Shown: in pieces, positions 1 through 64,000 of the stretch
Position numbering within the stretch: the first letter of the stretch is position 1
Layout of the letters: each line of letters begins with the position of its first letter
Source of the DNA: Lepidodermella squamata
Lineage: Eukaryota; Animalia; Gastrotricha
Assembly: GCA_047495785.1 (NCBI GenBank)
Contig: JBLDXI010000003.1
Location: forward strand, 3,658,001 to 3,722,000
Reading direction: 5' to 3'
Length of the DNA stretch: 64,000 nt
Made by a program: the position numbers and the translations under genes
The notes under the pieces: model-generated
The model's database searches: none
What the model was told of the DNA's origin: nothing
Seen by the model: only the letters and a program-made list of their open reading frames with translations

Positions 1-282
1 CCGATCCATGCTAACTACATGATAATTAGAGTAAATTAATTACCATGAAAACTTGGGAAAATTGATTTTTGTCTCCCAAATAGACTAATAGTACCAACAA
101 CGGCTCGAACGGGACAAATGGAACTAATGGAACGGTAATTTCGGGTGCTAATAATTGGCTAAACTCTCAGCAATCATCGCTGCAAACTATCATCTTATTT
201 TTTGTGTCTATATTGATAAACAGTGTGATTTTAAGATTAACAAGATGAAATAAATACAGCGTTTTATTCTCATCTGACTTCA

Positions 283-1401
283 TCATTTGAATAGCTCATC
301 GGGCAAATCCTGGCGTTTCGGATAGCTCGTTTGCGTACCAGGTCGGCGAACTGAATCCGAAGCCACGCAACAGGCTCGTCTGACCCGTTCTTCATCAGCC
401 ATGGCAGGGTACCGGGCTCGGAAAAACGCCAAGCCGCCAACAAAAGCATCGCCAGCTCCGGTTGTGTCGACAACCGGCGAAACCTTCGGCGCCGGGATGA
501 TCTTGTCATTCAAATAAACACCCTTCGAGCCAAGGGTGAGTAGCACGTGACCGGAACAGCCGCGTGATTTCAGCTCCGAAACAGCTCCAGCTAGAACCTT
601 CTCATCATTAACATCCAACAAATCGTGGCCGATGAAAGTAGCGGTTTCAGTCTCGTTAGGGCAGAAATAGTCGGCGAGGCTGTAGATTTGCGGCGGGAAT
701 TTAGCCGGGTCAACCGGGGCGGGGGCCGGGTTGACAATTGTCACCGGTTTGCTACTTGCTGAGCTTTGCTTAGCAACTTGAAGTGCGTAGAGAACGATTT
801 CAGGCTTCAACTCCAGCTGGACCACTACAACTTTAGCATTTTGAATGGCCTCTTTAGCTGCGTCGATATCAGCCTCGGAGACTTCAAAGTTAGCGCCAGG
901 TATAATGATGATCGAATTGTCTCCTTTCTAAAAATTGCAAAAATCAAAAGAAAATAAACGAAAATTTGGAAAAAATTCATAAAAATTCATAAAAAATTTG
1001 TGAAGTTCAGGACTAATGATACTGATTTACTTGGTCTACGACGATGCTGGCCATTCCTGTATGAGCAGTCTGAGAAACCGTTACGTGTTTGGTATCGATC
1101 CCATCAGCCTGTAGAGCTTCGATGAAATTCTTGCCGAAATGGTCGGTGCCAACTTTTGAAACCATGGCGACCTTGGCACCAAGGCGAGCTGCAGCAACAG
1201 CCTGGTTGGCACCTTTCCCGCCTTGGCCACTCGCAAATCGGTTACCGATGACAGTTTCCCCGACCTTGGGGATAACGCTCGTATAGCTGGATTAAATTAT
1301 TTTAATTTTGAGATTGGGAAATAGTTTTAAAAATTTCAGTATAACCTGATCAAATCGACGTTACAACTGCCGATGACAACTACGTCAAAAATGTTGGCCA
1401 T
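283..1401 (-). CDS. RBKS: Ribokinase (PfkB family), 3 exons (~1401-1346, 1286-1031, 927-283)
   Basis: N-term MANIFDVVVIGSCNVDL, GGKGANQAVAAARLG, NPAPA, PNETE and C-terminal DTTGAGDAFVGG PfkB signature; GT-AG introns join the frames. Confidence 0.95.
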
Positions 1402-3052
1402 TTTTAGGAAAATTATTTTATTAAAAGGCTATAAGAAATCTTTTGAAACAGAGAATGAAGCAATCGCTGGGAGAAAATTCGGCGTAAAAATTGACACGCG
1501 AACTAATATTTTTTTACAACAAGATTAGTCAATTCACCACTTCTTCTTGCGACTCTAATTTCTTATCATCAAGTTGTTATCGTTATCACTGGTACCAGGA
1601 ACCGGAGAGCAGCGGAGATTAATCAACGCCGGACTTATCAGCGGGTTTTTGAAGACAATTCGTTGACGTCGTTTAAATTGAGGATCATGACGATTTACGT
1701 CTTCATTATAGCATTTCTTGTTCAGGATATTGGTTCAAAAATGTGTCCATTATAAAGCACATTGCACCTTATTCCAATAATTTTACCCACATCGATTGAA
1801 TTCTCGCATGTATTAATAATTAAGGTGAAATTAAGTCAGTACAAATGATCAATAGCTTCACGCGGCACGCGGTATAGCAGATCAATCGCTTAACTATTTG
1901 GGTATTCCTTGAAAATGGATGCGGGAACAAAAATACGACGTGTCGAGCTCACGTTTCTTCTCGCTGCGGGCCCATCAATAATTAATGACCCACCTGCCTC
2001 ACCCATGCTAAAAACATCGACCCAGGTATTACGTGGCAATAGCATCACATATGCAGCAGTGTTTCCGATAAAAATGGGAACGAAAATCGGCTTGCGATAA
2101 AAATTTTCTCAACTATATATATTTTTTCTACCGCCGGAGCGCGGTGAAAACGGGCGCGCAAAACAACACATGGGTGTAATTTAAAATGCAATAGTCACAC
2201 AGTATATTGATTCGCAAGTATACATATATTGGCGGCTTTGCGTGAGCAATGTTTCACAAGGAATCATGTGGTAATAGGGTTAGCACAATCTAGTTTGAAT
2301 GCCGTTGTCTCTCACCTATGTATTGACCATAAAAACTTGCAGATACGTTTCTTTGCAGCCCTGATTGAGTATGCATTGACCCATCTCATTCACGCTTTTA
2401 TTAAGTAGTAAACAAATTTGGTAAATTTAGCACTTTTATATGATATAGGAAATGTAGTAGTAGCTAGGCCCTATTCAATTCTTATGGTGTCTTTTCATTA
2501 AAACGTCGCGCATTTGGCGTCGCATTTAACTTCTTGATTGAAGTCGCCGGTACGCGCAGACTAGAGGAAGACGAACCGGTATTTAGGTAGCAGCAATCTT
2601 ATGGTGGCTATGTAATACAGTACCAATGTAGCCTCTATGAGCTACACATGCGCGTAAAAAGTGTAGAAATTGTTTGCGTTTGTTGAAATCTTAGTGCACT
2701 GCAATTAACAATGAGAATTTACGGTTGTATTTTCCCCTACACGAGCTCATTATTTTGAAAGGTATGCAGCTGAACGCATTATCGCGCTCGCCCTTGTGGA
2801 AAATTTTAGAGCAGTTTTTACCGATAAGGCAGACTTGTTCCAGATAACCAACAGCTTTTCCGTTTCCCATTTTATTGCTTTTTGTTATTACAATTAATTT
2901 CCCTGCACTGATAAGAAGCTAGTTTACACAAATAATGACGCACTGGTAGGTCATCGACCACGACGACAGAAAGCGTGACCTAATTGCAATAATTTCTTTC
3001 TAGGTTGCTTTTTTATTAGTGTATCATCAAAACCGTGCGATGTCTTGACGAC

Positions 3053-4438
3053 ATGACCGTTTCGTTTCGCCAATACGGCGGTCTACTTGCACGCCGTTCC
3101 AGCCATCTTGTCAGGCGCCTGGGCTTGGTCGGATGTATACTCGCTGGCACCAGTCTATTCGTGTTCGCTCTTTTAATAAGCGAAAATAGCGACGCGATCA
3201 GCAAAAGCGAAATGGACATCAAAATTGCTCTTGAATCTGTCAATTTTAGCGAGGAGGTGAAAAACTCAAAAACTGCGGTCACAGGTCCGACGACAACGAC
3301 AGTTCCTACTACAACGACAACGCCTAGCACCCCATTAATTTCCGAGGTGGATTTTCGTTTGATTGGCTATTTCGACAATCCTGGTAAATTTGGATTTTCC
3401 TTCCAATTTAAATTTCCTTTTTCGTTTTTTACAGTGAAATTCCCGAATTTATCTAAGCGGCTAGCCGCGAATCCAGCACCAACCATGCCTGTGAAGCGAT
3501 ATGGCAATTTTTCGAAAACCCTGCGCCAACGGGAACTTGTGATGCTAATTCCTACAATATACCGACCCATGCAATCCTACCTCATCGGAACTATCCGAAA
3601 TGTACTTGAAAGTCTTTCAGCAGCGGAAAAAGAGCGAATAGTTCTTCTAGTCTCCATTAACGAAATCAAAGCGCAATCAAAAAATCAGATATATTCGACA
3701 GTTAATAGCCTAACAGAAGGTACAATTTAAATTAATAAATTTGTCTTAAGGAGGAATTTTTATTTTATTTTTATTTTCTAGAATTTCCGGATGAAATTGC
3801 GACTGGGTTGATTGAGGTGATATCGGCGCCCCCTGATTATTACATGGACTTCGGCCAGATTCCGAACATTCAAGACCCGGCCATTGTCGATACGCCTGCT
3901 CGTCTGCAATGGCGATCGAAGCAGGTCATCGACTATGCTTTCATGTTTTCTTACGCTTTCACGCAACGCATGGCTACATTTGTGCTTCTCCTCGAAGACG
4001 ACATACAAGTTACCGAGCGAAATGTTGTCGATAAAATGCTGAATTATCCTAAAGAAATCAATAGCGCGAAAAAGCCACCTGCCCTCACGCTATGGTACGA
4101 ATTCTGCCCGTGGGGCGCTATTGGCAAAATGTTCCCGGTTGAACAAGTACCAACGTTTGTAAATATCATGACGTCTGTTTTCTACGTAGAACCCGTTGAC
4201 TGGTAAAAAAAGCCCTGGATTTTTATTAATTGGTTAATTATTAATTTTTTTAATTCCCCGCAGGCAAATTGGACATATTGCTGAATTTATAGCGTGTCGA
4301 TATTTTCACTCGAAAGCTCAATGTGACGTGGCACGCAAACAGTTTTTTAAAGTGTACCCTCGGAAATTGTTCAAGCACGTTGCGAAAATTTCGACGGCGC
4401 CCGAACAGCCGGAACGAACGATCCCGAAACCGCAGTGA
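3053..4438 (+). CDS. MGAT4/GnT-IV-like glycosyltransferase (GT54), type II membrane, 4 exons
   Basis: N-terminal TM, Thr-rich stem, LIPTIYRPMQSYL, WRSKQVIDYAFMF, LLLEDD catalytic motif, PVDW, LFKHVAKIST; introns near 3383, 3720, 4203. Confidence 0.88.
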
Positions 4439-4781
4439 AAAGTGCTATAATTGTTGAGAGATATCGGAGAATAAAATCAAAAGCGTTCTTATACTATACT
4501 TTATATTATAAATTACGTTTTATTTACGTTCTACGAGAGAGAAATAAATACCTGGGTGATTTTTTTCTATATACTCGCGCAATCGATTAGGATCAGGCTA
4601 ATCAAATTTCCCGTCGTGGATTTGTTTTTATTTATCGACTGACCATATGAACTGACCTAATTTCCGTTGCATAGTAGCCAGTTTAACCAAGTCGAATGCG
4701 CAATTTGTAATAAAAATGAGCGCAATTAAATTCAAGGCAGAATAATGCAAATAATCATCATTTCGATAATTCCATTCAACC

Positions 4782-5971
4782 ATGGCGACTTCGTTTTATG
4801 GCCGGCTGTACGTCAAAGTTGAACGAGTGAAAAATCGAACTTCTTCGATAGCAAGCTTCGTTGCCCTCGTGATATCTATCGTAATCTGTATCATCCTCAT
4901 CGCTTTACTGGCGACGTATCCAAAGGCCGATTCCCGGAGTTCTGAAAAAATTGTAAAATTCAAATCGAAAACTGGCCTCATCGAAGCAGTTGTTCCGTTC
5001 CGAACAATTAATTACTTCGATCTTCCAGGTATAAACATAATTTTCCCGAAAATGCATTTTTAATATTTTCAAATTCAAGTTTCATGGCTGAATAAACCTG
5101 AACATGACGGTGCGACGCTTGAAGTTCGGCGATTCGGCGATTTTCGGGCAACGAAACGGAACCGAGATCTAGTCATTTTGATTCCGACCATTCATCGGCC
5201 GAAAATTTCATATCTCGTAGAAACAGTGAAGAATCTCATCGCGAACATGAGCCCGAAAGAATTGCAGCGAGTTGTTCTGCTGATTTCAATCAACGAAATC
5301 TCGAACAAAACGGGGAATTTTATCTTTCAAACTGTCACGCGGCTTAATTCTCGTAATTAAATTTGATTTTTCTGAAGTTTTTCAAAATATTTTTGTATTT
5401 TTCAGAATTTCCTGAACTAATTCGCGATGGAATAATTGAAGTCATAGCGGCTCCGACTGGCTTTTACATGGATTTTAACAGCGTCATCGACTTGATCGGC
5501 GACTCGCCAGCCCAGTTCAAATGGCGGTCGAAACAAAACATCGACTATGCCTTCATGTTCACGTATGCCTTCACGCAAAAAATGGCTAAATACGCGCTTC
5601 TTCTCGAAGATGACGTTAGAGTGAAAGAACCTGGCTACATCACAAAAATGCTGGAATTTCCGGATGAAATTCAGGCGAAATTTCGGTCCAATCCTAAAGA
5701 ATTTCGGTTGATTTTATGGTACGAATTTTGCTCAATCGGCGCGTTTGGTCGCATGTTTCCGACGTCGAAACTGCCGATTTTCGTCAATATCATCTCGAGT
5801 GTCTTCAACACTGAACCTTTCGACTGGTTGATGGGCCACGTGGCCGAGCTGATAGCTTGTCGATACTACTATTCGAAGAGCAAATGCGAGTTTGAACGCA
5901 ATAGATTGTTCAAAGTCTACCCTAAAACGTTTTTTCAACACATTGCTAACGTTTCTACTGCGCCTCATTGA
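4782..5971 (+). CDS. MGAT4-like glycosyltransferase, tandem paralogue, 3 exons
   Basis: Signal anchor, IPTIHRPKISYL, WRSKQNIDYAFMF, LLLEDD, PFDW, FFQHIANVST; clearly similar to the upstream copy. Confidence 0.88.
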
Positions 5972-6265
5972 AATAAAAAAATGAACAATTCAATAAAAAA
6001 CGAGGCGACCTCATCATAGCGTCCGAGAAAAATCGGGAATTTCCTGTTATTTGAAGATGCCGGCTTTATCGATTTTGAGATCACCAGTTTGCGGCGCCAT
6101 TTTTTAGCCGCTTTATTGGAAAATTTGTCCCGTATAATTTATATCAGCTCAGCGTAAGATTTATATGAAAGCATTTTTTCTGATCTCGGAGACCCCACGC
6201 AAACACGGTTCATCGGGCCTTGCTTGCCGGCGGCTTTGCATAAAATTTTACACTAGATCAAAAAA

Positions 6266-6895
6266 ATGTTGAACTCTGAATCAGAAATTTTGGCAGGGCT
6301 GCCGGCTTGTCGCTTCTGCGGCCAAGGTTCTTACGACCTAAACTGCAACCACAGCACGAGCTGCTACAACAAACTTTATCGAGTTCGGCCGAATACTGCT
6401 GACGTTAAAATATGCTCAACAGCCCTTCACGGCAAAATTTGCGCGTGCAAAGGCTCGACGAGTTACGTCCACTCGTGTTGCTTCGACGAGTATCTTCGCG
6501 AAAATCAGTACAGTTTGCCGAAAAATGAGACTGGGCTAATTTGCTGTTCGAAATGCAAACAGCCGTACAACTGTGATTTTCATTTGACCTATAAATCGTG
6601 GCTGACAAGCGGCTGGCTCGAGGCTAAGCTCCACCTAGTCGCCATTTTCTTCTTCTCGCTGTCGAGCAGTTACATCATAGCTGTGGTGATCATGCGAATT
6701 TTCTTCAACTTGCACGACGAGCATGGCTGGTTGAATTACAACGGGAAAATGGTCTATTTGGCGCTATTCGTCAACTTGCCCGTGTGGCTTGGCCTGTCAT
6801 TCACGCTGATGATAACGTGTGCAAGGCGGCGGCGTTTGTTCAAATTTCACGCGAGCATCGTGACCCAGTTTAGCATAACAGCGCATTATTGTTAA
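6266..6895 (+). CDS. RING-CH (RINGv, C4HC3) MARCH-like E3 ligase with two TM helices, intronless
   Basis: CRFC ... CACKGSTSYVHSCC ... CSKCKQPY followed by two hydrophobic segments. Confidence 0.8.
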   Translation: MLNSESEILAGLPACRFCGQGSYDLNCNHSTSCYNKLYRVRPNTADVKICSTALHGKICACKGSTSYVHSCCFDEYLRENQYSLPKNETGLICCSKCKQPYNCDFHLTYKSWLTSGWLEAKLHLVAIFFFSLSSSYIIAVVIMRIFFNLHDEHGWLNYNGKMVYLALFVNLPVWLGLSFTLMITCARRRRLFKFHASIVTQFSITAHYC

Positions 6896-7499
6896 TGATG
6901 AGCTTAAAAAATGTTATGAAAAATTGCTGAACCTCACAATCTTAGCACCTTTGAGAAATAAATAAAAGGCAGTTTTATCATCCGTGATTTTGGATATTGG
7001 CGTCTCTAAGTTGAACTGGCTGAACCAAATACATCAAAAACTCGCGTCAATTTTTTCGGAATTTTCACTGATAGTCTCGCGTCTTACCTTCTAAAAGAAC
7101 AGCTAAAATAACAACTCCAAGATCATCCTTTTCCCCGTTCCACGCTGAAATCAAATAAGCTGAAATTTCACGATGAACCTTTTCCGAGAGCAGATGAAAT
7201 AGACCCTATTACACGAAAAAGCAATTATATTACATTTTTAGCAGATTTATTTTTGAGAAATTTGTAGTGGCGCCTAACAGACTTGCGACTTGCGCTAAAG
7301 TTAACAGGTGACTTCAAATTTGGGAAATTTAACTTTAAAGCTTAGGAGATGAAAGGGATATTTCGAAAGTGTACACCCTAAATTTGAGGCACAGCACTAG
7401 ATTTTCCTGAATTTTGGCTTATCAATTTTGAAGCGTCTCTATTTTTATTTTAAAAGCAGCTAGATCTCCCTATTTGGCGTTTCGTTATGAGCGTTCAGT

Positions 7500-7700
7500 A
7501 TGCGAGTTTATACTTCGGCCAGACGAGCCGATATCGATTTCGATTATCGAATTCACAAATCAGTGATTTTTCCGATATCAGAAGTCTTGAAAGCTAAACT
7601 TTAAAATGTTTCCCCTAATACATGATGGTTACAGGTGATTGAAATAAGAAGTCCAGGGCTTTGATGAACATCAGTATCGATCAAGAACTCGAAATCGAAC
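7500..7700 (+). repeat. Interspersed repeat family A (other copies ~39840-39990, ~49000-49200, ~53290-53440, ~57780-57980)
   Basis: Shared core GAGCCGATATCGATT..TATCGATTTTACAAATCAGTGATTTTTCCGATATCAGAAGT recurs at about 7525, 39860, 49048, 53322 and 57830; boundaries approximate. Confidence 0.7.
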
Positions 7701-8958
7701 AATTTAGTACAAAGACGTTAAATTTTAGTGTTATAACCAGCTCAGTTTTATTCAGGCGAGTATTTTAATTATACATTCTGAAATATAGGCTCAGTCTTCT
7801 GCTCCAAAAAATCAAGTGGAGTCAAGATATTCAAATTTTACACAAAATCGAGTGCCAAAATTATCTTCCAATGACACGAGTTGGTTGGCAATATTACCAA
7901 TGCCAATTAACGAAATAATAATAACAAACTGGTGGCGAGTTTTTTTTAGTTTTTGTTTACTTTTCCGTCTCATGTTCTGGAGCTATGCGACTTGCCGCTT
8001 GCCGCGAGTAGCTCATGGTCAAAAGTTCAAAAGCTCGAAACGTTAATTTTGCGAGTCTGCGACACGTGCTTATCTCGTGTACGATGCGATATAATGGCTA
8101 ATCTGACAGCTGCTGTTGGCGCCGTCGACTTGGCCGCCGCCGCCAATTTCACGACTCGCCAGTTATTGACTGCGCGCGCGCGGGGCCGGGTCACGCGCCG
8201 TGTCCTCAAAAATAACGGCGCGGAATAATAAAATTATATTAGACTACACTTATACATGGCGCCCATTAAAAACCAGTGGCTGTTGCTGCATTAATGCTAT
8301 AACTCATCGGTGCCACCGGCTATAACGTACAATTTATTACACGCAGCTCAGCCATGTCGGCCGGCCGATTTGCATTTATATGCCCGGCAATATTATAATA
8401 TAATTTTGTGCTAAATAATAGCTGTAATAATAATACATTATATTGTTAGGGAAATAATAATACAACACAGGCCGCGAACTCGTCGAGTAGCAAAATCTGC
8501 GGCATAAACACGGGTGCCAGATGTTATATCATCGACCGGCGAATTAACTGCCTGGCATCACTCAAAGCGGGTACAGAGCAGGCGGGACCTCGCGTGTTGT
8601 ATTTATACCCCAGAATCCCGCACGGCATATACAAAATACCGCGGCGTATAGGTGAAGGCATAATCCGATCGAGCGCACTCGCGCCTGGTAAACCGCGAGC
8701 GGGTGATTTCGCGCGCATTTACGACCCGGCGCCGATGATGCTTTGTTGTTGTTCCGCTTATTATTGCTATTTATTGATTGTACCCATGCGCAAATAATGC
8801 TGCGATTTTTACACCAAAATCATGTATTTCAAGAGTTACACTTAATGTTTTAAATACAAGACATTTTTTGAGTCGTCACTGGTGAAAAAAAATCGGATTT
8901 TTAACGGATTATTTTTACTGTCTCTCCTTTAACGGATACACGTCACGCAATTTTTTTT

Positions 8959-9998
8959 GGGTGTTATAAGTTCCATCACCAAAACGACTATTTAGATCAC
9001 CAAAACAACAGGTTAGATCACCTAATCTAAACTGTCAAAAATGATCACCAAAACGACGTGTTAGATTACCAAAACTAAGTTTATATCATCAAAAACCAGT
9101 TTAGAACACCAAACGTTAAAATGGCTAAGTTTGCAACACCAAATCGCAAGAAATTTTGTTCATTTCGATCGAGTGATCGCGCATTTGACATTGAACGAAT
9201 AATAAAAGTTGCCTGACAAGTGCAAGGCGACAACAATCAACCCCGCGGCGGGAAACATTTTTCTTCCGCCCGCATTTGTGTTTGCCGGTCAGTTCAATGC
9301 TCCTGTGTAGTGCACACTTGACTCAAACAGAAAAAAACAAAATTGGCGATTTGGTGTTGCAAACTTGCAGCCATTTTTAGTGGGGCCCTAGCAGGCGTTA
9401 TCCGGATTGGATGATTTTCGAAGCTGGTTGGCAACCAAATTCGGGTGTCATCGGTTGACGTAGATGAATACTAGCCCTTCAACCCGCCATTGTAGCCTAC
9501 GGCTGCGCCTCGAGCCTGTAGGCTTCAGGCTGGGGATATAGTGAATTCGTTACCAAACATCATTAAATTCTGCACCAAATTATTCAAAGCAGTTTCAAAT
9601 TTTCCAATTTTATGTCCCCAGTTCTAACCCTAACCAGTGAAAAACCGGATAAAATGAAATTCGGTACCGCCGTAAGATTTTCCCTTCAGGCTTATTATTC
9701 ATTGGGAAATCCACCTATGATTATCATCCGGATAATGTATAATATATACTATCCCCCAGCTATCCCGCACGCTATCCCACAGATCCCGCAGGGGTGCGGG
9801 AAGAATTTCTATGTTTGGTGTTGCAAACTTAGTCATTTTAACGTTTGGTGTTCTAAACTGGTTTTTGATGATATAAACTTAGTTTTGGTAATCTAACACG
9901 TCGTTTTGGTGATCATTTTTGACAGTTTAGATTAGGTGATCTAACCTGTTGTTTTGGTGATCTAAATAGTCGTTTTGGTGATGCAAACCAATTCTCCC
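8959..9998. mobile_element. Non-autonomous Foldback/Mutator-like DNA transposon, ~1040 bp
   Basis: ~170-bp near-perfect inverted repeats (8974-9143 vs 9814-9983) built of CACCAAAAC subrepeats; GGG...CCC termini; 9-bp target-site duplication ATTTTTTTT (8950-8958 and 9999-10007). Confidence 0.85.
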
Positions 9999-11932
9999 AT
10001 TTTTTTTTAGAATTTTATTCCATTTTCAGTGCCAACGTGGAAAAATTGCAATAATTTTTTAGATTTTTTTACGTTTAGCGGAATCGACAGTAATTTTTCG
10101 CCTTCTCTGCATTTTTCGAGAATAATTACCTGAATTTCTATTAAATAACGACAAGATTTTTCTTGATTTTCTTAATAATATCTCTCATCCCTTCTAGGAC
10201 GAAGATTTTATTCGTAATTTCATAACATTATCCAATAAATTAATTTGTAGGTATTTTACATTGGATCCGTTCTAAGATGCTCTGTTAATTTTTCAATTTT
10301 TTACCCAAAATTCATCGCTTCCCGGATTTGAAAAATTATGAATTTTTAAACCAAATTATTTTTCGATTAGTTTTATCGTGTCCCACTAATGTCTGTATTC
10401 CGAGTAACTAATATTTCTCGCAAATGTCATCGCCGTTAATAGTCGCAAAGTTACAAAGAAGTTGCCCACTAATAAATCCATCGGTAAGAGCGCGCGTGCT
10501 CGCTGTAATAATTATACCCGTTTGCGGTTTTTCACTCTCATTATTGCGCGGCGGACGCGTACAGGTGTCGCAGCGGCGTTTCATCTTCTTCTTACTAGTT
10601 TTATCGCCGCCGACCGCCGACTCAGTGACTCGTGAGTTCACCTTCCCAACCGGGCAAACACAGTCGACACCGGGGCGACCCCGTGCCGACCTGCGCGCGG
10701 CGATGATAAGGCGGTGCCGCGCAACGCTAAACAAACCCGACGTGCTTGGCTGCCGAGCTGCGACGACGAGCGAGCAGCAACTAGTAACATCACCGGCCGG
10801 CGTAAATGCTGCGCTCTCTCTCTCGGAGTTATTTACAAATAAACAAACACTCATCACGTCTCGTGAGATGAGCACATATTGCTGCGTTGCATAAACGCTA
10901 TTATTGTCTTGTAGTCACCTAGCCAGACTTAACGCGATGTTATTTCTCTCGCACAATAGCCCGTATAATATCTTCCAGTTCTAGGTAATATAAGTACCTA
11001 GAAGTAATGAAGCGGCAGATCTAGGCTAGCGATGAGATTTATTTATTTATTTCGCTTAGACCTAATGTCTTGTTTTGAAATTTGTTATTTCTAGCGAAAT
11101 TTTGTGTCACCAAACCTCGCACCTCGGCGTGTTTTTGCCGAAATATTTGCGTAGTGGTCGCTTGAATCTGAAAGAATAAAACGCTCATCTCAATATTTTC
11201 GACGGCCAGTAGTAACATTTTTCTGATGCAAAATTACTCTTACACGAAATTCTGCAATTTACGGTTTATAATTCGAAAAGTCCTCCTTAAAATATTTTTT
11301 TTCATTTAATTAGGTTAATATAGCTTTAATTTTCATATGTGCCACTTGGGAGCGCACTGAGAATTTGTCATTTGAGTAATTATTATTAGATAGATATATA
11401 TCGCATCCTATCGTCGGCGTTGTCAAACGACGCCGCTTCCGCGTCGCGCTCACTCTGCCGGTATTTATCATTATTATTTGTCGAGAGATGAAGATGCGCG
11501 CTGGCGATTTCGGCCTCACTGGCTCTGCTGTGCTGTACGAATCGATGCCACTATATCTGCATCAGCAGCATGCTTACACTATAATATACTAAGAGATAGA
11601 TACGCGCACGCTATGTGTTATCATTATTTGTGTGTCAATTGGCGATTTCGCGTCCCCAGCCGCCGAAAATGATGACCACTACGCGTTTTTCATCATGTAT
11701 ATTTGCCGCGTCTTGAGCCGCACTCCAGTCCCAACTTACATTTTACCCTAGGGCCATGACGCTGATGCATAGATGAAAATATGATAACCATCCGCAATTA
11801 TTATATAGCATCTATAAATTTCAACCATCAAGTGCTTCTGCTATATAGATTGCCCGGAAAAATAATAATTTTTTTGTACCAATTTTTTACGCTATAGGTT
11901 TTTTTGTTAATTCAATTTCCGAATATACGACC

Positions 11933-13324
11933 ATGAGCGGTGATCGATCGGCGGGAAATTTGGGCGGCTATGCGCCTGACCGCTTCGTCGCCGGTTCTTT
12001 CAATGACAATCTTCTGTGCAGTATTTGCCGATATGTTTTCGACAATCCGGTACTGACGCCGTGTGGCCATCTCTTTTGCGCTTCTTGCCTTACGTAAGTC
12101 ATTTGAATTTACTGAAACGTAAAGGTAAAACGTAACGTAGAGTTTGTTGAGTACTAAAAATCAGAATTAATTCAGAAAAGTTGGTCTGGAAATAATCTGC
12201 TTGGTCTGGACATTTTTGCATTTTTATCTGATTTTTTAGCTTAATTCAAACATATTTTAGTATAAATTTGGAAAATTTGTGGCGCTCATTTGCATATGTA
12301 AAACTGCCCTGTGAGTTTTCAGATTTGCTATTGACCCTTTATTCGTGGAATTAAAAAAAAACATGAGCTCAAAAAATACTCTCGGTACAGCTTAAGGTTG
12401 ATGCCCTGCTAAAACTATGTTTCGATCTTTTTGATTATTATTATTATTTAATTAATTTCATTTGCACCTAATTAATCCTGTCCAAGATTGCCACGTGTTG
12501 CGGAGGGATGTGTACATTTTTTTATTAATTTTAATTAATTTTGTAGACATTGGTTGACCGCGTGTCAAACTTTACTGCCGTCGTGCCCCGAGTGCCGCCG
12601 CACTGTATTCGCGTTCGACGTGCGGCCAGTTCGCGGATTACGCAACTACATCGCCTCGCTGCCTACCTACTGCTCACAGCGCCGCCACGGTTGCAACACC
12701 GTACTGCCGCTCGAACAAATCGCAGCCCACGAAGAAGATTGCCCAGCGAAATCGTCGCAGTCGAACAGTAGTGGAGTTAGTAGCGGCGAATCTAGCCCGA
12801 ATAACAGGGTGACTAACCCGCAGCAACGGCGCGTGAAGACAACTCAAACTAGGTCACAAATGCCGCCGTCTAGAATTACAGCCCAGCAGCCGACTAGCCG
12901 GCCAAGTACGACGAACTCATCGACGATCAGCTCAAGGAGTCGTTCGTCTGTTACTGCGACTTCATCATCCCGACCCCAACAAGTCGCGACAGTCATCGAC
13001 CATAGACCTAATGCTAGGCAACGTCTTGCGATGGCTAATCAGCAGACGGGGAGGAGTAGCAGCCATCACCATTTGGATATCAACGATCGAGTCGCGAGGC
13101 TTGAGGAGAAATTGCAGCAAGTTCGGCTGGATATTGAAGCAGCGGAGCAGAGAAATGTTTGGCTCGAGACGCAACTCGCATTAGCGCGGAATAATCTGAG
13201 CCTCGCCGATGCGTTGCGGCGGGTCAGGGCGACACCTGGCGCGACATCATCGGCCTCGACTATTACGTCTTCGAACACGCGTCGACGCCCGGCTGCGCAC
13301 TCTTTGAGCCCTCACGATGACTGA
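11933..13324 (+). CDS. RING finger E3 ligase, RNF41/NRDP1/RNF151-like (RING + TRAF-type Zn finger + low complexity + coiled coil), 2 exons (11933-12093, 12547-13324)
   Basis: GYAPDRF..DNLLCSICRYVFDNPVLTPCGHLFCASCLT|HW..SCPECR, then C..RRHGC..HEEDC, and coiled coil RVARLEEKLQQ. Confidence 0.85.
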
Positions 13325-13959
13325 GCGCCGTGTCTTCCAGCATATTATTGCAATCGAAGGAAAAACCACACCTGCTGATTTACGTGGCTAATGTGCCTTT
13401 TATATCTTGAAATTTTTATGGATGATTTTTGTGCATGGGATCGTTCTATATATATTTACTTGTTGACAATTCGATTTTATGACAATCTTGTAAACTGCGT
13501 TCAATGTTCATCTTTGAATTTTAACAAAATGTGCGCAATAAAACCAGCAATTTTGAGAACTTTGAGTTTTTTTTTAGCGGTTTAGCAAATCAGCTACAGC
13601 CTTACAAAAAAATTGCACGTGAATAAATAATGATTCATATAACCCGTGGCAAACAAATAAGCTGTTCAACTTTAAATGAAAAAATTTAAGGTGATCATAC
13701 GCAAGTAGTCCGCCGTACTTGCGTCATACCTAACCAGAAAACATGTTTGCGTAACATTGCTGGCTTCGTTTCCATCGTTCCAATAGTTTGAAAATTGGCA
13801 ACAACAAGGCGATATCGATGCCAACTGCCGCAAAAACTGGCCTTTCCAACGGTATATAAACACTGCAGGAATGGCTTACAGGCATCAAGCAACAATTTTT
13901 CAATTCAAAGCAATTCAAAGCTAATTTTCTCAATTTCAACTTGAATTTCAAGCTCCATC

Positions 13960-15030
13960 ATGCAATCTAATATTGCCAATTCGATAATATTGATTCTGGC
14001 CGCGTCTGCTTTAGTTGGTGAGTTACCCTGCTCGATAGCGTGCTTCCTCGTATAAACTGTTTATCTTTCAACAGGTGCAGCTCCGGTCCAAGATGATAAA
14101 GACTGGGACGATTTCAAGAGCGAAGCCAAGTACAACAATGCCGCCGAGGAGAGCCTCCGACGTGAAATTTTCCGCAAGAACAAGGCCGAAATCGAGAGGC
14201 ACAACGCCAGGAAAGACGTCTCGTTCCAAATGGGCATCAATTCGATGGCGGACAAAACTCAGGCTGAAATCGCTAGCCAACGCCTTGGTCTGAGGGTTCC
14301 TCTTGGCGAACAGCAGCTTCTGGTCGGGGCTGCCAATCCAGTTATCGAACAGACCTTGGTTGCTGCCCTTCCGGCTTCATTGGACTTGCGAACCAAGGGC
14401 GCTGTGACCCCCGTTAAGAACCAGGGTTCGTGCGGGTCCTGCTGGGCCTTCTCCGCTACCGGAGCCCTCGAAGGCCGTTTCAAGTTGAAGTCCGGCAGCT
14501 TGGTGTCGCTTTCCGAGCAGAACCTCATGGACTGTTCTTACTCGTACGGCAACAATGCCTGCAACGGCGGTTGGATGAACTCAGCCTTCAACTACGTCAA
14601 AAGCGTCAATGGCCTTAATACAGGCGCTGCCTACCCCTACAAGGCTGTCAGCAGTACCAGCTGCAAGCTGAACAGCAGTGCAGGTGCTCTATTCGCCAAG
14701 ATCACCGGCTACACCAGTGTACAGGCCAACAACGAGACAGCTCTGATGGTCGCCCTGCAAAACGGCCCAGTTTCGGTTGCGATCGATGCTGGCAAGAGTT
14801 CGTTCAGTTACTACAAATCCGGCGTCTATTCCGAACCGCTTTGCTCGACCAGTGTCAATCATGGCGTTCTGGTCGTTGGCTACGGCACGGACTCTGTTTC
14901 CGGAAAGCCCTATTGGCTGGTCAAGAACAGCTGGGGCACGGGCTGGGGCGAGTCGGGCTACATTCGCATGGCCCGTGGCTCGAACAACTGCCAGATTCTT
15001 TCTTACCCGAGCTACCCCAACATGGCCTGA
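13960..15030 (+). CDS. CTSL: Cathepsin L-like papain-family cysteine protease (preproenzyme), 2 exons
   Basis: Signal peptide, ERFNIN-type prodomain (EESLRREIFRKNKAEIERHN), QGSCGSCWAFS, NHGVLVVGYG, YWLVKNSWG. Confidence 0.95.
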
Positions 15031-16099
15031 ATTAGCTGTTTTTGGTCGAACATAGCATATTTAATTTGACATTTTTGTGATAATTTACACATTATTCAAT
15101 AATTTATATAAAGATTGTTTTAGATTTGTTTCAATAAATTTCGAACCATTGTAAATTGTAATAATTCATTTCCCGATTTATTTCGATTTGGAAATTTTTT
15201 TACGAATTCAAACTAATTTTTTTAAATTGAGCCCCAACCATTTATCCACGATTTTTCGAAAAAAATAAAAAATTTACCGGAGATAAATACTGAAAACCTC
15301 GATGGTAACTGTTTCGGTAATTTTCGGTTTTTACCCGGTTGGATCAAATCTCTTCGTATCTCTTTTATATTATTTATACCCTTCATGGCTCTTAGGAAAT
15401 TCGTGTATAATGACGTCAGTATATTTAGGATTTTATGTACAAACAATGAATCATGCTATCAGTTTTCATAAAATAATATAATCAGCTCTTGTCTTTTTGT
15501 CAGACTTTTCAAGCCGAGTAATGATATACCCATCGGGGCCCATCATGTGCTAGAATTTGCGCGGCTGTTTGTTCAGCAAGCCTTGGCGCCGTTTTTATCA
15601 TCAAAGACAAGCTCGCCGCTCAAGATCGCGCGTATTTTTATGCCACCCTACGTTATTGAATATACCTAACGAGCATGCGGCTCAGTGACATTACAGGTGC
15701 AATCTTTCCCCCTATGTACAACCTATGTGTTTATCCAAAAGAAATACTACTAGGTATTATATAATAATACATAACACACTGCTCGTTGGTCGCCTAATGG
15801 AGCACGTGCGTTTCACTATAGCAGGGTCTAGTACTACCCAACCTTATATATATACTAATAATGTTACAAAATTTGACAACGGGATGATTCATTAATTTTC
15901 CACACGTGTGCATAGCGCTGAAAAATTCCACGTTCTATTTCGGGTGTGATTGAGGCTTCTCGTGTTGCTGATTAATTTCCGAGAAATGCTAGGTCACATT
16001 TGGCCAATTACCAAATAATTTCCGGGGTATATATAACACATCAGAATTGCTACATGTGGTAGCATTATCTAATGTTACTTGACAATTTTGGTTTGATAG

Positions 16100-17237
16100 A
16101 TGGCTTATCAATTCGCGGCAATCTTAATTGTCCTTCTCGGTTTGGCAGTGATGGAAGTTGCACCGCAAAAATCTATCAAATCAATTGGCCAAAGTATGAT
16201 TTTCGTCACCAGTGATTCTTGAGTCGTAACGCGTCTTTTTCAGCTTGTGATCCATCGGGCTCTGATTGCGGGAAAAATGCGGTCTGTGACCAAGTCGAGC
16301 CGTGTAAAATGGGCCGGTGCGCGTGTATTTCGACCAGATATCGCCCAATTACAGGGTCGAACTCTACGACAGATTGCGCCCTAATCCTCGACGTCGGCGC
16401 CTCGTGCAATGACAGCGATGCCTCACTTCTGCCTCCATTTTCTTCCTGCATCAACTCCACAGTCACTTGTCAAGCAAAAGTGAGAATTTCATGCGATCAA
16501 CGATTTTTAAGGCTAATTTTTCTATTTTTTAGTCAAGCGATGGTAACTGTAAAGCAAGCAATGTTGTTGATAAATTTGGCGATAAATGCGGAAATTCGAC
16601 AACATGTGACTCTAGTCGAGGCTTGGTTTGCGGCAGTAACGGTCTCTGCGAGTGTTTACCGAACATGGCGCCTCAGAGTGACAGTTCATGCCGCACAGCC
16701 GGGTTCGCCGAGCCGTGTCTGACGCAGCAAGAATGCACGTATCCAGCTCTGGGAAATTCCCCATCGTCGTCGGCTTCAGTCTGCGACGGCGTGGGTGAAG
16801 CGTCGAAGAAGTGCTCATGTGACTGGAATAACAACTCGACGGAAAATTTTAAGACACGCGTCGTAATTTTCGGATTTCCAATCCCGTATCGGGCGAGTTT
16901 CAAACTGGCGCCACGGGGTGTCTGTCTGCGGATCCCGAGGGCGTCGAATGGGGAGTTGAGGCTGAATGACAACTGCAGTGTGCCGACTTTCGAGGCGTTC
17001 GGAGATCCGAAGAGCAAGAACCCGATGCCGGATGCCTTCTGTGATTGGGTCATGAACTTTGCATGCGTGCACTGCCCTGAAGATGGCGATGCAGATCTGT
17101 TCGCTGGGAAATGCCGTAGTCTCATACTACCGACTACACTGCAAACCCTTGACGGGCGGAAGTCGTCGTCTTCAATGTTAACAGCAGCAAAACTATACAC
17201 AGTTATTATCTCATTATTATTGATTTACTTCAGGTAG
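16100..17237 (+). CDS. Secreted/GPI-anchored cysteine-rich (EB-module-like) protein, 3 exons
   Basis: Signal peptide MAYQFAAILIVLLGLAVMEVAP, repeated C-x-C/CEC/CSC modules, hydrophobic C-terminus; introns near 16194-16242 and 16480-16532. Confidence 0.7.
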
Positions 17238-17270
17238 TTATATTTAGAGTAAATTTAACGAGTAGATGCA

Positions 17271-17430
17271 TCAGCCGATGAATACACTTCTCTTTGAATT
17301 CCTCGTTGAAAGCTTTCAGAGCCGTTATGATTTTTCGAAGCCTGTTGGCGGATACATATCAAGTCAATGGCTAGTGAATTCGTTTCTTGGCGATTTGGCT
17401 AGTGCTTCAATTTCTTTCAGGCGATTTGCG
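17271..17430 (-). pseudogene. Decayed, frameshifted duplicate of the CARD-encoding 3' end of the NPC1-like gene
   Basis: Reads KEIEALAK / ETNSLAID / RLRKIITALKAFNE in different frames and ends in TGTATTCATCGGCTGA, versus TGTATTCTTCGGCTGA at the gene's stop (17587). Confidence 0.65.
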
Positions 17431-17586
17431 CTTTGGCCAATGCTCGTAAGTTTACTGAACCATGCGGATGTTGTCCAAGACTCACTCTTCACGGAAGAGA
17501 GAAAAGAATGATCCCTTTTGTCGTCGACTTTTTCCAAAAATGCCTCTCAGTAGTATCGCTTTATTCCAGGAGCTTGGGCATTCCGG

Positions 17587-20500
17587 TCAGCCGAAGAATA
17601 CATTTGCATCGTAGAAATTTCGAGCCCTAAGAGCATCCTCGAATTCCCTGTAAAATATTGTGATTTGAAGTCATTCGATTATTTAGATAAATTGGGATAA
17701 CTGACTTGGCATCTGCCTCATTGAAAGCTTTTAGGGCCTCCATGAATTTCGGAAGCCTATCGACGTATTTGAGCAGATACAAGTCTATAAGTCCGTCAAC
17801 AGCCAGTGAATTGGTTTCCTGTATAAAAAGAGGTTTGACACGGATGATTGAACTGCTTTGGGCATTATAACCTTAGCCTCCAAATGTTGAATCTCTTGCT
17901 GATTCACGAAATTACAGCGCAGCAGCAAATTGCGAAACGTCTTAATGCCGTCTTTCAAATCCAGTGTCGTTTGCCAATACGGTCGCCATTCGTCCTGATT
18001 AATCACATCAGCGAGTATCTTCAGCTTATTCATGGTCTCCACTCTCGGCCTGGCCGACGGCGGTGGGGGCCCATCCCTAACACCTGGAGGCCTTGCAGGG
18101 TCCGGGCTTATGGGCGGGCCATCACTAGTGCTTGCAGGCGGAGAGCCAACTTCGATCTGACCGAACTGCTGCAAATCTCTAGCGAAGGTGTTGTCTACCG
18201 TGTCATCTTCAGCCAGCATAATTGCGGTTTTCCCATCCTTATTCCGACATCTCAACCATTGCTTTCTCTCTGCGTGATTTTCTTTAAAGTGCAAAGCTGC
18301 ATATTTCAAAACGATGCCGAAGCTTTCGGGATCCTTTTTCTTGATAGCCATGATTAGGGGCGTATCCCCACCACAGCAATCTAGCCCACCACCACAGAGG
18401 CAAAACTCGTCTACAGCAGCCGGCTTTTCTTCAAGAAATTTGTCTAAGCCAGTCATGTCCTTCGAAGAAATAAGCATGAAAATCTTGTGTATGTCGTCCT
18501 GTGGCAACGTCGATCCGGCATGAGTTTTGGGAGCCGCCTGAATCGTCGTTTCACTACGAGATTTCGGCGCTTCTTCCGCCGGCTTCTTAACTGCATTTTT
18601 GACTGAACTTTGCCGTTTCCAAGTCAGAGAGAAATATGTCCCGGGCAGAATGAATCCATAGATTATCGGAATGAAGAAAGTAGCTGCAAACAACAGCCTA
18701 ACATCAGATCGCACAAATAAGGTCGCAGCAGCGAAGAGGAAGTAAGCTGGCTGTAAGTTTATCGTTTAATTGTTAACAGAAAAGTAATGGATGAAAATAC
18801 TTGCTCACCAAATGCCAGAGGAAAGAGTGCTGCCGCCCCATGCCTAGCGAATGCCGGAAGGCGACACTGTATGCGAATTGAAATGTCAAAACCACGCAAA
18901 GAATAATGTGCGATGTAGTAATCTGGCTTAACGAGCTAGCGTTGAAGCGTGTTACGGAAGTAAGGATGGCAGAAAATGAGCCAAATGTTGAAATCAAAAT
19001 GAATATCGGGTAAAACACTGCTAGTAACCACGATGCTAAATATAACTTGAAGTTATTGAGGATTCACAATTGAGGATTAAGAACTAACCTCGCGAAAAAG
19101 GTCTTTGGCTCGCGATCGGGAATGCTGACATGGTAACAAGGAAGAAAATCGCCGAGGCGGTCATAAAACCATAGTAGTAGTTGTTCCATGGGAAGCTGTG
19201 CTGAAGAAGTCTTTTCGAATGAACGGTGACCATGTAAACGTCTGAGACAGCATCTGCGATCAACGCGACATCTTTTAAAGACCGGAACCTTGCTTCGGGA
19301 TCAGAAGTCGGCTTGAAATAAGCCTCGAAAGCAATGGCTATAAATTCATGTTCAAAATTGTCTTTTCAAGTCGAACATCTCACCTTCAACTTCACCGTTG
19401 TAGTAGACCAGTCTAGAGAAGCCTGGTTGAGCACTACGTGAAGCATAATAGTCGAACAAATCATCCAGAAGGGGTAATCAATCACTCACCCAAATGGACA
19501 GTGCGGGTCTGGCTTCTGCAGCAAATATTGATGAAACAGCTGCTCGAAGTCCTCTTCCGTGGGAAGGATTTCGGGGGAATAGTCCTCACGAGCTTCGGCG
19601 CATCTCTGACACGTGCGATAACGTTCGTTAGCCCAGGAGTCTCCAGGCCTACATATCGTCCCATTCAAGTATCTGGCGCAACAAGTGCGGTACCAGTCAA
19701 TGAAACCGTCGATCGAAGAAATTTCCGCGACAGCTATACTCGAGCTAGACTGCCTTGATAACACTGCAAGTCTGTTTTGAATTGAATGTGCCTGACATCC
19801 TGGTAAGCTACAGAGGCGGTCGACAGCACTCCACATCGATAGATTCCCTTTCGGCTGGACGATGAGATAAACAACTTCTCCAATAGGAGAGTTTTCGATG
19901 AGGTAACTCAGATGCTTGCTGATATTAGAGTTCTATTTAGACAGGTATTAGTGCTCAATAGAAATGATGGCTGAATGCTGATTGCTAACCTGGGGTATCA
20001 AATCCATTGGAAGGTTCGAAAATTTCTCTTGATAAGTGCTGAAACTCGCTGCGTTCATTCCCATAGGGACCAAAAGGGCGAAGATCTTGGCGCAAAGAAA
20101 TATTTTTTAGACAAAATCACTATATAAATCGCTAATACCATTAAAGCTTTGAAGAGGTAAACAGCAATTTGAGAACCAGCACTCGTGGGGGATTTCGGAA
20201 TACGATTCCTAAGTCTATCCAGAGTTGACAGAAACAAATTATCGCCACGGATGCACTGCAAACACGTTTCTTGTAGAACCTTCAGATTACCACTATATAT
20301 TGCCTCAAACCTGCGAAAAAACAGCAGTGTACCCCATGGATACAACAACTAGAGACCAGTGGCTCAGAGTCAACAGAAATGCTGCAGCAACACATGTCAT
20401 AGCAGTATATGGGGCGTTGAAAAGCCAAGCTCCTAAACAATTTGATAAAATTGAGGAGCTTTGAGATTTATAAATACCTGGCACTAGAAATCCGATTTGT

Positions 20501-23257
20501 AGACACCTTATCAAACCGATCTTGACGTTAACGTACTGCGTAACGGCCTTCTCTAACTGAAAAAGAAAAACTGTATTCACAGTGACGAACAGAAATGTCT
20601 CGCCCTCGCCTCTTTAATTGGTGATTGCGCCAGTTGTCTTGCGGAGTAAACAACTGTAGAATCGTACTCCTGTCGAAAATATTCAGCTTTGATATTACCA
20701 TTAGACTGTCAATTATTACTGGATGTAGTTTATCGGCCTGTCCCAAGTGGAGAAGGGCATGATGAATTTCTATCATCAACATGAAGAATTCAAGCAGTTG
20801 ATTCCGATGTGGTAGAGCTAAGGCCAAGACCAGGATTTCACAGAGAGGAAGCACCAAGAGTCCGAGTACCAGACCAAGAATACCAAGCTCCGAAATGCGG
20901 CGATCTCTTATACGAATATTCGAAGCCTCAAGTTCTCTCGCCTGTCGACGTTGTCGTTTCGCTTCCTTCCACGATTGGAGAGAGGCAAAGAACGTCGGAG
21001 TCGAGCGAATTGCGACAACAAGGATTAAGCATATTATCAAAATTGCATTAAAAATGATCCCTCGTGGCCTCTCCTGCAACTCCTTATCAATATCCCGATG
21101 AAGCAGCGCCTTAATTAAGACACAGTGTTAACGATATCATTCAATGCAGATTGAAACGTACATCTGTATACCATGATTGAACGTAAGAAAATCGTTTGTT
21201 CATTTTTGCTGTTTCAAAGGTGTATTCCTTCCTGATTTCAGCATCAATAGATAAGGATAACTCATAGTAAGACGTATCACTCTCTCGCTCCTCAATCGCA
21301 AAACTAATGATTAGGCTTTGAAAGGTAGGATAATCGGTGCCTGAAAAATAGAATTAGGAGTATGAATGGCTCAATTGGAAGAGATTAACCTTTGAACCCG
21401 GCTACCACATGCCACGGATAAGTGACTTCTCCCGATCCTTTCCCAATGCAAGAAATATCTATTGGTATCCTAAAAGTTGAAATTATTCAAAAAATGTTAA
21501 TGAAATTTCAAAAGAAGATACGTGGTGCATTTAGCCATGTGGGAAACATCGTCATCAATAAAATCGACATCCTGGCTTTGCAAATAATTGAAATAGCTAT
21601 TGACAAGGCATTCGCTGTCAGCCGCCTTGTAACACATGCTCCTGATTGAAAGTTTCCCGCGGCGAAAGTCAAGGATTGCTCGCTGCAAATCTGCAACCTG
21701 CTTTCACATCGTTAGAAAATTGAAAAATGGCAAAATGATCGAACCTCAGCGAAAAAGTCGAGCTTTGAGCTGCTTGTGAGCTGTTTCATGGGGTTCACTA
21801 AAATTGTTACGTCACGATAAACCTTGCCATTCCTATAAAAAGATACAGACATAAGTTCCTGAGATTTTGGATAGTTTCTTACCGAAACAGCCGATTGAAG
21901 CGGGCCTCGTTTCCGGTTGGAAGGAACATGTTAGCTGCAGTTTCAGGGAGGAATTGATGCTTACTGGTGAAGTAGTAGACGATTGATAAAGTGAAGGCTA
22001 GCACGCTGATTATGAAGGATATTATGACAAAGAATCGATTTTTGAATTGGCTGTTTGCAAATGTCGAGAAGGCATGAGGACCACAATGATTAGCTGTGAA
22101 ATCTGATCTTGTGCTTGGCGATTGAAGCGATTGAGGCAACATGACTTCAAGCACTTCGTCCTCATTCGCAACATATTGTTGAGCATTGACTGTCGACTTC
22201 CGTGTCGTGAGGCAACAACAGCAACAACCACACCAGTTCAGAATCATGAGACCAAAAAGGACAGCCACGGAGATAGCAATGGCCCCCACTGAAAGGATGA
22301 AGATTCTATCCCATTTCTTAACCGAAGAAGGGTCACGACTTTTTAGAGGCGAAAAGCACTCTTCAGAGTTCAGGCAGTTGATACAGGAGGAGGGAAATCC
22401 TTGCCTGCGGTAGAATTTTCCAGGTTCATTACACGATCTTGCTGGCCTTGAATAGCCAGTGAACGAATTGTCATTCTTCAGCTCTTTTGGAAATGGGCCC
22501 TTGTAGCTGATTTTAAAAGTCATCGCCAGCTCATCGAGATCTTCATCTTTTTTAACTTCCAATGATCGGAAAAAATCTGAAGGCCCACATTTTCCACCTT
22601 CGCAAACAAGGTCCAGAACTGTTCGATTACTAGCCGGGAAGAAAGTATCGCTACAACTTTCGTATAGAGTTTTGGCATATTCAGGCTTCAAATAAATGAT
22701 TGCTTCCGTGACAAATGCCAGATTTTCAGCAGGGCTATGAAACAGGCCCGAATTCGGAATGGAGATGAAAGCGGATTGATTTGGGCTGCAGGCACTGTCG
22801 CAGAATAACTGCATAAGATTCTCCGAACAGGTCGGGGAAGCGTGGTATAACTCGAGAATCCTCTCGAAATACGTCATTGATAGGTAAATCAAGAATCCAT
22901 GGGGACAGCAAAGTTTACCGAGTGTTTGACTTTTACCTATTTAAGCATAAGAAACTTGAAAGTTAAAGTAATTGTGCGAGTTGAATTACCTAAAAGATGC
23001 GGGCAATATCGTCTAGCGACCATTGCAATATTCTCATCCCGACCTTTGGTTGAATTTCCAAGTGCGTTCTTTGATTTTTCCAGAACCATTACTCCATCAG
23101 ATGATTTATCCTCGTACGGATGAATCGGAGAAAAGATGCAGTAACTCCCGGCAAATCGCAAATGGGCAGCCACGGTCTGAAATGAACCCTTGAAATTTGA
23201 ACCTTAACAAATGTATTAATTATTTACCAGGAATAATATCGTCCAGCTTGGTTTCAT
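17587..23257 (-). CDS. Divergent NPC1 (Niemann-Pick C1/Patched family) protein with C-terminal ankyrin repeats and a CARD-like domain, multi-exon
   Basis: Signal MKPSWTILFL; NPC1 N-domain CSENLMQLFCDSACSPNQSAFI; middle loop CLVNSYFNYLQ; SSD-like TMs; Cys-rich loop IDGFIDWYRTCC..QKPDPHCPFG. The final TMs continue in the same ORF into GDTPLIMAI / NKDGKTAIMLA ankyrins and a CARD-like domain. Not every internal junction was verified. Confidence 0.8.
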
Positions 23258-23458
23258 AATTCAGCTTCCTTTGAGAGTGGTCATGAAACAGTGTGGAGTT
23301 CGATCGGGATTGAAAACATTCATCTTAAAAAGGCAATTAGTGCATTTTCCGACTGGTCTGCATTTTTATTGAGTTTTGACATTGGGCCAGTGCTAGACTA
23401 GATAAAAAGCCGCTATTAAAGATAAAACAGAAGCTAATGGTGTCCATTATAATCAAAA

Positions 23459-24640
23459 CTACAGTTTCTTTTCGCGAGATAACGGCGTGAATAAGCAGAA
23501 AAAGTGAAAGCGCTGCACGCACATTTTAGCTCTTCTCGCTAGTGTTTGTCTGATACCGCCACTGCCAAAGCCGAATGCGTCATCTCCTATCGTCTTACAC
23601 TGCGGGTCTTTACCACAGACGTGTCGTTTGATTTGATCTGAGAGCAGTTCAATGTTGGATTTTTGAAATCCACCTGATTGAAACTCTTCAATAAACATCT
23701 CCAGCAAAACAGTATCCCAGGTCGAAAGTGTCAATTGAACAGGGTAATAAGCGTCCAAATAGGAAAACCAGTTGGTCGGATTTTGATAAATCAACTGCTC
23801 AGTTGTCGTGTTGATACCCGGGATAAACGGGTAAAAGTCTTTACCAACATCTTTAATCACGCGAGTTGCATCTGGAAAGCAGCCAGGAGAGGTCTCTTCA
23901 TTAGAGTTCAATGTTGGGTAGTTCCCAGATTTTTGCATAGCAATCATCCTCTCTCTTGTGAAAAGAGTAACGTTCGCAAACTGGATACCAAACTTAGCCT
24001 CCTTAACAAAATGAGTGCCATAGTCTTTGACAAAGCCTTCAAATAGCTTCCGAGAGGTGTCATTATCCTTCTGATGCGGCTGGCTGAACAGGCGGTAAAC
24101 TGATCTGGAGAAATCTAGCCGCAAATGAGCTCGCTTGAAGATATTCAGCATTTTAACGCTGATTGATCGATTATGGCAGATGATATGGTTCAGATGTAAG
24201 CGTGTTTCCTGATTGAAAGAATTGTTGTATGTGCTGTACAATGAACTTCTAGAAAACGCGGTGTAGGGATTGCCAATTTCATCCGAATCGCTGTTATCCC
24301 TCAACGGATGCTCAATAGAGTAAGCCCAAGCCTTGTCATTTTCTCGAAAAATCAATTCCTTCGCGAAGCTGTTCATATCATTGTACCACTTGTTGAGCAA
24401 ACATCGGCAGTAGTTAGGGCCAGGCGCATACTCGATATCGAATAGATTGTCGTACTTCCCTGTATCTGAAGCATTTTTGACTGTTTCGAGATTGAAGGTA
24501 GGTTTGAAACTCTGCGACTCCAATGGGAAGTTTGACATGATATCATAGCCGCGACCGATGGCGTCGTAACTTTCGACGATTTCTTGAAAAATCGTACATT
24601 TCACCGTAGTAATCAACAAAGCGTAAAACAGGATTATCAT
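23459..24640 (-). CDS. Secreted MACPF-domain protein (MACPF only), intronless
   Basis: Signal peptide; IGRGYDIM; FVKDYGTHFVKEAKFG matches the MACPF signature. Confidence 0.85.
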   Translation of the reverse strand: MIILFYALLITTVKCTIFQEIVESYDAIGRGYDIMSNFPLESQSFKPTFNLETVKNASDTGKYDNLFDIEYAPGPNYCRCLLNKWYNDMNSFAKELIFRENDKAWAYSIEHPLRDNSDSDEIGNPYTAFSRSSLYSTYNNSFNQETRLHLNHIICHNRSISVKMLNIFKRAHLRLDFSRSVYRLFSQPHQKDNDTSRKLFEGFVKDYGTHFVKEAKFGIQFANVTLFTRERMIAMQKSGNYPTLNSNEETSPGCFPDATRVIKDVGKDFYPFIPGINTTTEQLIYQNPTNWFSYLDAYYPVQLTLSTWDTVLLEMFIEEFQSGGFQKSNIELLSDQIKRHVCGKDPQCKTIGDDAFGFGSGGIRQTLARRAKMCVQRFHFFCLFTPLSREKKL

Positions 24641-24709
24641 TGAATGGTTTTATTTAAAAAATGTAATGACTGGAAGCGAGATTAGTTTAGATTAATAAAA
24701 AATGACTTT

Positions 24710-26539
24710 TCAAGTTCTGATGCAGAGGTACTGAGCTGCGAATGCGTACGATTTTGAATAACCAACGTAGCCAATTTGCATTCGTTGGTAGCCGGGAGGG
24801 CATTCCAATGATCCAGTAATTTCATTCGCTTGCTCAATTTCCGCACACTGGGGGCTTGTTTTGCAACTGACAAGATTTTTGCCCGGATTACCAGCCATTT
24901 TTTGATAACCACTGTTGATTGGAGCACCTTTAATGTTTCTCTCGTTGAGGCATATTACAAACTGCCAAGAGAAGAACTTCCCGTAGACGTAGTCTCTGAA
25001 ATTTCTTGGACAGCTCCTAGTCTTCCTCGGGCTCAGTGGGTTTGACGAATGACTTAGCTCGCCAATGGCACCGAGCTTGTTAGACATGCATTCTTCGGTT
25101 TCAACTGTAGAGCTGTAGTCGGCAAGTTCCCAATCATGGTCATCACTTTCGCAGCTCTTGACTCGAACATCCCTGTTCTCACGAATGAACATTCCACCGA
25201 AGTGAGTTTCCTCCTTCGCATCCCGATTGCTTAGTATGCATACTTTGTGGGTCACTGTGCACGTTTTTGATTCATCATTGGCAACAGTCCAAGTTACAGA
25301 TCCAAAGGTCGTTGGATTGTAGCCAAGATTGCAAGCTGGCCTGCCCGAGGAATGGAGAGGGTTCGAAATGTTGCTAACCTCCTTGCATGTGCTGATCTGA
25401 AATGCTCCTCCGAAGGTTGGCTGCTCGTTCTTTTTCATCGGCTCATCGGCTACCTTCCCACACATGGCAGGCGCTTTAGGGTAGAGAACTAGCTCACAAT
25501 AGTCTTCCAAGTAGCTTTCAAGGGTGGTCTTGCGATCGGCGACAGAATCTGCATCTGAGTCAGGAAACAAGTCTTGCGACATCAAACTTGTTATTGGTTT
25601 CATCGTCAGGGATAAGGCAGCGGGTGATTTCTTAGTGGCCTCCAGCCAATCCGAAACTTGGTTTGACGGAGGTTTCGGCCCAAGGGAGAAGTAATCAGCT
25701 TTGTTACCGAAAATAGTTCTGTTTTTCGCAATAACAGCTTTTGCCAGAACTTCTGGATCGATATTGCCGATTTTCGCGAATTCCTTGGGAGTGTAGACAA
25801 CTCGGAGGCCGAAAATGCTTCCAAGCTTGACATCCGTTACAACATGCGTCCCAAATTTGTCGAGGAACGGTTGGAAAGTTTGTTTCAGCTCGCTTCGTAG
25901 TGGCATAACGGTAGGCAGAGCCATTACGGCGGTATTAAAGGTTTTCGTGACTGGTGGGTTGTTGCTAGCTTTCACTGATGAACAGAATGAGGTCTGGCAG
26001 GTGAAATAGACGATCAACATCTTCCTTCCATGCAAAAACTGAGCTTGAATAGCATCGAGGTTGGTTTTCTGGGCTTCTCCATTGTACTTGAATGACGCTT
26101 CATTCACGTATGGATCGTGGATTTCCAGCCTTTGATCGAGGAACTTCTTGTAATCTGAATAGGAATCCAGGACTTTAACCGATGGTGTGAACGAGCATCT
26201 TTCAGAGCAATAAATGGGCTGTAGATACTCGCTTGTGACAGATCGGCCATGAAGTTGCCAGTATAGGCGCATGGCGAAACTCGACTGGCGTAGCCCGGGA
26301 TCAGTGCCATCGATCGAGAAGGGATTCGACTCAGCCAGGTTGTAGCCAGCTCCGAGATAGACCTTGTAGGCTTCAATTTTCGGGTCTGTAGGTAGTTTCG
26401 GGACTTGTAAACAAAGTCCCATCGGAGTTTTGAAGTGGCGGCATAGTTGGCTCGCAGCTTCTATTGTTTTCGCATCTTCCTCCAATTTCGCCGCATTGGC
26501 GAACGCGATTAAAAACGGCGCAAATATCAAGGAAATCAT
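24710..26539 (-). CDS. MPEG1/Perforin-2-like MACPF protein lacking the TM anchor, intronless
   Basis: Signal peptide; YLGAGYNLAESNP..DPG; FLDKFGTHVVTDVKLG; P2-type repeats FGGAFQ..NPL..CNLGY, FGGMF..NPL..SCPRNF and NEITGSLECPPGY; no C-terminal TM. Confidence 0.85.
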   Translation of the reverse strand: MISLIFAPFLIAFANAAKLEEDAKTIEAASQLCRHFKTPMGLCLQVPKLPTDPKIEAYKVYLGAGYNLAESNPFSIDGTDPGLRQSSFAMRLYWQLHGRSVTSEYLQPIYCSERCSFTPSVKVLDSYSDYKKFLDQRLEIHDPYVNEASFKYNGEAQKTNLDAIQAQFLHGRKMLIVYFTCQTSFCSSVKASNNPPVTKTFNTAVMALPTVMPLRSELKQTFQPFLDKFGTHVVTDVKLGSIFGLRVVYTPKEFAKIGNIDPEVLAKAVIAKNRTIFGNKADYFSLGPKPPSNQVSDWLEATKKSPAALSLTMKPITSLMSQDLFPDSDADSVADRKTTLESYLEDYCELVLYPKAPAMCGKVADEPMKKNEQPTFGGAFQISTCKEVSNISNPLHSSGRPACNLGYNPTTFGSVTWTVANDESKTCTVTHKVCILSNRDAKEETHFGGMFIRENRDVRVKSCESDDHDWELADYSSTVETEECMSNKLGAIGELSHSSNPLSPRKTRSCPRNFRDYVYGKFFSWQFVICLNERNIKGAPINSGYQKMAGNPGKNLVSCKTSPQCAEIEQANEITGSLECPPGYQRMQIGYVGYSKSYAFAAQYLCIRT

Positions 26540-26633
26540 TTTAGTAAAAATTCTAGGGAAAGAAGATTAGAGAACAAATAATTTATTTATCGAATGAGAT
26601 CGCGGGTCTTATAAAAATAATTCTGAAAGAGAT

Positions 26634-27236
26634 TCACACATCTGGTAAAGGCTTCTGAGGAAGAAGCCGAGTTGAAGATGGTGAATCTGGTAACTTTGGT
26701 TTAAAGCATAGCATTTTCTTCATTTTGAAAATATAGACCACGCTGAATATTGTTACAATACAAAAAGCTGTCAGGCAAATAGCCATTATTAGAGTAACCA
26801 TGCCAATTCCTGAGTCTGGTTGCTTGATCGCTGCTTGCATTTGAATCACAGCCTCAGTTACTGGAATAGCTTCGACAGTTGATGTTACTCGAGGCTTAGT
26901 TGATGAAGTTGTGATTTGAGCAGTCGAAGGAGGAACTGTCACTTTTGTGGACATTTTTGTGGTAGGATTACTATTGCAAAGGTCATCGAAGCAGCAATCA
27001 GCATTCAGGCAATCTTGAGCGGACGCGCAACTCCTCATGTTGAGATGGCCGTATTCCAAAATTGCACAGGCGTGGTCATTTGAATCCGACTCGCACGTCA
27101 TGATTTGAAAATTCTCTTGATTCTGGCACGTCACTTTGTCATCGATGGAATTCGGCAGGCACGAATAGCATTTGAGAACATCGCCTGATGACAGGCTGAC
27201 CATAGTGGTTAAGAATGTTAGCAATAATTTCGTCAT
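26634..27236 (-). CDS. Ly6/uPAR (three-finger, CD59-like) domain type I membrane protein with mucin stalk
   Basis: Signal peptide, LKCYSC...CCFDDLCN with 10 Cys, Ser/Thr stalk, TM, short Pro-rich tail. Confidence 0.88.
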   Translation of the reverse strand: MTKLLLTFLTTMVSLSSGDVLKCYSCLPNSIDDKVTCQNQENFQIMTCESDSNDHACAILEYGHLNMRSCASAQDCLNADCCFDDLCNSNPTTKMSTKVTVPPSTAQITTSSTKPRVTSTVEAIPVTEAVIQMQAAIKQPDSGIGMVTLIMAICLTAFCIVTIFSVVYIFKMKKMLCFKPKLPDSPSSTRLLPQKPLPDV

Positions 27237-27789
27237 GTTTGCAGAATGAAAAAGGGCATAATAAAAATTGCTACCTCAATCGCTTTGTTTGCACGGTCAT
27301 TTTTTCATGTAAAAAACAATAATAACTCGCGAGATATCAGGAGGAGATATTTTATATCGTTCGCTCGCACTCGGCATATAGTATTTCTCTGTTACTGGGA
27401 ACGAAGCGAGGTCTAAATGCACTGTTTACGTTGGCCAGCTACGCCTAAAGCTGGATACTGAGCTGGACCAGATAATGCACTCAGAGTTCTAAACTTGGAG
27501 AAGAACCATCGCGTTTAAATTTAGCCCAAATTTCCTGCGAAGGCACAATAAATGAACTCACGCCGGTAAATGCGATGCGGTTTCGATTTCCATTATACGG
27601 TCTCGACAAGTTCGGAAATCGATTTTCAATGGAAATGAATCGTCTGCATTGATTAGATAAAATTCCCACCCTTATCTTTACGTCGCGCAATTCCTCTGAA
27701 AAAAACATGGTTCTACGCCTCACTGAGGGCATTTAATCATTCATAAAACCACCTTTTACACAGCTAGGTTGTATTGTCTGATTCGCAGG
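27237..27789. promoter_or_regulatory. Probable bidirectional promoter between the Ly6 gene (-) and the NEK-ankyrin gene (+)
   Basis: Head-to-head start codons ~550 bp apart; positional inference only. Confidence 0.4.
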
Positions 27790-29958
27790 ATGCTGAGGTC
27801 GAGTGCCGACTACAAGATCATTAAGAAAATCACGCAAGGGGGATTCGCCGATGTGTACCTAGTAAACCTTAAGGCGCACGGGGATCAGGAGTTTGTCCTG
27901 AAGCAAGTTTCTATTTCGACCATTGAACAAAACGGCGGCCAGAAAAGTGTGGCATTGACACTTGAAGAGGTAAAGATGCTCTTACGGTCCAGCAGTACTT
28001 GTTAACAAACCTTTGCAGGCAAATTTAATGGCAAAACTGCAGCATCCGCATATTGTTCGCGTTGTCGGGGCTTTCATAGGTTAGTTCGGCTTCTACTCAT
28101 TATTCAAACATGGACCAATACCTTTTCCTTACAGAAGGGGACTACTTTCGATTCGTCATGGAGTACTGTGAGAAAGGTTTGTTTCTTCTTATTGAAATTC
28201 GACGTGTGATCAATCGAGGGCAAATATTCAGGGGATTTGCAAACGTACATTTACAATCGAAAGGGCACTAAGATACCAGAGCAACAAATCCGAGAATGGT
28301 CTTTACAACTAGTTTTAGTATTGAAGTATCTTCACGACCATAACGTTCTGCACCGGGATGTTAAATGCAGGGTACGTTTGGCTGAATTCTTCGAAAAATC
28401 GATTTACGAAAATGCCAATAACAGAATGTGTTTCTTACATCGAATGTTCGGTTTATCAAACTCGGTGACTTTGGAATTGCAAAGCAGCTTGACAGGTTGT
28501 AAATCTGAATTTTGGATTTTTTGAATTACGAAGGCTTCAAATCATTTAGACCCGATCAAGAGGCGACAACGTTAATTGGCACTCCGGCTTATTACGCTCC
28601 AGAATTTTGTGAGAAGCAAATCTACACGTCAAAGTCCGAAGCATGGTCTTTGGGAATTCTGATTTTCAATTTAGCCATGCTGAAAGCTCCGGTGAGTTAC
28701 CGGTATTATTCATAATATTTCAGGATTGAAATTTTTTAATAGTTTGCATATGACGGGAATCTGGTTGGACTGTTCGCAAGCATAACTCAGTAAGTTCGTA
28801 AAAATTAGTTCAGAATGACAATTCAGGTTTTCCTTTGAAGATCTGCCCCGCCTCAAATCACAGCCGAATACTCCAGCGAACTGCGCGATTTTGTCGACAA
28901 GTTATTGCTGAAAAATCCGAAAGATCGCATGTCGATATCTGAATCTTTGACCCATCAATTTCTGATTTACGCAATTACGGAGGCCTGTGATGAAGCGATT
29001 GGCTCGCATCCTAATGCAGCCATCAAGAGAGCGAGCGAGCATGCATACATCAGTTCTCCAATGGTCCTGAAACCGTTGGTAACCGCTCGACAACTCAGCC
29101 CTAATTCTACCGTGAGACCATTTCCAGCCATTTTCCTTCCAAAATCCAGCTTGATTCCCTTTTCAGAGACCTGTCGACATTTTTAATGCTGTTCTAACGT
29201 CTCGAAGTCTGACTCTTCTCCGCGAGTTGATTTCAAACGGAAACAAGCAGATGATTTTGAATGCAAGAGACAAAAATGGCGACACGGTCCTGCATGTAGC
29301 ATCTCGTTATGGCAAAATAGACGTCATTAACATGCTGATAGTCGACGATCGTCAATGCATCACCCCGGAATGGTTGAATCAGAAAAACGAAAACAACGAC
29401 GGGGCAATCCATATTGCCACGGTTCGAAGTGACATCGAAATCGTCAAGAAAATAGTTCGAGCTGGTGGGAATTTGAACCTGCTCGGGGGGTTAGGCGATA
29501 ATAATGAAACTCTGAGCAGAAAGCTGAACCAGCGATTCGCGCCAGAATCCTTCAAGAACATCGAATTCACCCCACTCCACTTGGCGGTTTTGTACAACCA
29601 TGCAGCTACCACTCAGTACTTGGTGACTCACTTGAAAGCCGATGTAAACGCACTTGATAGCAATGGAAATCTTCCGATACATATCGCTTCTCTACTTGGT
29701 CATCTGGATATTGTCAAGTTATTCGTCACGCAATGCCGCCAGTCGGTGAATGTCCGCGGCCAGGATAAATTGACGCCGTTGGATTTTGCGCAGAATAATG
29801 GTCATACGGCGCTGAGTGATTTCCTACGCAAAAATGGCGGCATGTGTGCGCAAGAACTGAATGCGCTCTCACAGTCGAGCCCGCCCGTTTTCAACGCCCC
29901 GGTTCGCTCTTCCGAAGGTTTCGGAAGCGAGCTGAAGATTTCAACGTCTGTTCAATAG
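27790..29958 (+). CDS. NEK (NIMA-related)-like Ser/Thr kinase fused to C-terminal ankyrin repeats, ~8 exons
   Basis: QGGFADVYLV, VLKQV, LQHPHIV, VMEYCEKG|DL, HRDVKCR|NVFL, KLGDFGIAK, GTPAYYAPE; a phase-0 intron (29112-29166) joins in frame to GDTVLHVA / TPLHLA / LPIHIA / TPLDFA ankyrins. Confidence 0.88.
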
Positions 29959-30180
29959 CTTGGTGTCTTATATATTGCTAAATATACTGCCTAATTTGTA
30001 TGCTTTTCTCGTCTTTCTGATGCGCGTTTTCTTTTTTCTTGTTTTCGATATTTTGTGCTACTACCTCTTTCAGCTTCACATCAATCATGATGCGTAAAAA
30101 TTCAGCTATAAACGCTTGCAGCTTTATTAAATTCTGACTGGGATACACGAGTATTCTCGATTTTATTGTTTTAATTTGCT

Positions 30181-31118
30181 TCAAGCGTCAGCAAAGTCTT
30201 GACGGCATGCTCTGCGAAAAAATAATAAAATTTATTTGACTAACAAATTTGAGCTTTGAAACTAACTCAGCAATTTCTGGCTGATAGTCGTCAAGGGCTT
30301 GCAAAAACGCCTCCCATTTCTTTTGATCTCGAACAACATATGTGTCCAGAAGCTCGTCCACGGCAAGAGAATTAGTTGCCTTCAAGGAATGCATGAAAAA
30401 CGTCTAAATTCGACCAAATTGAATCTTACTTTGGCATCGATTGTAGCTATTTCAGTGCTCTTAAAGATTTCGAAGGCTAAAAGCTTAGTACGGAATAGAC
30501 GATCGCCATCGTGGAGTTGTAATTCAGTGTGAAACGTTTCGCGCCACTTGTTCAGCACCTTTTCACGCTTTTTTCTCATCGCCAGCATTTGCCTAGGATC
30601 CATTGCTTTCGGCTTGCTATCGGGCACAGGTTGGGGATTTGCAGGCTCCTTTGGTTTTCTGATAATGTGATCGTTTAAAGGACCTAAATTTAAATTTGGA
30701 ATTCATTTCACCTGTTTGGCTCATTCTCAACTTTGGGAGCTTCTCGTTTAGGTTTAAATTTTTCTAACAGGATTTTAGCTGCTTCTGAATCTTCCTTTGA
30801 CGGGTACTCGCCCTCCTTAGGATGGGCAATAGCCTCCAGTTCAGCTAGAATCGCGTCGACAATTGAGTCCAGCCGAATTTCTCTAGCTGCTTGAACATAA
30901 GCCTCGAGGTCTCGCTCCAGATTAAAATTGAGAATTTCACAAAATTTAGCAACGCCCTTGCGCTTGTTAGTGTCGTATTCGCTCTCGATTTCTTCGACGT
31001 ACTCGAAGTGTATTCTCGTCGCATCTTTCGAGTTTATCTGCCGCACCCATGCTGGAGCGTCGAAAGTCTTCACTTTCAGCATGTTTACAACTCGAATTAG
31101 ACCAAAAGGGGACGACAT
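30181..31118 (-). CDS. Bipartite death-fold adaptor: N-terminal death-domain-like, C-terminal CARD-like, 4 exons
   Basis: N-term helical domain (AWVRQI..EEIESEY..LEAYVQAAREIRLDSIVDAI), Pro/Lys linker, then KWRETF..EIATIDAK|ATNSLAVDELLDTYV..FLQALDDYQPEIAE|ACRQDFADA*. Confidence 0.7.
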
Positions 31119-31184
31119 TTAGGCGTGATAGAGTGCACGAAAAGTTGTTTATTCCAAAAAAAACTGACTAGTGAGCGAAAAATG

Positions 31185-32297
31185 CTATCTTTTAATGACT
31201 CCCGATACCTCTTGTAAAAGATAAGGGAGAAGCAGAAGCAGCCATATTTTGTACGATAGGCGAGGCCTAAATGCACCATTGCAGTCGTAAGCTGTAGCAG
31301 TTATCATGAAATTGAACGGCTGCTGATAAGCATTCGCTCGCTGGCAGGCAGTCACCTCGACAGTGACAGCGTTGCTAGGTGAAAGTATATTGAAGGGACA
31401 TGAAGGTGGGCTGCCTCGAGAAGCTTCAGCCTATATGAAAAAAGTCATAGAGACATACGCTACCCATAGATGCATTTAGGACTTACAATTATGCCAATTC
31501 CCTCATTTCTCAGGAGATTGAAATCGCCGATTCTAATCCTGCATTCAGTCGGCCACTGACCGCACTCGCTGCTGAAGATGGATAGGTTAACTGCAGCGCC
31601 TTCCGGGGCGGCAATAACGAAACTGCAAGTGTCTATGAAATCCGGGAGATTGGCAGGCTGATTTCCGGATCCGCCTTAAAAGAGCATTTTTCAATCAACT
31701 GAAAGATGAAAGATGAGAGGCCATACCTAGAATCGTATATCGCTCATTTAAATCTATCCCATAAATCGTCGAAGTTGGTCTGTTACAGTGTTGACCGGAA
31801 TTCGTGTCAACTAAACATAAATAGGGTTAAATTTGAAAAATTATTAGGCTAATCTTACTTATGTGTTCAGTTATTTGCGCCCCTTCCCGCTCATAGCTGT
31901 TTGACATCGAGACTGGACGACTGCTCGCCGGTAGTCGATATAGGAATGGATAGGAATACATAGGAAGCGGCACTATTAGAGGCCTGACTCTGTAAGGACT
32001 TGATAGGATTATAGGCCTTGAATTGCCGGTGTAATAAGTCGGCCCAGTTCGTATCACACTACTTCCGGTGATGATTGGCGGAGATTGGTACGACGGAGGC
32101 CTGTAGACTGGTTGACTAGCTGGTTGAGGCCTAGGTTGGGGCCGCATATTACTCGAACTAACGAAGGGCGCGCTTGGTCTGCTGAACACCGGCCTTGAGG
32201 CACTGGAACCACCCCCAACTCGCGAGGCTCCAAACGTAACTTTTGCATTGATACCAGCGACGGAAATGAGCGGTAATAAGATTAGTAAAATCGGCAT
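31185..32297 (-). CDS. Secreted/GPI-anchored protein with Pro/Ser/Arg-rich N-term and a CUB-like domain
   Basis: Signal peptide; spliced exons give DTCSFVIAAPEGAAVNLSI...SPSNAVTVEV...FMITATA; hydrophobic C-terminus WLLLLLPYLL. Confidence 0.65.
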
Positions 32298-33531
32298 ATT
32301 CGAATAATCAATTTAGAAAAAAAATAATGCGATTGTGAAATTTCAGCAGCCAGCCATGTTTAAAGACGTCATGGGAAAAATCGATTTACCAGCCGGTAGC
32401 TGATTATTATTACGGAGAGCGCCATGGCGACTGTGATGTTGTTTTCATATTCGTCGCGATTTTTTTCTTCTCGAGGACACGCCCTCGTTGGCCATCACGA
32501 CACGCCGGCAAACAAGGGGGCCGGCCTCTTGATTATTATTAGTAGGCACCCACACCTGATGCGTGTTATGATCGGTCATTTCGGGTTGTGTACTCCGATT
32601 TGGGAATTCATCCGTTCATTTTCAAGAGCTGGCGTGAAATGATAATTAAGACGAATTTTTCGAGCCAGAAATAAACTCAGGACAGGATTTATTTTTATTA
32701 TCCAGTGCATATTTTTTAAGGAAGAGTACCTTGTTTTGATTCGGTCAAATAAAAAGGGGATTTGCACAATTTTTTTTTAACAGGCAGCAAAATAAAAAAC
32801 AGTATGGCGTGCGTCCTATTTACAGATGCTAAACTGATAGACTTGAATGGGAAAAATAGGTCAAAGAAAGCAAACACCTTAGCGTGTTTGTTTTTCTGTC
32901 GCACAGGTAAAATTATCGTGCTAATTCTTGTCGAGTCGAGTTATGTTGACCTTTGAAAATAAAAGAAGAACTAATACGCGGCCCAATTATACTTGCTCAC
33001 AAAGTCAATCCGAACCCTTGATGGCACACAATTATACCATCAGTGCTTATTCACAGCAATTCTTTTGAAATTTTATTGACGAGTTGAACATTATTCATGC
33101 ATCTGCAGCAGTCGCAAAAGTTGTCGCGTGAGAGACGATCTCGCCCGTTGGGCGCCATAGAGCGCCCTGTGAATTATTCATCACTCGGCCTAATTCATAA
33201 ATAACGATCGAGCTATACTGGCAAGGTTTTTCAATAATCGCCGCTGTAGCACAAGTACTATTATAATAAATGCTACTACTACCACATATATCGCACCTGG
33301 CCTGTAAACACAGCACATCGTAGAGAAGTAAACAGCATTTTTGGCTCGACGCGCATGCGACCGCAATAGCTCGGCGATAATCGATAATCACAACATTGCT
33401 TTATAGTTTGCATCATGCGCGTATTGCCGATAAAATGGCCACACATTCAACACAACACTTTGATAGAATTTATCCGCGCGCAATTTAACATTTTTAAGGT
33501 AGAATATTTATATTTCTGCAATTTTGCATAG

Positions 33532-34849
33532 ATGTCTATGAAATTAATTCATAGTATCAGTCGAAGAGGGATAAGCTTCCTCTCAAGCGAGGCAAAAGAG
33601 TTCCTGAAGCGAGAAGTTGCGAAATTCGACCCTAGCATTCCAGTTCAAAAAGCGAAAACTCCCCCTGGATCATGGTACACAACCCCCGAATTTTACTATC
33701 TAGACCAACAGGCAATTATCCGGCCTAATTACTGCGCTGTAGAATCTCAACATTTAGTCGCGGAGAAGAACAGCTACGTCACGTCTTCATTCGCCGACGA
33801 GCAGTACCTTTTCACAAGGCCCGAGGCTGAGTCTGACGTGAAAGGCTTTTTCAACATTTGCCGGCACCACGGCGTTATCCTGGAATGGGGTGCTTGCGGC
33901 AAGAAGTCAGCCTTCGAATGTCCCTATCATGCTTGGACGTTCGACAACAAAGGAAATTTGATTAAAACAACAAAAATGCGAGGCATCGAATGCTTCCAGG
34001 CGAAAAGCTTCGGCCTTAACCCTGTCAGTGTTTTTACAGGGCGGTGGCCGATAATCTTCGCGAAACCAGGCGCTCATTTTACAACACCTGGCTCGTCCGA
34101 GGATAACATGAAGACGCTTTTCGAGCAATCTAGACAGTGTGAGAAGGAGTTGTTCTTCAAACAGGAACACATAACCTCGCCGCAGAATTACATCCATGTC
34201 AAGCGGAAGGTCTACCATGTTAAATGTAATTGGAAGATTTACATCGACAACTTCCTGGATGATAGCTACCACTTTCCTTACGTTCACAAAGCTACCCAGG
34301 CTAAAATCTGCGATCTCCCAACTTATCAGTAAGACTTAATTCGCTGATGGAAATAATGTGAAAATTATTAATGGTAATTTTTTCAGCACTATTATTCATA
34401 AGACATCGGAAAAAGCTGGCAATCACTACCTGTTCTCGGTCCAGTCTTGCAGCTACAAGCACAACAAAGCGGCTTCAGTTAAATTTTTTCACATCTATCC
34501 GAATGTAATGCTCCAGGTTTACAACGAAAAGCCTTGGTTGGATGTTTACTACATCATTCCCACGGGTCCGGAGACGATGACCCTCATCAGTGATTGGTTT
34601 GGGAAACGTGACTTTTTACAATCCGTGTCGAAAGAGGAGGCCGATAAGGCGATTCAGGCGAATTTCGAGTATGAAGACCAGGCTCAACGGGAGGATGTTG
34701 AAGTTTCAGAGATGCAGCAGATGGGCTTCAGAAGCAGTGGCGTACCCTTCGGTCGGTACGTGCCATCTGTCGAGGCTGGTATGTATTCATTTCACCAACG
34801 GCTCGTCTCCGAATACGCTGCATTCCTAAATTCGGAGCATAAAAACTGA
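33532..34849 (+). CDS. Choline monooxygenase-like Rieske non-heme iron oxygenase, copy 1, 2 exons (intron 34329-34386)
   Basis: TPPGSWY, NICRHHG...CPYHAW Rieske motif, NWKIYIDNFLDDSYHFPYVH, QREDVEVSEMQQMG, GRY; basic transit-like N-terminus. Confidence 0.9.
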
Positions 34850-35104
34850 ACATTGCGTTAACCATCAAATAACAGAAATCCCTTCGGAACTTGTTGATCC
34901 AAAGAAAAGTTGATCAATGATCTCGTTTTTTTATTCGCTTGCCTTGACCCATAAAGCAAAATTAAAATGGAAAAAAAATTGCTGTTTTTAATTTGAATAA
35001 ACTTAACGCCGGCTTCTATATATGGATCTGATTTTTTAAGGTATTAAACCTCGAAAATTTATCAGGCCCGAGGATGGGATTCTGGAATTAGTTCGAAAAT
35101 TCAA

Positions 35105-35194
35105 GATAATTATATAGTGATAATTACATAGATAATTATATAGTGATAATTATATAGATAATTATATAGTGATAATTATATAGATAATTATATA
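35105..35194. repeat. AT-rich minisatellite (GATAATTATATA[GT] units, ~26-bp higher-order period)
   Basis: Seven consecutive GATAATTA(T/C)ATA units, alternating 14 and 12 bp. Confidence 0.9.
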
Positions 35195-35305
35195 GCGTTT
35201 TTTTACCTCAAAAATAGCGCGATCGCAGCTATGAATGCCTTGGATCGGGATTATTAATGAAGCAACAATATTATTTCTGAAATTTTCGAAGTCTTCCGAC
35301 TGATA

Positions 35306-35675
35306 CAGGGTGTCCCAGAAGTTGCGCAACATTTTTTTAAATTTTTTCAGGAAATACAATTAATTTTTATCAAATTAAACCTATCGAGAGAATATTGCAT
35401 CGTTTATCCGCGATTTAACCGAAGAAATTAATAATTCGCCGGAGAAAGCCCGGAAAACCCCGATGGTATCTGGTTCGGTAATTTTCGTTATTTTACTCAG
35501 TTGGACCAATTTTCTCCGGACTTTTTAATCCCAATAACAACTGACATGCTTGAATGCTATTCTAGTGATTTATTGCATTTTTTCTTGGCATGAAATGTGA
35601 CTTCGTCTCTCATTTTAGAGTTTCCGAACCCTTTCCGGCTATTTTCTTTGTTTGCGCTACTTATGGGACACGCTG
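35306..35675. mobile_element. Tc1/mariner-type MITE (~370 bp); related copies ~47010-47373 and partial ~15180-15400
   Basis: 24-bp TIRs CAGGGTGTCCCAGAAGTTGCGCAA / CAGCGTGTCCCATAAGTAGCGCAA flanked by TA on both sides; internal GATGGTA(T/A)CTG(G/T)TTCGGTAATTTTCG shared with the other copies. Confidence 0.85.
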
Positions 35676-36269
35676 TAGCAGATCAAGTCGAAATCCTGAT
35701 TTGCATTCTCATTTCCGGCTCATTTGAAAATACATAAAGGAGTTTACAACAAACACCCGAAATTTAGGGTTTCAGCAGTAAATTTGAGGCTTTGGCCCCA
35801 TATATTTCCCGATTTGGGTTTCAAGTTTAAAGTCGTCCATCATATCTCAATCTTTTTATTGCCAAGCGTATTTCAGGCCTTATTTCAAGTTTTCCATTTT
35901 CAATTTTAACATTAAGAACAAAATGATCCAGAAAAATCAAGAAAAAACGTAGACATAAGAAAGAAGACAGGATACAGCAAAGATAAGTATGTAGCAATCA
36001 TCAGCTACCACGAGAAAATTTAAAATAGGATACATATCTAACAACAACTGATAAAACAGTCCACATTAATAATCAGCAATCAGCCGAACCAGTCAAGCCT
36101 TTCAATCGACACGCATGGCTGGCTTGACCTCGGCAATTTCTATTCAGAAAAAAACCGCGCATAACTCATAATTTCATGAACTACCCCGTTTTTATATCAC
36201 TCTTATTTAATTTAAAATTCTAATTTTTTACTGCGGTCTGTTTTGAGGTCCGAAAAATTCGTCATTTTG

Positions 36270-36700
36270 AACAGGCTTCGAGCGAGATAGAGACATAATC
36301 CCATTCGATGATGACATAGACCTGATGAATTTCTATAAATGCCGATGAGCACGCTATACACACGCGTGAAAGGCAACCGAACGGAGGAGAATCAGATCAA
36401 AGGTGTGAATGGCAAAATTAATCGCTTTATGACAGGACAGACATCTCTTATCAAATATTTCTTGCCTGAGTTTTTGGTTTGAATATTTTCTCGAAAACCT
36501 TGGCATCAATTGGCCAATAACGAAGTGAAAATGATGGACGGACACTAGCAGAAACAATAGAGAGCCGAAAAGGTGCCGTTTTCCAAAGAGACATCAACAA
36601 CGAAATATCTCATATTTCCATTCACGAATGGAAAACAAAATTATGCACTAGCAATATGAAGCAGTCAAGTCAATTCTCGCCACACTCTCCACTACTGCAA
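36270..36700 (+). pseudogene. Degenerate LicD-family fragment
   Basis: RDIIPFDDDIDL and ISHISIHEWKTK remnants interrupted by stops and frameshifts. Confidence 0.6.
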
Positions 36701-36737
36701 TTGCGATATGAATTTTTATATAGAAAATAGAAAGCCA

Positions 36738-36896
36738 CAAGGGTTTATCTAGCCGCATCCTTAACCATAACCCTTAAAACCCTTAAAATTGGCTACCACC
36801 CACCAAATATCAAGCTTTTTACGATTTTTGAGATGTCACCTTGAGCCCAAAAGAGCAGCTAAAAACCGAAATTTGGGGAAGCTAGATAAACCCTTG
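36738..36896. mobile_element. hAT-like MITE, 159 bp
   Basis: Perfect 16-bp TIR CAAGGGTTTATCTAGC; 8-bp flanks GAAAGCCA / CAAAGCCA (7/8 match). Confidence 0.7.
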
Positions 36897-37149
36897 CAAA
36901 GCCAAATCTAATGTTTAAGTTCTAAGTTCTAAAAGAGTTCCAGCGAGAGTTTTATGAAGACATTTTTGTACGACCTCTTTTCGGTCCAAAACTGAACATT
37001 TTTAACAGGCCTCAAGCAGTTAAAAATAACCTAACCCTTTTGAACCGGTATAGTGAAGATAAATTTCGCAAACGAAAAAACAAGAATATGCAACAAAAAC
37101 ATCGAAATCCAGTCGATTATTTAGGCTAAGATCAATTAAACCTCAAATA

Positions 37150-38018
37150 CTATTCACGGCGCAAAAATAATCCAGTTTCATAGCTATAGATATGGAGGCA
37201 ATTTTCTGACGAGCTAGCGCTGTGGCCTTGTTGGTGTCCGGCGGAAACCTTCACCTCAGTTCTCCAAGATTTGCCGAAATTCTCGACAAGGTATTCATTC
37301 CAAAATTCTGGCGAATAATAGTGGATAATAGCATTTGAGGCACCTTTCAACTTCACAGATTCCAACGTCAGCTTGGTATGATCCTGAAATAAGTATATTA
37401 TAAAGCAATTCGAATATGAAAAATTCAAGTAAAATTACGTCAAATCGGTCATCTACCCAGAACCTCGCGAAGGGCCACTGTAGAAATCTGGTCTTCCATT
37501 CGTGAATTCTTATGGAAACGATTTTTTTGCGGCGGTCTCTGGTGACTGTCATGGCCCAAGTTTTCAGTCTGCCCATCCAGTCTACGATTTTGACCCTCCT
37601 TTGATCGTCATAATTTCGATTTACTGCGCCTTTCTCAAAAGTCTCAGTCAGTTGTTTAAATTTCGATGCGGTGACCAACAAGTCGATTTCGTGGTCAAAG
37701 GCAATCAAATCCTTCTCCCGCTTGAATCCTGTGCAAAATTTTCGAATTAGTGAAACTCAGTTTTTCGAAAAGTTCAATCTTACCCAATAGAGTTCCGTAT
37801 GCGGGCACGAGTTTAATATCGAAATATTTCAAAACGTTGCGTTGAAGACGACGGAGAAAATGGCCTTGCTTCGTTCGCTTCAGGCGAGGCAAATATAGGC
37901 AGGCCAGATGTGGCGCAGGATTGTCAAGGCCTTGCTTCTTCCACTCTTTATCGTATTTCTTCCGTTTGCTACTAACATTTCCAGAATGGTAACTATCCGA
38001 GTTGTTCGCGTTGGCCAT
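37150..38018 (-). CDS. LicD/fukutin-family nucleotidyltransferase-like protein, copy 1, 3 exons
   Basis: Spliced AYGTLLG|FKREKDLIAFDHEIDL (LicD GTLLG..R....I..D.D.D motif); C-terminal EYLVENFGKSWR. Confidence 0.8.
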
Positions 38019-39087
38019 CACGAAAATATGATCGATTTTAAGGACTGAACAACCTATCATGAAAAAAGCATACACGAATAATTGAATATTTCTGTATATA
38101 TGTAAAATGTAACCGGCCTATTTTAAAATGCAATTCAAAGTCTATCTATCGGATAGGTTCAGCTCGTGCTAAAAGAAGTTAAATTGAACAATCCTACGCG
38201 AGTAAAATTGTTGTCTCGCCTCCATTTTGCCCGCGCAGGCGGTGGTGACAGAATTTAATAAACAGAATTTAAATTATAAACAAATATCGAATAGCAATAA
38301 CTGCGGAAGTTGTATCGAATTTCTTGAATTTTATGTTGTTGGTAAAATCTGACCGTCGGCCACTAATAGGGCACAAGCTGGATACAATAGAATTTGATAC
38401 TAAGCTGGTTTTTCATAATTTTCTTGGAGCGTTTTGGCTATAAGGCGCCGCCTTTTGGCAACAGCTTGACTCCGTCTGGTGGATAAGAAATCGTATATCG
38501 CGCGGTGCCAAAGCTGCCACTTTACTGATTGTAACCTGAGAATTTGAGTTGTTAAAATCGCGATCATGGATAACTTCGAGTTCTCAAGTTACACGCCGTG
38601 CTGTCATTCAAAGTTGATGCAAATTAGAATAACGCACTCGACATTTTGTGCCAACTTCCCTAGGTCTATACTAACGACCAGATTAATTTGAAAACTGAAT
38701 TATATTATATATAAAATTCATAAAAAACCAAAGTAATTTCCGCTGAAAAAATCAAGGAAAAAATGGCTGAATAGTTCAAGCACGCCAAGCATGGAAAAAT
38801 ACCTGCGTGATTTCAGATTAGCCTTGGCATCATAAATTATTTTGATGAATGCTGTTTTGGAGTTGAAACAAGAGGACCTTTAGTGAAATGACTTCAAGCG
38901 GCAATGTCAAAGAATTTCATTTTCAGAGCTTTCAATTTTCAAGTATACTAAAAAGGCGCCAGTTCTCAGCTCAAAATTAAAAAAAAAATTAATTCAAGAG
39001 GCCTCAGATGAAATTGTGCCTTCTATTTTCGATCGCCTTGCCACGGCGGTTTGAGTCTTTAGTCTTCCATCATATCTCAATTTTTTG

Positions 39088-39775
39088 CACTATTCCGGCC
39101 CGCTCGTGTTCCCCCGCGCGCGCGCTCCTATTGGTTGGCGCGTTTTACGCTTGAATTTATTACGCAAGATATAATGGCGCGCAGCAAAATCTCAATGTAC
39201 AAGTCCGAAATTCAGAATAACAGGGCACTATAAGTGTTGATATGCGTGGAATAAAAAGGCGAAATTTTCGTTTTTCGCTTTTTCTCAAGTAGAATCAGAA
39301 ATTGAAAAGAATTTTCCCAGATTTCAGCATGACGCCCCGCGGCTATTTTTGGCCGCAATGTCTTGTAGTTTAATTTTTCATAAAAAAGCGTGTTCTTCGG
39401 AAAAAATCAATCGCATTTTTTATTTTAAATCAATATTTTATTATTGATTTTTATTTTAAATGCTTACAGCCGGTATTTTTTGATACGAACTGAAAAGTTG
39501 GAGAGTCATCAAATAAGGGCGTGTGGGCCGCCAAGATGCAGTCAAGTTATTGTCGATTATAAACAATACAGCCCGATGTTCAAGCATTGCATTTTTCTTG
39601 TTGTTTGAAAAGCATGCAGCATGCAACTTGCTCGAGTTATAAGTTATAGAACGGGCGCGCTCAAGGTGCGATCAAGTGCGCGAGCGGGTGAGGCTATAAT
39701 TAACTAGAATTGTTGCGCAAAGAGCCACAACCAATAGGAGGGCGCCGAGGAATCACCGGCGGACCGGAAAATGTG
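39088..39775. mobile_element. Degenerate TIR element inserted between LicD copies
   Basis: Imperfect ~45-bp inverted ends (CAC..TTCCGG...CTCCTATTGGTTG) flanked by duplicated TCAATTTT; the paralogous site near 35835-35860 lacks the insert. Confidence 0.5.
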
Positions 39776-40125
39776 TCAATTTTGTTATTGTCATGCCTGA
39801 TCACGTACGCCTATTCTACGCCATGAGCGGTTAGTTGCGAACTAAAAATCAGCTTTGTAGAGCCGTTATCGATTCCGATTATCGATTTTACAAATCAGTT
39901 TCGTGATTGAAAATATTTCACATACCACAATGCTGATGGTACTAGGTCGCTGAAATAATCAAATTTAATTTCGCCGATATCAAAACCGTTTATGAGCAAA
40001 ATCAATGCGAAAATGCCGAGCATTTCAAGTTCTTCATTTTTATTTTTCAGCAGTAAACGGTATTTAGTTACCGGGCGGACATCAACCTGGATAGGAAACT
40101 ACATTTCAATTGCAATCGCGTAATA

Positions 40126-41003
40126 CTATTCACGGCGCAAAAATAATCCGGTTTTATAGCTATAAACATAGAGGCAATTTTCCGAAGAGCTAACGCTGTG
40201 ATCTTGCGAAAACCCGGCCGTAACCTTCACCTCGGTTCTCCAAGAATTGCCGAAATTCTCGACAAGGTACTCGTTCCAAAAGCCTGGCGAATAATAGATA
40301 AGCATCCGATTTGAGTCACTTTTAAGATGGACGGATTCCATCGTCAGCTTAGTATGATCCTAAAACACCATTTTATAACGCAAATCGAATATAAAAAGTC
40401 AAGTAAAATTACGTCAAATCGCTCGTCTACCCAGAACCTTGCGAATGGCCATTGCAAAATTCCGGTTTCCCATTCGCGTATTGTTATGGAAGCAATTTTG
40501 TTGCTGCCGTCCCTCGTGACTGTCATGACCCAAGTTCTCCGTTTCCCCTTCGAATCTTTGAGTTTGACCCTCCGCTGGTTGTCAAAATTTCGTATTTTTT
40601 CGCCTTTCTCAAAATTCTCTGCCATTTTTCTAAATTTTGATGCGGTGACCAACAGGTCGATATCGTGGTCAAAGGCAATTAAATCCTTCTCCCGCTTGAA
40701 TCCTGTAAAAAAAATTAGAATTAGAATTAGTGATTCAATTCCTCGAACATTTTCGGCAGTGTTACCCAATAGAGTTCCGTATGCTGGCACAAGTTTAATA
40801 TCGAAATATTCCAAAAAATCGCGCTGCAAGCGAAGAAGAAACTGGGCTTGCTTCCTTCGCTTCTCATAAGGTAAATATATGCAGGACAGATGTGGTGCGG
40901 GACTATTGCTCAGGCCTTGTTTCTCCCACCCACTACCATAGCTCCTCTTTTGGAAACTAATGTTTCCGGAATGGTAATTATCCGAATTATCCGCGTTGGC
41001 CAT
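40126..41003 (-). CDS. LicD-family protein, copy 2, 3 exons
   Basis: AYGTLLG|FKREKDLIAFDHDIDL, EYLVENFGNSWR; same introns as copies 1 and 3. Confidence 0.8.
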
Positions 41004-42339
41004 TGCGTCGCATTTCAACAACTTAACAACCTAGCATATTAGGAAAATTATTCGTGATTGTAGTTATTTCAAATTAAACCAGCCTATAACCGGCCTTCTA
41101 CTTGTCTTTGGGATAAGTCACCGTGTTGTGCCCTAAAGAATAGTAGTAGATAGTGTGTGCGCGCAAGGTCAAACTTATTATTACCTCCAATCGGTCGAAA
41201 TTACAGCCGCGCGCCCTAAATAAAATTCAGGAAATTGTCTTTTCGAAAAGAACAGCCCTAAATAAACCCAGCTCTACAGTAATTGCCTAAATATAGCAAC
41301 AATTGTAACAATAGGTAGGGAAAAACCTGTGTGATTTCCGTTTTATTTTTGCACATCAGTTGAAAATTAAAATCTACCGTTTCATTGAGCCCGAAATGAG
41401 CAGCCAACAAATTTAATGAGAATTTTAATTGATGAATGATGTTTTGGACTTGAAACAAGACGGCCTATTGAAACGACTTTCTTGTGAATTGAAACGAGAA
41501 TGTTATTCAGCGCTTTTAGGTTTAGTAAAAGGGCACTAGTTAAATGAATTCCTTGGTCCCGATACCACCAGTACCGATCAAAATATTAAAAAGCCATAAG
41601 CCGAAATTGCGAGTAATCTGAAATACATTTTAGCGCCGGGACACTCAAATATAAAGCTGCGGATTCAAGTTTAGCGAGATTTAGAGCCAACTTCAAATGG
41701 CCAATTTTTTCAGCTTGGCTATTGGCTCCGTCGACCGCAGAACAGGCAAATTATTGCAGGTAAAAATTATGTCATCATGTCGAGGTTTTTCCGCCGATAT
41801 CATAGCCGATTATGAGCAATTTAACGCGAAATAAGCCGAGTATTTCACGTTCTCAATGTTTATTTTCAACAGTAAGCCGTGTTTCGATGACATTTCTTAT
41901 TCCTTCCATTGAATAGGAATAAATGATCCAGAAATATCATGTTCGCACTTGAACGAAATACAAGACAGTTAGAACGAAATACAAGAACGAAAGGATATAA
42001 CAATCAGATATCATGAGAAAATGTAAAATAGTCAGTCGACATTAATAACCAGCCGAATCAACCAAGCGTGAAGCGCCTTTCATTCGACGCGCGTGGCTGG
42101 CTTGAAAGCGGCTTATAACCTCGGCAATGTCTTCAGAGATACTGCGCATATTTCAAAAATTACCGTTCTCTTATCATTAATACTCATTATAATTTATATA
42201 AATCTGTGAGACTGCGCCGAGAGCGCCTCTGTTTCTGGCAACCAAAAATGCCAAGCTATAAGAAATGAAAACAGCAGTTTCTCAGTCGACTGCAGCGAGA
42301 ATTATCGGACATTTTGATGTCAAACTGGGACCATCACGC

Positions 42340-43400
42340 TCGGGGCCAAAATACTCGACATCTCGAACAGACGAGACAGAGATATCATTCCGTTCGATGA
42401 CGATATCATTTTTCATATCATTTACCTGAATTTTGGAATGAATACAAGATTCTAGAAAGTCGAAATCAAAGGCACCGTCTGAAAAACGAAGACGGGGCTT
42501 ATAGAAAGGATGTGGTATTAAGGACTCATGCAAAATAATTAATAACCACCTGTATACAACAAAAATTGTTAAATGTAAATACCCGTGTCTTTAGGCAATC
42601 TGATACTTAGTATTGGACGGAACATTGATTTTTCAATAAACTACTACCACATCGAAATTTCTCATACATCTATGCACGAATGGGAGACGAAATGCGAGAG
42701 AGATATAATTCCTTTCGACGACGATATGTCACATATCATCTACCCGAATTCTGGAAGGAGTACATGTGTCAAGAAAGTCGAAGTGAAAGGAGCCGTCCGA
42801 AAACAGAAGACGCGGGCGGTGACAGAAACAACACGCGGTACCGCTATCACAACAAAATTTCTCACATTTCCATTCACGAATGGGAAACAAAATCTCACCT
42901 GAATTTTGGAATGAATACAAGAGACAAGAGAGTCAAAACCAAAGGTACTGTCCGAAAAGAGAAGACGCGGCTTATAGAAAGGACGTGGTATACTTCTATC
43001 ACATCGAAATTTCTCATATATTTGTTCACGAATGGGAGACGAAATTTTGCAATAGCAATGTGAAGCAGTCTAGTCGATTCCCGCCATACTTTTCTGTACT
43101 CAATCATTATCCTGCCATCCCCAACCAACCCTCTGCCCATCAATAACATGTGGATACCGTAAGCCATATTTCGAGATTTTAGGCTCATTATTTTGAGATT
43201 ATTATAGCCACATCCAATTTTCTAAGTTCTAAGGTCTAAAAGTAAGAGTTCTTGCCACAATTTCAAGAACATTCTGACACCAAATTAGAGTCACCGCGTG
43301 GAACCCTGGGACGTGGGTCCAAGACATGCCATTCTTCACTGGATTTAGGCGGGAGAAAGACATCATTCCGTTTGACAAAGAATCAGAGTTCGGAATAAGT
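42340..43400 (+). pseudogene. Rearranged, internally triplicated LicD-family pseudogene fragments, inverted relative to the intact copies
   Basis: Repeated RDIIPFDDD, LPEFW(N/K)EY and ISHIS(I/M)HEWETK blocks, plus FTGFRREKDIIPFD at ~43330; the frames are broken. Confidence 0.65.
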
Positions 43401-43489
43401 ATCTTGACGATGAGTTTCGCAAAAATTAAAATTGGCGAAATGAACTTCACAATGCATGTCACGAATTTAGGCTCAATAACATCCACATA

Positions 43490-44356
43490 CTATTCACGGC
43501 GCAAAAATAATCCAGTTTCATAGCTATAGATATGGAGGCAATTTTCTGACGAGCTGGCGCTGTGGCCTTGCTGGTGTCCGGCGGAAACCTTCACCTCAGT
43601 TCTCCAAGATTTGCCGAAATTCTCGACAAGGTACTCATTCCAAAATTCAGGCGAATAATAGATGAGATATCGATTGAATTCAACTTTAAGCTTCACGGCT
43701 TCCTTCGTCAGCTTGGTATGATCCTATGAAGAAACATTTTATAACGAAATCCGAATATAAAAATTAAAGTAAAATTACGTCAAATCGATCATCCAACCAG
43801 AACCTTGCGAATGGCCAGTGCAGAAATCTGGTTTCCCATTCGCGAATTGTTATGGAAGCAATTTTTTTGCGGCGGTCTCTTGTGATTGTCATGACCCAAG
43901 TTTTCAGTTTACCGTTCCGGTCTTTGATTTTGATCCTCCTCTGATCGTCACGTTTTTGATTTACCACGCCTTGCTCAAAAGCCTCTGTCAGTTTTTCAAA
44001 TTTCGATGGCGTGACAAACAAGTCAATATCGTGGTCAAAGGCAATTAAATCCATCTCCCGCTTGAATCCTGCACAAAAATGTCGAGTCAGTAACTGAAGT
44101 TTTCGAATAGTTCAGCCTTACCCAAAAGAGTTCCGTATGCTGGCACAAGTTTAATATCGAAATAGCCCAAAAAATCGCGCTGCAAACGGAGTAGAAACTG
44201 GACTTGCTGCCTTCGCTTCCGGTGAGGCAAATATAGGCAGGACAGATGTGGAGCAGGTTTGTCCAGGCCTTGCTTCTTCCACTCTTTATCATAGTGGATC
44301 CTTTTGACACCTGTGTTTCCAGAATGGTAATTATCCGAGTTGTCTGCGTAAGCCAT
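43490..44356 (-). CDS. LicD-family protein, copy 3, 3 exons
   Basis: AYGTLLG|FKREMDLIAFDHDIDL, EYLVENFGKSWR; 3' end nearly identical to copy 1. Confidence 0.8.
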
Positions 44357-45132
44357 CTCGATGTTGTGTAATTGATATCATAAAAATGTAAAACACTGAA
44401 CTACCTAGCATGCGAACAATAATCGTGAGTATGATTGAATAAATATTTTGGGATGTGTAGGTACAATTGAACAGGCTTACAATCGTTCACTTCGCGCAAT
44501 AATTTGAGTTAAATCAGCAGAATTTTGCGTGCGAGCTGGGTCAAGCTTCAATCGGTCGAAATTATATAGCCGCGCGCGCTAAGGTCAAATGGGTACTATC
44601 TAATAATGTGCCGTTTTCCCCGCCAATAAATCAAAATTCAGAAAATTCTCAACCGAATAGTAATAGCTCTTCGCCGTTCTCATAAGTCTCTACCAAAATC
44701 CATGGTGTTTTGGATAATAGTTGAAAATTAAAATTTGTAAATATATTTCATTAATGTGTAGCCCGAAATGCGCCGCGTTGGCATCAGCGATTTTATTGAT
44801 GAATGCTGTTTTAGAGTTATGAAATAAGACGGCCTATTGAAATGAATCCAAGCGATGACGAACAAGCGTTCCATTCAGAGCTTTCAAGTTTATCAACAGG
44901 GTGCTCGTTTCAAGTTATCAAATACATGATGAATGAGTTAACGAAGCCAAGCCATAGTTAAATGAATATACGATATTGCCCCGGCTTAGTTATATTAAGG
45001 TGGATTCAATGACTTCCATGAAAACTGCATCAATGATGAACGAATGGAAGGGTGCATTCGAGTCATCCATTGTTGTGATGGTATAAATTACGCCTTTCAC
45101 CCCTGCGGGTTTAGGGTTTAAGTCAACGAATA

Positions 45133-45645
45133 CCCATCTCACGGCCGCGCTGAAAGCTTATTTTGGGGCCTGTCAGCCATTGTTGGCGCGACATTCACTT
45201 TCAAAATGACCCATAACATCGCCTTTCATTCGCTTATTGCCTTGCCACGGGGAAAAATGGAACAAGAAAATTGGGCACGGCGCTAAAACAGCAACAGCGC
45301 AGAATAGCAAAAGCGAAAAGCGATAAAACAGCGAAATTTTCTGTTTGCGACACAACAGCAAAAACACAATGGATCGTTATGTATAGTAATTTTCGCTTTT
45401 TGTGGCGAAATAAAAATCGCTGTTTTGTTGCGTTTGCTGTTTTGAGTATTTGCTGTTATGGCGGTCTGCCCTGATTGATTGATCAGTAAATGAGCCTTGC
45501 TATCAACACCTTGAAATCTCTACCATGACCAGACATCAAAAACTACAATTTCCTAAGAGAAGGATGAAAAATTTGTTAATTTGACGACGCTGTGGTTTTT
45601 GCGATGTCTGAATTTCGATTTCGGCCTTGAGCGGCCGTGAAAGGG
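45133..45645. mobile_element. Possible piggyBac-like MITE containing a nested ~200-bp palindromic MITE (~45273-45471)
   Basis: Right end GCGGCCGTGAAAGGG|TTAA is an inverted match to left CCCATCTCACGGCCGC; internal GGGCA..AACAGCAA / TTGCTGTT..TGCCC inverted pair. The left TSD is not TTAA. Confidence 0.4.
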
Positions 45646-46540
45646 TTAAATGCTAATACAGCTTGATTTCTCGAATTAAAATTAGGAATAATTATTTTCC
45701 GTTCGAAGCAAGAATCGACGAGCGAAATTGAGAAATATTTTCGGATGAACACGCTAAAAAAATAAATGTTTATTACACGCTGAGATTCCTGAACAATTTA
45801 ATTAGGCGTCAAACCTCAAATTTTGGCTTCTCACATTTTTCCAGATGTTTTCTCGATGCTAACAGCTTCATTCGAAAATCGTTTGCGGCGTTTTACTGGA
45901 TCTATCATTGGTAGCAACCGCAGACAACTCGTTTCCTCTTGGAATCGCTCATTTTATATAAAAAATCAAACTCGTCATTTTTTAGGTGTTTTCCTTCTGA
46001 TTTATTATTTCAACAAATTTTTCGTCAAAATGGCGTATAATAATCGTAACAATAATAATAATAGACTTCTTCTGAAAAATCTGACAAAGCTCGGAGAGGT
46101 TACCAAAAAAAACATCATCATTTTTTCTCATCTGCAAATAACCGCAAAAAATGTTAGTAGCAATAATTCCAAGCTCTCATCTATTCAATCAATCAATCAA
46201 TCAATCGGCAGGTGTGCGGTTAGCAATACATTATTATAAAGGGAGGATTCTTCGAAAAAAAAACAAGGCTCCTTTTTCGATCAAACAAACCAAATTTCGC
46301 ATGCAGAGCTCCGTCGAAATAAAAGAGATAACGCACTCTTCACCAAAAGCAGCATGCTGCCAGAAAGTACTCTAGTAATTTTTGGTAAATCGAATACTAC
46401 CGCGCGGGTAAATCTTTTTCTATAGATATTTTCGTTCCACTTCAAAAGCAAAAAATCTGGCCGTAATAGTAACGAATTTATAAACACCGCGAGCTCTGAG
46501 ATTGAGCAATTATATCATGCACGCGATCGAATCTGATGCT

Positions 46541-49500
46541 TCAAATGTCGTGAATGGTCACCGCCGCCGGGTCGTAGTACAGCTGCGACGGCGTGCGACC
46601 GTTGTTGTTGTTGTTCCCATTCGATTGGCCATTGCCACCAGGTAGAGACTGGCCGTACGGCATCGTGTTGCTCGAGTAGGCGGACATTTGTTGAGGTGGC
46701 TGTTGGCGGAAGTTGTTGTTGTTGTTGTATGGTGTCGAGGTGTTGGCGTAATTCGAAGACGAAGATGGCCCGTAGTAGCCGGGCGTAGTCGGCGGCGCCA
46801 TTCCTGGACCAGCCATACCAACAGTTCCTGAAGTAAATGAAATAATTCAACAAATTAATAGACAGTCGTCATAAAAGAAGAGACAAACGAGAAATATCAG
46901 TAAAAATGTAATAAAAATTAATGCAATCACCATGTGAAAAAAATCATTAAATCTTTTCAGTCAGAAAAATCAGGAAATTTTAAGGATTTTTTTTATCAAC
47001 TCAATTTTTTCCATAAGTTCGCAATCATTTTCCAATTTTGAAATTTTGAAATGTTTCAAAATATTTTTGAAATTGAACCAACCGGAGATATTTCCCATTC
47101 TTAATCCGCAATTTTACCGAACAAATTTAAAATTTACCGAAAAACCCCGAAATAACCTGGATGGTAACTGGTTCGGTAATTTTCGGTATTTCACCCATTT
47201 GAACATAATTTCTCGGGATTTTCAAAATCCCACTGACAAGCGACATACTTGATTGCCATTCTCGTGTTATTTCGAATTTATGTTGGCCATGGGAAGTGAC
47301 TTTGCCTCTCATTTAGCCTTTCTAGCCCCTTTTTCGTGTATTTTTCATGTTTTCGATTATTTGGGACACGCTGAGTAATCTCAATTTCATCGAAAAATAG
47401 TAGTCGAAGCACTAAAACAAAGCTATTGAAAATCCTTTACGCCGCAGCCTCAAGCAAAATTCCTTGATAAATCGTAATTCACCTGATTTTTTCAACAGCC
47501 ATTTCGCGCGATAAAACCTACAATTTCTCCACCAAATTCAGCCACCAATAACTACCGAATTCATAAATAAAGGTCGCACTTCATGGTTTAATATGGCTCT
47601 AAAATCAATCAGCCATATGAAATTAAAAATTATTAAAATAAATAGGGCGGAAATCAGAGGAAAATCTAACTTGATATGAAAAGATTTTCATCATTGGACA
47701 TTGATTCGGCAGGAAAATGCGTTTAACTTTTAGTTTATACATTCAGGTTATTGCATTCAGGGGCCGTGAATTCAATTAGGGCTGAATGCTGACAGCTGAG
47801 TAGGAGGTCATCGCACAAGAAAACGACTGAAAGAGTCGCGCAATTATTGAAATTTAACTCAAATTTTGAATTTTCAGCATACACGAAGTCTACATTTGAT
47901 GATAAAAAATGACAAACCTCTAGAGCGAGGAACAGTGCCGCCGAAAGGTGTATTCGCCGCCAAGCCGCGTCTGTTCGCCCACTGTTGCAAGTACTCGTCA
48001 TCCTCCGACGTCTCGGACGTGTCCGACGAGAAGTGTTTCACGAGGTTGGACATGGCCGACGTGACCGAGTCAGCCGCGGACAACAGGTCGTTGCGCAGCG
48101 CCCACACGGACGGCGCCTGGCCGCTCGAGCCGTCCGGCGTCATCGCCATCGTCGGCGTCACATTCGAGCCGGGCAGCAGTTGCGGCTGCGCCAGGTACCC
48201 GCTGCTGTCGTACATCAGCGACTGCGACTGCCGGGCTGACAGCGGCAGGGGGACCGTCGTGTTGCCGGATTTCAGCGCCGCCATCAGCATTTCGAGCTGG
48301 CGCATCAAATCTCGCCGTGATTCTTGCAGCGCCATCATGCGCGCCTCCAGGCCGTCCTTGTGCTGGCGCAGGGCTTCGAGCTCGGATGATACCATGTTGG
48401 GCTGGGGCGGGCCGAGGGATGGGTCGTAGCCGGGGTCGTCCATAGGGATGCCGCCGCTTCGCGCTACGGCCGAATTGGCGGCTACAACGGCGGCGTCGCG
48501 TTCGTGGCGTAGTCGCCGGATTTCACGGGCCATTTCGCGATTTCTCGCCTCGAGTTGCTCCAATAGCCGCCGCCGTTCTATCGCTTCGTTGTCGTCGATA
48601 AAATTGCTATCAGGACCTAATTGAAAATTTCCAAAAATTAGCCATCAAAAATGAAATATTCAAAAAATCTTGAATAAATTAGCAAATTTCAGACAACGAA
48701 TCATGAGGGAAAAGCTATTTGAGACCTAAATCAGCCTAAATATAACAAATTGGTAGGTTAGAAGCGCTCCCATTTTCTAGAATCCACTAAAACAGCATAA
48801 AATTCATAAAAAAAAAAAAAATTTTTATCCTCCAGCCTTACAAAATGAAATTTAAATTTAAATCCTGAACAATTATATTTCGGGTTTCAGCTAGCAATTC
48901 GATGCTGCTGTGCTAGAAATATTTGAAAATTTTTGACAATATTAATATTATTTGAATCCCAATTTCTCCTAAGCGATCCTAATTCTAAGCGATAGATCTA
49001 ACTTTCAGCTATGGGCAGTCAGTTTACGAGTTATACTTCGCAATTCAGAGCCGATATCGATTCCAAGTATCGATTTTACAAATCAGTGATTTTTCCCCTA
49101 TCGGAAGTTTTGGAAGCCAACATTTCAAATTTTTCTACCTAGTTGATAGTATCAGGTAGCTAATACAAAGAATCCCATGGTCAGCATCGATGGAAAAAAT
49201 TCGAATTTAGAAAAAGATGGAAAATTTCGAGAAACAACGCTCAAATTCATTTTCGGAGCCTCTATTTCAGTTTTGACCCGAGAAATATCCAACATCTCTC
49301 TTTTATTGAAAAATTAAGACGATACTTTTTGATAAATTTTGATTAATTTCAGAATAATCCGAGAATTAAAAAATGACAAATAAATCAATTTTAGGATATA
49401 TAGCATTCAAAATTTACATTTTTGCTATACCTATTATAAGAATTTTTCCCAAATTTATTTCGATGATGATTTTGCGAATTTACTGCCGAATTCTAAAATT

Positions 49501-52500
49501 GATGATTAGAAAGTGCACTTACTGTCTATTGTTTGGATCGAACTTCCGTGCTCGGCAACTTCCGACGAGTAGCCCATCTGCGACGAATATTGTTGGTACT
49601 GATATTGCTGCTGATATTGATGCTGCTGAGCAGTAGGCTGTTGCTGTTGTTGCAGCTGCTGCGACGACGGCGGCGGGGCCTGGCCATTGTTGTAAGAATC
49701 ACCGGCGTCTTCCTGGAAGTCGCTTTCCTCAACCGCCAACCTCGCCGCATACCTCGCTATCAAATTGTGCTCGTCATCGACAGCCCTAGATACGCGAAAA
49801 AAAATCGAATAATTATAAAATCAATACAAAGAAAAATTAAACATAAGAGAAAAAATAGGGAAATATTTATCAAAGCAAAAACAAATACATGGAATATCGA
49901 AATAAAACTTCGAAATCAAGTGCAATCATCAAAGTTTACGAAGAATCAAGAAGGGCATTGAAATTTACATCATATACTGCCTCCGATGGTAACTTTTCGA
50001 AAAAAACGCGAAATTTTCTTCTTAAGGCGGATTTTATTTTTAAATTTCAACTCACCCTTGACTTGACGCAGGCTTCATCGTTTGGTTTGCAGGCGAAGTT
50101 TGCCGCTGGTTGGCTTGGCTCATCGGCCGAGACTGCGGCGGCATAGGCGGCGGCGGGTGGACGAGTCGAGGCGTGGCCGGTCTAGAAAAGTGATCAGACG
50201 AACTGTTTTTAAGCAGTGGCAAGTTGGCGTATTCGCATTCTTCCTCCTGTTCATTCGCATTAGTTTTCGAACGTTTATCAGCGCCACAACCGCAATGATT
50301 ACACTGGCAAGACTTGCTCATGTTAGGCAGCAGGTATCACAACCAGGTGCCGCTCTATCATCATAATAGCGGGTTCGATGCGCGAAAAAAATCGGCGGCG
50401 GTCGGTTGTATATATCAAAAAGTGGCCGTGCTCAATTTTGCAATAATAACATTTCTTGGCGTAATATTATCATAAAGTGTTTTGTCATGTGGTTTTATAG
50501 GTACTTGCTACTTCAATATTAAACAGCCATTCCTGTGCGCGCGCGCTGCTGTAATATATTAGAGCGAAGGAGCGGCGAATCACAGATACAGCGGGGCGAA
50601 CACATAGTACATGACGAAAATTGACTGAGTCGCGCGCGCAGCAGTACTGATAGTAATAGTAATAATAACAAGTGCACTAATACTAAAATGCTGAAAAATT
50701 TGTAATCAATATGCGGCCAAGCGACTCGACCTCACGCCGCGTCTTTTTGCGCGATTTATAATATACAGGCTCCGGCGCAATAAATCCGCGGTATTTTCGA
50801 GGACAAATATAGCATCATGTTTGCTTATTATCATAGAAAAACCCCTATAATAACGGTAATAAATCGCCGTTTCGATGTGAAAAATTGATTGATATATAAG
50901 GCTAAGCAGTTTTTTCGACAATCTCTTGAAATAATTGCGAATTTTCGCGCCTGTATATTTACACTTTTTTGCAGGCGATTATTAGCGAAAAAAAATCGAC
51001 AAATATCGACAGTCTAGACGTCGCGCCGATATGTGCCGCAAACAAAGGTGTAGTATAAAGGCCTCGTGTTAATGCGGGGTAAACTTTCGTGCCGGGCTTT
51101 TTCAATGGCGCCTGCTGCTGGTCTCCGGTGGGCGCGAAAATTTAACAGCCTCATGTCGAAAAGTTTGGCCACCAGCTTCCTCTCACATGACGATGGGACG
51201 AAGCAGGCACGGAAGCAAATGTCAACCGATCGACCTAATGCTGGATTAAAGCCACGACGAATTTTTTATTAAGATGAATTATCTACGTGTTCGAAATTTT
51301 TCGACAAAAAGTGCGATAATATTATGCGACTACTATAGAGAGAGCGAAGAATGACGTAATATGCAACATGATTGTGCCATGAAAGTGTCACATTTTGTGA
51401 TAAATTGCTGTTCGAATAAAGTTTTCGATTCATCCTAATTACCAGCTTCATATGAATCCAACCTGCTTACACCGAAATAAATCAGAAATTCAAATTTAAA
51501 TTTTAAATTTAAATTTATTCAATTAATATTTTAATTATTCGGATTTTTTCCAAATATGAAAATTTCTAAATTTTTCATTTTTATTTTTTATCAATTTTTT
51601 ATCACACGTATATCAGCCAACTATAAGCGTTCAGATAGTCCTATAATAGCCGACATAGATAAGATTATGGCTGTGACCTTTTAAAGCACCACAGCATTTT
51701 CGTTCTATATTATACTTTTCCAGATGAGAAAATAATTATGTCGAAAATTTTACTAGTTTCACGGTTGAAATTAGTTACAAGATCGCATTCAACCGCCGGT
51801 TATTTTTCGTCTGATGCAAAAAAATGGCTGGCTCGTGAAGTTGCGAAATTCGACCCATCCGTTCCGGTTGAAAAAGCCGTCACCCCGCCTACAAGTTGGT
51901 ACACCACGTCGACCTTCTACGAATTTGAGCAGAAAGCGTTATTCAACACTAACTTCTGGGCTGTCGAATCGGCGCATCTTCTCGAGAAGCCGAACGATTT
52001 CGTTACGGCTAAAGTCGCGTCTGAGCCTTATTTGATATCAAATACAGGCCAGGGCGAGTCGCCGATTCGCGCGTTTTTCAACGTTTGCCGGCACCATGGC
52101 ACGAAAGTTGAGTGGAAGGAGTGCGGAAATTCCGGGTCATTTAGCTGCCCATACCACGGCTGGACTTACGATACGAGTGGCAAGTTGATAAAAGCTACTC
52201 GGTTGAGGAGCATCGAAAATTTCCAGGCTAAATGCTACGGCCTGGAAGAGGTCGATACTTTCAGCTACTGGCCGACAGTTTGGGTCAAACCAGGCCGGGA
52301 AAATGCGAAAAATCAAATCGCGCCGAGTTTGGATGCGAAATTAAAGGCGTTGGGCTATTCTGTCCCGTTGAGTGGGAAAAATTTCGAGCATGTCGGCAGG
52401 CGCCTCTACGATTTGAAATGCAATTGGAAGGTCTATGTCGACAACTACCTGGATGGCGGTTATCACGTGAATTACGCCCATAAAGCCCTAGCAAGCCTGC

Positions 52501-55500
52501 TTGATGCAAATTCATACAAGTTAATTTTAATTTAATTTATTTTTTTTTTAATTTAAAATTTCAATATGACTTATGATTTTATTCAATTTTAATTTTAATT
52601 TTCAATTTTCAATTTTCATAAATTCAATTTAATTTTTCCCATTTTTTCAGAATTGAAGCTCATGACGAAAATTCGTTGTATCAATGGTCGGTTCAAACAT
52701 CAGGCGGAAGTGATAAAAATGGGCCGGAAAATCGAATCGGAAAAGGAGCCGGATATTTTCATTTATTTCCGAATGTTATGTACAACTTTTACGGCCCATG
52801 GCTTGATTTGAACTACGTCCTGCCAACCGGGCCCGAAAGCTGTCAAGTGCTATTCGACTGGTTTGCCGATCGCGAATTTCTCGCACGACTCGACGCGCCA
52901 ACGCGCAAAAATACAATCGCGCAAAATCTGGCGGATAGCGATAAAGTGCAACAGGAGGACGTTGAGTTGTGCGAACGCGTTCAGGAGGGCAATCGGTGCT
53001 CGTCTTTCCAGGCGGGCAGATACGCGCCCCGCGTCGAGACACTCATGCACGCGTTTCACAAACGCCTTGCGGCAGAATACGCAAAACACATTGATAAACT
53101 CGCTTGAACAAAATCGCGTTGATTTTTATAATAAAAATGATCGAATGGAAGCAGGAGGAAGAATGCATAAATGCATAAATTACAGGGTTCCAGCACTAAA
53201 ATTGAAGCTCCAGCACAAGACCTTCCCAGACTATGTTTTTTCGATTTGAAATTTTTTAACCGAATATTACGCCCAATTTGCGATAATAGTGGTCAAGTTA
53301 AGAGTTATGCTTCAGACTACAGAGCCGATATCGATTTTGCAAATCAGTGATTTTTCCGATATCAGAAGTTTTTGTAGCCAAAATTGAAAGCATGTCCAAC
53401 TAGCTGATGAAACCAGGTAGGCAAAATAAAAATGGTCCTAATACCTTTCGCTGAACAAAATTTCATCCATTTTATTTGCAAAAAATGTCTTTTCAAATTT
53501 TTGAGAATTTGATGATTCATCATAAATCGAACAAAATTAGTGAAAAATTCCGCGGGTTTTTCTTTTTGAGTACAAGGCTTAATTGTGATTGAAAAAAATT
53601 ATCCGAAAATTTCACTTAAATATTACAGTCAAATTTTGAAATTTGGTTCAGATAAAGTGGATAAAAATTCCAAGACCGAGTATGGCATCAAATCGATTCA
53701 AGAAAAATCGCAAAATAATCGCAAACATTCAGTGCCAGGGTGCCTAAATTTAGCGCTGGAACCTCAGTTTTAGCGATGAAACTATTTATAACAATTTTTT
53801 TTATTAAGGAGGACTTACACAATGTGTTTGATTTCAGCTTCAAGGTGACTCGGAGCGGCGATTGGTTCGAAAAGCTCGCCCAATTCGTTGCCGTGGTCGT
53901 AGAAACTAGGCGCGGCGTTCGACGACAGGCCAGCGCATGTGACAACGCTCGACCGGCCAGGTACGCAGGCGAGTGATCGGCGCAGACTTTCGCCGAAATT
54001 GCGCGCGGGCGACACGTAGCTTGTGTGTTCAGTCAGGCGGTGTTGCGCCGAGTGGCCGCCGCCTCGCGCGTGGGCCGAGGCGCCGGGCAGGTGCGGCGCG
54101 GCCTGGGAGCGGCCGCGCCAGAAGCAGTCCTGGCAAAAGTTGACGCCGTCGCCGCCGCCGAGCGACGCCGGGCAGTCCTGGCAGTGGTAGCGCAGGCCTG
54201 AAAACGATTCGCGACCACAACCAGCACATCGGACGGGGTGAATAGCTTGAAGAAAGAAATCAATTTAAAATCGCGAAAATTCAGAGAAAAACTCGGGACT
54301 AACTGTGTTCAGCAGCAGCAATACGATGCATAACCGGCAGCCATAAGAAAGGGCCAGGAGCAGCTTGAGACTGAAGGCGGGATACAAATTCGTTAGCAGT
54401 TGCACCATGTCCGTCCGAGCCAGGCTGAAAAAATTATAAAAAATTAGTAATGAAAAAATCAATTAAAATTGTCCACATTGTTTGGAAAATCTGGCCTAAA
54501 AATTGATTTTTTTCTAATTAGAATCCTCATTAAAAACAAAATTATGGTCACTAAAAATTCCGGATTTTGACCTAATTTTCTCTGACTGAAATTCCCAGAA
54601 TTTATTTGGCGCCAAGTTTTTTTGAAATCAATTCGGAAGAAGACATTTTCCCAACGTCTAAACCCAGCTCTAGCTATAATTAAAAAATATTGCTCGGCAT
54701 TATAATATTGCTTTTAATTATAGTCCTAATATTGAGTTGGAGGTCAACGGCTAATTTATGAAAAAAGTAGAAAATTGCCGGTGGCCAATAAAAAAGTATG
54801 TAATAGCGAGTGGTAATAATCGATGAATGACCTTATAAGGCGGGCATTTTCGGAACATTTCCGGCACCGACATGATTTTTTCCGGCGGGTTGTTCGAAAA
54901 GTTAGCATTATTCAAATTGCTGCTACTCGTGCTACACTGATGATGGCTCGGCGCCGAACACGGCATAGCATGAACCTGGCCGTTTTTCTGATAGTTAGCA
55001 CCACTAAACGTGTACGACCTGTGGACACTGGCCGAATTTTGAGGTAGGCAAAAATCGTTAGATTGATATTGCTCGCAGTTATTGTTAAGGCTGCGATCTG
55101 AACAGTAAGGACACGACGAGGAGAATGACTGGGACGAGCACGAAGCCGCCGCGTTATCGGCGACCTGCGTCGACGTCGATGACGCATCATCGTCATCCGA
55201 GGCTACTTTCGGCGGCCAAGTGGCGGCCGAGTGGTAATAGGCCGGCGTCCAGTTATCGTGACTGAAATACGACGCCATTAAGGAGGCGTCATTTTTTCGG
55301 AGTAGTTGAATAAAAAATTCCAACTTTTTTCGAATTATAAAATGAGAAATAAAGCCGTTTCTTATTAGCACTTGAACAAATATAATATTATATTGAGTAA
55401 ATCTTGGCGTGTTATTTGACTTAGAGATGGCGCTGAAATTGATCGGGCGATAATGCGCATTGCATACATAGAAAAAAATTAAGTGAAGCTATATATTATA

Positions 55501-58500
55501 ATAGTTAGTCGGCCTATAATGTCGAACTAATAGCTCGGCCTTAGAGAGCTGAGCGGAAAAGGCGCCGGCGCGCAAGTGCTATTTTTGTAGAGTTGGCAAA
55601 CTGCGAGCGAGCGCGCCTGCCCGGATGTGTGGCGCCGTGCGACAAAAACGCGCGAGCCAAGGGCATTTCAACACTGCGTGCGCGAAAAAACCGGGTACTA
55701 GCGCGCGCGCGGAAGAAAATAAATACAAAATAAATATTGGACAATAATTTTTACGACATTACAGGCTGTCAACTCGACTCATCGAGGATGTGCGCATAGT
55801 AATAATAATAATTCGTTGAGAAATTAAAATCGTCCCTGATCGCAGGCGCAAATCATTACTATTATTATTTAGAGTTCTATTATTTTTCTAGTTATTATTA
55901 CGTTAAAAATTAGGCTGCTCGATGGCGGTATTGATCGCGTCGCCTGGCGAAACAATCGTCGCGCGCGGCGTCAAAATGTCAAAAATCATTAGCCACGCAA
56001 TTATTCGAAGCATTCCTGCGTCCATTAATGCAACACCGCACTGATTGGTCTCAACTGCCCCGGAAACGTCTCATTATTGTTTACAAGTTTTTCGCGCCGG
56101 GATATGCATAAATAAAGGATAAATGATTAATAATTTCACAGGCCTTTTAACCAGTGATATTACTTTTCGTAAGATTCGATGGATTCTAAATCGATAAAAA
56201 TTTCCTTTTTGTCGCAAATTCAACGAGGCAACAGCTAATTGGTACTAGAAATTCAGCGAACCGAAAAATCAGACTTGGTAATTGATATGGGCCAAAGATT
56301 TTCGCTTAATCATGCAAGTATAGAGTGATAATGGATTAATTTCGGACCGTGAAAAATCGCCAGTGCACGAAAAATTTAAAATTTTCGGCCTATTTTTGAT
56401 GTCTTCGTTATTTGTGTTACTTCCGTAAGTCTGCTCGGTGGGAAAAATATCAGAATTTTTGAATAGGATTCGGGTTTCACAGGCTTAATAAGCATTGAAA
56501 ATTCTTCCCGAAAATGAAAATTGAGATAAAAAGTTGTCGATTTTACAGTGAATAAAAGATGAAATAATTAATTACTTACCGGATCACCGAAAACTTGTTT
56601 AGCCAGCAGCCCAGGGGTGGTCGGCAGCGTCATGTCATCGACCTCGGCCGATTGCGACGACGTCGAGCCAACAGCTGTCGTAGAATGCGTCGAATACACC
56701 ATTACGGACGCACCCATTGTCGCCGGAGCACCCATGGGCGCTAGCGCAGCAGCTAGACGCGCGAATATGCGTGCGCATTGGTCAAATTTCTGCGGCACCA
56801 AACGCCGCCGTTGACCTGATGGCAGCGTATTCGTATTATTGCCTTGTTTTTTCGATCCTAAAAAATTACACAACAAAATTAGAAGAAGCAAAAGAAAAGT
56901 AAAAATAATTCAAATTAATTTCAAATTTCAAAATAAAAAATCCACCTTAATCGAAGTTTAAAAGCGTCATTCGACTTATTGCAAATTTATGACCAGCTAA
57001 AAGTGGTGAAATTTGATCTTCAAATTCCTCTAAACGAGAAACGAGGTTCCAAAATAAAATAAACAAATTAAGATCTCTTCCTAAAATTTTAGATAAAATT
57101 TAAAAATTTACAAGACCATCCTAATCAATTAAGAAAGCATCGATTAAAATTCTGATGCGAATATAATTTGAAAAGAAATTTACCTATCAAATCAGGTGGG
57201 TTGTTCTGGTTATTGCTAGTTTGCATCGGCTGCCAAACAGCGGCGGCCGGGTCTTGAGACGAGCAGATCAGCGAGAAGATGTACTTGAGCTTATCGGTTA
57301 GCTTCGCGCGGCTCATCACCGCTAGCGAGACTTTGAGGGCGAGCAGTGGGATGGCGCCGGCGCCGTCTTTGTCGAAAGTCGCCGCTAGCCAGCTCATAAC
57401 TGTCGAAGCGCTGTACTCGACGCAGACCTGTTGCGGCAGGCGTTTGTTCAGATCGCTGAACATGCCCGTTAATAGGCCGCCCAACTGCTGCAGCGTAACC
57501 ATCGTATCGCCGTCCATTTGCGTCAGGTGAAAATCTCGAAACGCCTCGATGACATTCCACAGATCAACCAAAATCACTAGAAAAAGCAAAAAATAAAAAA
57601 AAAATTGAATCAAGGTCACAATTTTCTCAGTTTTAGAAATTAAATTTTTTTAGAAAAAACCATTAGTTTAGGGTTCCTGTGTTAAATTTGAGCCTCCGCC
57701 ATGAATAGATTAAATCTTTTGAGCTTCGAGCTAGATTCAGCTATCATGTCTAACAGATAGATCTCAATATTACGAGTGATTTCGCTATCAGATTTCATTG
57801 CACGAGTTAAACCTCAGCTTGAAGAGCTCAAATCGATTCCATCCAAGTATCGATTTTACAAATCAGTGATTTTTCCGATAATATAAGCTATGGAAAACAA
57901 AACTGAAATTTCTCTGCCAAACTAGGGTACCAAGTAGCTAAAATAAAAATCCTAGGAAAGAGGAGAGCATCAGTATCGAAATCGCAAAAAATCGGAGAAT
58001 AGGGTGCCAGGACGCTTAGATTTAGTACTGGAACCTCGAGTTCGATAGTGGAAATATTTAGGCCCAATAATTCATAGGAGAAGAATCCATCGAAAATTCT
58101 TCAAATTTGAATCTATCGATATTTGATCGAAATTTGATCGAAATTTGAAATTTGGAAATAGGAAAGACCCCGTGGTGACAGAGAAAATCTTGAGCTTACG
58201 ATTTGAGCGCTTTTGGATGAATCTGAGCTTGCTAGCGGTTCGATAGACGGCGAACCGGATCGCGTCCAGGTTCTGATCGCGCATCTCCTCCAGCAACTGC
58301 AGCATCGTTACGTAGCGCGGCCGGTGGTGGTGATGATGATGAGCTAAAGAGTAGGAACAAAAAATGAATTAAACTCAAATACAGCCTAATAAATAATTCA
58401 ACCCTCGAAAACGTAACAAAAATCGTGACTATTTTTTGCATTTGATTTAAAAATTAGAATAAATTAGGCGAATCGATAAAAAATGCGCCATGTATATTTA

Positions 58501-59223
58501 GATTACCGGAGTCAATTTCGATCATGATTAAAAAGTAAATAGTTCGTGTAATTGGTATATAGTCATCCTTATAAAAATTGCACCAGAAAATAAATTCACT
58601 AGTTCACGAAAATTCTTGAAAAATAGCAAAAATATGCTCCTTTGGCAAAATTTCCCAATAGAATCCGATATGAGACTACATGAAAATATACCATTGAATA
58701 AAAGAGCTTCGAAAGCCATTTTTTCTGAATACCTAAACGGGGAAGCATTGAACCATTTGAAGCGAGCCGAAGCATGCGAGTTTACTTATATAAATAAAAA
58801 ATATAACGAAGAATAATTGTAACAGTAGCGATTCTAGCCACACACCGTATAAAAAACACCTGAGCGTAGTTATATGCTTTGTACAATCATCAGGTAAATT
58901 TGTTCAGGTAATATATACAGATGTTTATAATAAGTTTCCAGCAGCTGATTCATCACTTATTTTTTCTACAAAGTCGCAATTTGCAAACTATTCTTTTCCA
59001 AATTTTGAGGTCAAAATTACATTTTTATTAAATTTTATTAATGATATAAGAATAAATTACCTTGATGGTTTTTGCCATTGGCATCGCGCCTACTCGGCGC
59101 CAGAATCAACACGTTGTTGTCCGAATTTTGGCCGTTCAAATGCGTAGAACTTCGGCCCTTTTCGCTGTCTTTCGAATGCTGGCCGTTCGTGCTAGCCCGA
59201 CTGCTTTTCTTCGGCGCTATCAT
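46541..59223 (-). CDS. DTN: Dystrobrevin, multi-exon; 5' and 3' limits uncertain
   Basis: QNLDAIRFAVYRTASKLRFIQKR; VDLWNVIEAFRD; DKLKYIFS; WLPVMHRIAAAE; ZZ finger (CQDCFWRG); IARYAARLA; QLEARNREMAREIRRLR; LEARMMALQESRRDLMRQLE; LRNDLLSAADSVTSAMSNLVK. Confidence 0.92.
51738..53107 (+). CDS. Choline monooxygenase-like Rieske oxygenase, copy 2, nested antisense in a dystrobrevin intron, 2 exons (intron 52520-52650)
   Basis: TPPTSWYT, NVCRHHG..CPYHGW, NWKVYVDNYLDGGYHVNYAH, YGPWLD, VQQEDVELCERVQEG, GRYAP. Confidence 0.92.
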
Positions 59224-61797
59224 CGCATTAAAAAAGGGAGAAAAAATAAGAAAAATTACATAATATAAATCTTGAATAACCCGCAGAACAACCACCCGAC
59301 CCCGATATATATTTTTTGCCTACGCTAACATATCATCAAGCGCACGAGCCATGTTGTAGAATTAATTCCATAATACCGAGTACTATAGTGGCAGTAGTAG
59401 TAGTAAATTATTTGCGTTACATTATTGTTGGGGGGTAAAATTACGCTACAATAAAATTCAGTCGAGTTGGTTTATAATAATATGATTAATAAATAACAGT
59501 GCGGTGGTTTCGCAGACAGGTGTTGTGAATACGGATGAAGGTCCTTGGTCACGCTTCGCTAAACGCCGCGCATTATTGCCCCATATAATTATAATAACAG
59601 GTAACACAAGTAAACGCATATATTGAAACAATCAAGCTAAAAAAGGCTGATGCGACGATGACGAGGTGCTGAGCTTAAACATTAAGGGCAAACAGAGCGC
59701 TGCAACAGCTAATATTTACCTAGATAGTTCCCCTGGGGAAGCGAATATATAAGAAAAGAAATGATATTTTGCAATGATGGGGCGAAATTACTTGGCGATA
59801 TGCATAAAAGCTGCGACGCGCAATTATCAGACCATAATAGCCGGTTGATGACAACGCGTGGTCGAAATCGTATTATAAATTCTGCATTATACCAGGGTGG
59901 GAGATATATTTTAAAAATAATCGCTCGGCGGCGCGGCGCTGGCGAAAAAATTAATCGGCTTGGCAAACAGGGTTATATAGCTGAAAAATGTACACATAGC
60001 GAGTTAAACATAGCGGATCATTGATGGTTTACTTTTTGTTGTTAACTAAAAGGCTGATGCACAGCAATAATATGATGACTAATATTGCGAATAATAATGC
60101 AATAATAGTAATGATAATAATATACGACAGAGTGGCGTAAAAAATGTATGGGAGTAGGGAGTAAAAAAGCTGCCAAGTCGACTCAGCATTGCGCGCCGCA
60201 AAAATTTCGGCGTCGCTCGGCGCGGCGATGCACAAAAACGCGAGCGACCACTATATGACTATGTACGCGAAAAATTTGGCTGCTACTCATGATGATGATG
60301 ATCAAGAAGAACTACCACAAGAAGACGACTAAGAAAGAGAAGAGGAAGACGACGCAAATGTTTTGGTCAACGCCGGGCAAAAACAACGGGTCGATACATT
60401 AGCGGCGAGCCGGCTGAAATCTAATAACGCCAGGCCCCACTCGCACACACGCTATATAGTAGCGAAAGCAGATAACAAAATCTAGACCAACACGGAAAAA
60501 ATAGCCGGCTCAGTGGAGCGAAAAAAATGATAATTTCGTTTACACCTTCATATCACGTACCTTCGTCGATGTTGAATTTCATCGTTGCGGCAACAACAAC
60601 AGCAGGTTAAAACACCATCATAATAAAAATCGCACGCCGTCTCCGAGTGAAAAAATCCGCCTTATATAATATTCTATCGTAACATCTATAGAGAAAAATT
60701 TCGCCGAGCAGCTAATTATTTTCTGGAGAGCAGGGCGCGTCTAATGATAACATCGCTTTTGAAATTGTATACATGTGGAGGATGAACAACCCACAGTAGC
60801 GAGGCGGGGAAAATATACGTGATTATTCGGAGCGTAGAGCTAATAATGTAACGTTTAGCTATTTCGGGGGTCTGCGCTTATATTGAAATGATAAAACAAT
60901 AACATTTTGTCGAAAATAGAACAACTCATTAACGCGGGGTTGAAGCTGCGGCGTTTATTAGACCCGGCGAAGTAGGCCAAACTGAGAACAGCCGGCTGTG
61001 AGCGTTATTATTAGGTCGTTATATATTCGGGAAGGTAAAACACAACAATAACAAGGTACGAGAGTAATAAACACAGCCGGGCCGCGCTGTCTGCTGGCTG
61101 CCCAAACCAGAAGTGTTGGCTACTACTTTACTGATCATCGCGTGGTAAAAAGAAGCGAGTACACACGCTCTGATCGAAAATCACTACAGCGCGAAAGATT
61201 AATGATTTAATAATGATGCAAAAAATACGTTTCATGCTCGACGGCTGCAAGCGATTTTCGACGATTTATTTTTTTTACGCAACGAGTCCGCGTTTTCTTA
61301 CGCTATTATAGCGATTTGTAAGTAGTCGTGGCGAGCACTATCATGAATAATAGATACTAAAAATAACACCAAAGCAGCGATCATAAAAAGGAAACCGCTA
61401 GCCAAAAGGTGCCTGATCTACGAAATTTTCGCACTCGAAACAGAAACAAACCGAAAAATTGCAACGTTTATTTTGCTTGAAAAAAAAATCCAAGGAAAAC
61501 GATTTCCGTGAGTTTACAAATGCAAGGAAATGGGGAAACGTTGCGAACATCGATTTTACACTGCGGAAGTCATTCGGTCAAACACCTGAGTCTATGCTTT
61601 TTTATACAATCGATTAGAAATTCAAAAAAAAAAATTTGCCGTAAAATATCTGGTGCATCCAATCAGGTTAAATCGATCGAGATTAATTAATAATTTCAAT
61701 TGTATCGATACCCTAATGACTATTTGTTTTAAGAGATGACCACTATTAATGAGCAGGATAATTGAATAAATTAATCTAAGATAAGAAATAACAAAAC

Positions 61798-64000: not shown

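Follow-up and report, generated by a model that had tools for sequence, protein, structure and literature searches.

The stretch of DNA that was analysed here, in the following called the window, comprises 64 kb and carries two genes whose predicted products end in a CARD-like domain and a CARD, respectively. The first is a divergent NPC1-like gene and the second a small gene. Both are located on the minus strand, 12.6 kb apart, and five unrelated genes lie between them, including two MACPF genes, a CD59-like gene and a gene encoding a kinase-ankyrin protein. The coordinates of all features are listed in Table 1. In tblastn and HMM searches of the window no third intact CARD copy was detected beyond the NPC1-like tail and the small gene. 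Two tblastn hints, a "TNSLAV" at 54378 and a stretch resembling a CARD at 14790, were dismissed as chance matches after inspection of their reading frames, and a search for an upstream CARD-like exon of the neighboring kinase gene found none.

Table 1. Features of the two CARD-encoding genes and of the decayed copy (positions within the window).
Feature	Position	Strand	Description
Divergent NPC1-like gene	17587..23257	-	exon-chaining model, approximate: ~19 exons, ~1578 aa
Intron between upstream NPC1-like exon and tail exon	18751..18808	-	joint in RNA-like contig
Large exon, penultimate region; tail CARD part 1	17872..18750	-	open frame; acceptor 18750 confirmed by joint 18750->18809; ends ...EIQHLEAK
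Tail CARD intron 1	17819..17871	-	53 nt, GT..AG, phase 0, before ETNSLAVD; joint in two RNA-like contigs
Tail CARD exon 2	17706..17818	-	113 nt, ETNSLAVD...EADA + 2 nt, helices 4-5
Tail CARD intron 2	17648..17705	-	58 nt, GT..AG, phase 2, splits AA/G; joint in RNA-like contig
Terminal coding exon of tail	17587..17647	-	..EFEDALRARNFYDANVFFG, stop
Decayed partial copy of tail CARD	17230..17416	-	tblastn, frames, DNA local alignment, HMM
Small gene, predicted 259-aa protein	30181-31118	-	splice model from sequence
Predicted first exon	30712..31118	-	135 aa; ORF, in-frame stop just upstream of ATG
Predicted intron, first exon to linker/CARD exon	30659..30711	-	53 nt, phase 2, GT..AG, frame kept
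Linker and CARD helices 1-3	30430..30658	-	..WRETFHTELQLHDG..EIATIDAK; Pfam CARD match covers it and next exon
Small-gene CARD intron 1, predicted	30380..30429	-	50 nt, GT..AG, phase 0, before ATNSLAVD
Small-gene CARD exon 2	30267..30379	-	113 nt, starts ATNSLAVD
Small-gene CARD intron 2, predicted	30212..30266	-	55 nt, GT..AG, phase 2, splits GA/A
Terminal coding exon, small gene	30181..30211	-	..ACRQDFADA, stop

The layout deduced for the NPC1-like protein, whose middle exons are model predictions, begins with a signal peptide and an NPC1 N-terminal domain. These are followed by some 13 hydrophobic segments and by a cytosolic tail with a terminal CARD. According to hydropathy the hydrophobic segments follow the NPC1 arrangement; in human NPC1 the C-terminus is cytosolic. 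The N-terminal domain was recognized by PF16414 (NPC1_N) with an E-value of 6.9e-26 and 91.8 bits. For the middle luminal domain (NPC1_MLD) only a weak match was obtained, which is located on one 59-aa exon (E 0.011), and the Patched/sterol-sensing profiles gave no match among the exon pieces of the gene. The name NPC1 assigned in the first-pass annotation was accordingly restricted to "divergent NPC1-like". The large exon of the penultimate region encodes without interruption the last membrane helix, a linker of about 220 aa and the CARD from its start through helix 3 (~58 residues). Within the linker there is a weak ankyrin-like stretch (Ank_2, only E 0.068), and its end is rich in proline.

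Eight introns of the NPC1-like gene, with lengths of 49-58 nt, correspond to joints in RNA-like contigs. Both introns of the tail CARD as well as the intron preceding the tail exon were found as joints in the RNA-like run X1, and none of these three joints occurred among the contigs of the DNA run X2. The splice junctions of the tail CARD are thus those predicted in the first-pass annotation. The tail copy of the CARD is spliced, transcribed and linked to the NPC1-like body. Comparison of the two haplotypes revealed differences at 10 of 348 coding sites of the tail CARD (six synonymous, three conservative replacements) versus 9 of 53 sites in the intron, which we read as constraint on the domain.

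The product of the small gene is probably a soluble protein. Its predicted first exon codes for an all-helical orphan domain and the start of a Lys/Pro-rich linker, and the length of the predicted intron that follows lies within the range of the RNA-confirmed introns. If intron 1 of the CARD is left unspliced, the reading frame stops at 30382; with the intron removed, the Pfam CARD match runs unbroken over the junction, and exon 2 alone is still matched at profile positions 44-78 (E 0.015). The DFADA of the last exon resembles an EFEDA in the last exon of the NPC1-like tail. Alternatively, this gene model could be wrong, and the CARD exons could be either a CARD-only gene of 105 aa that starts at the ATG at 30603 or a pseudogene without expression, next to a separate gene represented by the 136-aa ORF; this appears improbable to us. 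The upstream ORF does possess a stop of its own (30708-30710), but the 53-nt GT..AG intron links this ORF and the CARD in frame and is about as long as the eight introns confirmed by RNA, and only about 100 nt lie between the ORF stop and the next ATG. Moreover, all three CARD exons are intact, are bordered by canonical sites and encode a Pfam-significant domain.

The N-terminal 135 aa of the small protein had been taken for a death domain (DD), and the protein accordingly for an adaptor of the CARD-DD type. This assignment was not supported: the segment showed no match in Pfam, including the DD families, among PDB sequences, in the word search or in the atlas, and no homologue was found. Its AF2 model is of low confidence (pLDDT 54), and no death-fold structure was among the top 50 matches of Foldseek or VIA-align. 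Judged from this model, the segment may be an orphan helical domain, and a very divergent death fold is possible.

The C-terminal domain of the small protein, by contrast with the tail domain, can be assigned with Pfam directly. It reached 29.2 bits with PF00619 at a cut-off of 23.9 bits (E 9.1e-7) and covers positions 2-81 of the 85 profile positions; by sequence, it is firmly identified as a CARD. The tail domain alone matched no Pfam family at E<=10. A profile of both domains had the CARD of cIAP1 as its best match among PDB sequences (E 0.06). The tail domain was further modeled with AF2 from the single sequence, which resulted in a model with a pLDDT of 70 and seven helical segments, the first two of them short. 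When this model was compared with 48,161 chains by VIA-align, at least 24 of the top 30 matches were CARD entries, including NOD1 (Z 6.0, rmsd 4.8 Å over 84 residues), caspase-1, CARD9, MAVS, CED-3/4, ARC, NLRC4 and Apaf-1/caspase-9. The Z values do not exceed 6.0 at an rmsd of 4-5 Å, and according to the tool such values are common for helical bundles; the N-terminal model of the small protein, which served as control, gave no death-fold match. Foldseek returned nothing for the tail model at E<=0.001. A search of 1.84 billion representative proteins with the tail CARD yielded no genuine relative, in a library that evidently lacks the proteins of this genome and is therefore uninformative on its own paralogues. 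The sole match, a 576-aa tandem-repeat protein, was judged spurious. We count the tail domain as CARD-like because of its homology to the CARD of the small protein and the predominance of CARD entries among the structural matches of a model of medium confidence.

The homology is apparent from the direct comparison of the two proteins. In blastp, the last ~95 residues of the NPC1-like protein (17587-18045) matched those of the predicted 259-aa protein with 63.9 bits and an E-value of 2e-16. The two CARD domains are 38% identical in the MAFFT alignment and share a gapless core of 77 residues with 29 identities. Their Smith-Waterman score of 139 compares with 28.4 +/- 5.1 (maximum 54) in 2000 shuffles, corresponding to a z of 21.6, and an HMM built from the two-domain alignment matched the frame segment of tail exon 2 with an E-value of 1e-16. 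The similarity noted in the first-pass annotation is confirmed. The motif TNSLAVD is identical in both domains and encoded by different codons.

In both genes, a phase-0 intron in front of xTNSLAVD is followed by a 113-nt exon and a phase-2 intron, the introns of the small gene being predicted ones. As the middle exon has the same length in both genes, the positions and phases of the two introns coincide in the gapless alignment. The peptides on which the first-pass annotation had based this observation were both recovered on the minus strand. By our estimate, the chance of two exact intron coincidences is about 1e-5 with ~290 possible positions per intron, a value that becomes less extreme where proto-splice sites are few. 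It is highly improbable that convergence or composition accounts for the similarity and that the tail holds a generic helical segment instead of a CARD. Such a reading would agree with the missing Pfam match of the tail domain alone and with the modest structural Z values, but it is opposed by the score relative to the shuffles, by a motif conserved through different codons, by the identical intron positions, phases and exon length and by the dominance of CARD entries among the structural matches of the tail model, unlike those of the control. On the evidence of their sequences, the two domains are homologous and paralogous.

The two common intron positions and phases point to a duplication of one three-exon cassette at the DNA level and not to retroposition or convergence. 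Third codon positions of the two CARDs are identical in 26% of cases and thus saturated, and the introns of the two copies are unalignable, so the duplication must be old. The first-pass annotation had proposed that the NPC1-like gene acquired its CARD by genomic duplication from the neighboring gene, or the reverse. The duplication of genomic DNA is upheld by the shared introns, whereas a direct copying between the present neighbors is not supported, given the saturated sites and unalignable introns. Either gene may have been the donor, a direct move between these neighbors is not needed, and with an old duplication the adjacency of the two genes may be incidental. We propose an ancient duplication, at the level of genomic DNA, of one ancestral three-exon CARD cassette. 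Of its two descendants, one would now encode the end of the cytosolic tail at the C-terminus of a multi-pass membrane protein of divergent NPC1-like type, and the other the C-terminus of a small, probably soluble protein with an N-terminal helical domain of no recognizable family.

A decayed partial copy of the tail CARD is located about 170-350 nt downstream of the NPC1-like stop codon. It reads ETNSLAID.. in the manner of exon 2, followed by a frameshift and ..ALKAFNE. A further segment of it matches the coding-sequence end (17/19), which was reached by none of 500 shuffles. Its DNA local score was 75 versus a shuffle maximum of 36, and the HMM gave an E-value of 0.067. The copy scores alike on the spliced (122) and the genomic (124.5) tail sequence. 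From this third copy it follows that the CARD cassette was copied more than once. This would also suit a larger lineage-specific family of CARDs scattered in the genome, in which the introns are family-wide, the two genes are neighbors by accident or as a remnant, and other proteins are the true partners. We regard such a family as possible but unlikely. The old split of the two CARDs and the five unrelated genes between them are likewise in line with it, but the NPC1-like tail and the small gene carry the sole two intact copies within the 64 kb, on the same strand and 12.6 kb apart, and nothing similar to the tail CARD was found among public proteins. Furthermore, the two CARDs match each other better (64 bits) than the domain of the small protein matches the general CARD profile (29 bits).

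CARDs act by homotypic CARD-CARD assembly, and in known systems closely related, linked CARDs bind each other; on these grounds the small protein is a candidate docking partner of the NPC1-like tail. On balance, we give a slight preference to the reading that the two CARDs are paralogues from one old genomic duplication and that, of the candidates at hand for docking on the tail, the small protein is the best. Binding between the two CARDs is, by analogy, a reasonable guess. The small protein would dock on the tail CARD and then either relay a signal via its N-terminal domain or damp it. Without an interaction of the pair, the finding would amount to two old paralogous domains that are neighbors by chance.

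The CARD-only proteins COP, INCA and ICEBERG, encoded beside CASP1, originated through duplication and bind the CASP1 CARD (PMC3775265). By analogy with their action on caspase-1, the small protein could be a decoy that caps the tail CARD or competes at it, and not an adaptor, which we consider rather unlikely. A CARD placed at the extreme C-terminus, next to a domain without a recognizable signaling fold, would fit a decoy, and linked duplicated CARDs are decoys in primates (PMC3775265). However, the predicted protein retains a structured N-terminal domain of 135 aa, unlike CARD-only decoys, and its CARD is 38% identical to the tail CARD as compared to 53-97% for COPs (PMC3775265).

A further-reaching interpretation is that an endolysosomal NPC1-like sensor signals directly via its cytosolic CARD and has a dedicated CARD partner 12.6 kb away in a cluster of two MACPF pore-former genes, a CD59-like gene and a kinase-ankyrin gene. 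We hold this to be doubtful at present; if true, it would represent a hitherto undescribed connection between a membrane protein of the transporter type and death-fold signaling in immunity or cell death. Searches of the literature yielded no description of an NPC1-CARD fusion. An NPC1-type tail CARD with a related CARD protein nearby offers a concrete and cheaply testable hypothesis of a receptor and its partner in a little-studied animal lineage. In addition, the shared introns illustrate how such architectures arise, namely by duplication of a 3'-terminal exon cassette that is captured as genomic DNA.

Like the pair described here, CASP1 and its relatives COP/CARD16, INCA/CARD17 and ICEBERG/CARD18 combine the CARD of a larger protein with small CARD proteins encoded nearby and related by duplication. 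The small gene is linked to a CARD-bearing gene; the protein predicted here has an extra N-terminal domain of 135 aa, and a CARD-only product of 105 aa is a less probable alternative. The CARDs are 38% identical, and their split is old. An NPC1-like membrane protein takes the place of the caspase here, and the small proteins of the CASP1 system bind the parent CARD, while binding in the present pair is a conjecture. With RAIDD/CRADD the small protein shares the presumably soluble nature, the combination of a CARD with a second helical domain and the proposed function as a bridge between receptor and effector. Here, no death domain could be detected in the second domain, and the order is reversed, with the CARD at the C-terminus.

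CARDs are normally found on soluble sensors, adaptors and caspases. Established pairs of CARD receptors and adaptors are NOD1/2-RIPK2, RIG-I/MDA5-MAVS, CARD9/11-BCL10 and Apaf-1-caspase-9, whose partners are usually not genomic neighbors. In pairs of this type an exposed sensor CARD nucleates the partner CARD, as might be the case here, and the best structural matches of the tail model derive from these families. The sensors of these pairs, which belong to the NLR, helicase or coiled-coil proteins, are soluble, and to our knowledge none of them is a multi-pass membrane protein of the NPC1/Patched type. The NPC1-like protein itself resembles the sterol transporters NPC1/NPC1L1 in its N-terminal domain, which is sterol-binding in that family, the trace of an MLD, a cysteine-rich C-terminal luminal loop, the order of its hydrophobic segments and the cytosolic C-terminus. 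It differs by a highly divergent membrane core, whose exon pieces lack a Patched/sterol-sensing match, and by its cytosolic tail, which is short in NPC1/NPC1L1 and here comprises about 320 residues ending in the CARD.

Pairwise alignment of both domains had been proposed along with the first-pass annotation, and it bore out their relationship: the NPC1-like protein and the product of the small gene, there called the adaptor, align at E 2e-16 with 38% identity. The core of 77 residues is gapless and contains 29 identities, and the Smith-Waterman score of 139 lies far above that of shuffled sequences (28.4 +/- 5.1). Apart from the CARD and a proline-rich stretch preceding it, the two proteins are unrelated. 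Within the CARD the two genes share a three-exon cassette (see table). Because the middle exons are of equal length, the two introns occupy identical positions in identical phases, as the first-pass annotation had claimed. Mapped onto the Pfam consensus, the phase-0 intron interrupts the loop that connects helices 3 and 4, and the phase-2 intron lies approximately at helix 6. The tail introns appear as joints in contigs of run X1, and the splicing of the small gene is a prediction backed by four observations: its splice sites are canonical, its introns are of typical length, retention of intron 1 would introduce a stop codon, and the Pfam match continues unbroken across the first CARD junction. 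The two CARD cassettes are thus homologous and have the same gene structure.

Features of the two CARD genes and their surroundings (window coordinates)
Feature	Position	Strand	Remarks
NPC1-like gene	about 23257 to 17587	minus	predicted; approximate exon-chaining model, 19 exons, about 1578 aa
NPC1-like gene, GC..AG intron	20557-20609	minus	joint in RNA-like contigs (X1)
NPC1-like tail, exon before intron 1	18750..17872	minus	last membrane helix, about 220-residue linker and CARD start in one exon; ends ...EIQHLEAK
NPC1-like tail, intron 1	17871..17819	minus	53 nt, phase 0; X1 joints
NPC1-like tail, middle exon	17818..17706	minus	113 nt, first residues ETNSLAVD
NPC1-like tail, intron 2	17705..17648	minus	58 nt, phase 2 (AA|G); X1 joints
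NPC1-like tail, last exon	17647..17587	minus	
Decayed partial tail-CARD copy	about 17230-17416	minus	shortly after the stop codon of the NPC1-like gene
Small gene, upstream exon	31118..30712	minus	135 codons; predicted
Small gene, intron after upstream exon	30711..30659	minus	53 nt, joins it in frame to linker and CARD, giving 259 aa; predicted
Small gene, exon before intron 1	end 30430	minus	ends ...EIATIDAK; predicted
Small gene, intron 1	30429..30380	minus	50 nt, phase 0; predicted
Small gene, middle exon	30379..30267	minus	113 nt, first residues ATNSLAVD; predicted
Small gene, intron 2	30266..30212	minus	55 nt, phase 2 (GA|A); predicted
Small gene, last exon	30211..30181	minus	predicted
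Genes between the two CARD genes	23459-27236 and 27769-29958	minus and plus, respectively	two MACPF, weak CD59-like with membrane anchor, protein kinase then ankyrin repeats
156-aa ORF	31827-32297	minus	upstream of small CARD gene
Rieske/oxygenase gene	33532-34849	plus	

The domain of the small protein is firmly identified as a CARD, since it exceeds the Pfam threshold (29.2 bits versus 23.9, E 9e-7) and covers profile positions 2-81 of 85. The tail domain alone had no Pfam match, and for a profile built from both domains the best match among PDB sequences was the CARD of cIAP1, with an E value no better than 0.06. Foldseek gave no significant match for an AlphaFold model computed from the single tail-domain sequence (pLDDT 70). 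In an exhaustive VIA-align search of 48,161 chains with this model, CARDs accounted for at least 24 of the 30 best entries, among them those of NOD1, caspase-1, CARD9, MAVS, CED-3/CED-4, ARC, NLRC4 and Apaf-1/caspase-9, with modest Z scores of up to 6.0. The model of the small protein's N-terminal part, used as a control, matched generic helical repeats only, so helical content does not account for the predominance of CARDs among the tail matches. Homology together with the predicted fold leads us to conclude that the tail domain is most probably a CARD as well.

The window shows the features of a compact animal genome, with introns of 49-58 nt and a G+C content of about 42%. Eight introns of the NPC1-like gene were seen as joints in X1 contigs, all of them GT..AG except for one GC..AG; intron 18751..18808, between the NPC1-like body and the tail exon, is likewise confirmed by X1 joints. 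Run X1 carries only the label 'RNA?', but introns retained in the DNA run X2 are absent from X1 contigs. Many 'opposite strands' joints of X1 resemble assembly artefacts. In the encoded protein, the N-terminal domain of NPC1 is clearly recognized by Pfam (E 6.9e-26) and the middle luminal domain weakly (E 0.011); the protein also has a cysteine-rich luminal loop and the NPC1 order of hydrophobic segments. Patched and sterol-sensing profiles matched none of the exon pieces, which argues for a divergent NPC1-like protein rather than a typical NPC1. One of the cassettes forms the cytosolic end of this membrane protein and is both transcribed and spliced.

According to the first-pass annotation, one gene acquired its CARD by genomic duplication from its neighbor. 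A single cassette duplicated at the DNA level is supported by our data; copying between these two neighbors is not supported, given the age of the duplication. Nucleotide identity in the gapless core is 46% and drops to a random 26% at third positions, the two copies agree in codon at only 8 of the 29 identical residues and spell the invariant TNSLAVD motif differently, and the introns of the two cassettes do not align. The duplication is therefore old, without recent gene conversion, and the motif has been held by selection. In X2 the tail locus (17500-17930) is represented by two strongly diverged haplotypes with depths of 71 and 41, about the flank depth of 110 when combined, and both are also present in X1. 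They differ at 9 of 53 intron sites versus 10 of 348 CARD coding sites (6 synonymous, 3 conservative replacements); the tail CARD is constrained within the species.

In both genes the cassette forms the 3' end, which fits the capture of a duplicated 3'-terminal cassette in either direction. The CARD of the small protein is nearer to the family consensus, a weak hint that the tail CARD may be the more derived copy. A six-frame search of the whole window with an HMM of both domains found only the two CARDs and one decayed fragment. The latter resembles exon 2, with deletions of 7 and 10 nt and a frameshift, and also matches the coding-sequence end at 17 of 19 positions. No true relative of the tail CARD turned up in a library of 1.84 billion representative proteins, which evidently lacks the proteins of this genome.

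The death domain assigned to the adaptor in the first-pass annotation was not recovered. Its 135-codon exon had no match in Pfam, PDB sequences, word search or the atlas, and fold searches with the poor model of this part (pLDDT 54) found no death fold; it is an orphan helical domain. No CARD-like exon was found upstream of the neighboring kinase gene. The MACPF, CD59-like and kinase-ankyrin neighbors would suit a role in immunity or cell death, but they are no proof of one. The ORF upstream of the small gene has no Pfam family; its start resembles a signal peptide and its body is rich in proline. A gene with Rieske [2Fe-2S] and ring-hydroxylating oxygenase alpha-subunit domains (Pfam E 2e-12 and 2e-17) lies within a few kilobases of the NPC1-like gene.

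The tail CARD may recruit a CARD partner by homotypic assembly, for which the linked small protein would be the best candidate. The small protein would then either pass the signal on as an adaptor, by means of its N-terminal domain, or serve as a decoy. Both CARDs are mildly acidic (pI 5.2 and 5.4), which is uninformative either way on this putative partnership. No description of an NPC1-CARD fusion was found in the literature searched, and the main value of the analysis is a testable candidate partner for this unusual protein. The nearest precedent is CASP1, whose CARD is bound by linked, duplicated CARD-only proteins (PMC3775265). In that system, however, the duplication is recent and the similarity high, whereas the copies described here are old and 38% identical.

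Follow-up and report, generated by a model that had tools for sequence, protein, structure and literature searches.

The minus strand of the window, the stretch of 64,000 nucleotides that we analysed, raises the question of whether a single gene joins an NPC1-type membrane body to an ankyrin and CARD-like tail and, if so, whether the encoded protein moves sterols or serves as a receptor. Our answer, to which as a whole we assign a probability of about 0.55, is that this is a lineage-specific fusion gene whose product is a receptor or scaffold with a cytosolic CARD-like tail rather than a sterol pump.

Threading of the reading frame through the locus, with the supported introns forced, yielded a coding region at 17587-23257 (minus strand) of 19 exons and 18 introns of 44-73 nt, which starts with an ATG at 23257 and ends with a TGA at 17587, the very boundaries and strand that had been proposed from the letters alone. 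An AATAAA motif read from the sequence follows on the same strand at 17560-17565, 22 nt past the stop codon. The spliced frame spans 4.7 kb (1561 codons plus the TGA) and encodes 1561 aa; internal stops, which the sequence-only reading had named as the mark of a pseudogene, are absent from it. Nine of the 18 introns are supported by spliced contigs from X1, a single public run labelled ‘RNA?’ that we presume to be RNA, and the other nine are predictions of the threading. Spliced joints on the minus strand delimit the introns at 17648-17705, 17819-17871, 18751-18808, 19036-19088, 19434-19489, 20557-20609, 20670-20719 and 21341-21389, while the ninth, 21833-21882, is compatible with the loose end of an X1 contig; the supported introns have GT-AG ends, with GC-AG at 20557-20609. 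The joint between body and tail falls at intron 16 (18751-18808, GT..AG), where a spliced X1 contig with 46 nt on its shorter side connects the membrane exon ending in WHL to the tail exon beginning with PAYF. This in-frame junction at 18750|18809 had been foreseen, and together with the open 19-exon frame it bears out the claim of one gene with a membrane body followed by the tail. Beyond it, exon 17, uninterrupted over 879 nt, holds the final membrane helices together with the ankyrin repeats and the N-terminal half of the CARD-like domain.

These data also bear on the possibility that two neighbouring genes were artificially joined in the model, or that the gene is decaying with residual transcription. 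Such an account would draw on the half of the introns that are predicted, on the presumed RNA status of X1 and the shortness of its contigs (none covers body and tail in one molecule), on a decayed copy of the CARD-like exons directly downstream, and on the lack of any orthologue in searches with the tail exon and exon 3. We nevertheless regard it as very improbable, given the single uninterrupted exon that runs from membrane helices through ankyrin repeats into the CARD-like domain, the spliced contig that links this exon in frame to the upstream membrane exon, and the 4.7 kb frame without a stop. The two haplotypes point the same way: in the tail exons they differ at 7 synonymous sites and at 3 where the amino-acid replacement is conservative, while 9 differences crowd into the 53-nt intron between those exons. 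That the gene is real, transcribed (X1 being presumed RNA) and lineage-specific forms part of the overall reading of a fused receptor or scaffold, and shares its joint probability.

By its sequence, the body is a member of the NPC1 family. Exons 1 and 2 (22990-23257, minus strand, as are all features of the gene; 23257-23228 and 23176-22990, both introns predicted) supply the start codon, a hydrophobic, signal-like N-terminus and the beginning of the NPC1 N-terminal domain, while exon 3 (21883-22936) encodes, according to Pfam and hydropathy, that domain followed by membrane helix 1 (residues 284-302), a cytosolic loop and membrane helix 2 (residues 374-392). The Pfam NPC1_N profile (PF16414) matches at 5.5e-26 (92 bits against a cut-off of 27), and residues 31-624 and 890-1083 align colinearly with an HMM that we built from nine NPC1/NPC1L1 proteins. 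The middle lumenal domain, in exons 4-7 (21183-21832; introns 21833-21882 and 21341-21389 supported), is colinear with this HMM at about 400-620 and carries a C..S..YF.N-type motif; the Cys-rich C-terminal lumenal domain, in exons 13 and 14 and the start of exon 15 (19171-19932; intron 19434-19489 supported), matches NPC1L1 structures at 2.5e-7 in phmmer and the HMM at 882-1080 with 60 bits. As many as 24 of the 26 invariant NPC1 cysteines are retained (14 of 16 in the N-terminal domain, 4 of 4 in the middle and 6 of 6 in the C-terminal lumenal domain), and with them the disulphide framework of the three lumenal or extracellular domains. Profile, HMM and cysteines together thus substantiate the N-terminal domain and lumenal loops recognized earlier. 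The lumenal domains are about 25% identical to NPC1 genes of the same genome, where canonical members are present, as the sequence-only reading had suggested checking. Exon 3 found no relatives within its length range among the protein representatives.

The NPC1-like fold with membrane helices that had been proposed holds for the lumenal domains and probably for about 13 membrane segments; the core is far more diverged. The equivalent of the sterol-sensing domain (SSD) and helix 8 (TM3-TM8, exons 8-12, 19990-21109; introns 20670-20719 and 20557-20609 supported) is placed by forced alignment, and TM9-TM13 are five hydrophobic segments in exons 15-17 (18646-19170; introns 19036-19088 and 18751-18808 supported). 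Hydropathy gives clear helices 1, 2, 3, 4 and 8 in addition to these five C-terminal ones, with helices 5-7 moderately hydrophobic. Pfam SSD and Patched profiles find no match in the core at E up to 10, and neither does the NPC1 HMM over the membrane regions in any of the three frames, whereas this part of the HMM gives 263-635 bits with the canonical paralogues from the same genome. In the forced alignment to NPC1, short colinear islands appear in TM4-6, TM10 and TM13, the islands FNA.SL and F.P...P being alignable in TM9-TM13. The conserved charged motifs G(V/A)DN of the SSD and SVEF of TM11, found in all nine reference NPC1/NPC1L1 proteins, are absent; the residues tentatively aligned with them are EIHH and TFQF, which would put a Glu and two His at the GVDN place, and another Glu falls opposite the first of the conserved membrane Glu residues.

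If the membrane segments, about 13 by hydropathy, keep the NPC1 topology, the C-terminus would face the cytosol. Since the SSD signatures as well as GVDN and SVEF are lost, the protein is probably no longer a proton-driven sterol pump, and we think, on the strength of the forced alignment, that this transport activity has gone. It might instead be a working endolysosomal sterol transporter, with the ankyrin and helical tail used only for sorting, turnover or cytoskeletal anchoring and not for death-fold signalling, an alternative that we consider quite unlikely. The three lumenal domains with their cysteines, the position of the membrane segments, the surviving islands with some titratable residues, and the common use of ankyrin repeats as anchoring modules all agree with it. 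It is, however, hard to reconcile with the loss of two motifs that vary little or not at all among nine NPC1/NPC1L1 proteins, with a core that escapes SSD and Patched recognition when its canonical paralogues score hundreds of bits, and with the grouping of the tail domain in a family that matches a true CARD, as described below.

The tail carries what are probably about three ankyrin repeats with long loops (residues 1297-1408; 18160-18495). The sole match of the tail exon among 1.84 billion protein representatives, which yielded no other relatives, is the ankyrin-repeat protein P0001 (4.8e-26, 13 stretches), three repeats of which align in register with the tail at 33% identity; Pfam Ank_2 gives 15 bits, under its cut-off of 27.3. 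A single-sequence AlphaFold model of the tail exon is poor (pLDDT 44), and an AF2 model of the ankyrin region, driven by the ankyrin alignment, reaches pLDDT 69. Foldseek searches of the PDB with the latter return ankyrin proteins throughout the top 50, with weak E-values of 0.03-0.13 and TM up to 0.58. A proline-rich linker (residues 1413-1446; 18046-18147) is evident in the translation and is of low confidence and unstructured in the single-sequence model of the tail exon. The linker, and ankyrin repeats in the same exon as the last membrane helices, had both been anticipated; of the structural and profile matches expected for the tail, Foldseek delivered those to ankyrins, and Pfam CARD has no match on the tail pieces.

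The remainder of the protein (residues 1451-1561; 17590-18033) is encoded by three exons, 18033-17872, 17818-17706 (113 nt) and 17647-17590, so that the helical end, as had been proposed, is completed by two further exons across introns that are both supported by X1. A search of the genome with the tail exon recovers a single other gene, which we term the adaptor (30190-31118, minus strand); it encodes a 135-aa domain, a proline-rich linker and the CARD-like domain closest to that of the tail. The two domains have two introns of identical position and phase, with a middle exon of 113 nt in both, and this exon structure is shared with the CARD-like domains encoded on another contig (C48), in proteins that combine ankyrin repeats with tandem CARDs or CARD-like domains. 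We rejected the adaptor as a CARD-only protein, because a 53-nt intron most likely joins the 135-aa domain upstream. The decayed copy of the CARD-like exons directly downstream of the fusion gene (17233-17546, minus strand) is seen as tblastn fragments in two frames and is without an ATG; its DNA alignment with exon 18 contains indels of 4, 1, 4, 1, 6 and 3 nt, which break the frame and led us to reject it as an alternative last exon. A further NPC1-like gene, on contig C17 at about 23.4-27.9 kb, likewise ends in a CARD-like domain, with a stand-alone copy of its tail domain 6 kb away.

The tail domain belongs to a genome-specific family of seven domains, each divided among three exons; an HMM of the remaining members gives it 34.1 bits, where the best of 2000 shuffles reaches 11.7. 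Profile matches suggest that this family is CARD-like, an assignment that is weak where the tail domain by itself is concerned. A search for true CARDs via caspases or NB-ARC genes produced one Apaf-1 only, the hagfish protein P0017 (1238 aa), which was retrieved through its NB-ARC part; the seven-member HMM then picked exactly its CARD (residues 9-87; 22.1 bits, E 1.7e-7 among 18 proteins), and did so in every leave-one-out. Comparison of the family with the Apaf-1 CARD by hhalign gives 77% (E 2e-5), and the middle exon of the adaptor matches Pfam CARD at profile positions 43-83 with E 0.003 (18 bits, cut-off 23.9).

Conversely, the architecture might be real while its last domain, helical and confined to this lineage, shares with CARDs no more than a sequence pattern; the gene would then encode an NPC1-like protein whose tail combines ankyrin repeats with an uncharacterised domain. 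We judge this unlikely. In favour of this stands the behaviour of the tail domain alone, with no match to Pfam CARD on the tail exon pieces, none to Apaf-1, and none of significance in PDB sequence searches, whether the query was the tail exon, the exon of the adaptor or either of two three-sequence profiles; CARD11 appeared only at E about 0.8. ESM Atlas gave no usable match for the first CARD half and the adaptor N-domain; Pfam, run over all exon pieces, found NPC1_N alone significant, and neither the tail pieces nor most of those from paralogues yielded a CARD. Scanning the whole genome in six frames with Pfam CARD produced two weak matches, one of them a false lead to a dynein heavy chain. 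Against this alternative, the family HMM singles out precisely the Apaf-1 CARD irrespective of which member is left out, the hhalign result concurs, and the Pfam match on the half domain of the adaptor falls at the right profile positions.

Returning to the fused receptor or scaffold, we propose that a divergent NPC1 paralogue acquired, by fusion, a cassette of ankyrin repeats and a CARD-like domain, the kind of cassette for which separate genes exist both close by and at other places in the genome, and that the protein is more likely a membrane receptor or scaffold than a pump. When the lumenal side binds a ligand or clusters, the CARD-like domains in the cytosol would be drawn together and would then recruit CARD-like partners, like with like; the adaptor encoded 12.7 kb away and the C48 proteins that combine ankyrin repeats with tandem CARDs are our candidates. 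This signalling role, including partner recruitment and any downstream output, is offered as a prediction, and a sensing of sterol, membrane damage or virus, put forward by the sequence-only reading, would be conjecture. More speculatively, and with considerable doubt, one might envisage that divergent NPC1 paralogues gave rise, at least twice or once long ago, to a small class of polytopic receptors: their NPC1-type outer domains would recognize a ligand, be it a lipid, a sterol or a pathogen, and the CARD built into the receptors would nucleate assemblies with CARD adaptors that have been duplicated locally, with output to a pathway of defence or death that involves caspases, NB-ARC proteins or pore-formers. 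The fused and unfused forms would then be a ‘Rosetta stone’ for a functional link of NPC1-type proteins with CARD adaptors.

Proteins of the NPC1 and Patched types are known for moving lipids, NPC1 itself being a cholesterol carrier of lysosomes. If a CARD docking domain, of the sort that serves cell-death and immune signalling, is truly built into one of them, the gene would be a natural experiment in which a scaffold of this superfamily is wired directly to death-fold signalling; it would add an unexpected receptor type to the domain shuffling of invertebrate innate immunity, and the adaptor close by and the genes that pair ankyrin repeats with tandem CARDs would offer testable partner candidates. 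Should the tail not be a CARD, the gene would amount to a run-of-the-mill NPC1 paralogue, strongly diverged and with an unusual tail. The NPC1-ANK-CARD architecture, which the sequence-only reading knew of nowhere, is absent from the protein libraries and papers that we searched, as is any polytopic NPC1/Patched-type protein with a CARD; the novelty is qualified by the gene on C17, which also couples an NPC1-like body to a CARD-like end.

That gene is the first of several systems with which the locus can be compared. It has weak NPC1_N and C-terminal lumenal matches, a membrane core that, here too, HMMs do not recognize and, at its C-terminus, a CARD-like domain interrupted by an intron whose position agrees to within one codon. 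It differs in having a long low-complexity linker instead of ankyrin repeats, and both its body and its CARD-like domain are very distant (no tblastn match at 1e-3). With NPC1 and NPC1L1 the protein has in common the signal-like start, the order of its lumenal domains (NPC1_N, middle, C-terminal), all but two of the 26 invariant cysteines, the placement of its membrane segments and a C-terminus predicted to be cytosolic; unlike them, it has an unrecognizable SSD without GVDN and SVEF, and a 310-residue ankyrin and CARD-like tail in place of the short sorting tail of NPC1. Membrane proteins with a built-in cytosolic death-fold module include the TNFR-type death receptors, UNC5 and p75NTR, and ankyrin repeats are combined with a death domain in ankyrins, NF-kB p100/p105 and ANKDD1; such modules probably act by like-with-like oligomerisation. 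The present protein resembles them in carrying a death-fold-like module on a membrane protein and beside ankyrin repeats, but theirs are death domains on single-pass or soluble proteins. Within the same superfamily, the 12/13-helix dependence receptor PTCH1 assembles a CARD-containing, caspase-activating complex on its cytosolic C-terminal tail, in which DRAL/FHL2 and CARD8/TUCAN lead to caspase-9 and the CARD resides on separate adaptors (PMC5864239). Here, in contrast, the CARD-like domain lies within the membrane protein itself.

In the densely gene-packed eukaryotic window (C3:3658001-3722000; G+C ~42%), three-frame translation revealed long open stretches on the minus strand at 23257-17587, hereafter the NPC1-ANK-CARD-like gene. 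Two public sequencing runs bear on its structure: X1, labelled only "RNA?", covers 41% of the window's sampled words, and the DNA-like X2 covers 96%. The X1 contigs skip 49-58 nt at joints whose minus-strand ends read GT..AG, with one GC..AG; the joints, among those listed, lie at 17648-17705, 17819-17871, 18751-18808, 19036-19088, 19434-19489, 20557-20609, 20670-20719 and 21341-21389 (all minus), and a loose end in X1 reads across a ninth intron at 21833-21882 (minus). None of these intron-skipping joints is found in the X2 contigs; therefore, X1 holds spliced transcripts of this gene. We built the gene model by forcing the nine X1 introns, allowing others of 44-74 nt with GT-AG ends, and choosing the path with the fewest extra introns. 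Frame threading runs from an ATG at 23257 to a TGA ending at 17587, through 19 exons and 1561 codons, and the internal exons broken by stops that the sequence-only reading had named as grounds for rejection are absent, the frame being open throughout. An NPC1 alignment runs across the inferred junction of exons 7 and 8 and supports it; intron 14 has an inferred donor, with an in-frame alternative 12 nt away; and an AATAAA lies 22 nt past the stop codon.

Exon 17 (18750-17872, minus) is a single open frame that encodes, in order, the last membrane helices, about 45 polar residues, an ankyrin-like region, a Pro-rich stretch and the start of a helical domain. As the membrane part and the tail share this exon, their link needs no splice. 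This bears out the original proposal that the last TM helices continue without a stop into an ankyrin-like region, a Pro-rich linker and a CARD-like domain, and its WHL|PAYF junction at 18750 coincides with the RNA-supported intron 18751-18808. Against 1.84 billion protein representatives exon 17 returned one match (4.8e-26, 13 stretches), a 2215-residue protein that Pfam identifies as an ankyrin-repeat array, and three of that protein's 43-residue repeats align in register with the tail. An AlphaFold model built with the ankyrin-protein alignment reached a pLDDT of 69, and its best 50 PDB matches were all ankyrin proteins, at weak E-values of 0.03-0.13 and TM-scores up to 0.58. Pfam ankyrin models applied to the tail stayed under the cut-off. 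The tail is thus likely to contain about three ankyrin repeats.

The last 111 residues are encoded by three exons, whose two intervening introns each have RNA support, in agreement with the earlier view of a CARD-like domain completed by two further exons. Using tblastn and searches of the whole 121-Mb assembly (151 contigs), we recovered its relatives: a neighboring gene, here the adaptor (31118-30190, minus), 12.7 kb away, and two genes on contig C48. One of the latter (688350-691463, minus) is small and encodes a tandem pair of CARD-like domains, each having its own 113-nt middle exon; in the other (668750-671896, minus), a canonical ankyrin array (Pfam Ank, 4e-72) precedes a tandem pair of CARD-like domains whose introns interrupt them where those of the tail do, so the ankyrin–CARD combination also occurs in this genome as a soluble protein. 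The tail and its relatives have two introns in common, one of phase 0 past the third helix and one of phase 2 at an identical residue position, and the middle exon is 113 nt in all of them except one, where it is 119 nt. When an HMM is built from the other members, the tail reaches 34.1 bits with it (best of 2000 shuffles, 11.7); with the C48 domains as the sole reference, it reaches 21.1 bits. The adaptor's middle exon matches positions 43-83 of the Pfam CARD profile (E 0.003, 18 bits). Hagfish Apaf-1 was retrieved by an NB-ARC query, and was therefore chosen independently of its CARD; a family HMM of the tail-type domains from this genome matches precisely its N-terminal CARD (residues 11-87, 16.3 bits), a match that persists in every leave-one-out and reaches, once a seventh member is added, 22.1 bits (E 1.7e-7 in a set of 18 proteins). 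In hhalign, the family aligns with the Apaf-1 CARD over helices 2-6 at 77% probability (E 2e-5). The tail alone did not match Apaf-1, and PDB profile searches with the CARD-like domains returned no significant match. From these sequence comparisons, we put the probability that the last domain of the tail adopts a death fold at roughly 70%. As for the adaptor itself, splicing of a 53-nt GT-AG intron (30711-30659) would place ahead of the Pro-rich linker and CARD-like domain a 135-residue domain that matches nothing in Pfam or the Atlas; hence, the adaptor is probably not a CARD-only protein.

The X2 contigs resolve two haplotypes at 17732-17888, which differ at 15 of 157 positions (~10%); all of the differences fall in the CARD-like exon 18 and in intron 17, and none is listed elsewhere in the gene. 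Nine lie in the 53-nt intron 17 by itself, and those listed for the tail exons comprise seven synonymous changes and three conservative replacements. A rough binomial estimate, assuming that ~27% of random changes are synonymous, gives p ~0.006 for at least 7 of 10, and the tail thus shows signs of constraint. Directly past the stop codon and AATAAA, the CARD-like exons recur in a decayed copy (17546-17233, minus) with frame-breaking indels and no ATG. This copy, the nearby adaptor and the ankyrin–CARD genes elsewhere agree in pointing to a local duplicate of an ankyrin/CARD-like cassette, joined to an NPC1-like gene, as the most likely source of the tail. One X1 contig spans 17450-17610, reaching into the decayed copy.

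In the body of the protein, a 353-residue stretch (22940-21882) matches the NPC1 N-terminal domain (Pfam 5.5e-26, 92 bits); the rest of the three-frame translation gave no other match over the Pfam thresholds. An HMM of nine full-length NPC1/NPC1L1 proteins, fetched via a canonical paralogue from this genome, aligns in the correct order with residues 31-624 (N-terminal domain, helices 1-2 and middle lumenal domain) and 890-1083 (C-terminal lumenal domain), and exon 13 on its own matches NPC1L1 structures (2.5e-7). The cysteines invariant among the nine references are retained at 14/16, 4/4 and 6/6 positions across the three lumenal domains, and hydropathy places membrane segments at NPC1 positions, five of them past the C-terminal lumenal domain. 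The sterol-sensing region and TM9-13 had no match to the HMM in any frame of the DNA, whereas the canonical paralogues on contigs C20, C55 and C15 score 263-635 bits over the corresponding region. Neither the G(V/A)DN motif of the sterol-sensing domain nor SVEF of TM11, both present in 9/9 references, occurs in the protein. A forced alignment yields short colinear islands (ISLGI.G; IG..VP..S.S..LGA; FNA.SL; F.P...P) and places EIHH and TFQF at the G(V/A)DN and SVEF positions, tentatively indicating that two conserved charged positions have changed. Given the colinear islands on the one hand and the missing HMM match and motifs on the other, we read the core as homologous to that of NPC1 but very diverged.

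We counted at least six NPC1_N loci in the genome. The separate canonical NPC1 for which the sequence-only reading had advised a search was found, for example on C20 (39% identical to vertebrate NPC1, with the full set of Pfam domains), and the NPC1-ANK-CARD-like gene is ~25% identical to the genome's NPC1 genes, in the lumenal domains only. Accordingly placed by sequence, it is an extra divergent paralogue and not the housekeeping NPC1. A further NPC1-like gene (C15:1402000-1411999) has clear N-terminal and middle lumenal domains, with no recognizable membrane core within 10 kb and no CARD-like match. Near the start of C17 (2317-14005), four NPC1_N-like copies in alternating orientation have two stops inside each match and may represent fragments, pseudogenes or genes split by introns. 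Farther along C17 (~23400-27900, minus), HMM matches identify a second very divergent NPC1-like gene, with a weak NPC1_N match, a match to the C-terminal lumenal domain and none for the membrane core. A long linker without ankyrin repeats leads to its C-terminal CARD-like domain (15.7-19.2 bits against the family HMM), whose intron lies within one codon of the family's shared position; a duplicate of the tail segment, with ~70% protein identity, lies 6 kb downstream (C17:17700-18250). Since both genes end in a CARD-like domain, we regard the union of an NPC1-like body with such a tail as recurrent in this genome; each also has a free copy of the domain type close by.

Two tandem MACPF genes within 23459-29958 (minus) adjoin the NPC1-ANK-CARD-like gene, together with a weak CD59-like ORF (26637-27236; E 0.0017, below the cut-off) and a gene for a kinase fragment with ankyrin repeats (28240-29958, plus). 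Converging on its 3′ end are Cys-rich, EGF-like open frames with a hydrophobic tail at the end (16219-17237, plus), which have no Pfam match. The genome contains at least 47 NB-ARC loci, mostly open frames of ~900-1000 residues, versus about three caspase loci. This neighborhood and these counts are compatible with an immune or cell-death setting, while proving nothing. Because the outer domains seem capable of folding whereas the membrane engine appears to be disabled, we favor a receptor or scaffold role, in which the tail, predicted to be cytosolic by analogy with NPC1 topology, would use its CARD-like domain to recruit like domains of the adaptor or of the ankyrin–CARD proteins. The component parts are all of known kinds. 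The claim that their combination is undescribed held up: neither the search with the tail exon against the 1.84 billion representatives nor a length-limited protein search with exon 3 found such a protein, and we found no paper with NPC1, ankyrin and CARD combined. To our knowledge, no CARD has been described in a polytopic protein of the NPC1/Patched type. The nearest known logic is that of Patched-1, whose tail assembles a DRAL–CARD8–caspase-9 complex (PMC5864239); in the NPC1-ANK-CARD-like protein, unlike in Patched-1, the docking domain would form part of the protein itself.

Follow-up and report, generated by a model that had tools for sequence, protein, structure and literature searches.

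How seven adjacent genes with immune-type features came to stand together, and whether their products work together, is the question raised by positions 17587-32297 of the 64,000-nucleotide stretch of DNA that we analyzed (hereafter, the window). The initial annotation had placed seven adjacent genes in about 15 kb here, and open-frame reading and profile searches found all of them in place, with no further sizeable ORF between the cluster genes. Spacers had been described as mostly 65-220 bp, and five of them ranged from 66 to 229 bp: 201 bp between the NPC1-like gene and the first MACPF gene (MACPF1), 69 bp between MACPF1 and the second MACPF gene (MACPF2), 94 bp between MACPF2 and the Ly6 gene, 229 bp between the convergent kinase and adaptor genes, and 66 bp between the adaptor and the seventh gene. 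The divergent Ly6 and kinase genes are separated by ~550 bp. Open frames cover 0.87 of the cluster compared with 0.61 of the window outside it, and the genes form a real and unusually tight set of immune-type genes. We compared contigs of one cDNA assembly with four cluster genes (kinase, MACPF1, MACPF2 and Ly6), and all four were transcribed; spliced kinase transcripts and coverage of the other three genes were obtained in one cDNA run.

The reading that we favor, which we consider possible and close to evenly balanced, is that this is a real, transcribed, lineage-specific immune-type cluster that grew by local duplication, and that a conserved core of three genes cooperates as outlined below. 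The main competing explanation, which is doubtful but deserves serious weight, is that fast-evolving, lineage-specific families became neighbors through chance adjacency and tandem or exon duplication, and were copied as a block to another contig (C17) without any cooperation among their products. The overall compactness of the genome favors this alternative: introns are 46-71 nt long, and the flanks, too, show high open-frame coverage.

The largest gene (17627-23257, minus strand) was modeled as a computational splice path of 17 exons with introns of 46-71 nt, encoding 1588 aa. A large exon (21883-22936, minus strand) covers the greater part of the NPC1 N-terminal domain and continues through TM1, a Cys-rich loop and TM2 (Pfam NPC1_N, E 1.4e-24; genome scan match at C3:3680350-3680922), and the first Cys motifs of the N-terminal domain are contributed by upstream exons. 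The exon at 19490-19932 (minus strand) encodes the C-terminal luminal domain and was matched by tblastn to canonical NPC1 genes on contigs C20 (E 2e-13) and C55 (E 2e-10). In the spliced model, the N-terminal domain (aa 63-308) and the C-terminal luminal domain (aa 913-1112) both show homology to the canonical NPC1 genes of contigs C55, C20 and C15; for the luminal domain, matches to canonical NPC1 loci had E values of 2e-12 and 3e-9. Hydrophobic peaks in the computational model fall at the positions of the NPC1 membrane helices, in NPC1 order. The modeled protein resembles NPC1/NPC1L1 in the order of its parts: the sterol-binding-type domain at the N-terminus is followed by TM1-TM2, a luminal region in the middle, the C-terminal luminal domain and a last bundle of TM helices. 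As judged from NPC1_N, the C-terminal luminal domain and the domain order, the gene as modeled is a member of the NPC1 family.

NPC1 and NPC1L1 are Patched-related sterol transporters, and NPC1 is a resident of endolysosomal membranes. Unlike them, the window gene has no detectable sterol-sensing or Patched domain: no exon matched at E ≤ 1, and the genome-wide lists of PF02460 and PF12349 matches contained the three canonical NPC1 genes and neither the window gene nor its C17 paralog. The sterol sensing proposed in the initial annotation accordingly found no support. The segment that we take to be the counterpart of the conserved NPC1 '..GVDN..' stretch reads 'ALPHRNQ'. A second difference from NPC1/NPC1L1 is a cytosolic tail of ~310 aa that ends in a CARD-like domain. 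The tail had been read as carrying ankyrin repeats before the CARD; the NPC1 and CARD-like parts of that label stood, but the ankyrin signal was weak (Ank_2, E 0.08), with no profile match above the cut-off and no ankyrin found by PDB comparison. An NPC1 protein with a cytosolic tail ending in a CARD was not found in a full-text literature search.

The CARD-like domain of this tail (17684-18042, minus strand) is split by a 53-nt intron (17819-17871). By itself it gave no Pfam match, and its reading as a CARD rests on homology to the CARD of the neighboring adaptor gene, with which it shares 40% identity over 70 aa (blastp, E 1e-10) and an intron position, located after '..EAK' or '..DAK'. The adaptor was modeled as a gene of 3 exons and ~275 aa (30188-31118, minus strand) that encodes an N-terminal helical domain, a linker and a CARD (30245-30603, minus strand, with a 50-nt intron at 30380-30429). 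When spliced, the adaptor CARD matched Pfam PF00619 over profile positions 2-83 of 85 (E 4.1e-7), scoring 30.4 bits against a cut-off of 23.9 bits; its second-half exon alone gave an E value of 0.0019. The label of DD-CARD adaptor therefore holds for the CARD, but not for the death domain: the N-terminal exon had no Pfam match at E ≤ 5, to the death domain (PF00531) or any other profile, its AF2 model was all-helical with low confidence (pLDDT 54), the best Foldseek matches of this low-confidence model were unrelated helical proteins (best E 0.58), and its Atlas neighbors were likewise unrelated and indicated no death fold.

CARDs signal through homotypic assembly. This type of CARD is rare, with ~6-8 domains in 121 Mb, and two of these lie in the cluster, 12 kb apart. 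Because the receptor tail and the adjoining adaptor have the same rare type, a homotypic link between them is plausible from their sequences, and the shared rarity counts against a chance neighborhood. The presence of one CARD subtype in a receptor and a small adaptor recalls RAIDD, BCL10, ASC and NOD1/2-RIPK2, and such an arrangement would permit homotypic recruitment. In contrast to NOD1/2-RIPK2 and related systems, the receptor here would be a polytopic membrane protein and not an NLR or RLR, the second domain of the adaptor is helical and not a DD, PYD or kinase, and no CARD caspase was identified. Local exon duplication is also visible here, as the alternative of mere adjacency would expect. 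Downstream of the stop codon of the NPC1-like gene lies a decayed, frameshifted duplicate of its last CARD exon (17290-17420, minus strand), which translates as 'ETNSLAIDLI', a frameshift and then '..ANRLRKIITALKAFNEEF'; the direct repeat that marks it (17301-17353 and 17716-17768) is 75% identical, with the copy 415 nt downstream.

Both MACPF genes are single-exon, encode secreted proteins and lie on the minus strand. Their MACPF label was upheld, with PF01823 scores of 32.8 bits for MACPF1 and 55.2 bits for MACPF2 against a cut-off of 21.5 bits. MACPF1 (23459-24640; 393 aa; Pfam MACPF, E 1e-7) is very divergent. It contains a YGTHF motif and is covered at 23603-24533 by a cDNA contig; in blastp comparisons with MACPF2 and the MACPFs on contig C17, it matched none at E ≤ 1e-3. 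MACPF2 (24710-26539; 609 aa; E 1.4e-14) consists of a MACPF domain and a beta-rich C-terminal domain. It is transcribed and carries 20 synonymous and 7 non-synonymous polymorphisms, which indicates purifying selection. Its closest relative among 1.84 billion outside proteins is 27% identical, aa 456-608 had no sequence match in that set, and its closest Atlas clusters include cnidarian MACPF toxins.

The description of MACPF2 as MPEG1-like is supported by a predicted structure. Its AF2 model (pLDDT 78) aligned with the MACPF domain of TgPLP1 (VIA Z 21.8, rmsd 2.9 over 260 residues) and with MPEG-1 (VIA Z 18.6), and MPEG-1 was the best Foldseek match (E 1.6e-16); the best full-length PDB matches were MPEG-1 pre-pores. 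MACPF2 shares with MPEG1/perforin-2 (6u2l, 6sb3, 6sb4) an intronless gene, a signal peptide, the MACPF domain and, tentatively, a C-terminal beta-rich domain matched by P2. For the isolated P2 domains (6sb4, 6sb1), Foldseek E values were 1e-6 to 1e-5, but the TM-score computed from the full-length model was only 0.26, and identity to MPEG1/perforin-2 is ~13%. MACPF2 also differs in having neither a transmembrane anchor nor a cytosolic tail: the ORF ends in '...AAQYLCIRT', with no hydrophobic segment at the C-terminus. MPEG1 works in phagosomes.

Adjoining MACPF2 is a gene for a Ly6/uPAR-type (three-finger) single-pass membrane protein (26634-27236, minus strand), identified by its cysteine pattern and spanned by a cDNA contig at 26621-27250. 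Its product begins with a signal peptide and a 10-Cys domain, which a Ser/Thr-rich stalk joins to a single TM helix and a ~30-aa tail. The ten cysteines, LKCYSC...C...C...C...C...C...CCFDDLCN, end in CCxxxxCN with LU spacing, and the closest Atlas clusters were all three-finger families (scores 0.75-0.78). The earlier description of a Ly6 TM protein is borne out by the cysteine pattern and the helix, but the fold itself is graded as probable, with a sub-threshold Pfam CD59 match (E 0.0017; 18.5 bits vs 33.9). CD59, which has the Ly6 fold, binds the MACPF proteins C8alpha and C9. Like CD59, the window protein has a small 10-Cys Ly6/uPAR-type ectodomain; its gene adjoins MACPF genes, and this pairing is repeated at a second locus. 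Unlike CD59, it is held by a TM helix and a short tail and not by GPI. We know of no linkage between vertebrate CD59 and the complement MACPF genes. A CD59-like protector role would be purely analogous, and a co-fold of the Ly6 protein with MACPF2 returned a score of 0.02, which gives no verdict either way.

The kinase gene (27790-29958, plus strand; 9 exons, ~581 aa) encodes a Ser/Thr kinase with C-terminal ankyrin repeats. All eight introns are GT-AG, 49-55 nt long and seen as cDNA joints. The exons matched Pfam Pkinase, with ankyrin repeats at the C-terminus (Ank, E 6e-23), and the kinase motifs are intact (the VAIK-type Lys in 'FVLKQV', HRDVKCRN, DFG and APE). For two exon pieces the best PDB match was NEK1, followed in one piece by NEK2 and NEK7. 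These data agree with the proposed NEK-ANK kinase, and we classify the protein from its sequence as NEK-like. The position of a NEK-family-like kinase gene beside death-fold signaling genes recalls the licensing of NLRP3 by NEK7 by analogy only; unlike NEK7, this kinase bears its own ankyrin array, and it stands outside the conserved trio. The seventh gene (31185-32297, minus strand; modeled with 4 exons and ~313 aa) encodes a signal peptide, a Pro-rich region, a Cys-containing domain and a hydrophobic C-terminus. It had been called a CUB surface protein, a label that we do not retain: CUB (PF00431) was found neither on single exons nor on the spliced 135-aa domain at E ≤ 5, with one splice junction uncertain.

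We further analyzed microsynteny within the genome and found that an NPC1-like gene encoding a CARD-like tail, an MPEG1-like MACPF gene and a Ly6-TM gene are neighbors again at C17:23.6-31.5 kb, with ~25-30% identity to the window genes. In computational models, an intron splits the CARD-like tail of the C17 NPC1-like gene where the window CARDs are also split; the neighbors of this gene are a MACPF gene (592 aa) and a Ly6-like gene with a signal peptide, a Cys-rich region, a stalk and a TM segment. The C17 MACPF is by far the closest genomic paralog of MACPF2 (113 bits over aa 45-607; next match, 61 bits). The two Ly6-like proteins align weakly (z about 4), and by BLAST the two NPC1-like genes resemble each other no more closely than they resemble canonical NPC1 genes. 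Therefore, the main evidence for a single block duplication comes from the MACPF pair, together with the shared CARD tail and the Ly6-like neighbor. No paralogs of the kinase, adaptor or seventh gene lie near the C17 trio, and MACPF1 has only a weak distant relative there, ~7 kb from the trio. The proposed synteny is thus retained for the trio at an old paralogous locus, but not for the kinase, adaptor and seventh gene, and the module conserved as neighbors consists of three genes, not seven. No trio-like neighbors were found on the contigs of the best outside MACPF match (27% identical).

This second locus bears in both directions on the explanation by neutral neighborhood. The absence of four of the seven genes from the C17 copy (kinase, adaptor, seventh gene and MACPF1) favors it, as does the start of C17, where MACPF and truncated NPC1-like units have recently multiplied with 97-100% identity; moreover, the two loci are not independent, as two matching loci would also result if genes that had long ago become neighbors by chance were copied together. 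However, the genes stayed adjacent while diverging to ~25-30% identity, and the Ly6-like gene, although inverted at C17, is still adjacent there; the pairings of a Ly6 fold with a MACPF and of a CARD with a CARD fit known partnerships better than random neighbors would. The recurrence of the trio hints at a working immune unit, in which the functional coupling is what we infer.

Under the favored reading, the conserved core would consist of an NPC1-family, CARD-tailed polytopic protein, a secreted, intronless MPEG1/perforin-2-like MACPF and a single-pass Ly6/three-finger protein, with a second, very divergent MACPF beside the core MACPF in the window copy. The MACPFs may be pore-forming effectors freed into the phagosomal or endolysosomal lumen or onto the cell surface. 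The Ly6-TM protein could be their membrane-bound partner on the host side, either a guard like CD59 or the tether that the anchor-less MPEG1-like protein lacks. The luminal domains of the NPC1-like protein might register a lipid, a microbial ligand or a membrane disturbance, and the protein would pass the signal to the cytosol by recruiting the adjoining CARD adaptor through CARD-CARD contact. Outside the conserved unit, the ankyrin-bearing NEK-like kinase and the secreted product of the seventh gene would be local accessories of the window copy. In its most specific form, which we regard as rather unlikely, three genes would be inherited together as a unit to 'sense, kill and protect': a receptor derived from NPC1, having gained a CARD and lost transport chemistry, would signal membrane or luminal danger directly to death-fold adaptors, its gene kept next to those for an anchor-less perforin-2-like pore former and a Ly6 partner that guards or tethers it, and the unit would duplicate and diversify as a block, like bacterial defense systems.

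The linkage might also reflect shared transcription and not protein cooperation, if the head-to-tail genes Ly6 > MACPF2 > MACPF1 > NPC1-like were an operon-like unit with one promoter. We consider this improbable. The same-strand spacers (94, 69 and 201 bp) each contain AATAAA followed by a pyrimidine-rich ...AG before the next ATG, and one cDNA contig bridges the entire MACPF2/MACPF1 spacer, although a contig is not proof of a single transcript. However, two cDNA contigs end in the cDNA-synthesis primer, one right at the ATG of MACPF2 and the other 14 nt before that of Ly6, with no spliced leader visible at these two ends; in the C17 locus, the Ly6-like gene lies on the other strand, and ~650 bp separate the NPC1-like gene from the MACPF gene. 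A non-immune role, such as lysis of prey or food, venom, or gamete or developmental membrane remodeling by MACPF lysins with Ly6-TM self-protection and NPC1-like lipid handling, has similarly little probability: MACPF proteins also serve as toxins and developmental factors, as the cnidarian Atlas neighbors of MACPF2 recall, and the ORFs and exons that were scanned with Pfam yielded no canonical immune receptor domain (TIR, LRR or NACHT), but the CARD receptor and CARD adaptor point to death-fold signaling and not to bulk lipid transport, the sterol-sensing/transport core of the NPC1-like gene is degenerate, and the MACPF2 fold is nearest to MPEG1.

The favored immune-type cluster resembles prokaryotic defense islands and vertebrate immune gene complexes in its grouping of sensing, signaling and effector genes, with local duplication and high allelic diversity. 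Unlike prokaryotic defense islands, it lies in an animal genome and joins gene families that are unrelated, and its clustering may be merely inherited and not selected. If the trio cooperates, it would be a rare animal case in which unrelated genes for a sensor, an effector and self-protection are inherited as one block. The NPC1 scaffold wired to CARD signaling would then be a new type of receptor, tying endolysosomal membrane biology to death-fold immunity, and the relation of Ly6 proteins to MACPFs, known from CD59 and complement, would extend far outside vertebrates. Even without coupling, the NPC1-CARD architecture, the very divergent MPEG1-like gene pair and the small shared-intron CARD family are useful markers with which to trace how immunity evolved in this lineage.

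We located the seven genes of the cluster at 17.6–32.3 kb of the window, as the initial annotation had described, and ORF and stop-free-stretch maps displayed no other sizeable ORF among them. Four of the genes form a run on the minus strand, in which the Ly6-like gene (27236–26634) comes first in the direction of transcription and is followed after 94 bp by MACPF2 (26539–24710), after a further 69 bp by MACPF1 (24640–23459) and, across 201 bp, by the NPC1-like gene (23257–17627, computational model). The kinase gene (27790–29958, plus strand) is divergent from the Ly6-like gene across ∼550 bp and convergent across 229 bp with the adaptor gene (31118–30188, minus strand); the end of the seventh gene (32297–31185, minus strand) lies 66 bp before the adaptor ATG. 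The cluster is flanked by genes for a cathepsin L-like protease, an MGAT4-like glycosyltransferase and Rieske oxygenases. Stop-free coverage was higher inside the cluster than outside it (0.87 versus 0.61), although the difference is smaller than an order of magnitude. The tRNA and Rfam scans of the window gave no match, and the kappaB-like motif GGGRNWYYCC had four matches (3.3 expected), none of them within the cluster.

The host genome (assembly G000; eukaryotic, 121 Mb, 151 contigs) looks like that of a compact invertebrate. All introns, whether seen in cDNA or inferred, measured 46–71 nt and had GT-AG ends, and with lengths this uniform, gene structures can be modelled by splice path from the genomic sequence alone. 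To the right of the cluster, two plus-strand genes 18 kb apart (33532–34849 and 51738–52535) encode oxygenases of the Rieske [2Fe-2S] plus ring-hydroxylase type, which are Neverland or choline-monooxygenase-like. Another plus-strand gene (16219–17237) lies in convergent orientation to the NPC1-like gene, ∼390 bp from its 3΄ end. It encodes a secreted, Cys-rich protein that is hydrophobic at its C-terminus and matched no Pfam profile; this product may add an eighth surface protein to the neighbourhood.

For the NPC1-like gene, the least-cost splice path using the narrow intron lengths of the genome yielded 17 exons encoding 1588 aa. The gene matched Pfam NPC1_N (E = 1.4e-24), with the signal peptide and initial cysteine motifs encoded in two small upstream exons; hydrophobic peaks of the model occurred at NPC1 helix positions, and residues 63–308 and 913–1112 resembled three canonical NPC1 genes on contigs C55, C15 and C20. 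The Patched and Sterol-sensing profiles matched none of its exons at E ≤ 1, and the gene was absent from the genome-wide lists of both profiles, on which the canonical NPC1 genes were recovered. The gene therefore encodes a scaffold of the NPC1 family whose transport core is degenerate, and the 'sterol sensing' earlier proposed for this protein is left unsupported. The final TM helices are encoded in the last large exon, which continues into a cytosolic tail (∼310 aa). This tail includes a weak ankyrin-like stretch, a linker rich in Pro and a CARD-like domain, of which the exon encodes the first half and the sequence beyond a 53-nt intron the second. Ankyrin repeats had been assigned to this tail, an assignment that we could not sustain: Ank_2 reached only E = 0.08 and a PDB search gave no support. 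Full-text literature searches turned up no account of an NPC1-CARD protein or fusion. A further NPC1_N-bearing gene (G000:C20:1214276–1215102) was found 7 kb downstream of the canonical NPC1 gene on C20, and by BLAST it is as near to an NPC1-like gene on contig C17 as the window gene is.

The CARD-like domain of the NPC1-like tail, which alone had no Pfam match, showed 40% identity over 70 residues to the CARD of the adaptor (E = 1e-10), and both are interrupted by an intron at the same position, after '..(E/D)AK'. The second-half exon of the adaptor CARD alone matched Pfam CARD with E = 0.0019; with four short spliced peptides (102–135 aa) as the Pfam queries for spliced products, the spliced adaptor CARD (103 aa) reached E = 4.1e-7 (30.4 bits against a cut-off of 23.9 bits, positions 2–83 of 85). 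A PDB search using profiles of the two CARD half-exons gave chance matches alone. Six-frame Pfam scans of the whole genome returned 7 matches for Death and 0 for CARD; the latter result is uninformative, because the domain is interrupted by an intron in all the family members seen. Profiles of both half-domains run against the whole genome gave a family of about 6–8 domains in 121 Mb. Its members are the two copies in the window; two tandem CARDs, each with the family intron, in a minus-strand gene at G000:C48:689.3–690.2 kb (L007:4336–5190 in our C48 stretch); another gene of the same CARD subtype at G000:C48:670.1–670.4 kb; the tail of the C17 NPC1-like gene; a minus-strand partial copy at G000:C17:17770–18250 (L004:3770–4250 in a C17 stretch; profile E = 1e-13); and a weak match on C10. 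The tandem-CARD gene has an upstream 155-aa exon unrelated to the N-terminus of the window adaptor. Two members only 12 kb apart exceed chance expectation, which local duplication or function can explain. That exon duplication occurs at this locus is shown by a second copy of the last CARD exon, now decayed and frameshifted, that lies 415 nt beyond the stop codon of the NPC1-like gene. The first exon of the adaptor (135 aa) had no Pfam match and gave a low-confidence fold of about seven helices (pLDDT 54), for which neither a structure search nor the Atlas yielded a relative, and the death domain once assigned to this protein found no support from Pfam, from AF2 and Foldseek with that model, or from the Atlas.

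Both MACPF1 and MACPF2 scored above the Pfam MACPF cut-off, confirming the two MACPF genes that had been recognized, and the genome contains roughly 17 other MACPF loci. When 1.84 billion representatives were searched exhaustively with HMMER, the best outside relative of MACPF2 had 27% identity (E = 1.2e-18), and residues 456–608 were covered by no match; a word-based homolog search gave no match and an exact-protein look-up no record. In the AlphaFold2 model (pLDDT 78, pTM 0.70, from a 56-sequence alignment), the MACPF domain aligned with TgPLP1 (Z = 21.8, rmsd 2.9, 260 residues) and with MPEG-1 (Z = 18.6). The best Foldseek matches of the full-length model were MPEG-1/perforin-2 pre-pores (E = 1.6e-16), and isolated P2 domains matched with E of about 1e-6 and low TM-scores. 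Because of these full-length and P2 matches, 'MPEG1-like' would be a reasonable description of the predicted architecture, although MACPF2, unlike MPEG1/perforin-2, has no membrane anchor. MACPF1 is very divergent, with no blastp match to MACPF2 or to the C17 MACPFs. The two best outside MACPF matches, which are non-orthologs, had no Ly6 or NPC1 neighbours on their contigs.

The Ly6-like product contains ten cysteines with LU spacing and a CCFDDLCN end, followed by a Ser/Thr stalk, one TM helix and a short tail, a sequence that probably adopts the three-finger fold. Pfam CD59 matched with E = 0.0017, below the cut-off, and the nearest Atlas clusters were all three-finger families with lead-level scores; a CD59-like function would be only an analogy. 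Complex prediction for the Ly6 ectodomain and MACPF2 returned 'no answer' (score 0.02), which is uninformative either way, and the genome-wide CD59-profile scan is uninformative on Ly6-MACPF co-location, because it missed the Ly6-like gene of the window itself. The full-text literature searches turned up no account of a MACPF-Ly6 gene cluster. The kinase, as defined by cDNA, has the catalytic Lys and the HRD, DFG and APE motifs; two of its exon pieces were nearest to NEK1, NEK2 and NEK7 among solved structures and its ankyrin repeats are strong, which upholds the NEK-ANK label. The eight cDNA-confirmed introns of this gene (27970–29166) are strikingly uniform (49–55 nt). The product of the seventh gene combines a signal peptide and a Pro-rich region with a Cys-containing domain, and its C-terminus is hydrophobic; its former CUB designation found no support, as neither single exons nor the spliced 135-aa domain matched Pfam CUB.

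The genome-wide profile lists placed the NPC1_N and MACPF families ≤2 kb apart on C17, of which we examined 1–74 kb; three genes adjoin one another on this stretch. The NPC1-like gene there (27992–23617, minus strand; model of about 1200 aa) has the N-terminal domain, the C-terminal luminal domain and a CARD-like tail with the intron at the same position, and has no ankyrin stretch. Directly upstream is a gene for a 592-aa MACPF, and on the opposite strand is a two-exon Ly6-like gene whose product has a 9-Cys domain (CYYC ... CVFCDQDDCN) after its signal peptide, and then a stalk and a TM helix with a short tail. This MACPF is the nearest paralog of MACPF2 genome-wide (113 bits over residues 45–607); the next match reached 61 bits in the MACPF part only. 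In an alignment of the Ly6-like proteins of the two loci, the cysteines coincide (z about 4 relative to shuffled sequences), and the NPC1-like proteins are 25–30% identical in the N-terminal and C-terminal luminal domains, a mutual closeness that by BLAST is no greater than that to canonical NPC1 genes. C17:1–74 kb contained no gene paralogous to the kinase, the adaptor or the seventh gene.

At the end of the same contig (C17:1–16500; stretches L009, L010 and L004), four units that are 97–100% identical and arranged as inverted repeats each contain a MACPF gene (350–430 aa) and a truncated NPC1-like 5΄ part (N-terminal domain, TM1 and start of the middle domain); these units were either amplified recently or reflect an assembly artefact that mimics such amplification. 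Nearby, C17 also carries a retroelement gag-like ORF with a CCHC zinc knuckle (L004:5061–6047). The partial CARD tail at 17770–18250, which reads '..GLQLLALQAK' and then the CARD second-half exon, adjoins this ORF and has no NPC1 body upstream. At a distance of 6 kb from the C17 trio, three or more genes resembling Cys-loop receptors, with the 'FPFDEQTC' motif and four TM helices, are arrayed in tandem (G000:C17:37000–43000; L006).

We compared 23300–29299 (MACPF1, MACPF2, the Ly6-like gene and the kinase) with a public run from the same species, X2, which is cDNA because it contains eight GT-AG joints (49–55 nt) in the kinase and synthesis-primer sequence at two contig ends. Contigs from X2 covered MACPF1, MACPF2 and the Ly6-like gene, with zero coverage of the Ly6/kinase intergenic region, and alleles were common to X2 and the DNA run X1. 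Among the listed variants, 20 were synonymous and 7 non-synonymous in MACPF2, as were 6 and 4, respectively, in the Ly6-like gene; both are therefore constrained coding genes. Two blocks of MACPF2 are very divergent between alleles, with 6 allelic differences in 43 nt (24911–24953) and 11 in 109 nt (25745–25853), mostly synonymous and common to both runs; they are possibly old alleles or the result of gene conversion. The run from the Ly6-like gene through MACPF2 and MACPF1 to the NPC1-like gene is possibly an operon-like unit, in keeping with an AATAAA and then a pyrimidine-rich AG ahead of the next ATG in each spacer, and with a single cDNA contig that bridges one spacer; however, two cDNA ends directly abut primer sequence without a spliced leader. 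The SMART-type primer (..GCAGTGGTATCAACGCAGAGT..) ends contigs at 26538, the MACPF2 ATG, and at 27250, 14 nt upstream of the Ly6 ATG, in an orientation that differs from that expected for 5΄ template switching.

The repeated unit is thus the trio of NPC1-like-CARD, MPEG1-like MACPF and Ly6-TM genes. Its recurrence falls short of proof of coupling, because both loci stem from one ancestral arrangement; its retention, together with MACPF/NPC1-like duplication, nevertheless makes functional coupling more likely. Within the window, the CARDs of receptor and adaptor provide the most concrete candidate for a mechanistic link, and a candidate Ly6-MACPF link would rely on the CD59 precedent. The components of the cluster are well supported and its function is putative. 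The finding is a variation on known kinds, namely death-fold receptors and immune gene clusters, and the retention of the trio at about 25–30% identity despite an inversion, together with ongoing MACPF/NPC1-like duplication, fits a birth-and-death immune-type cluster.
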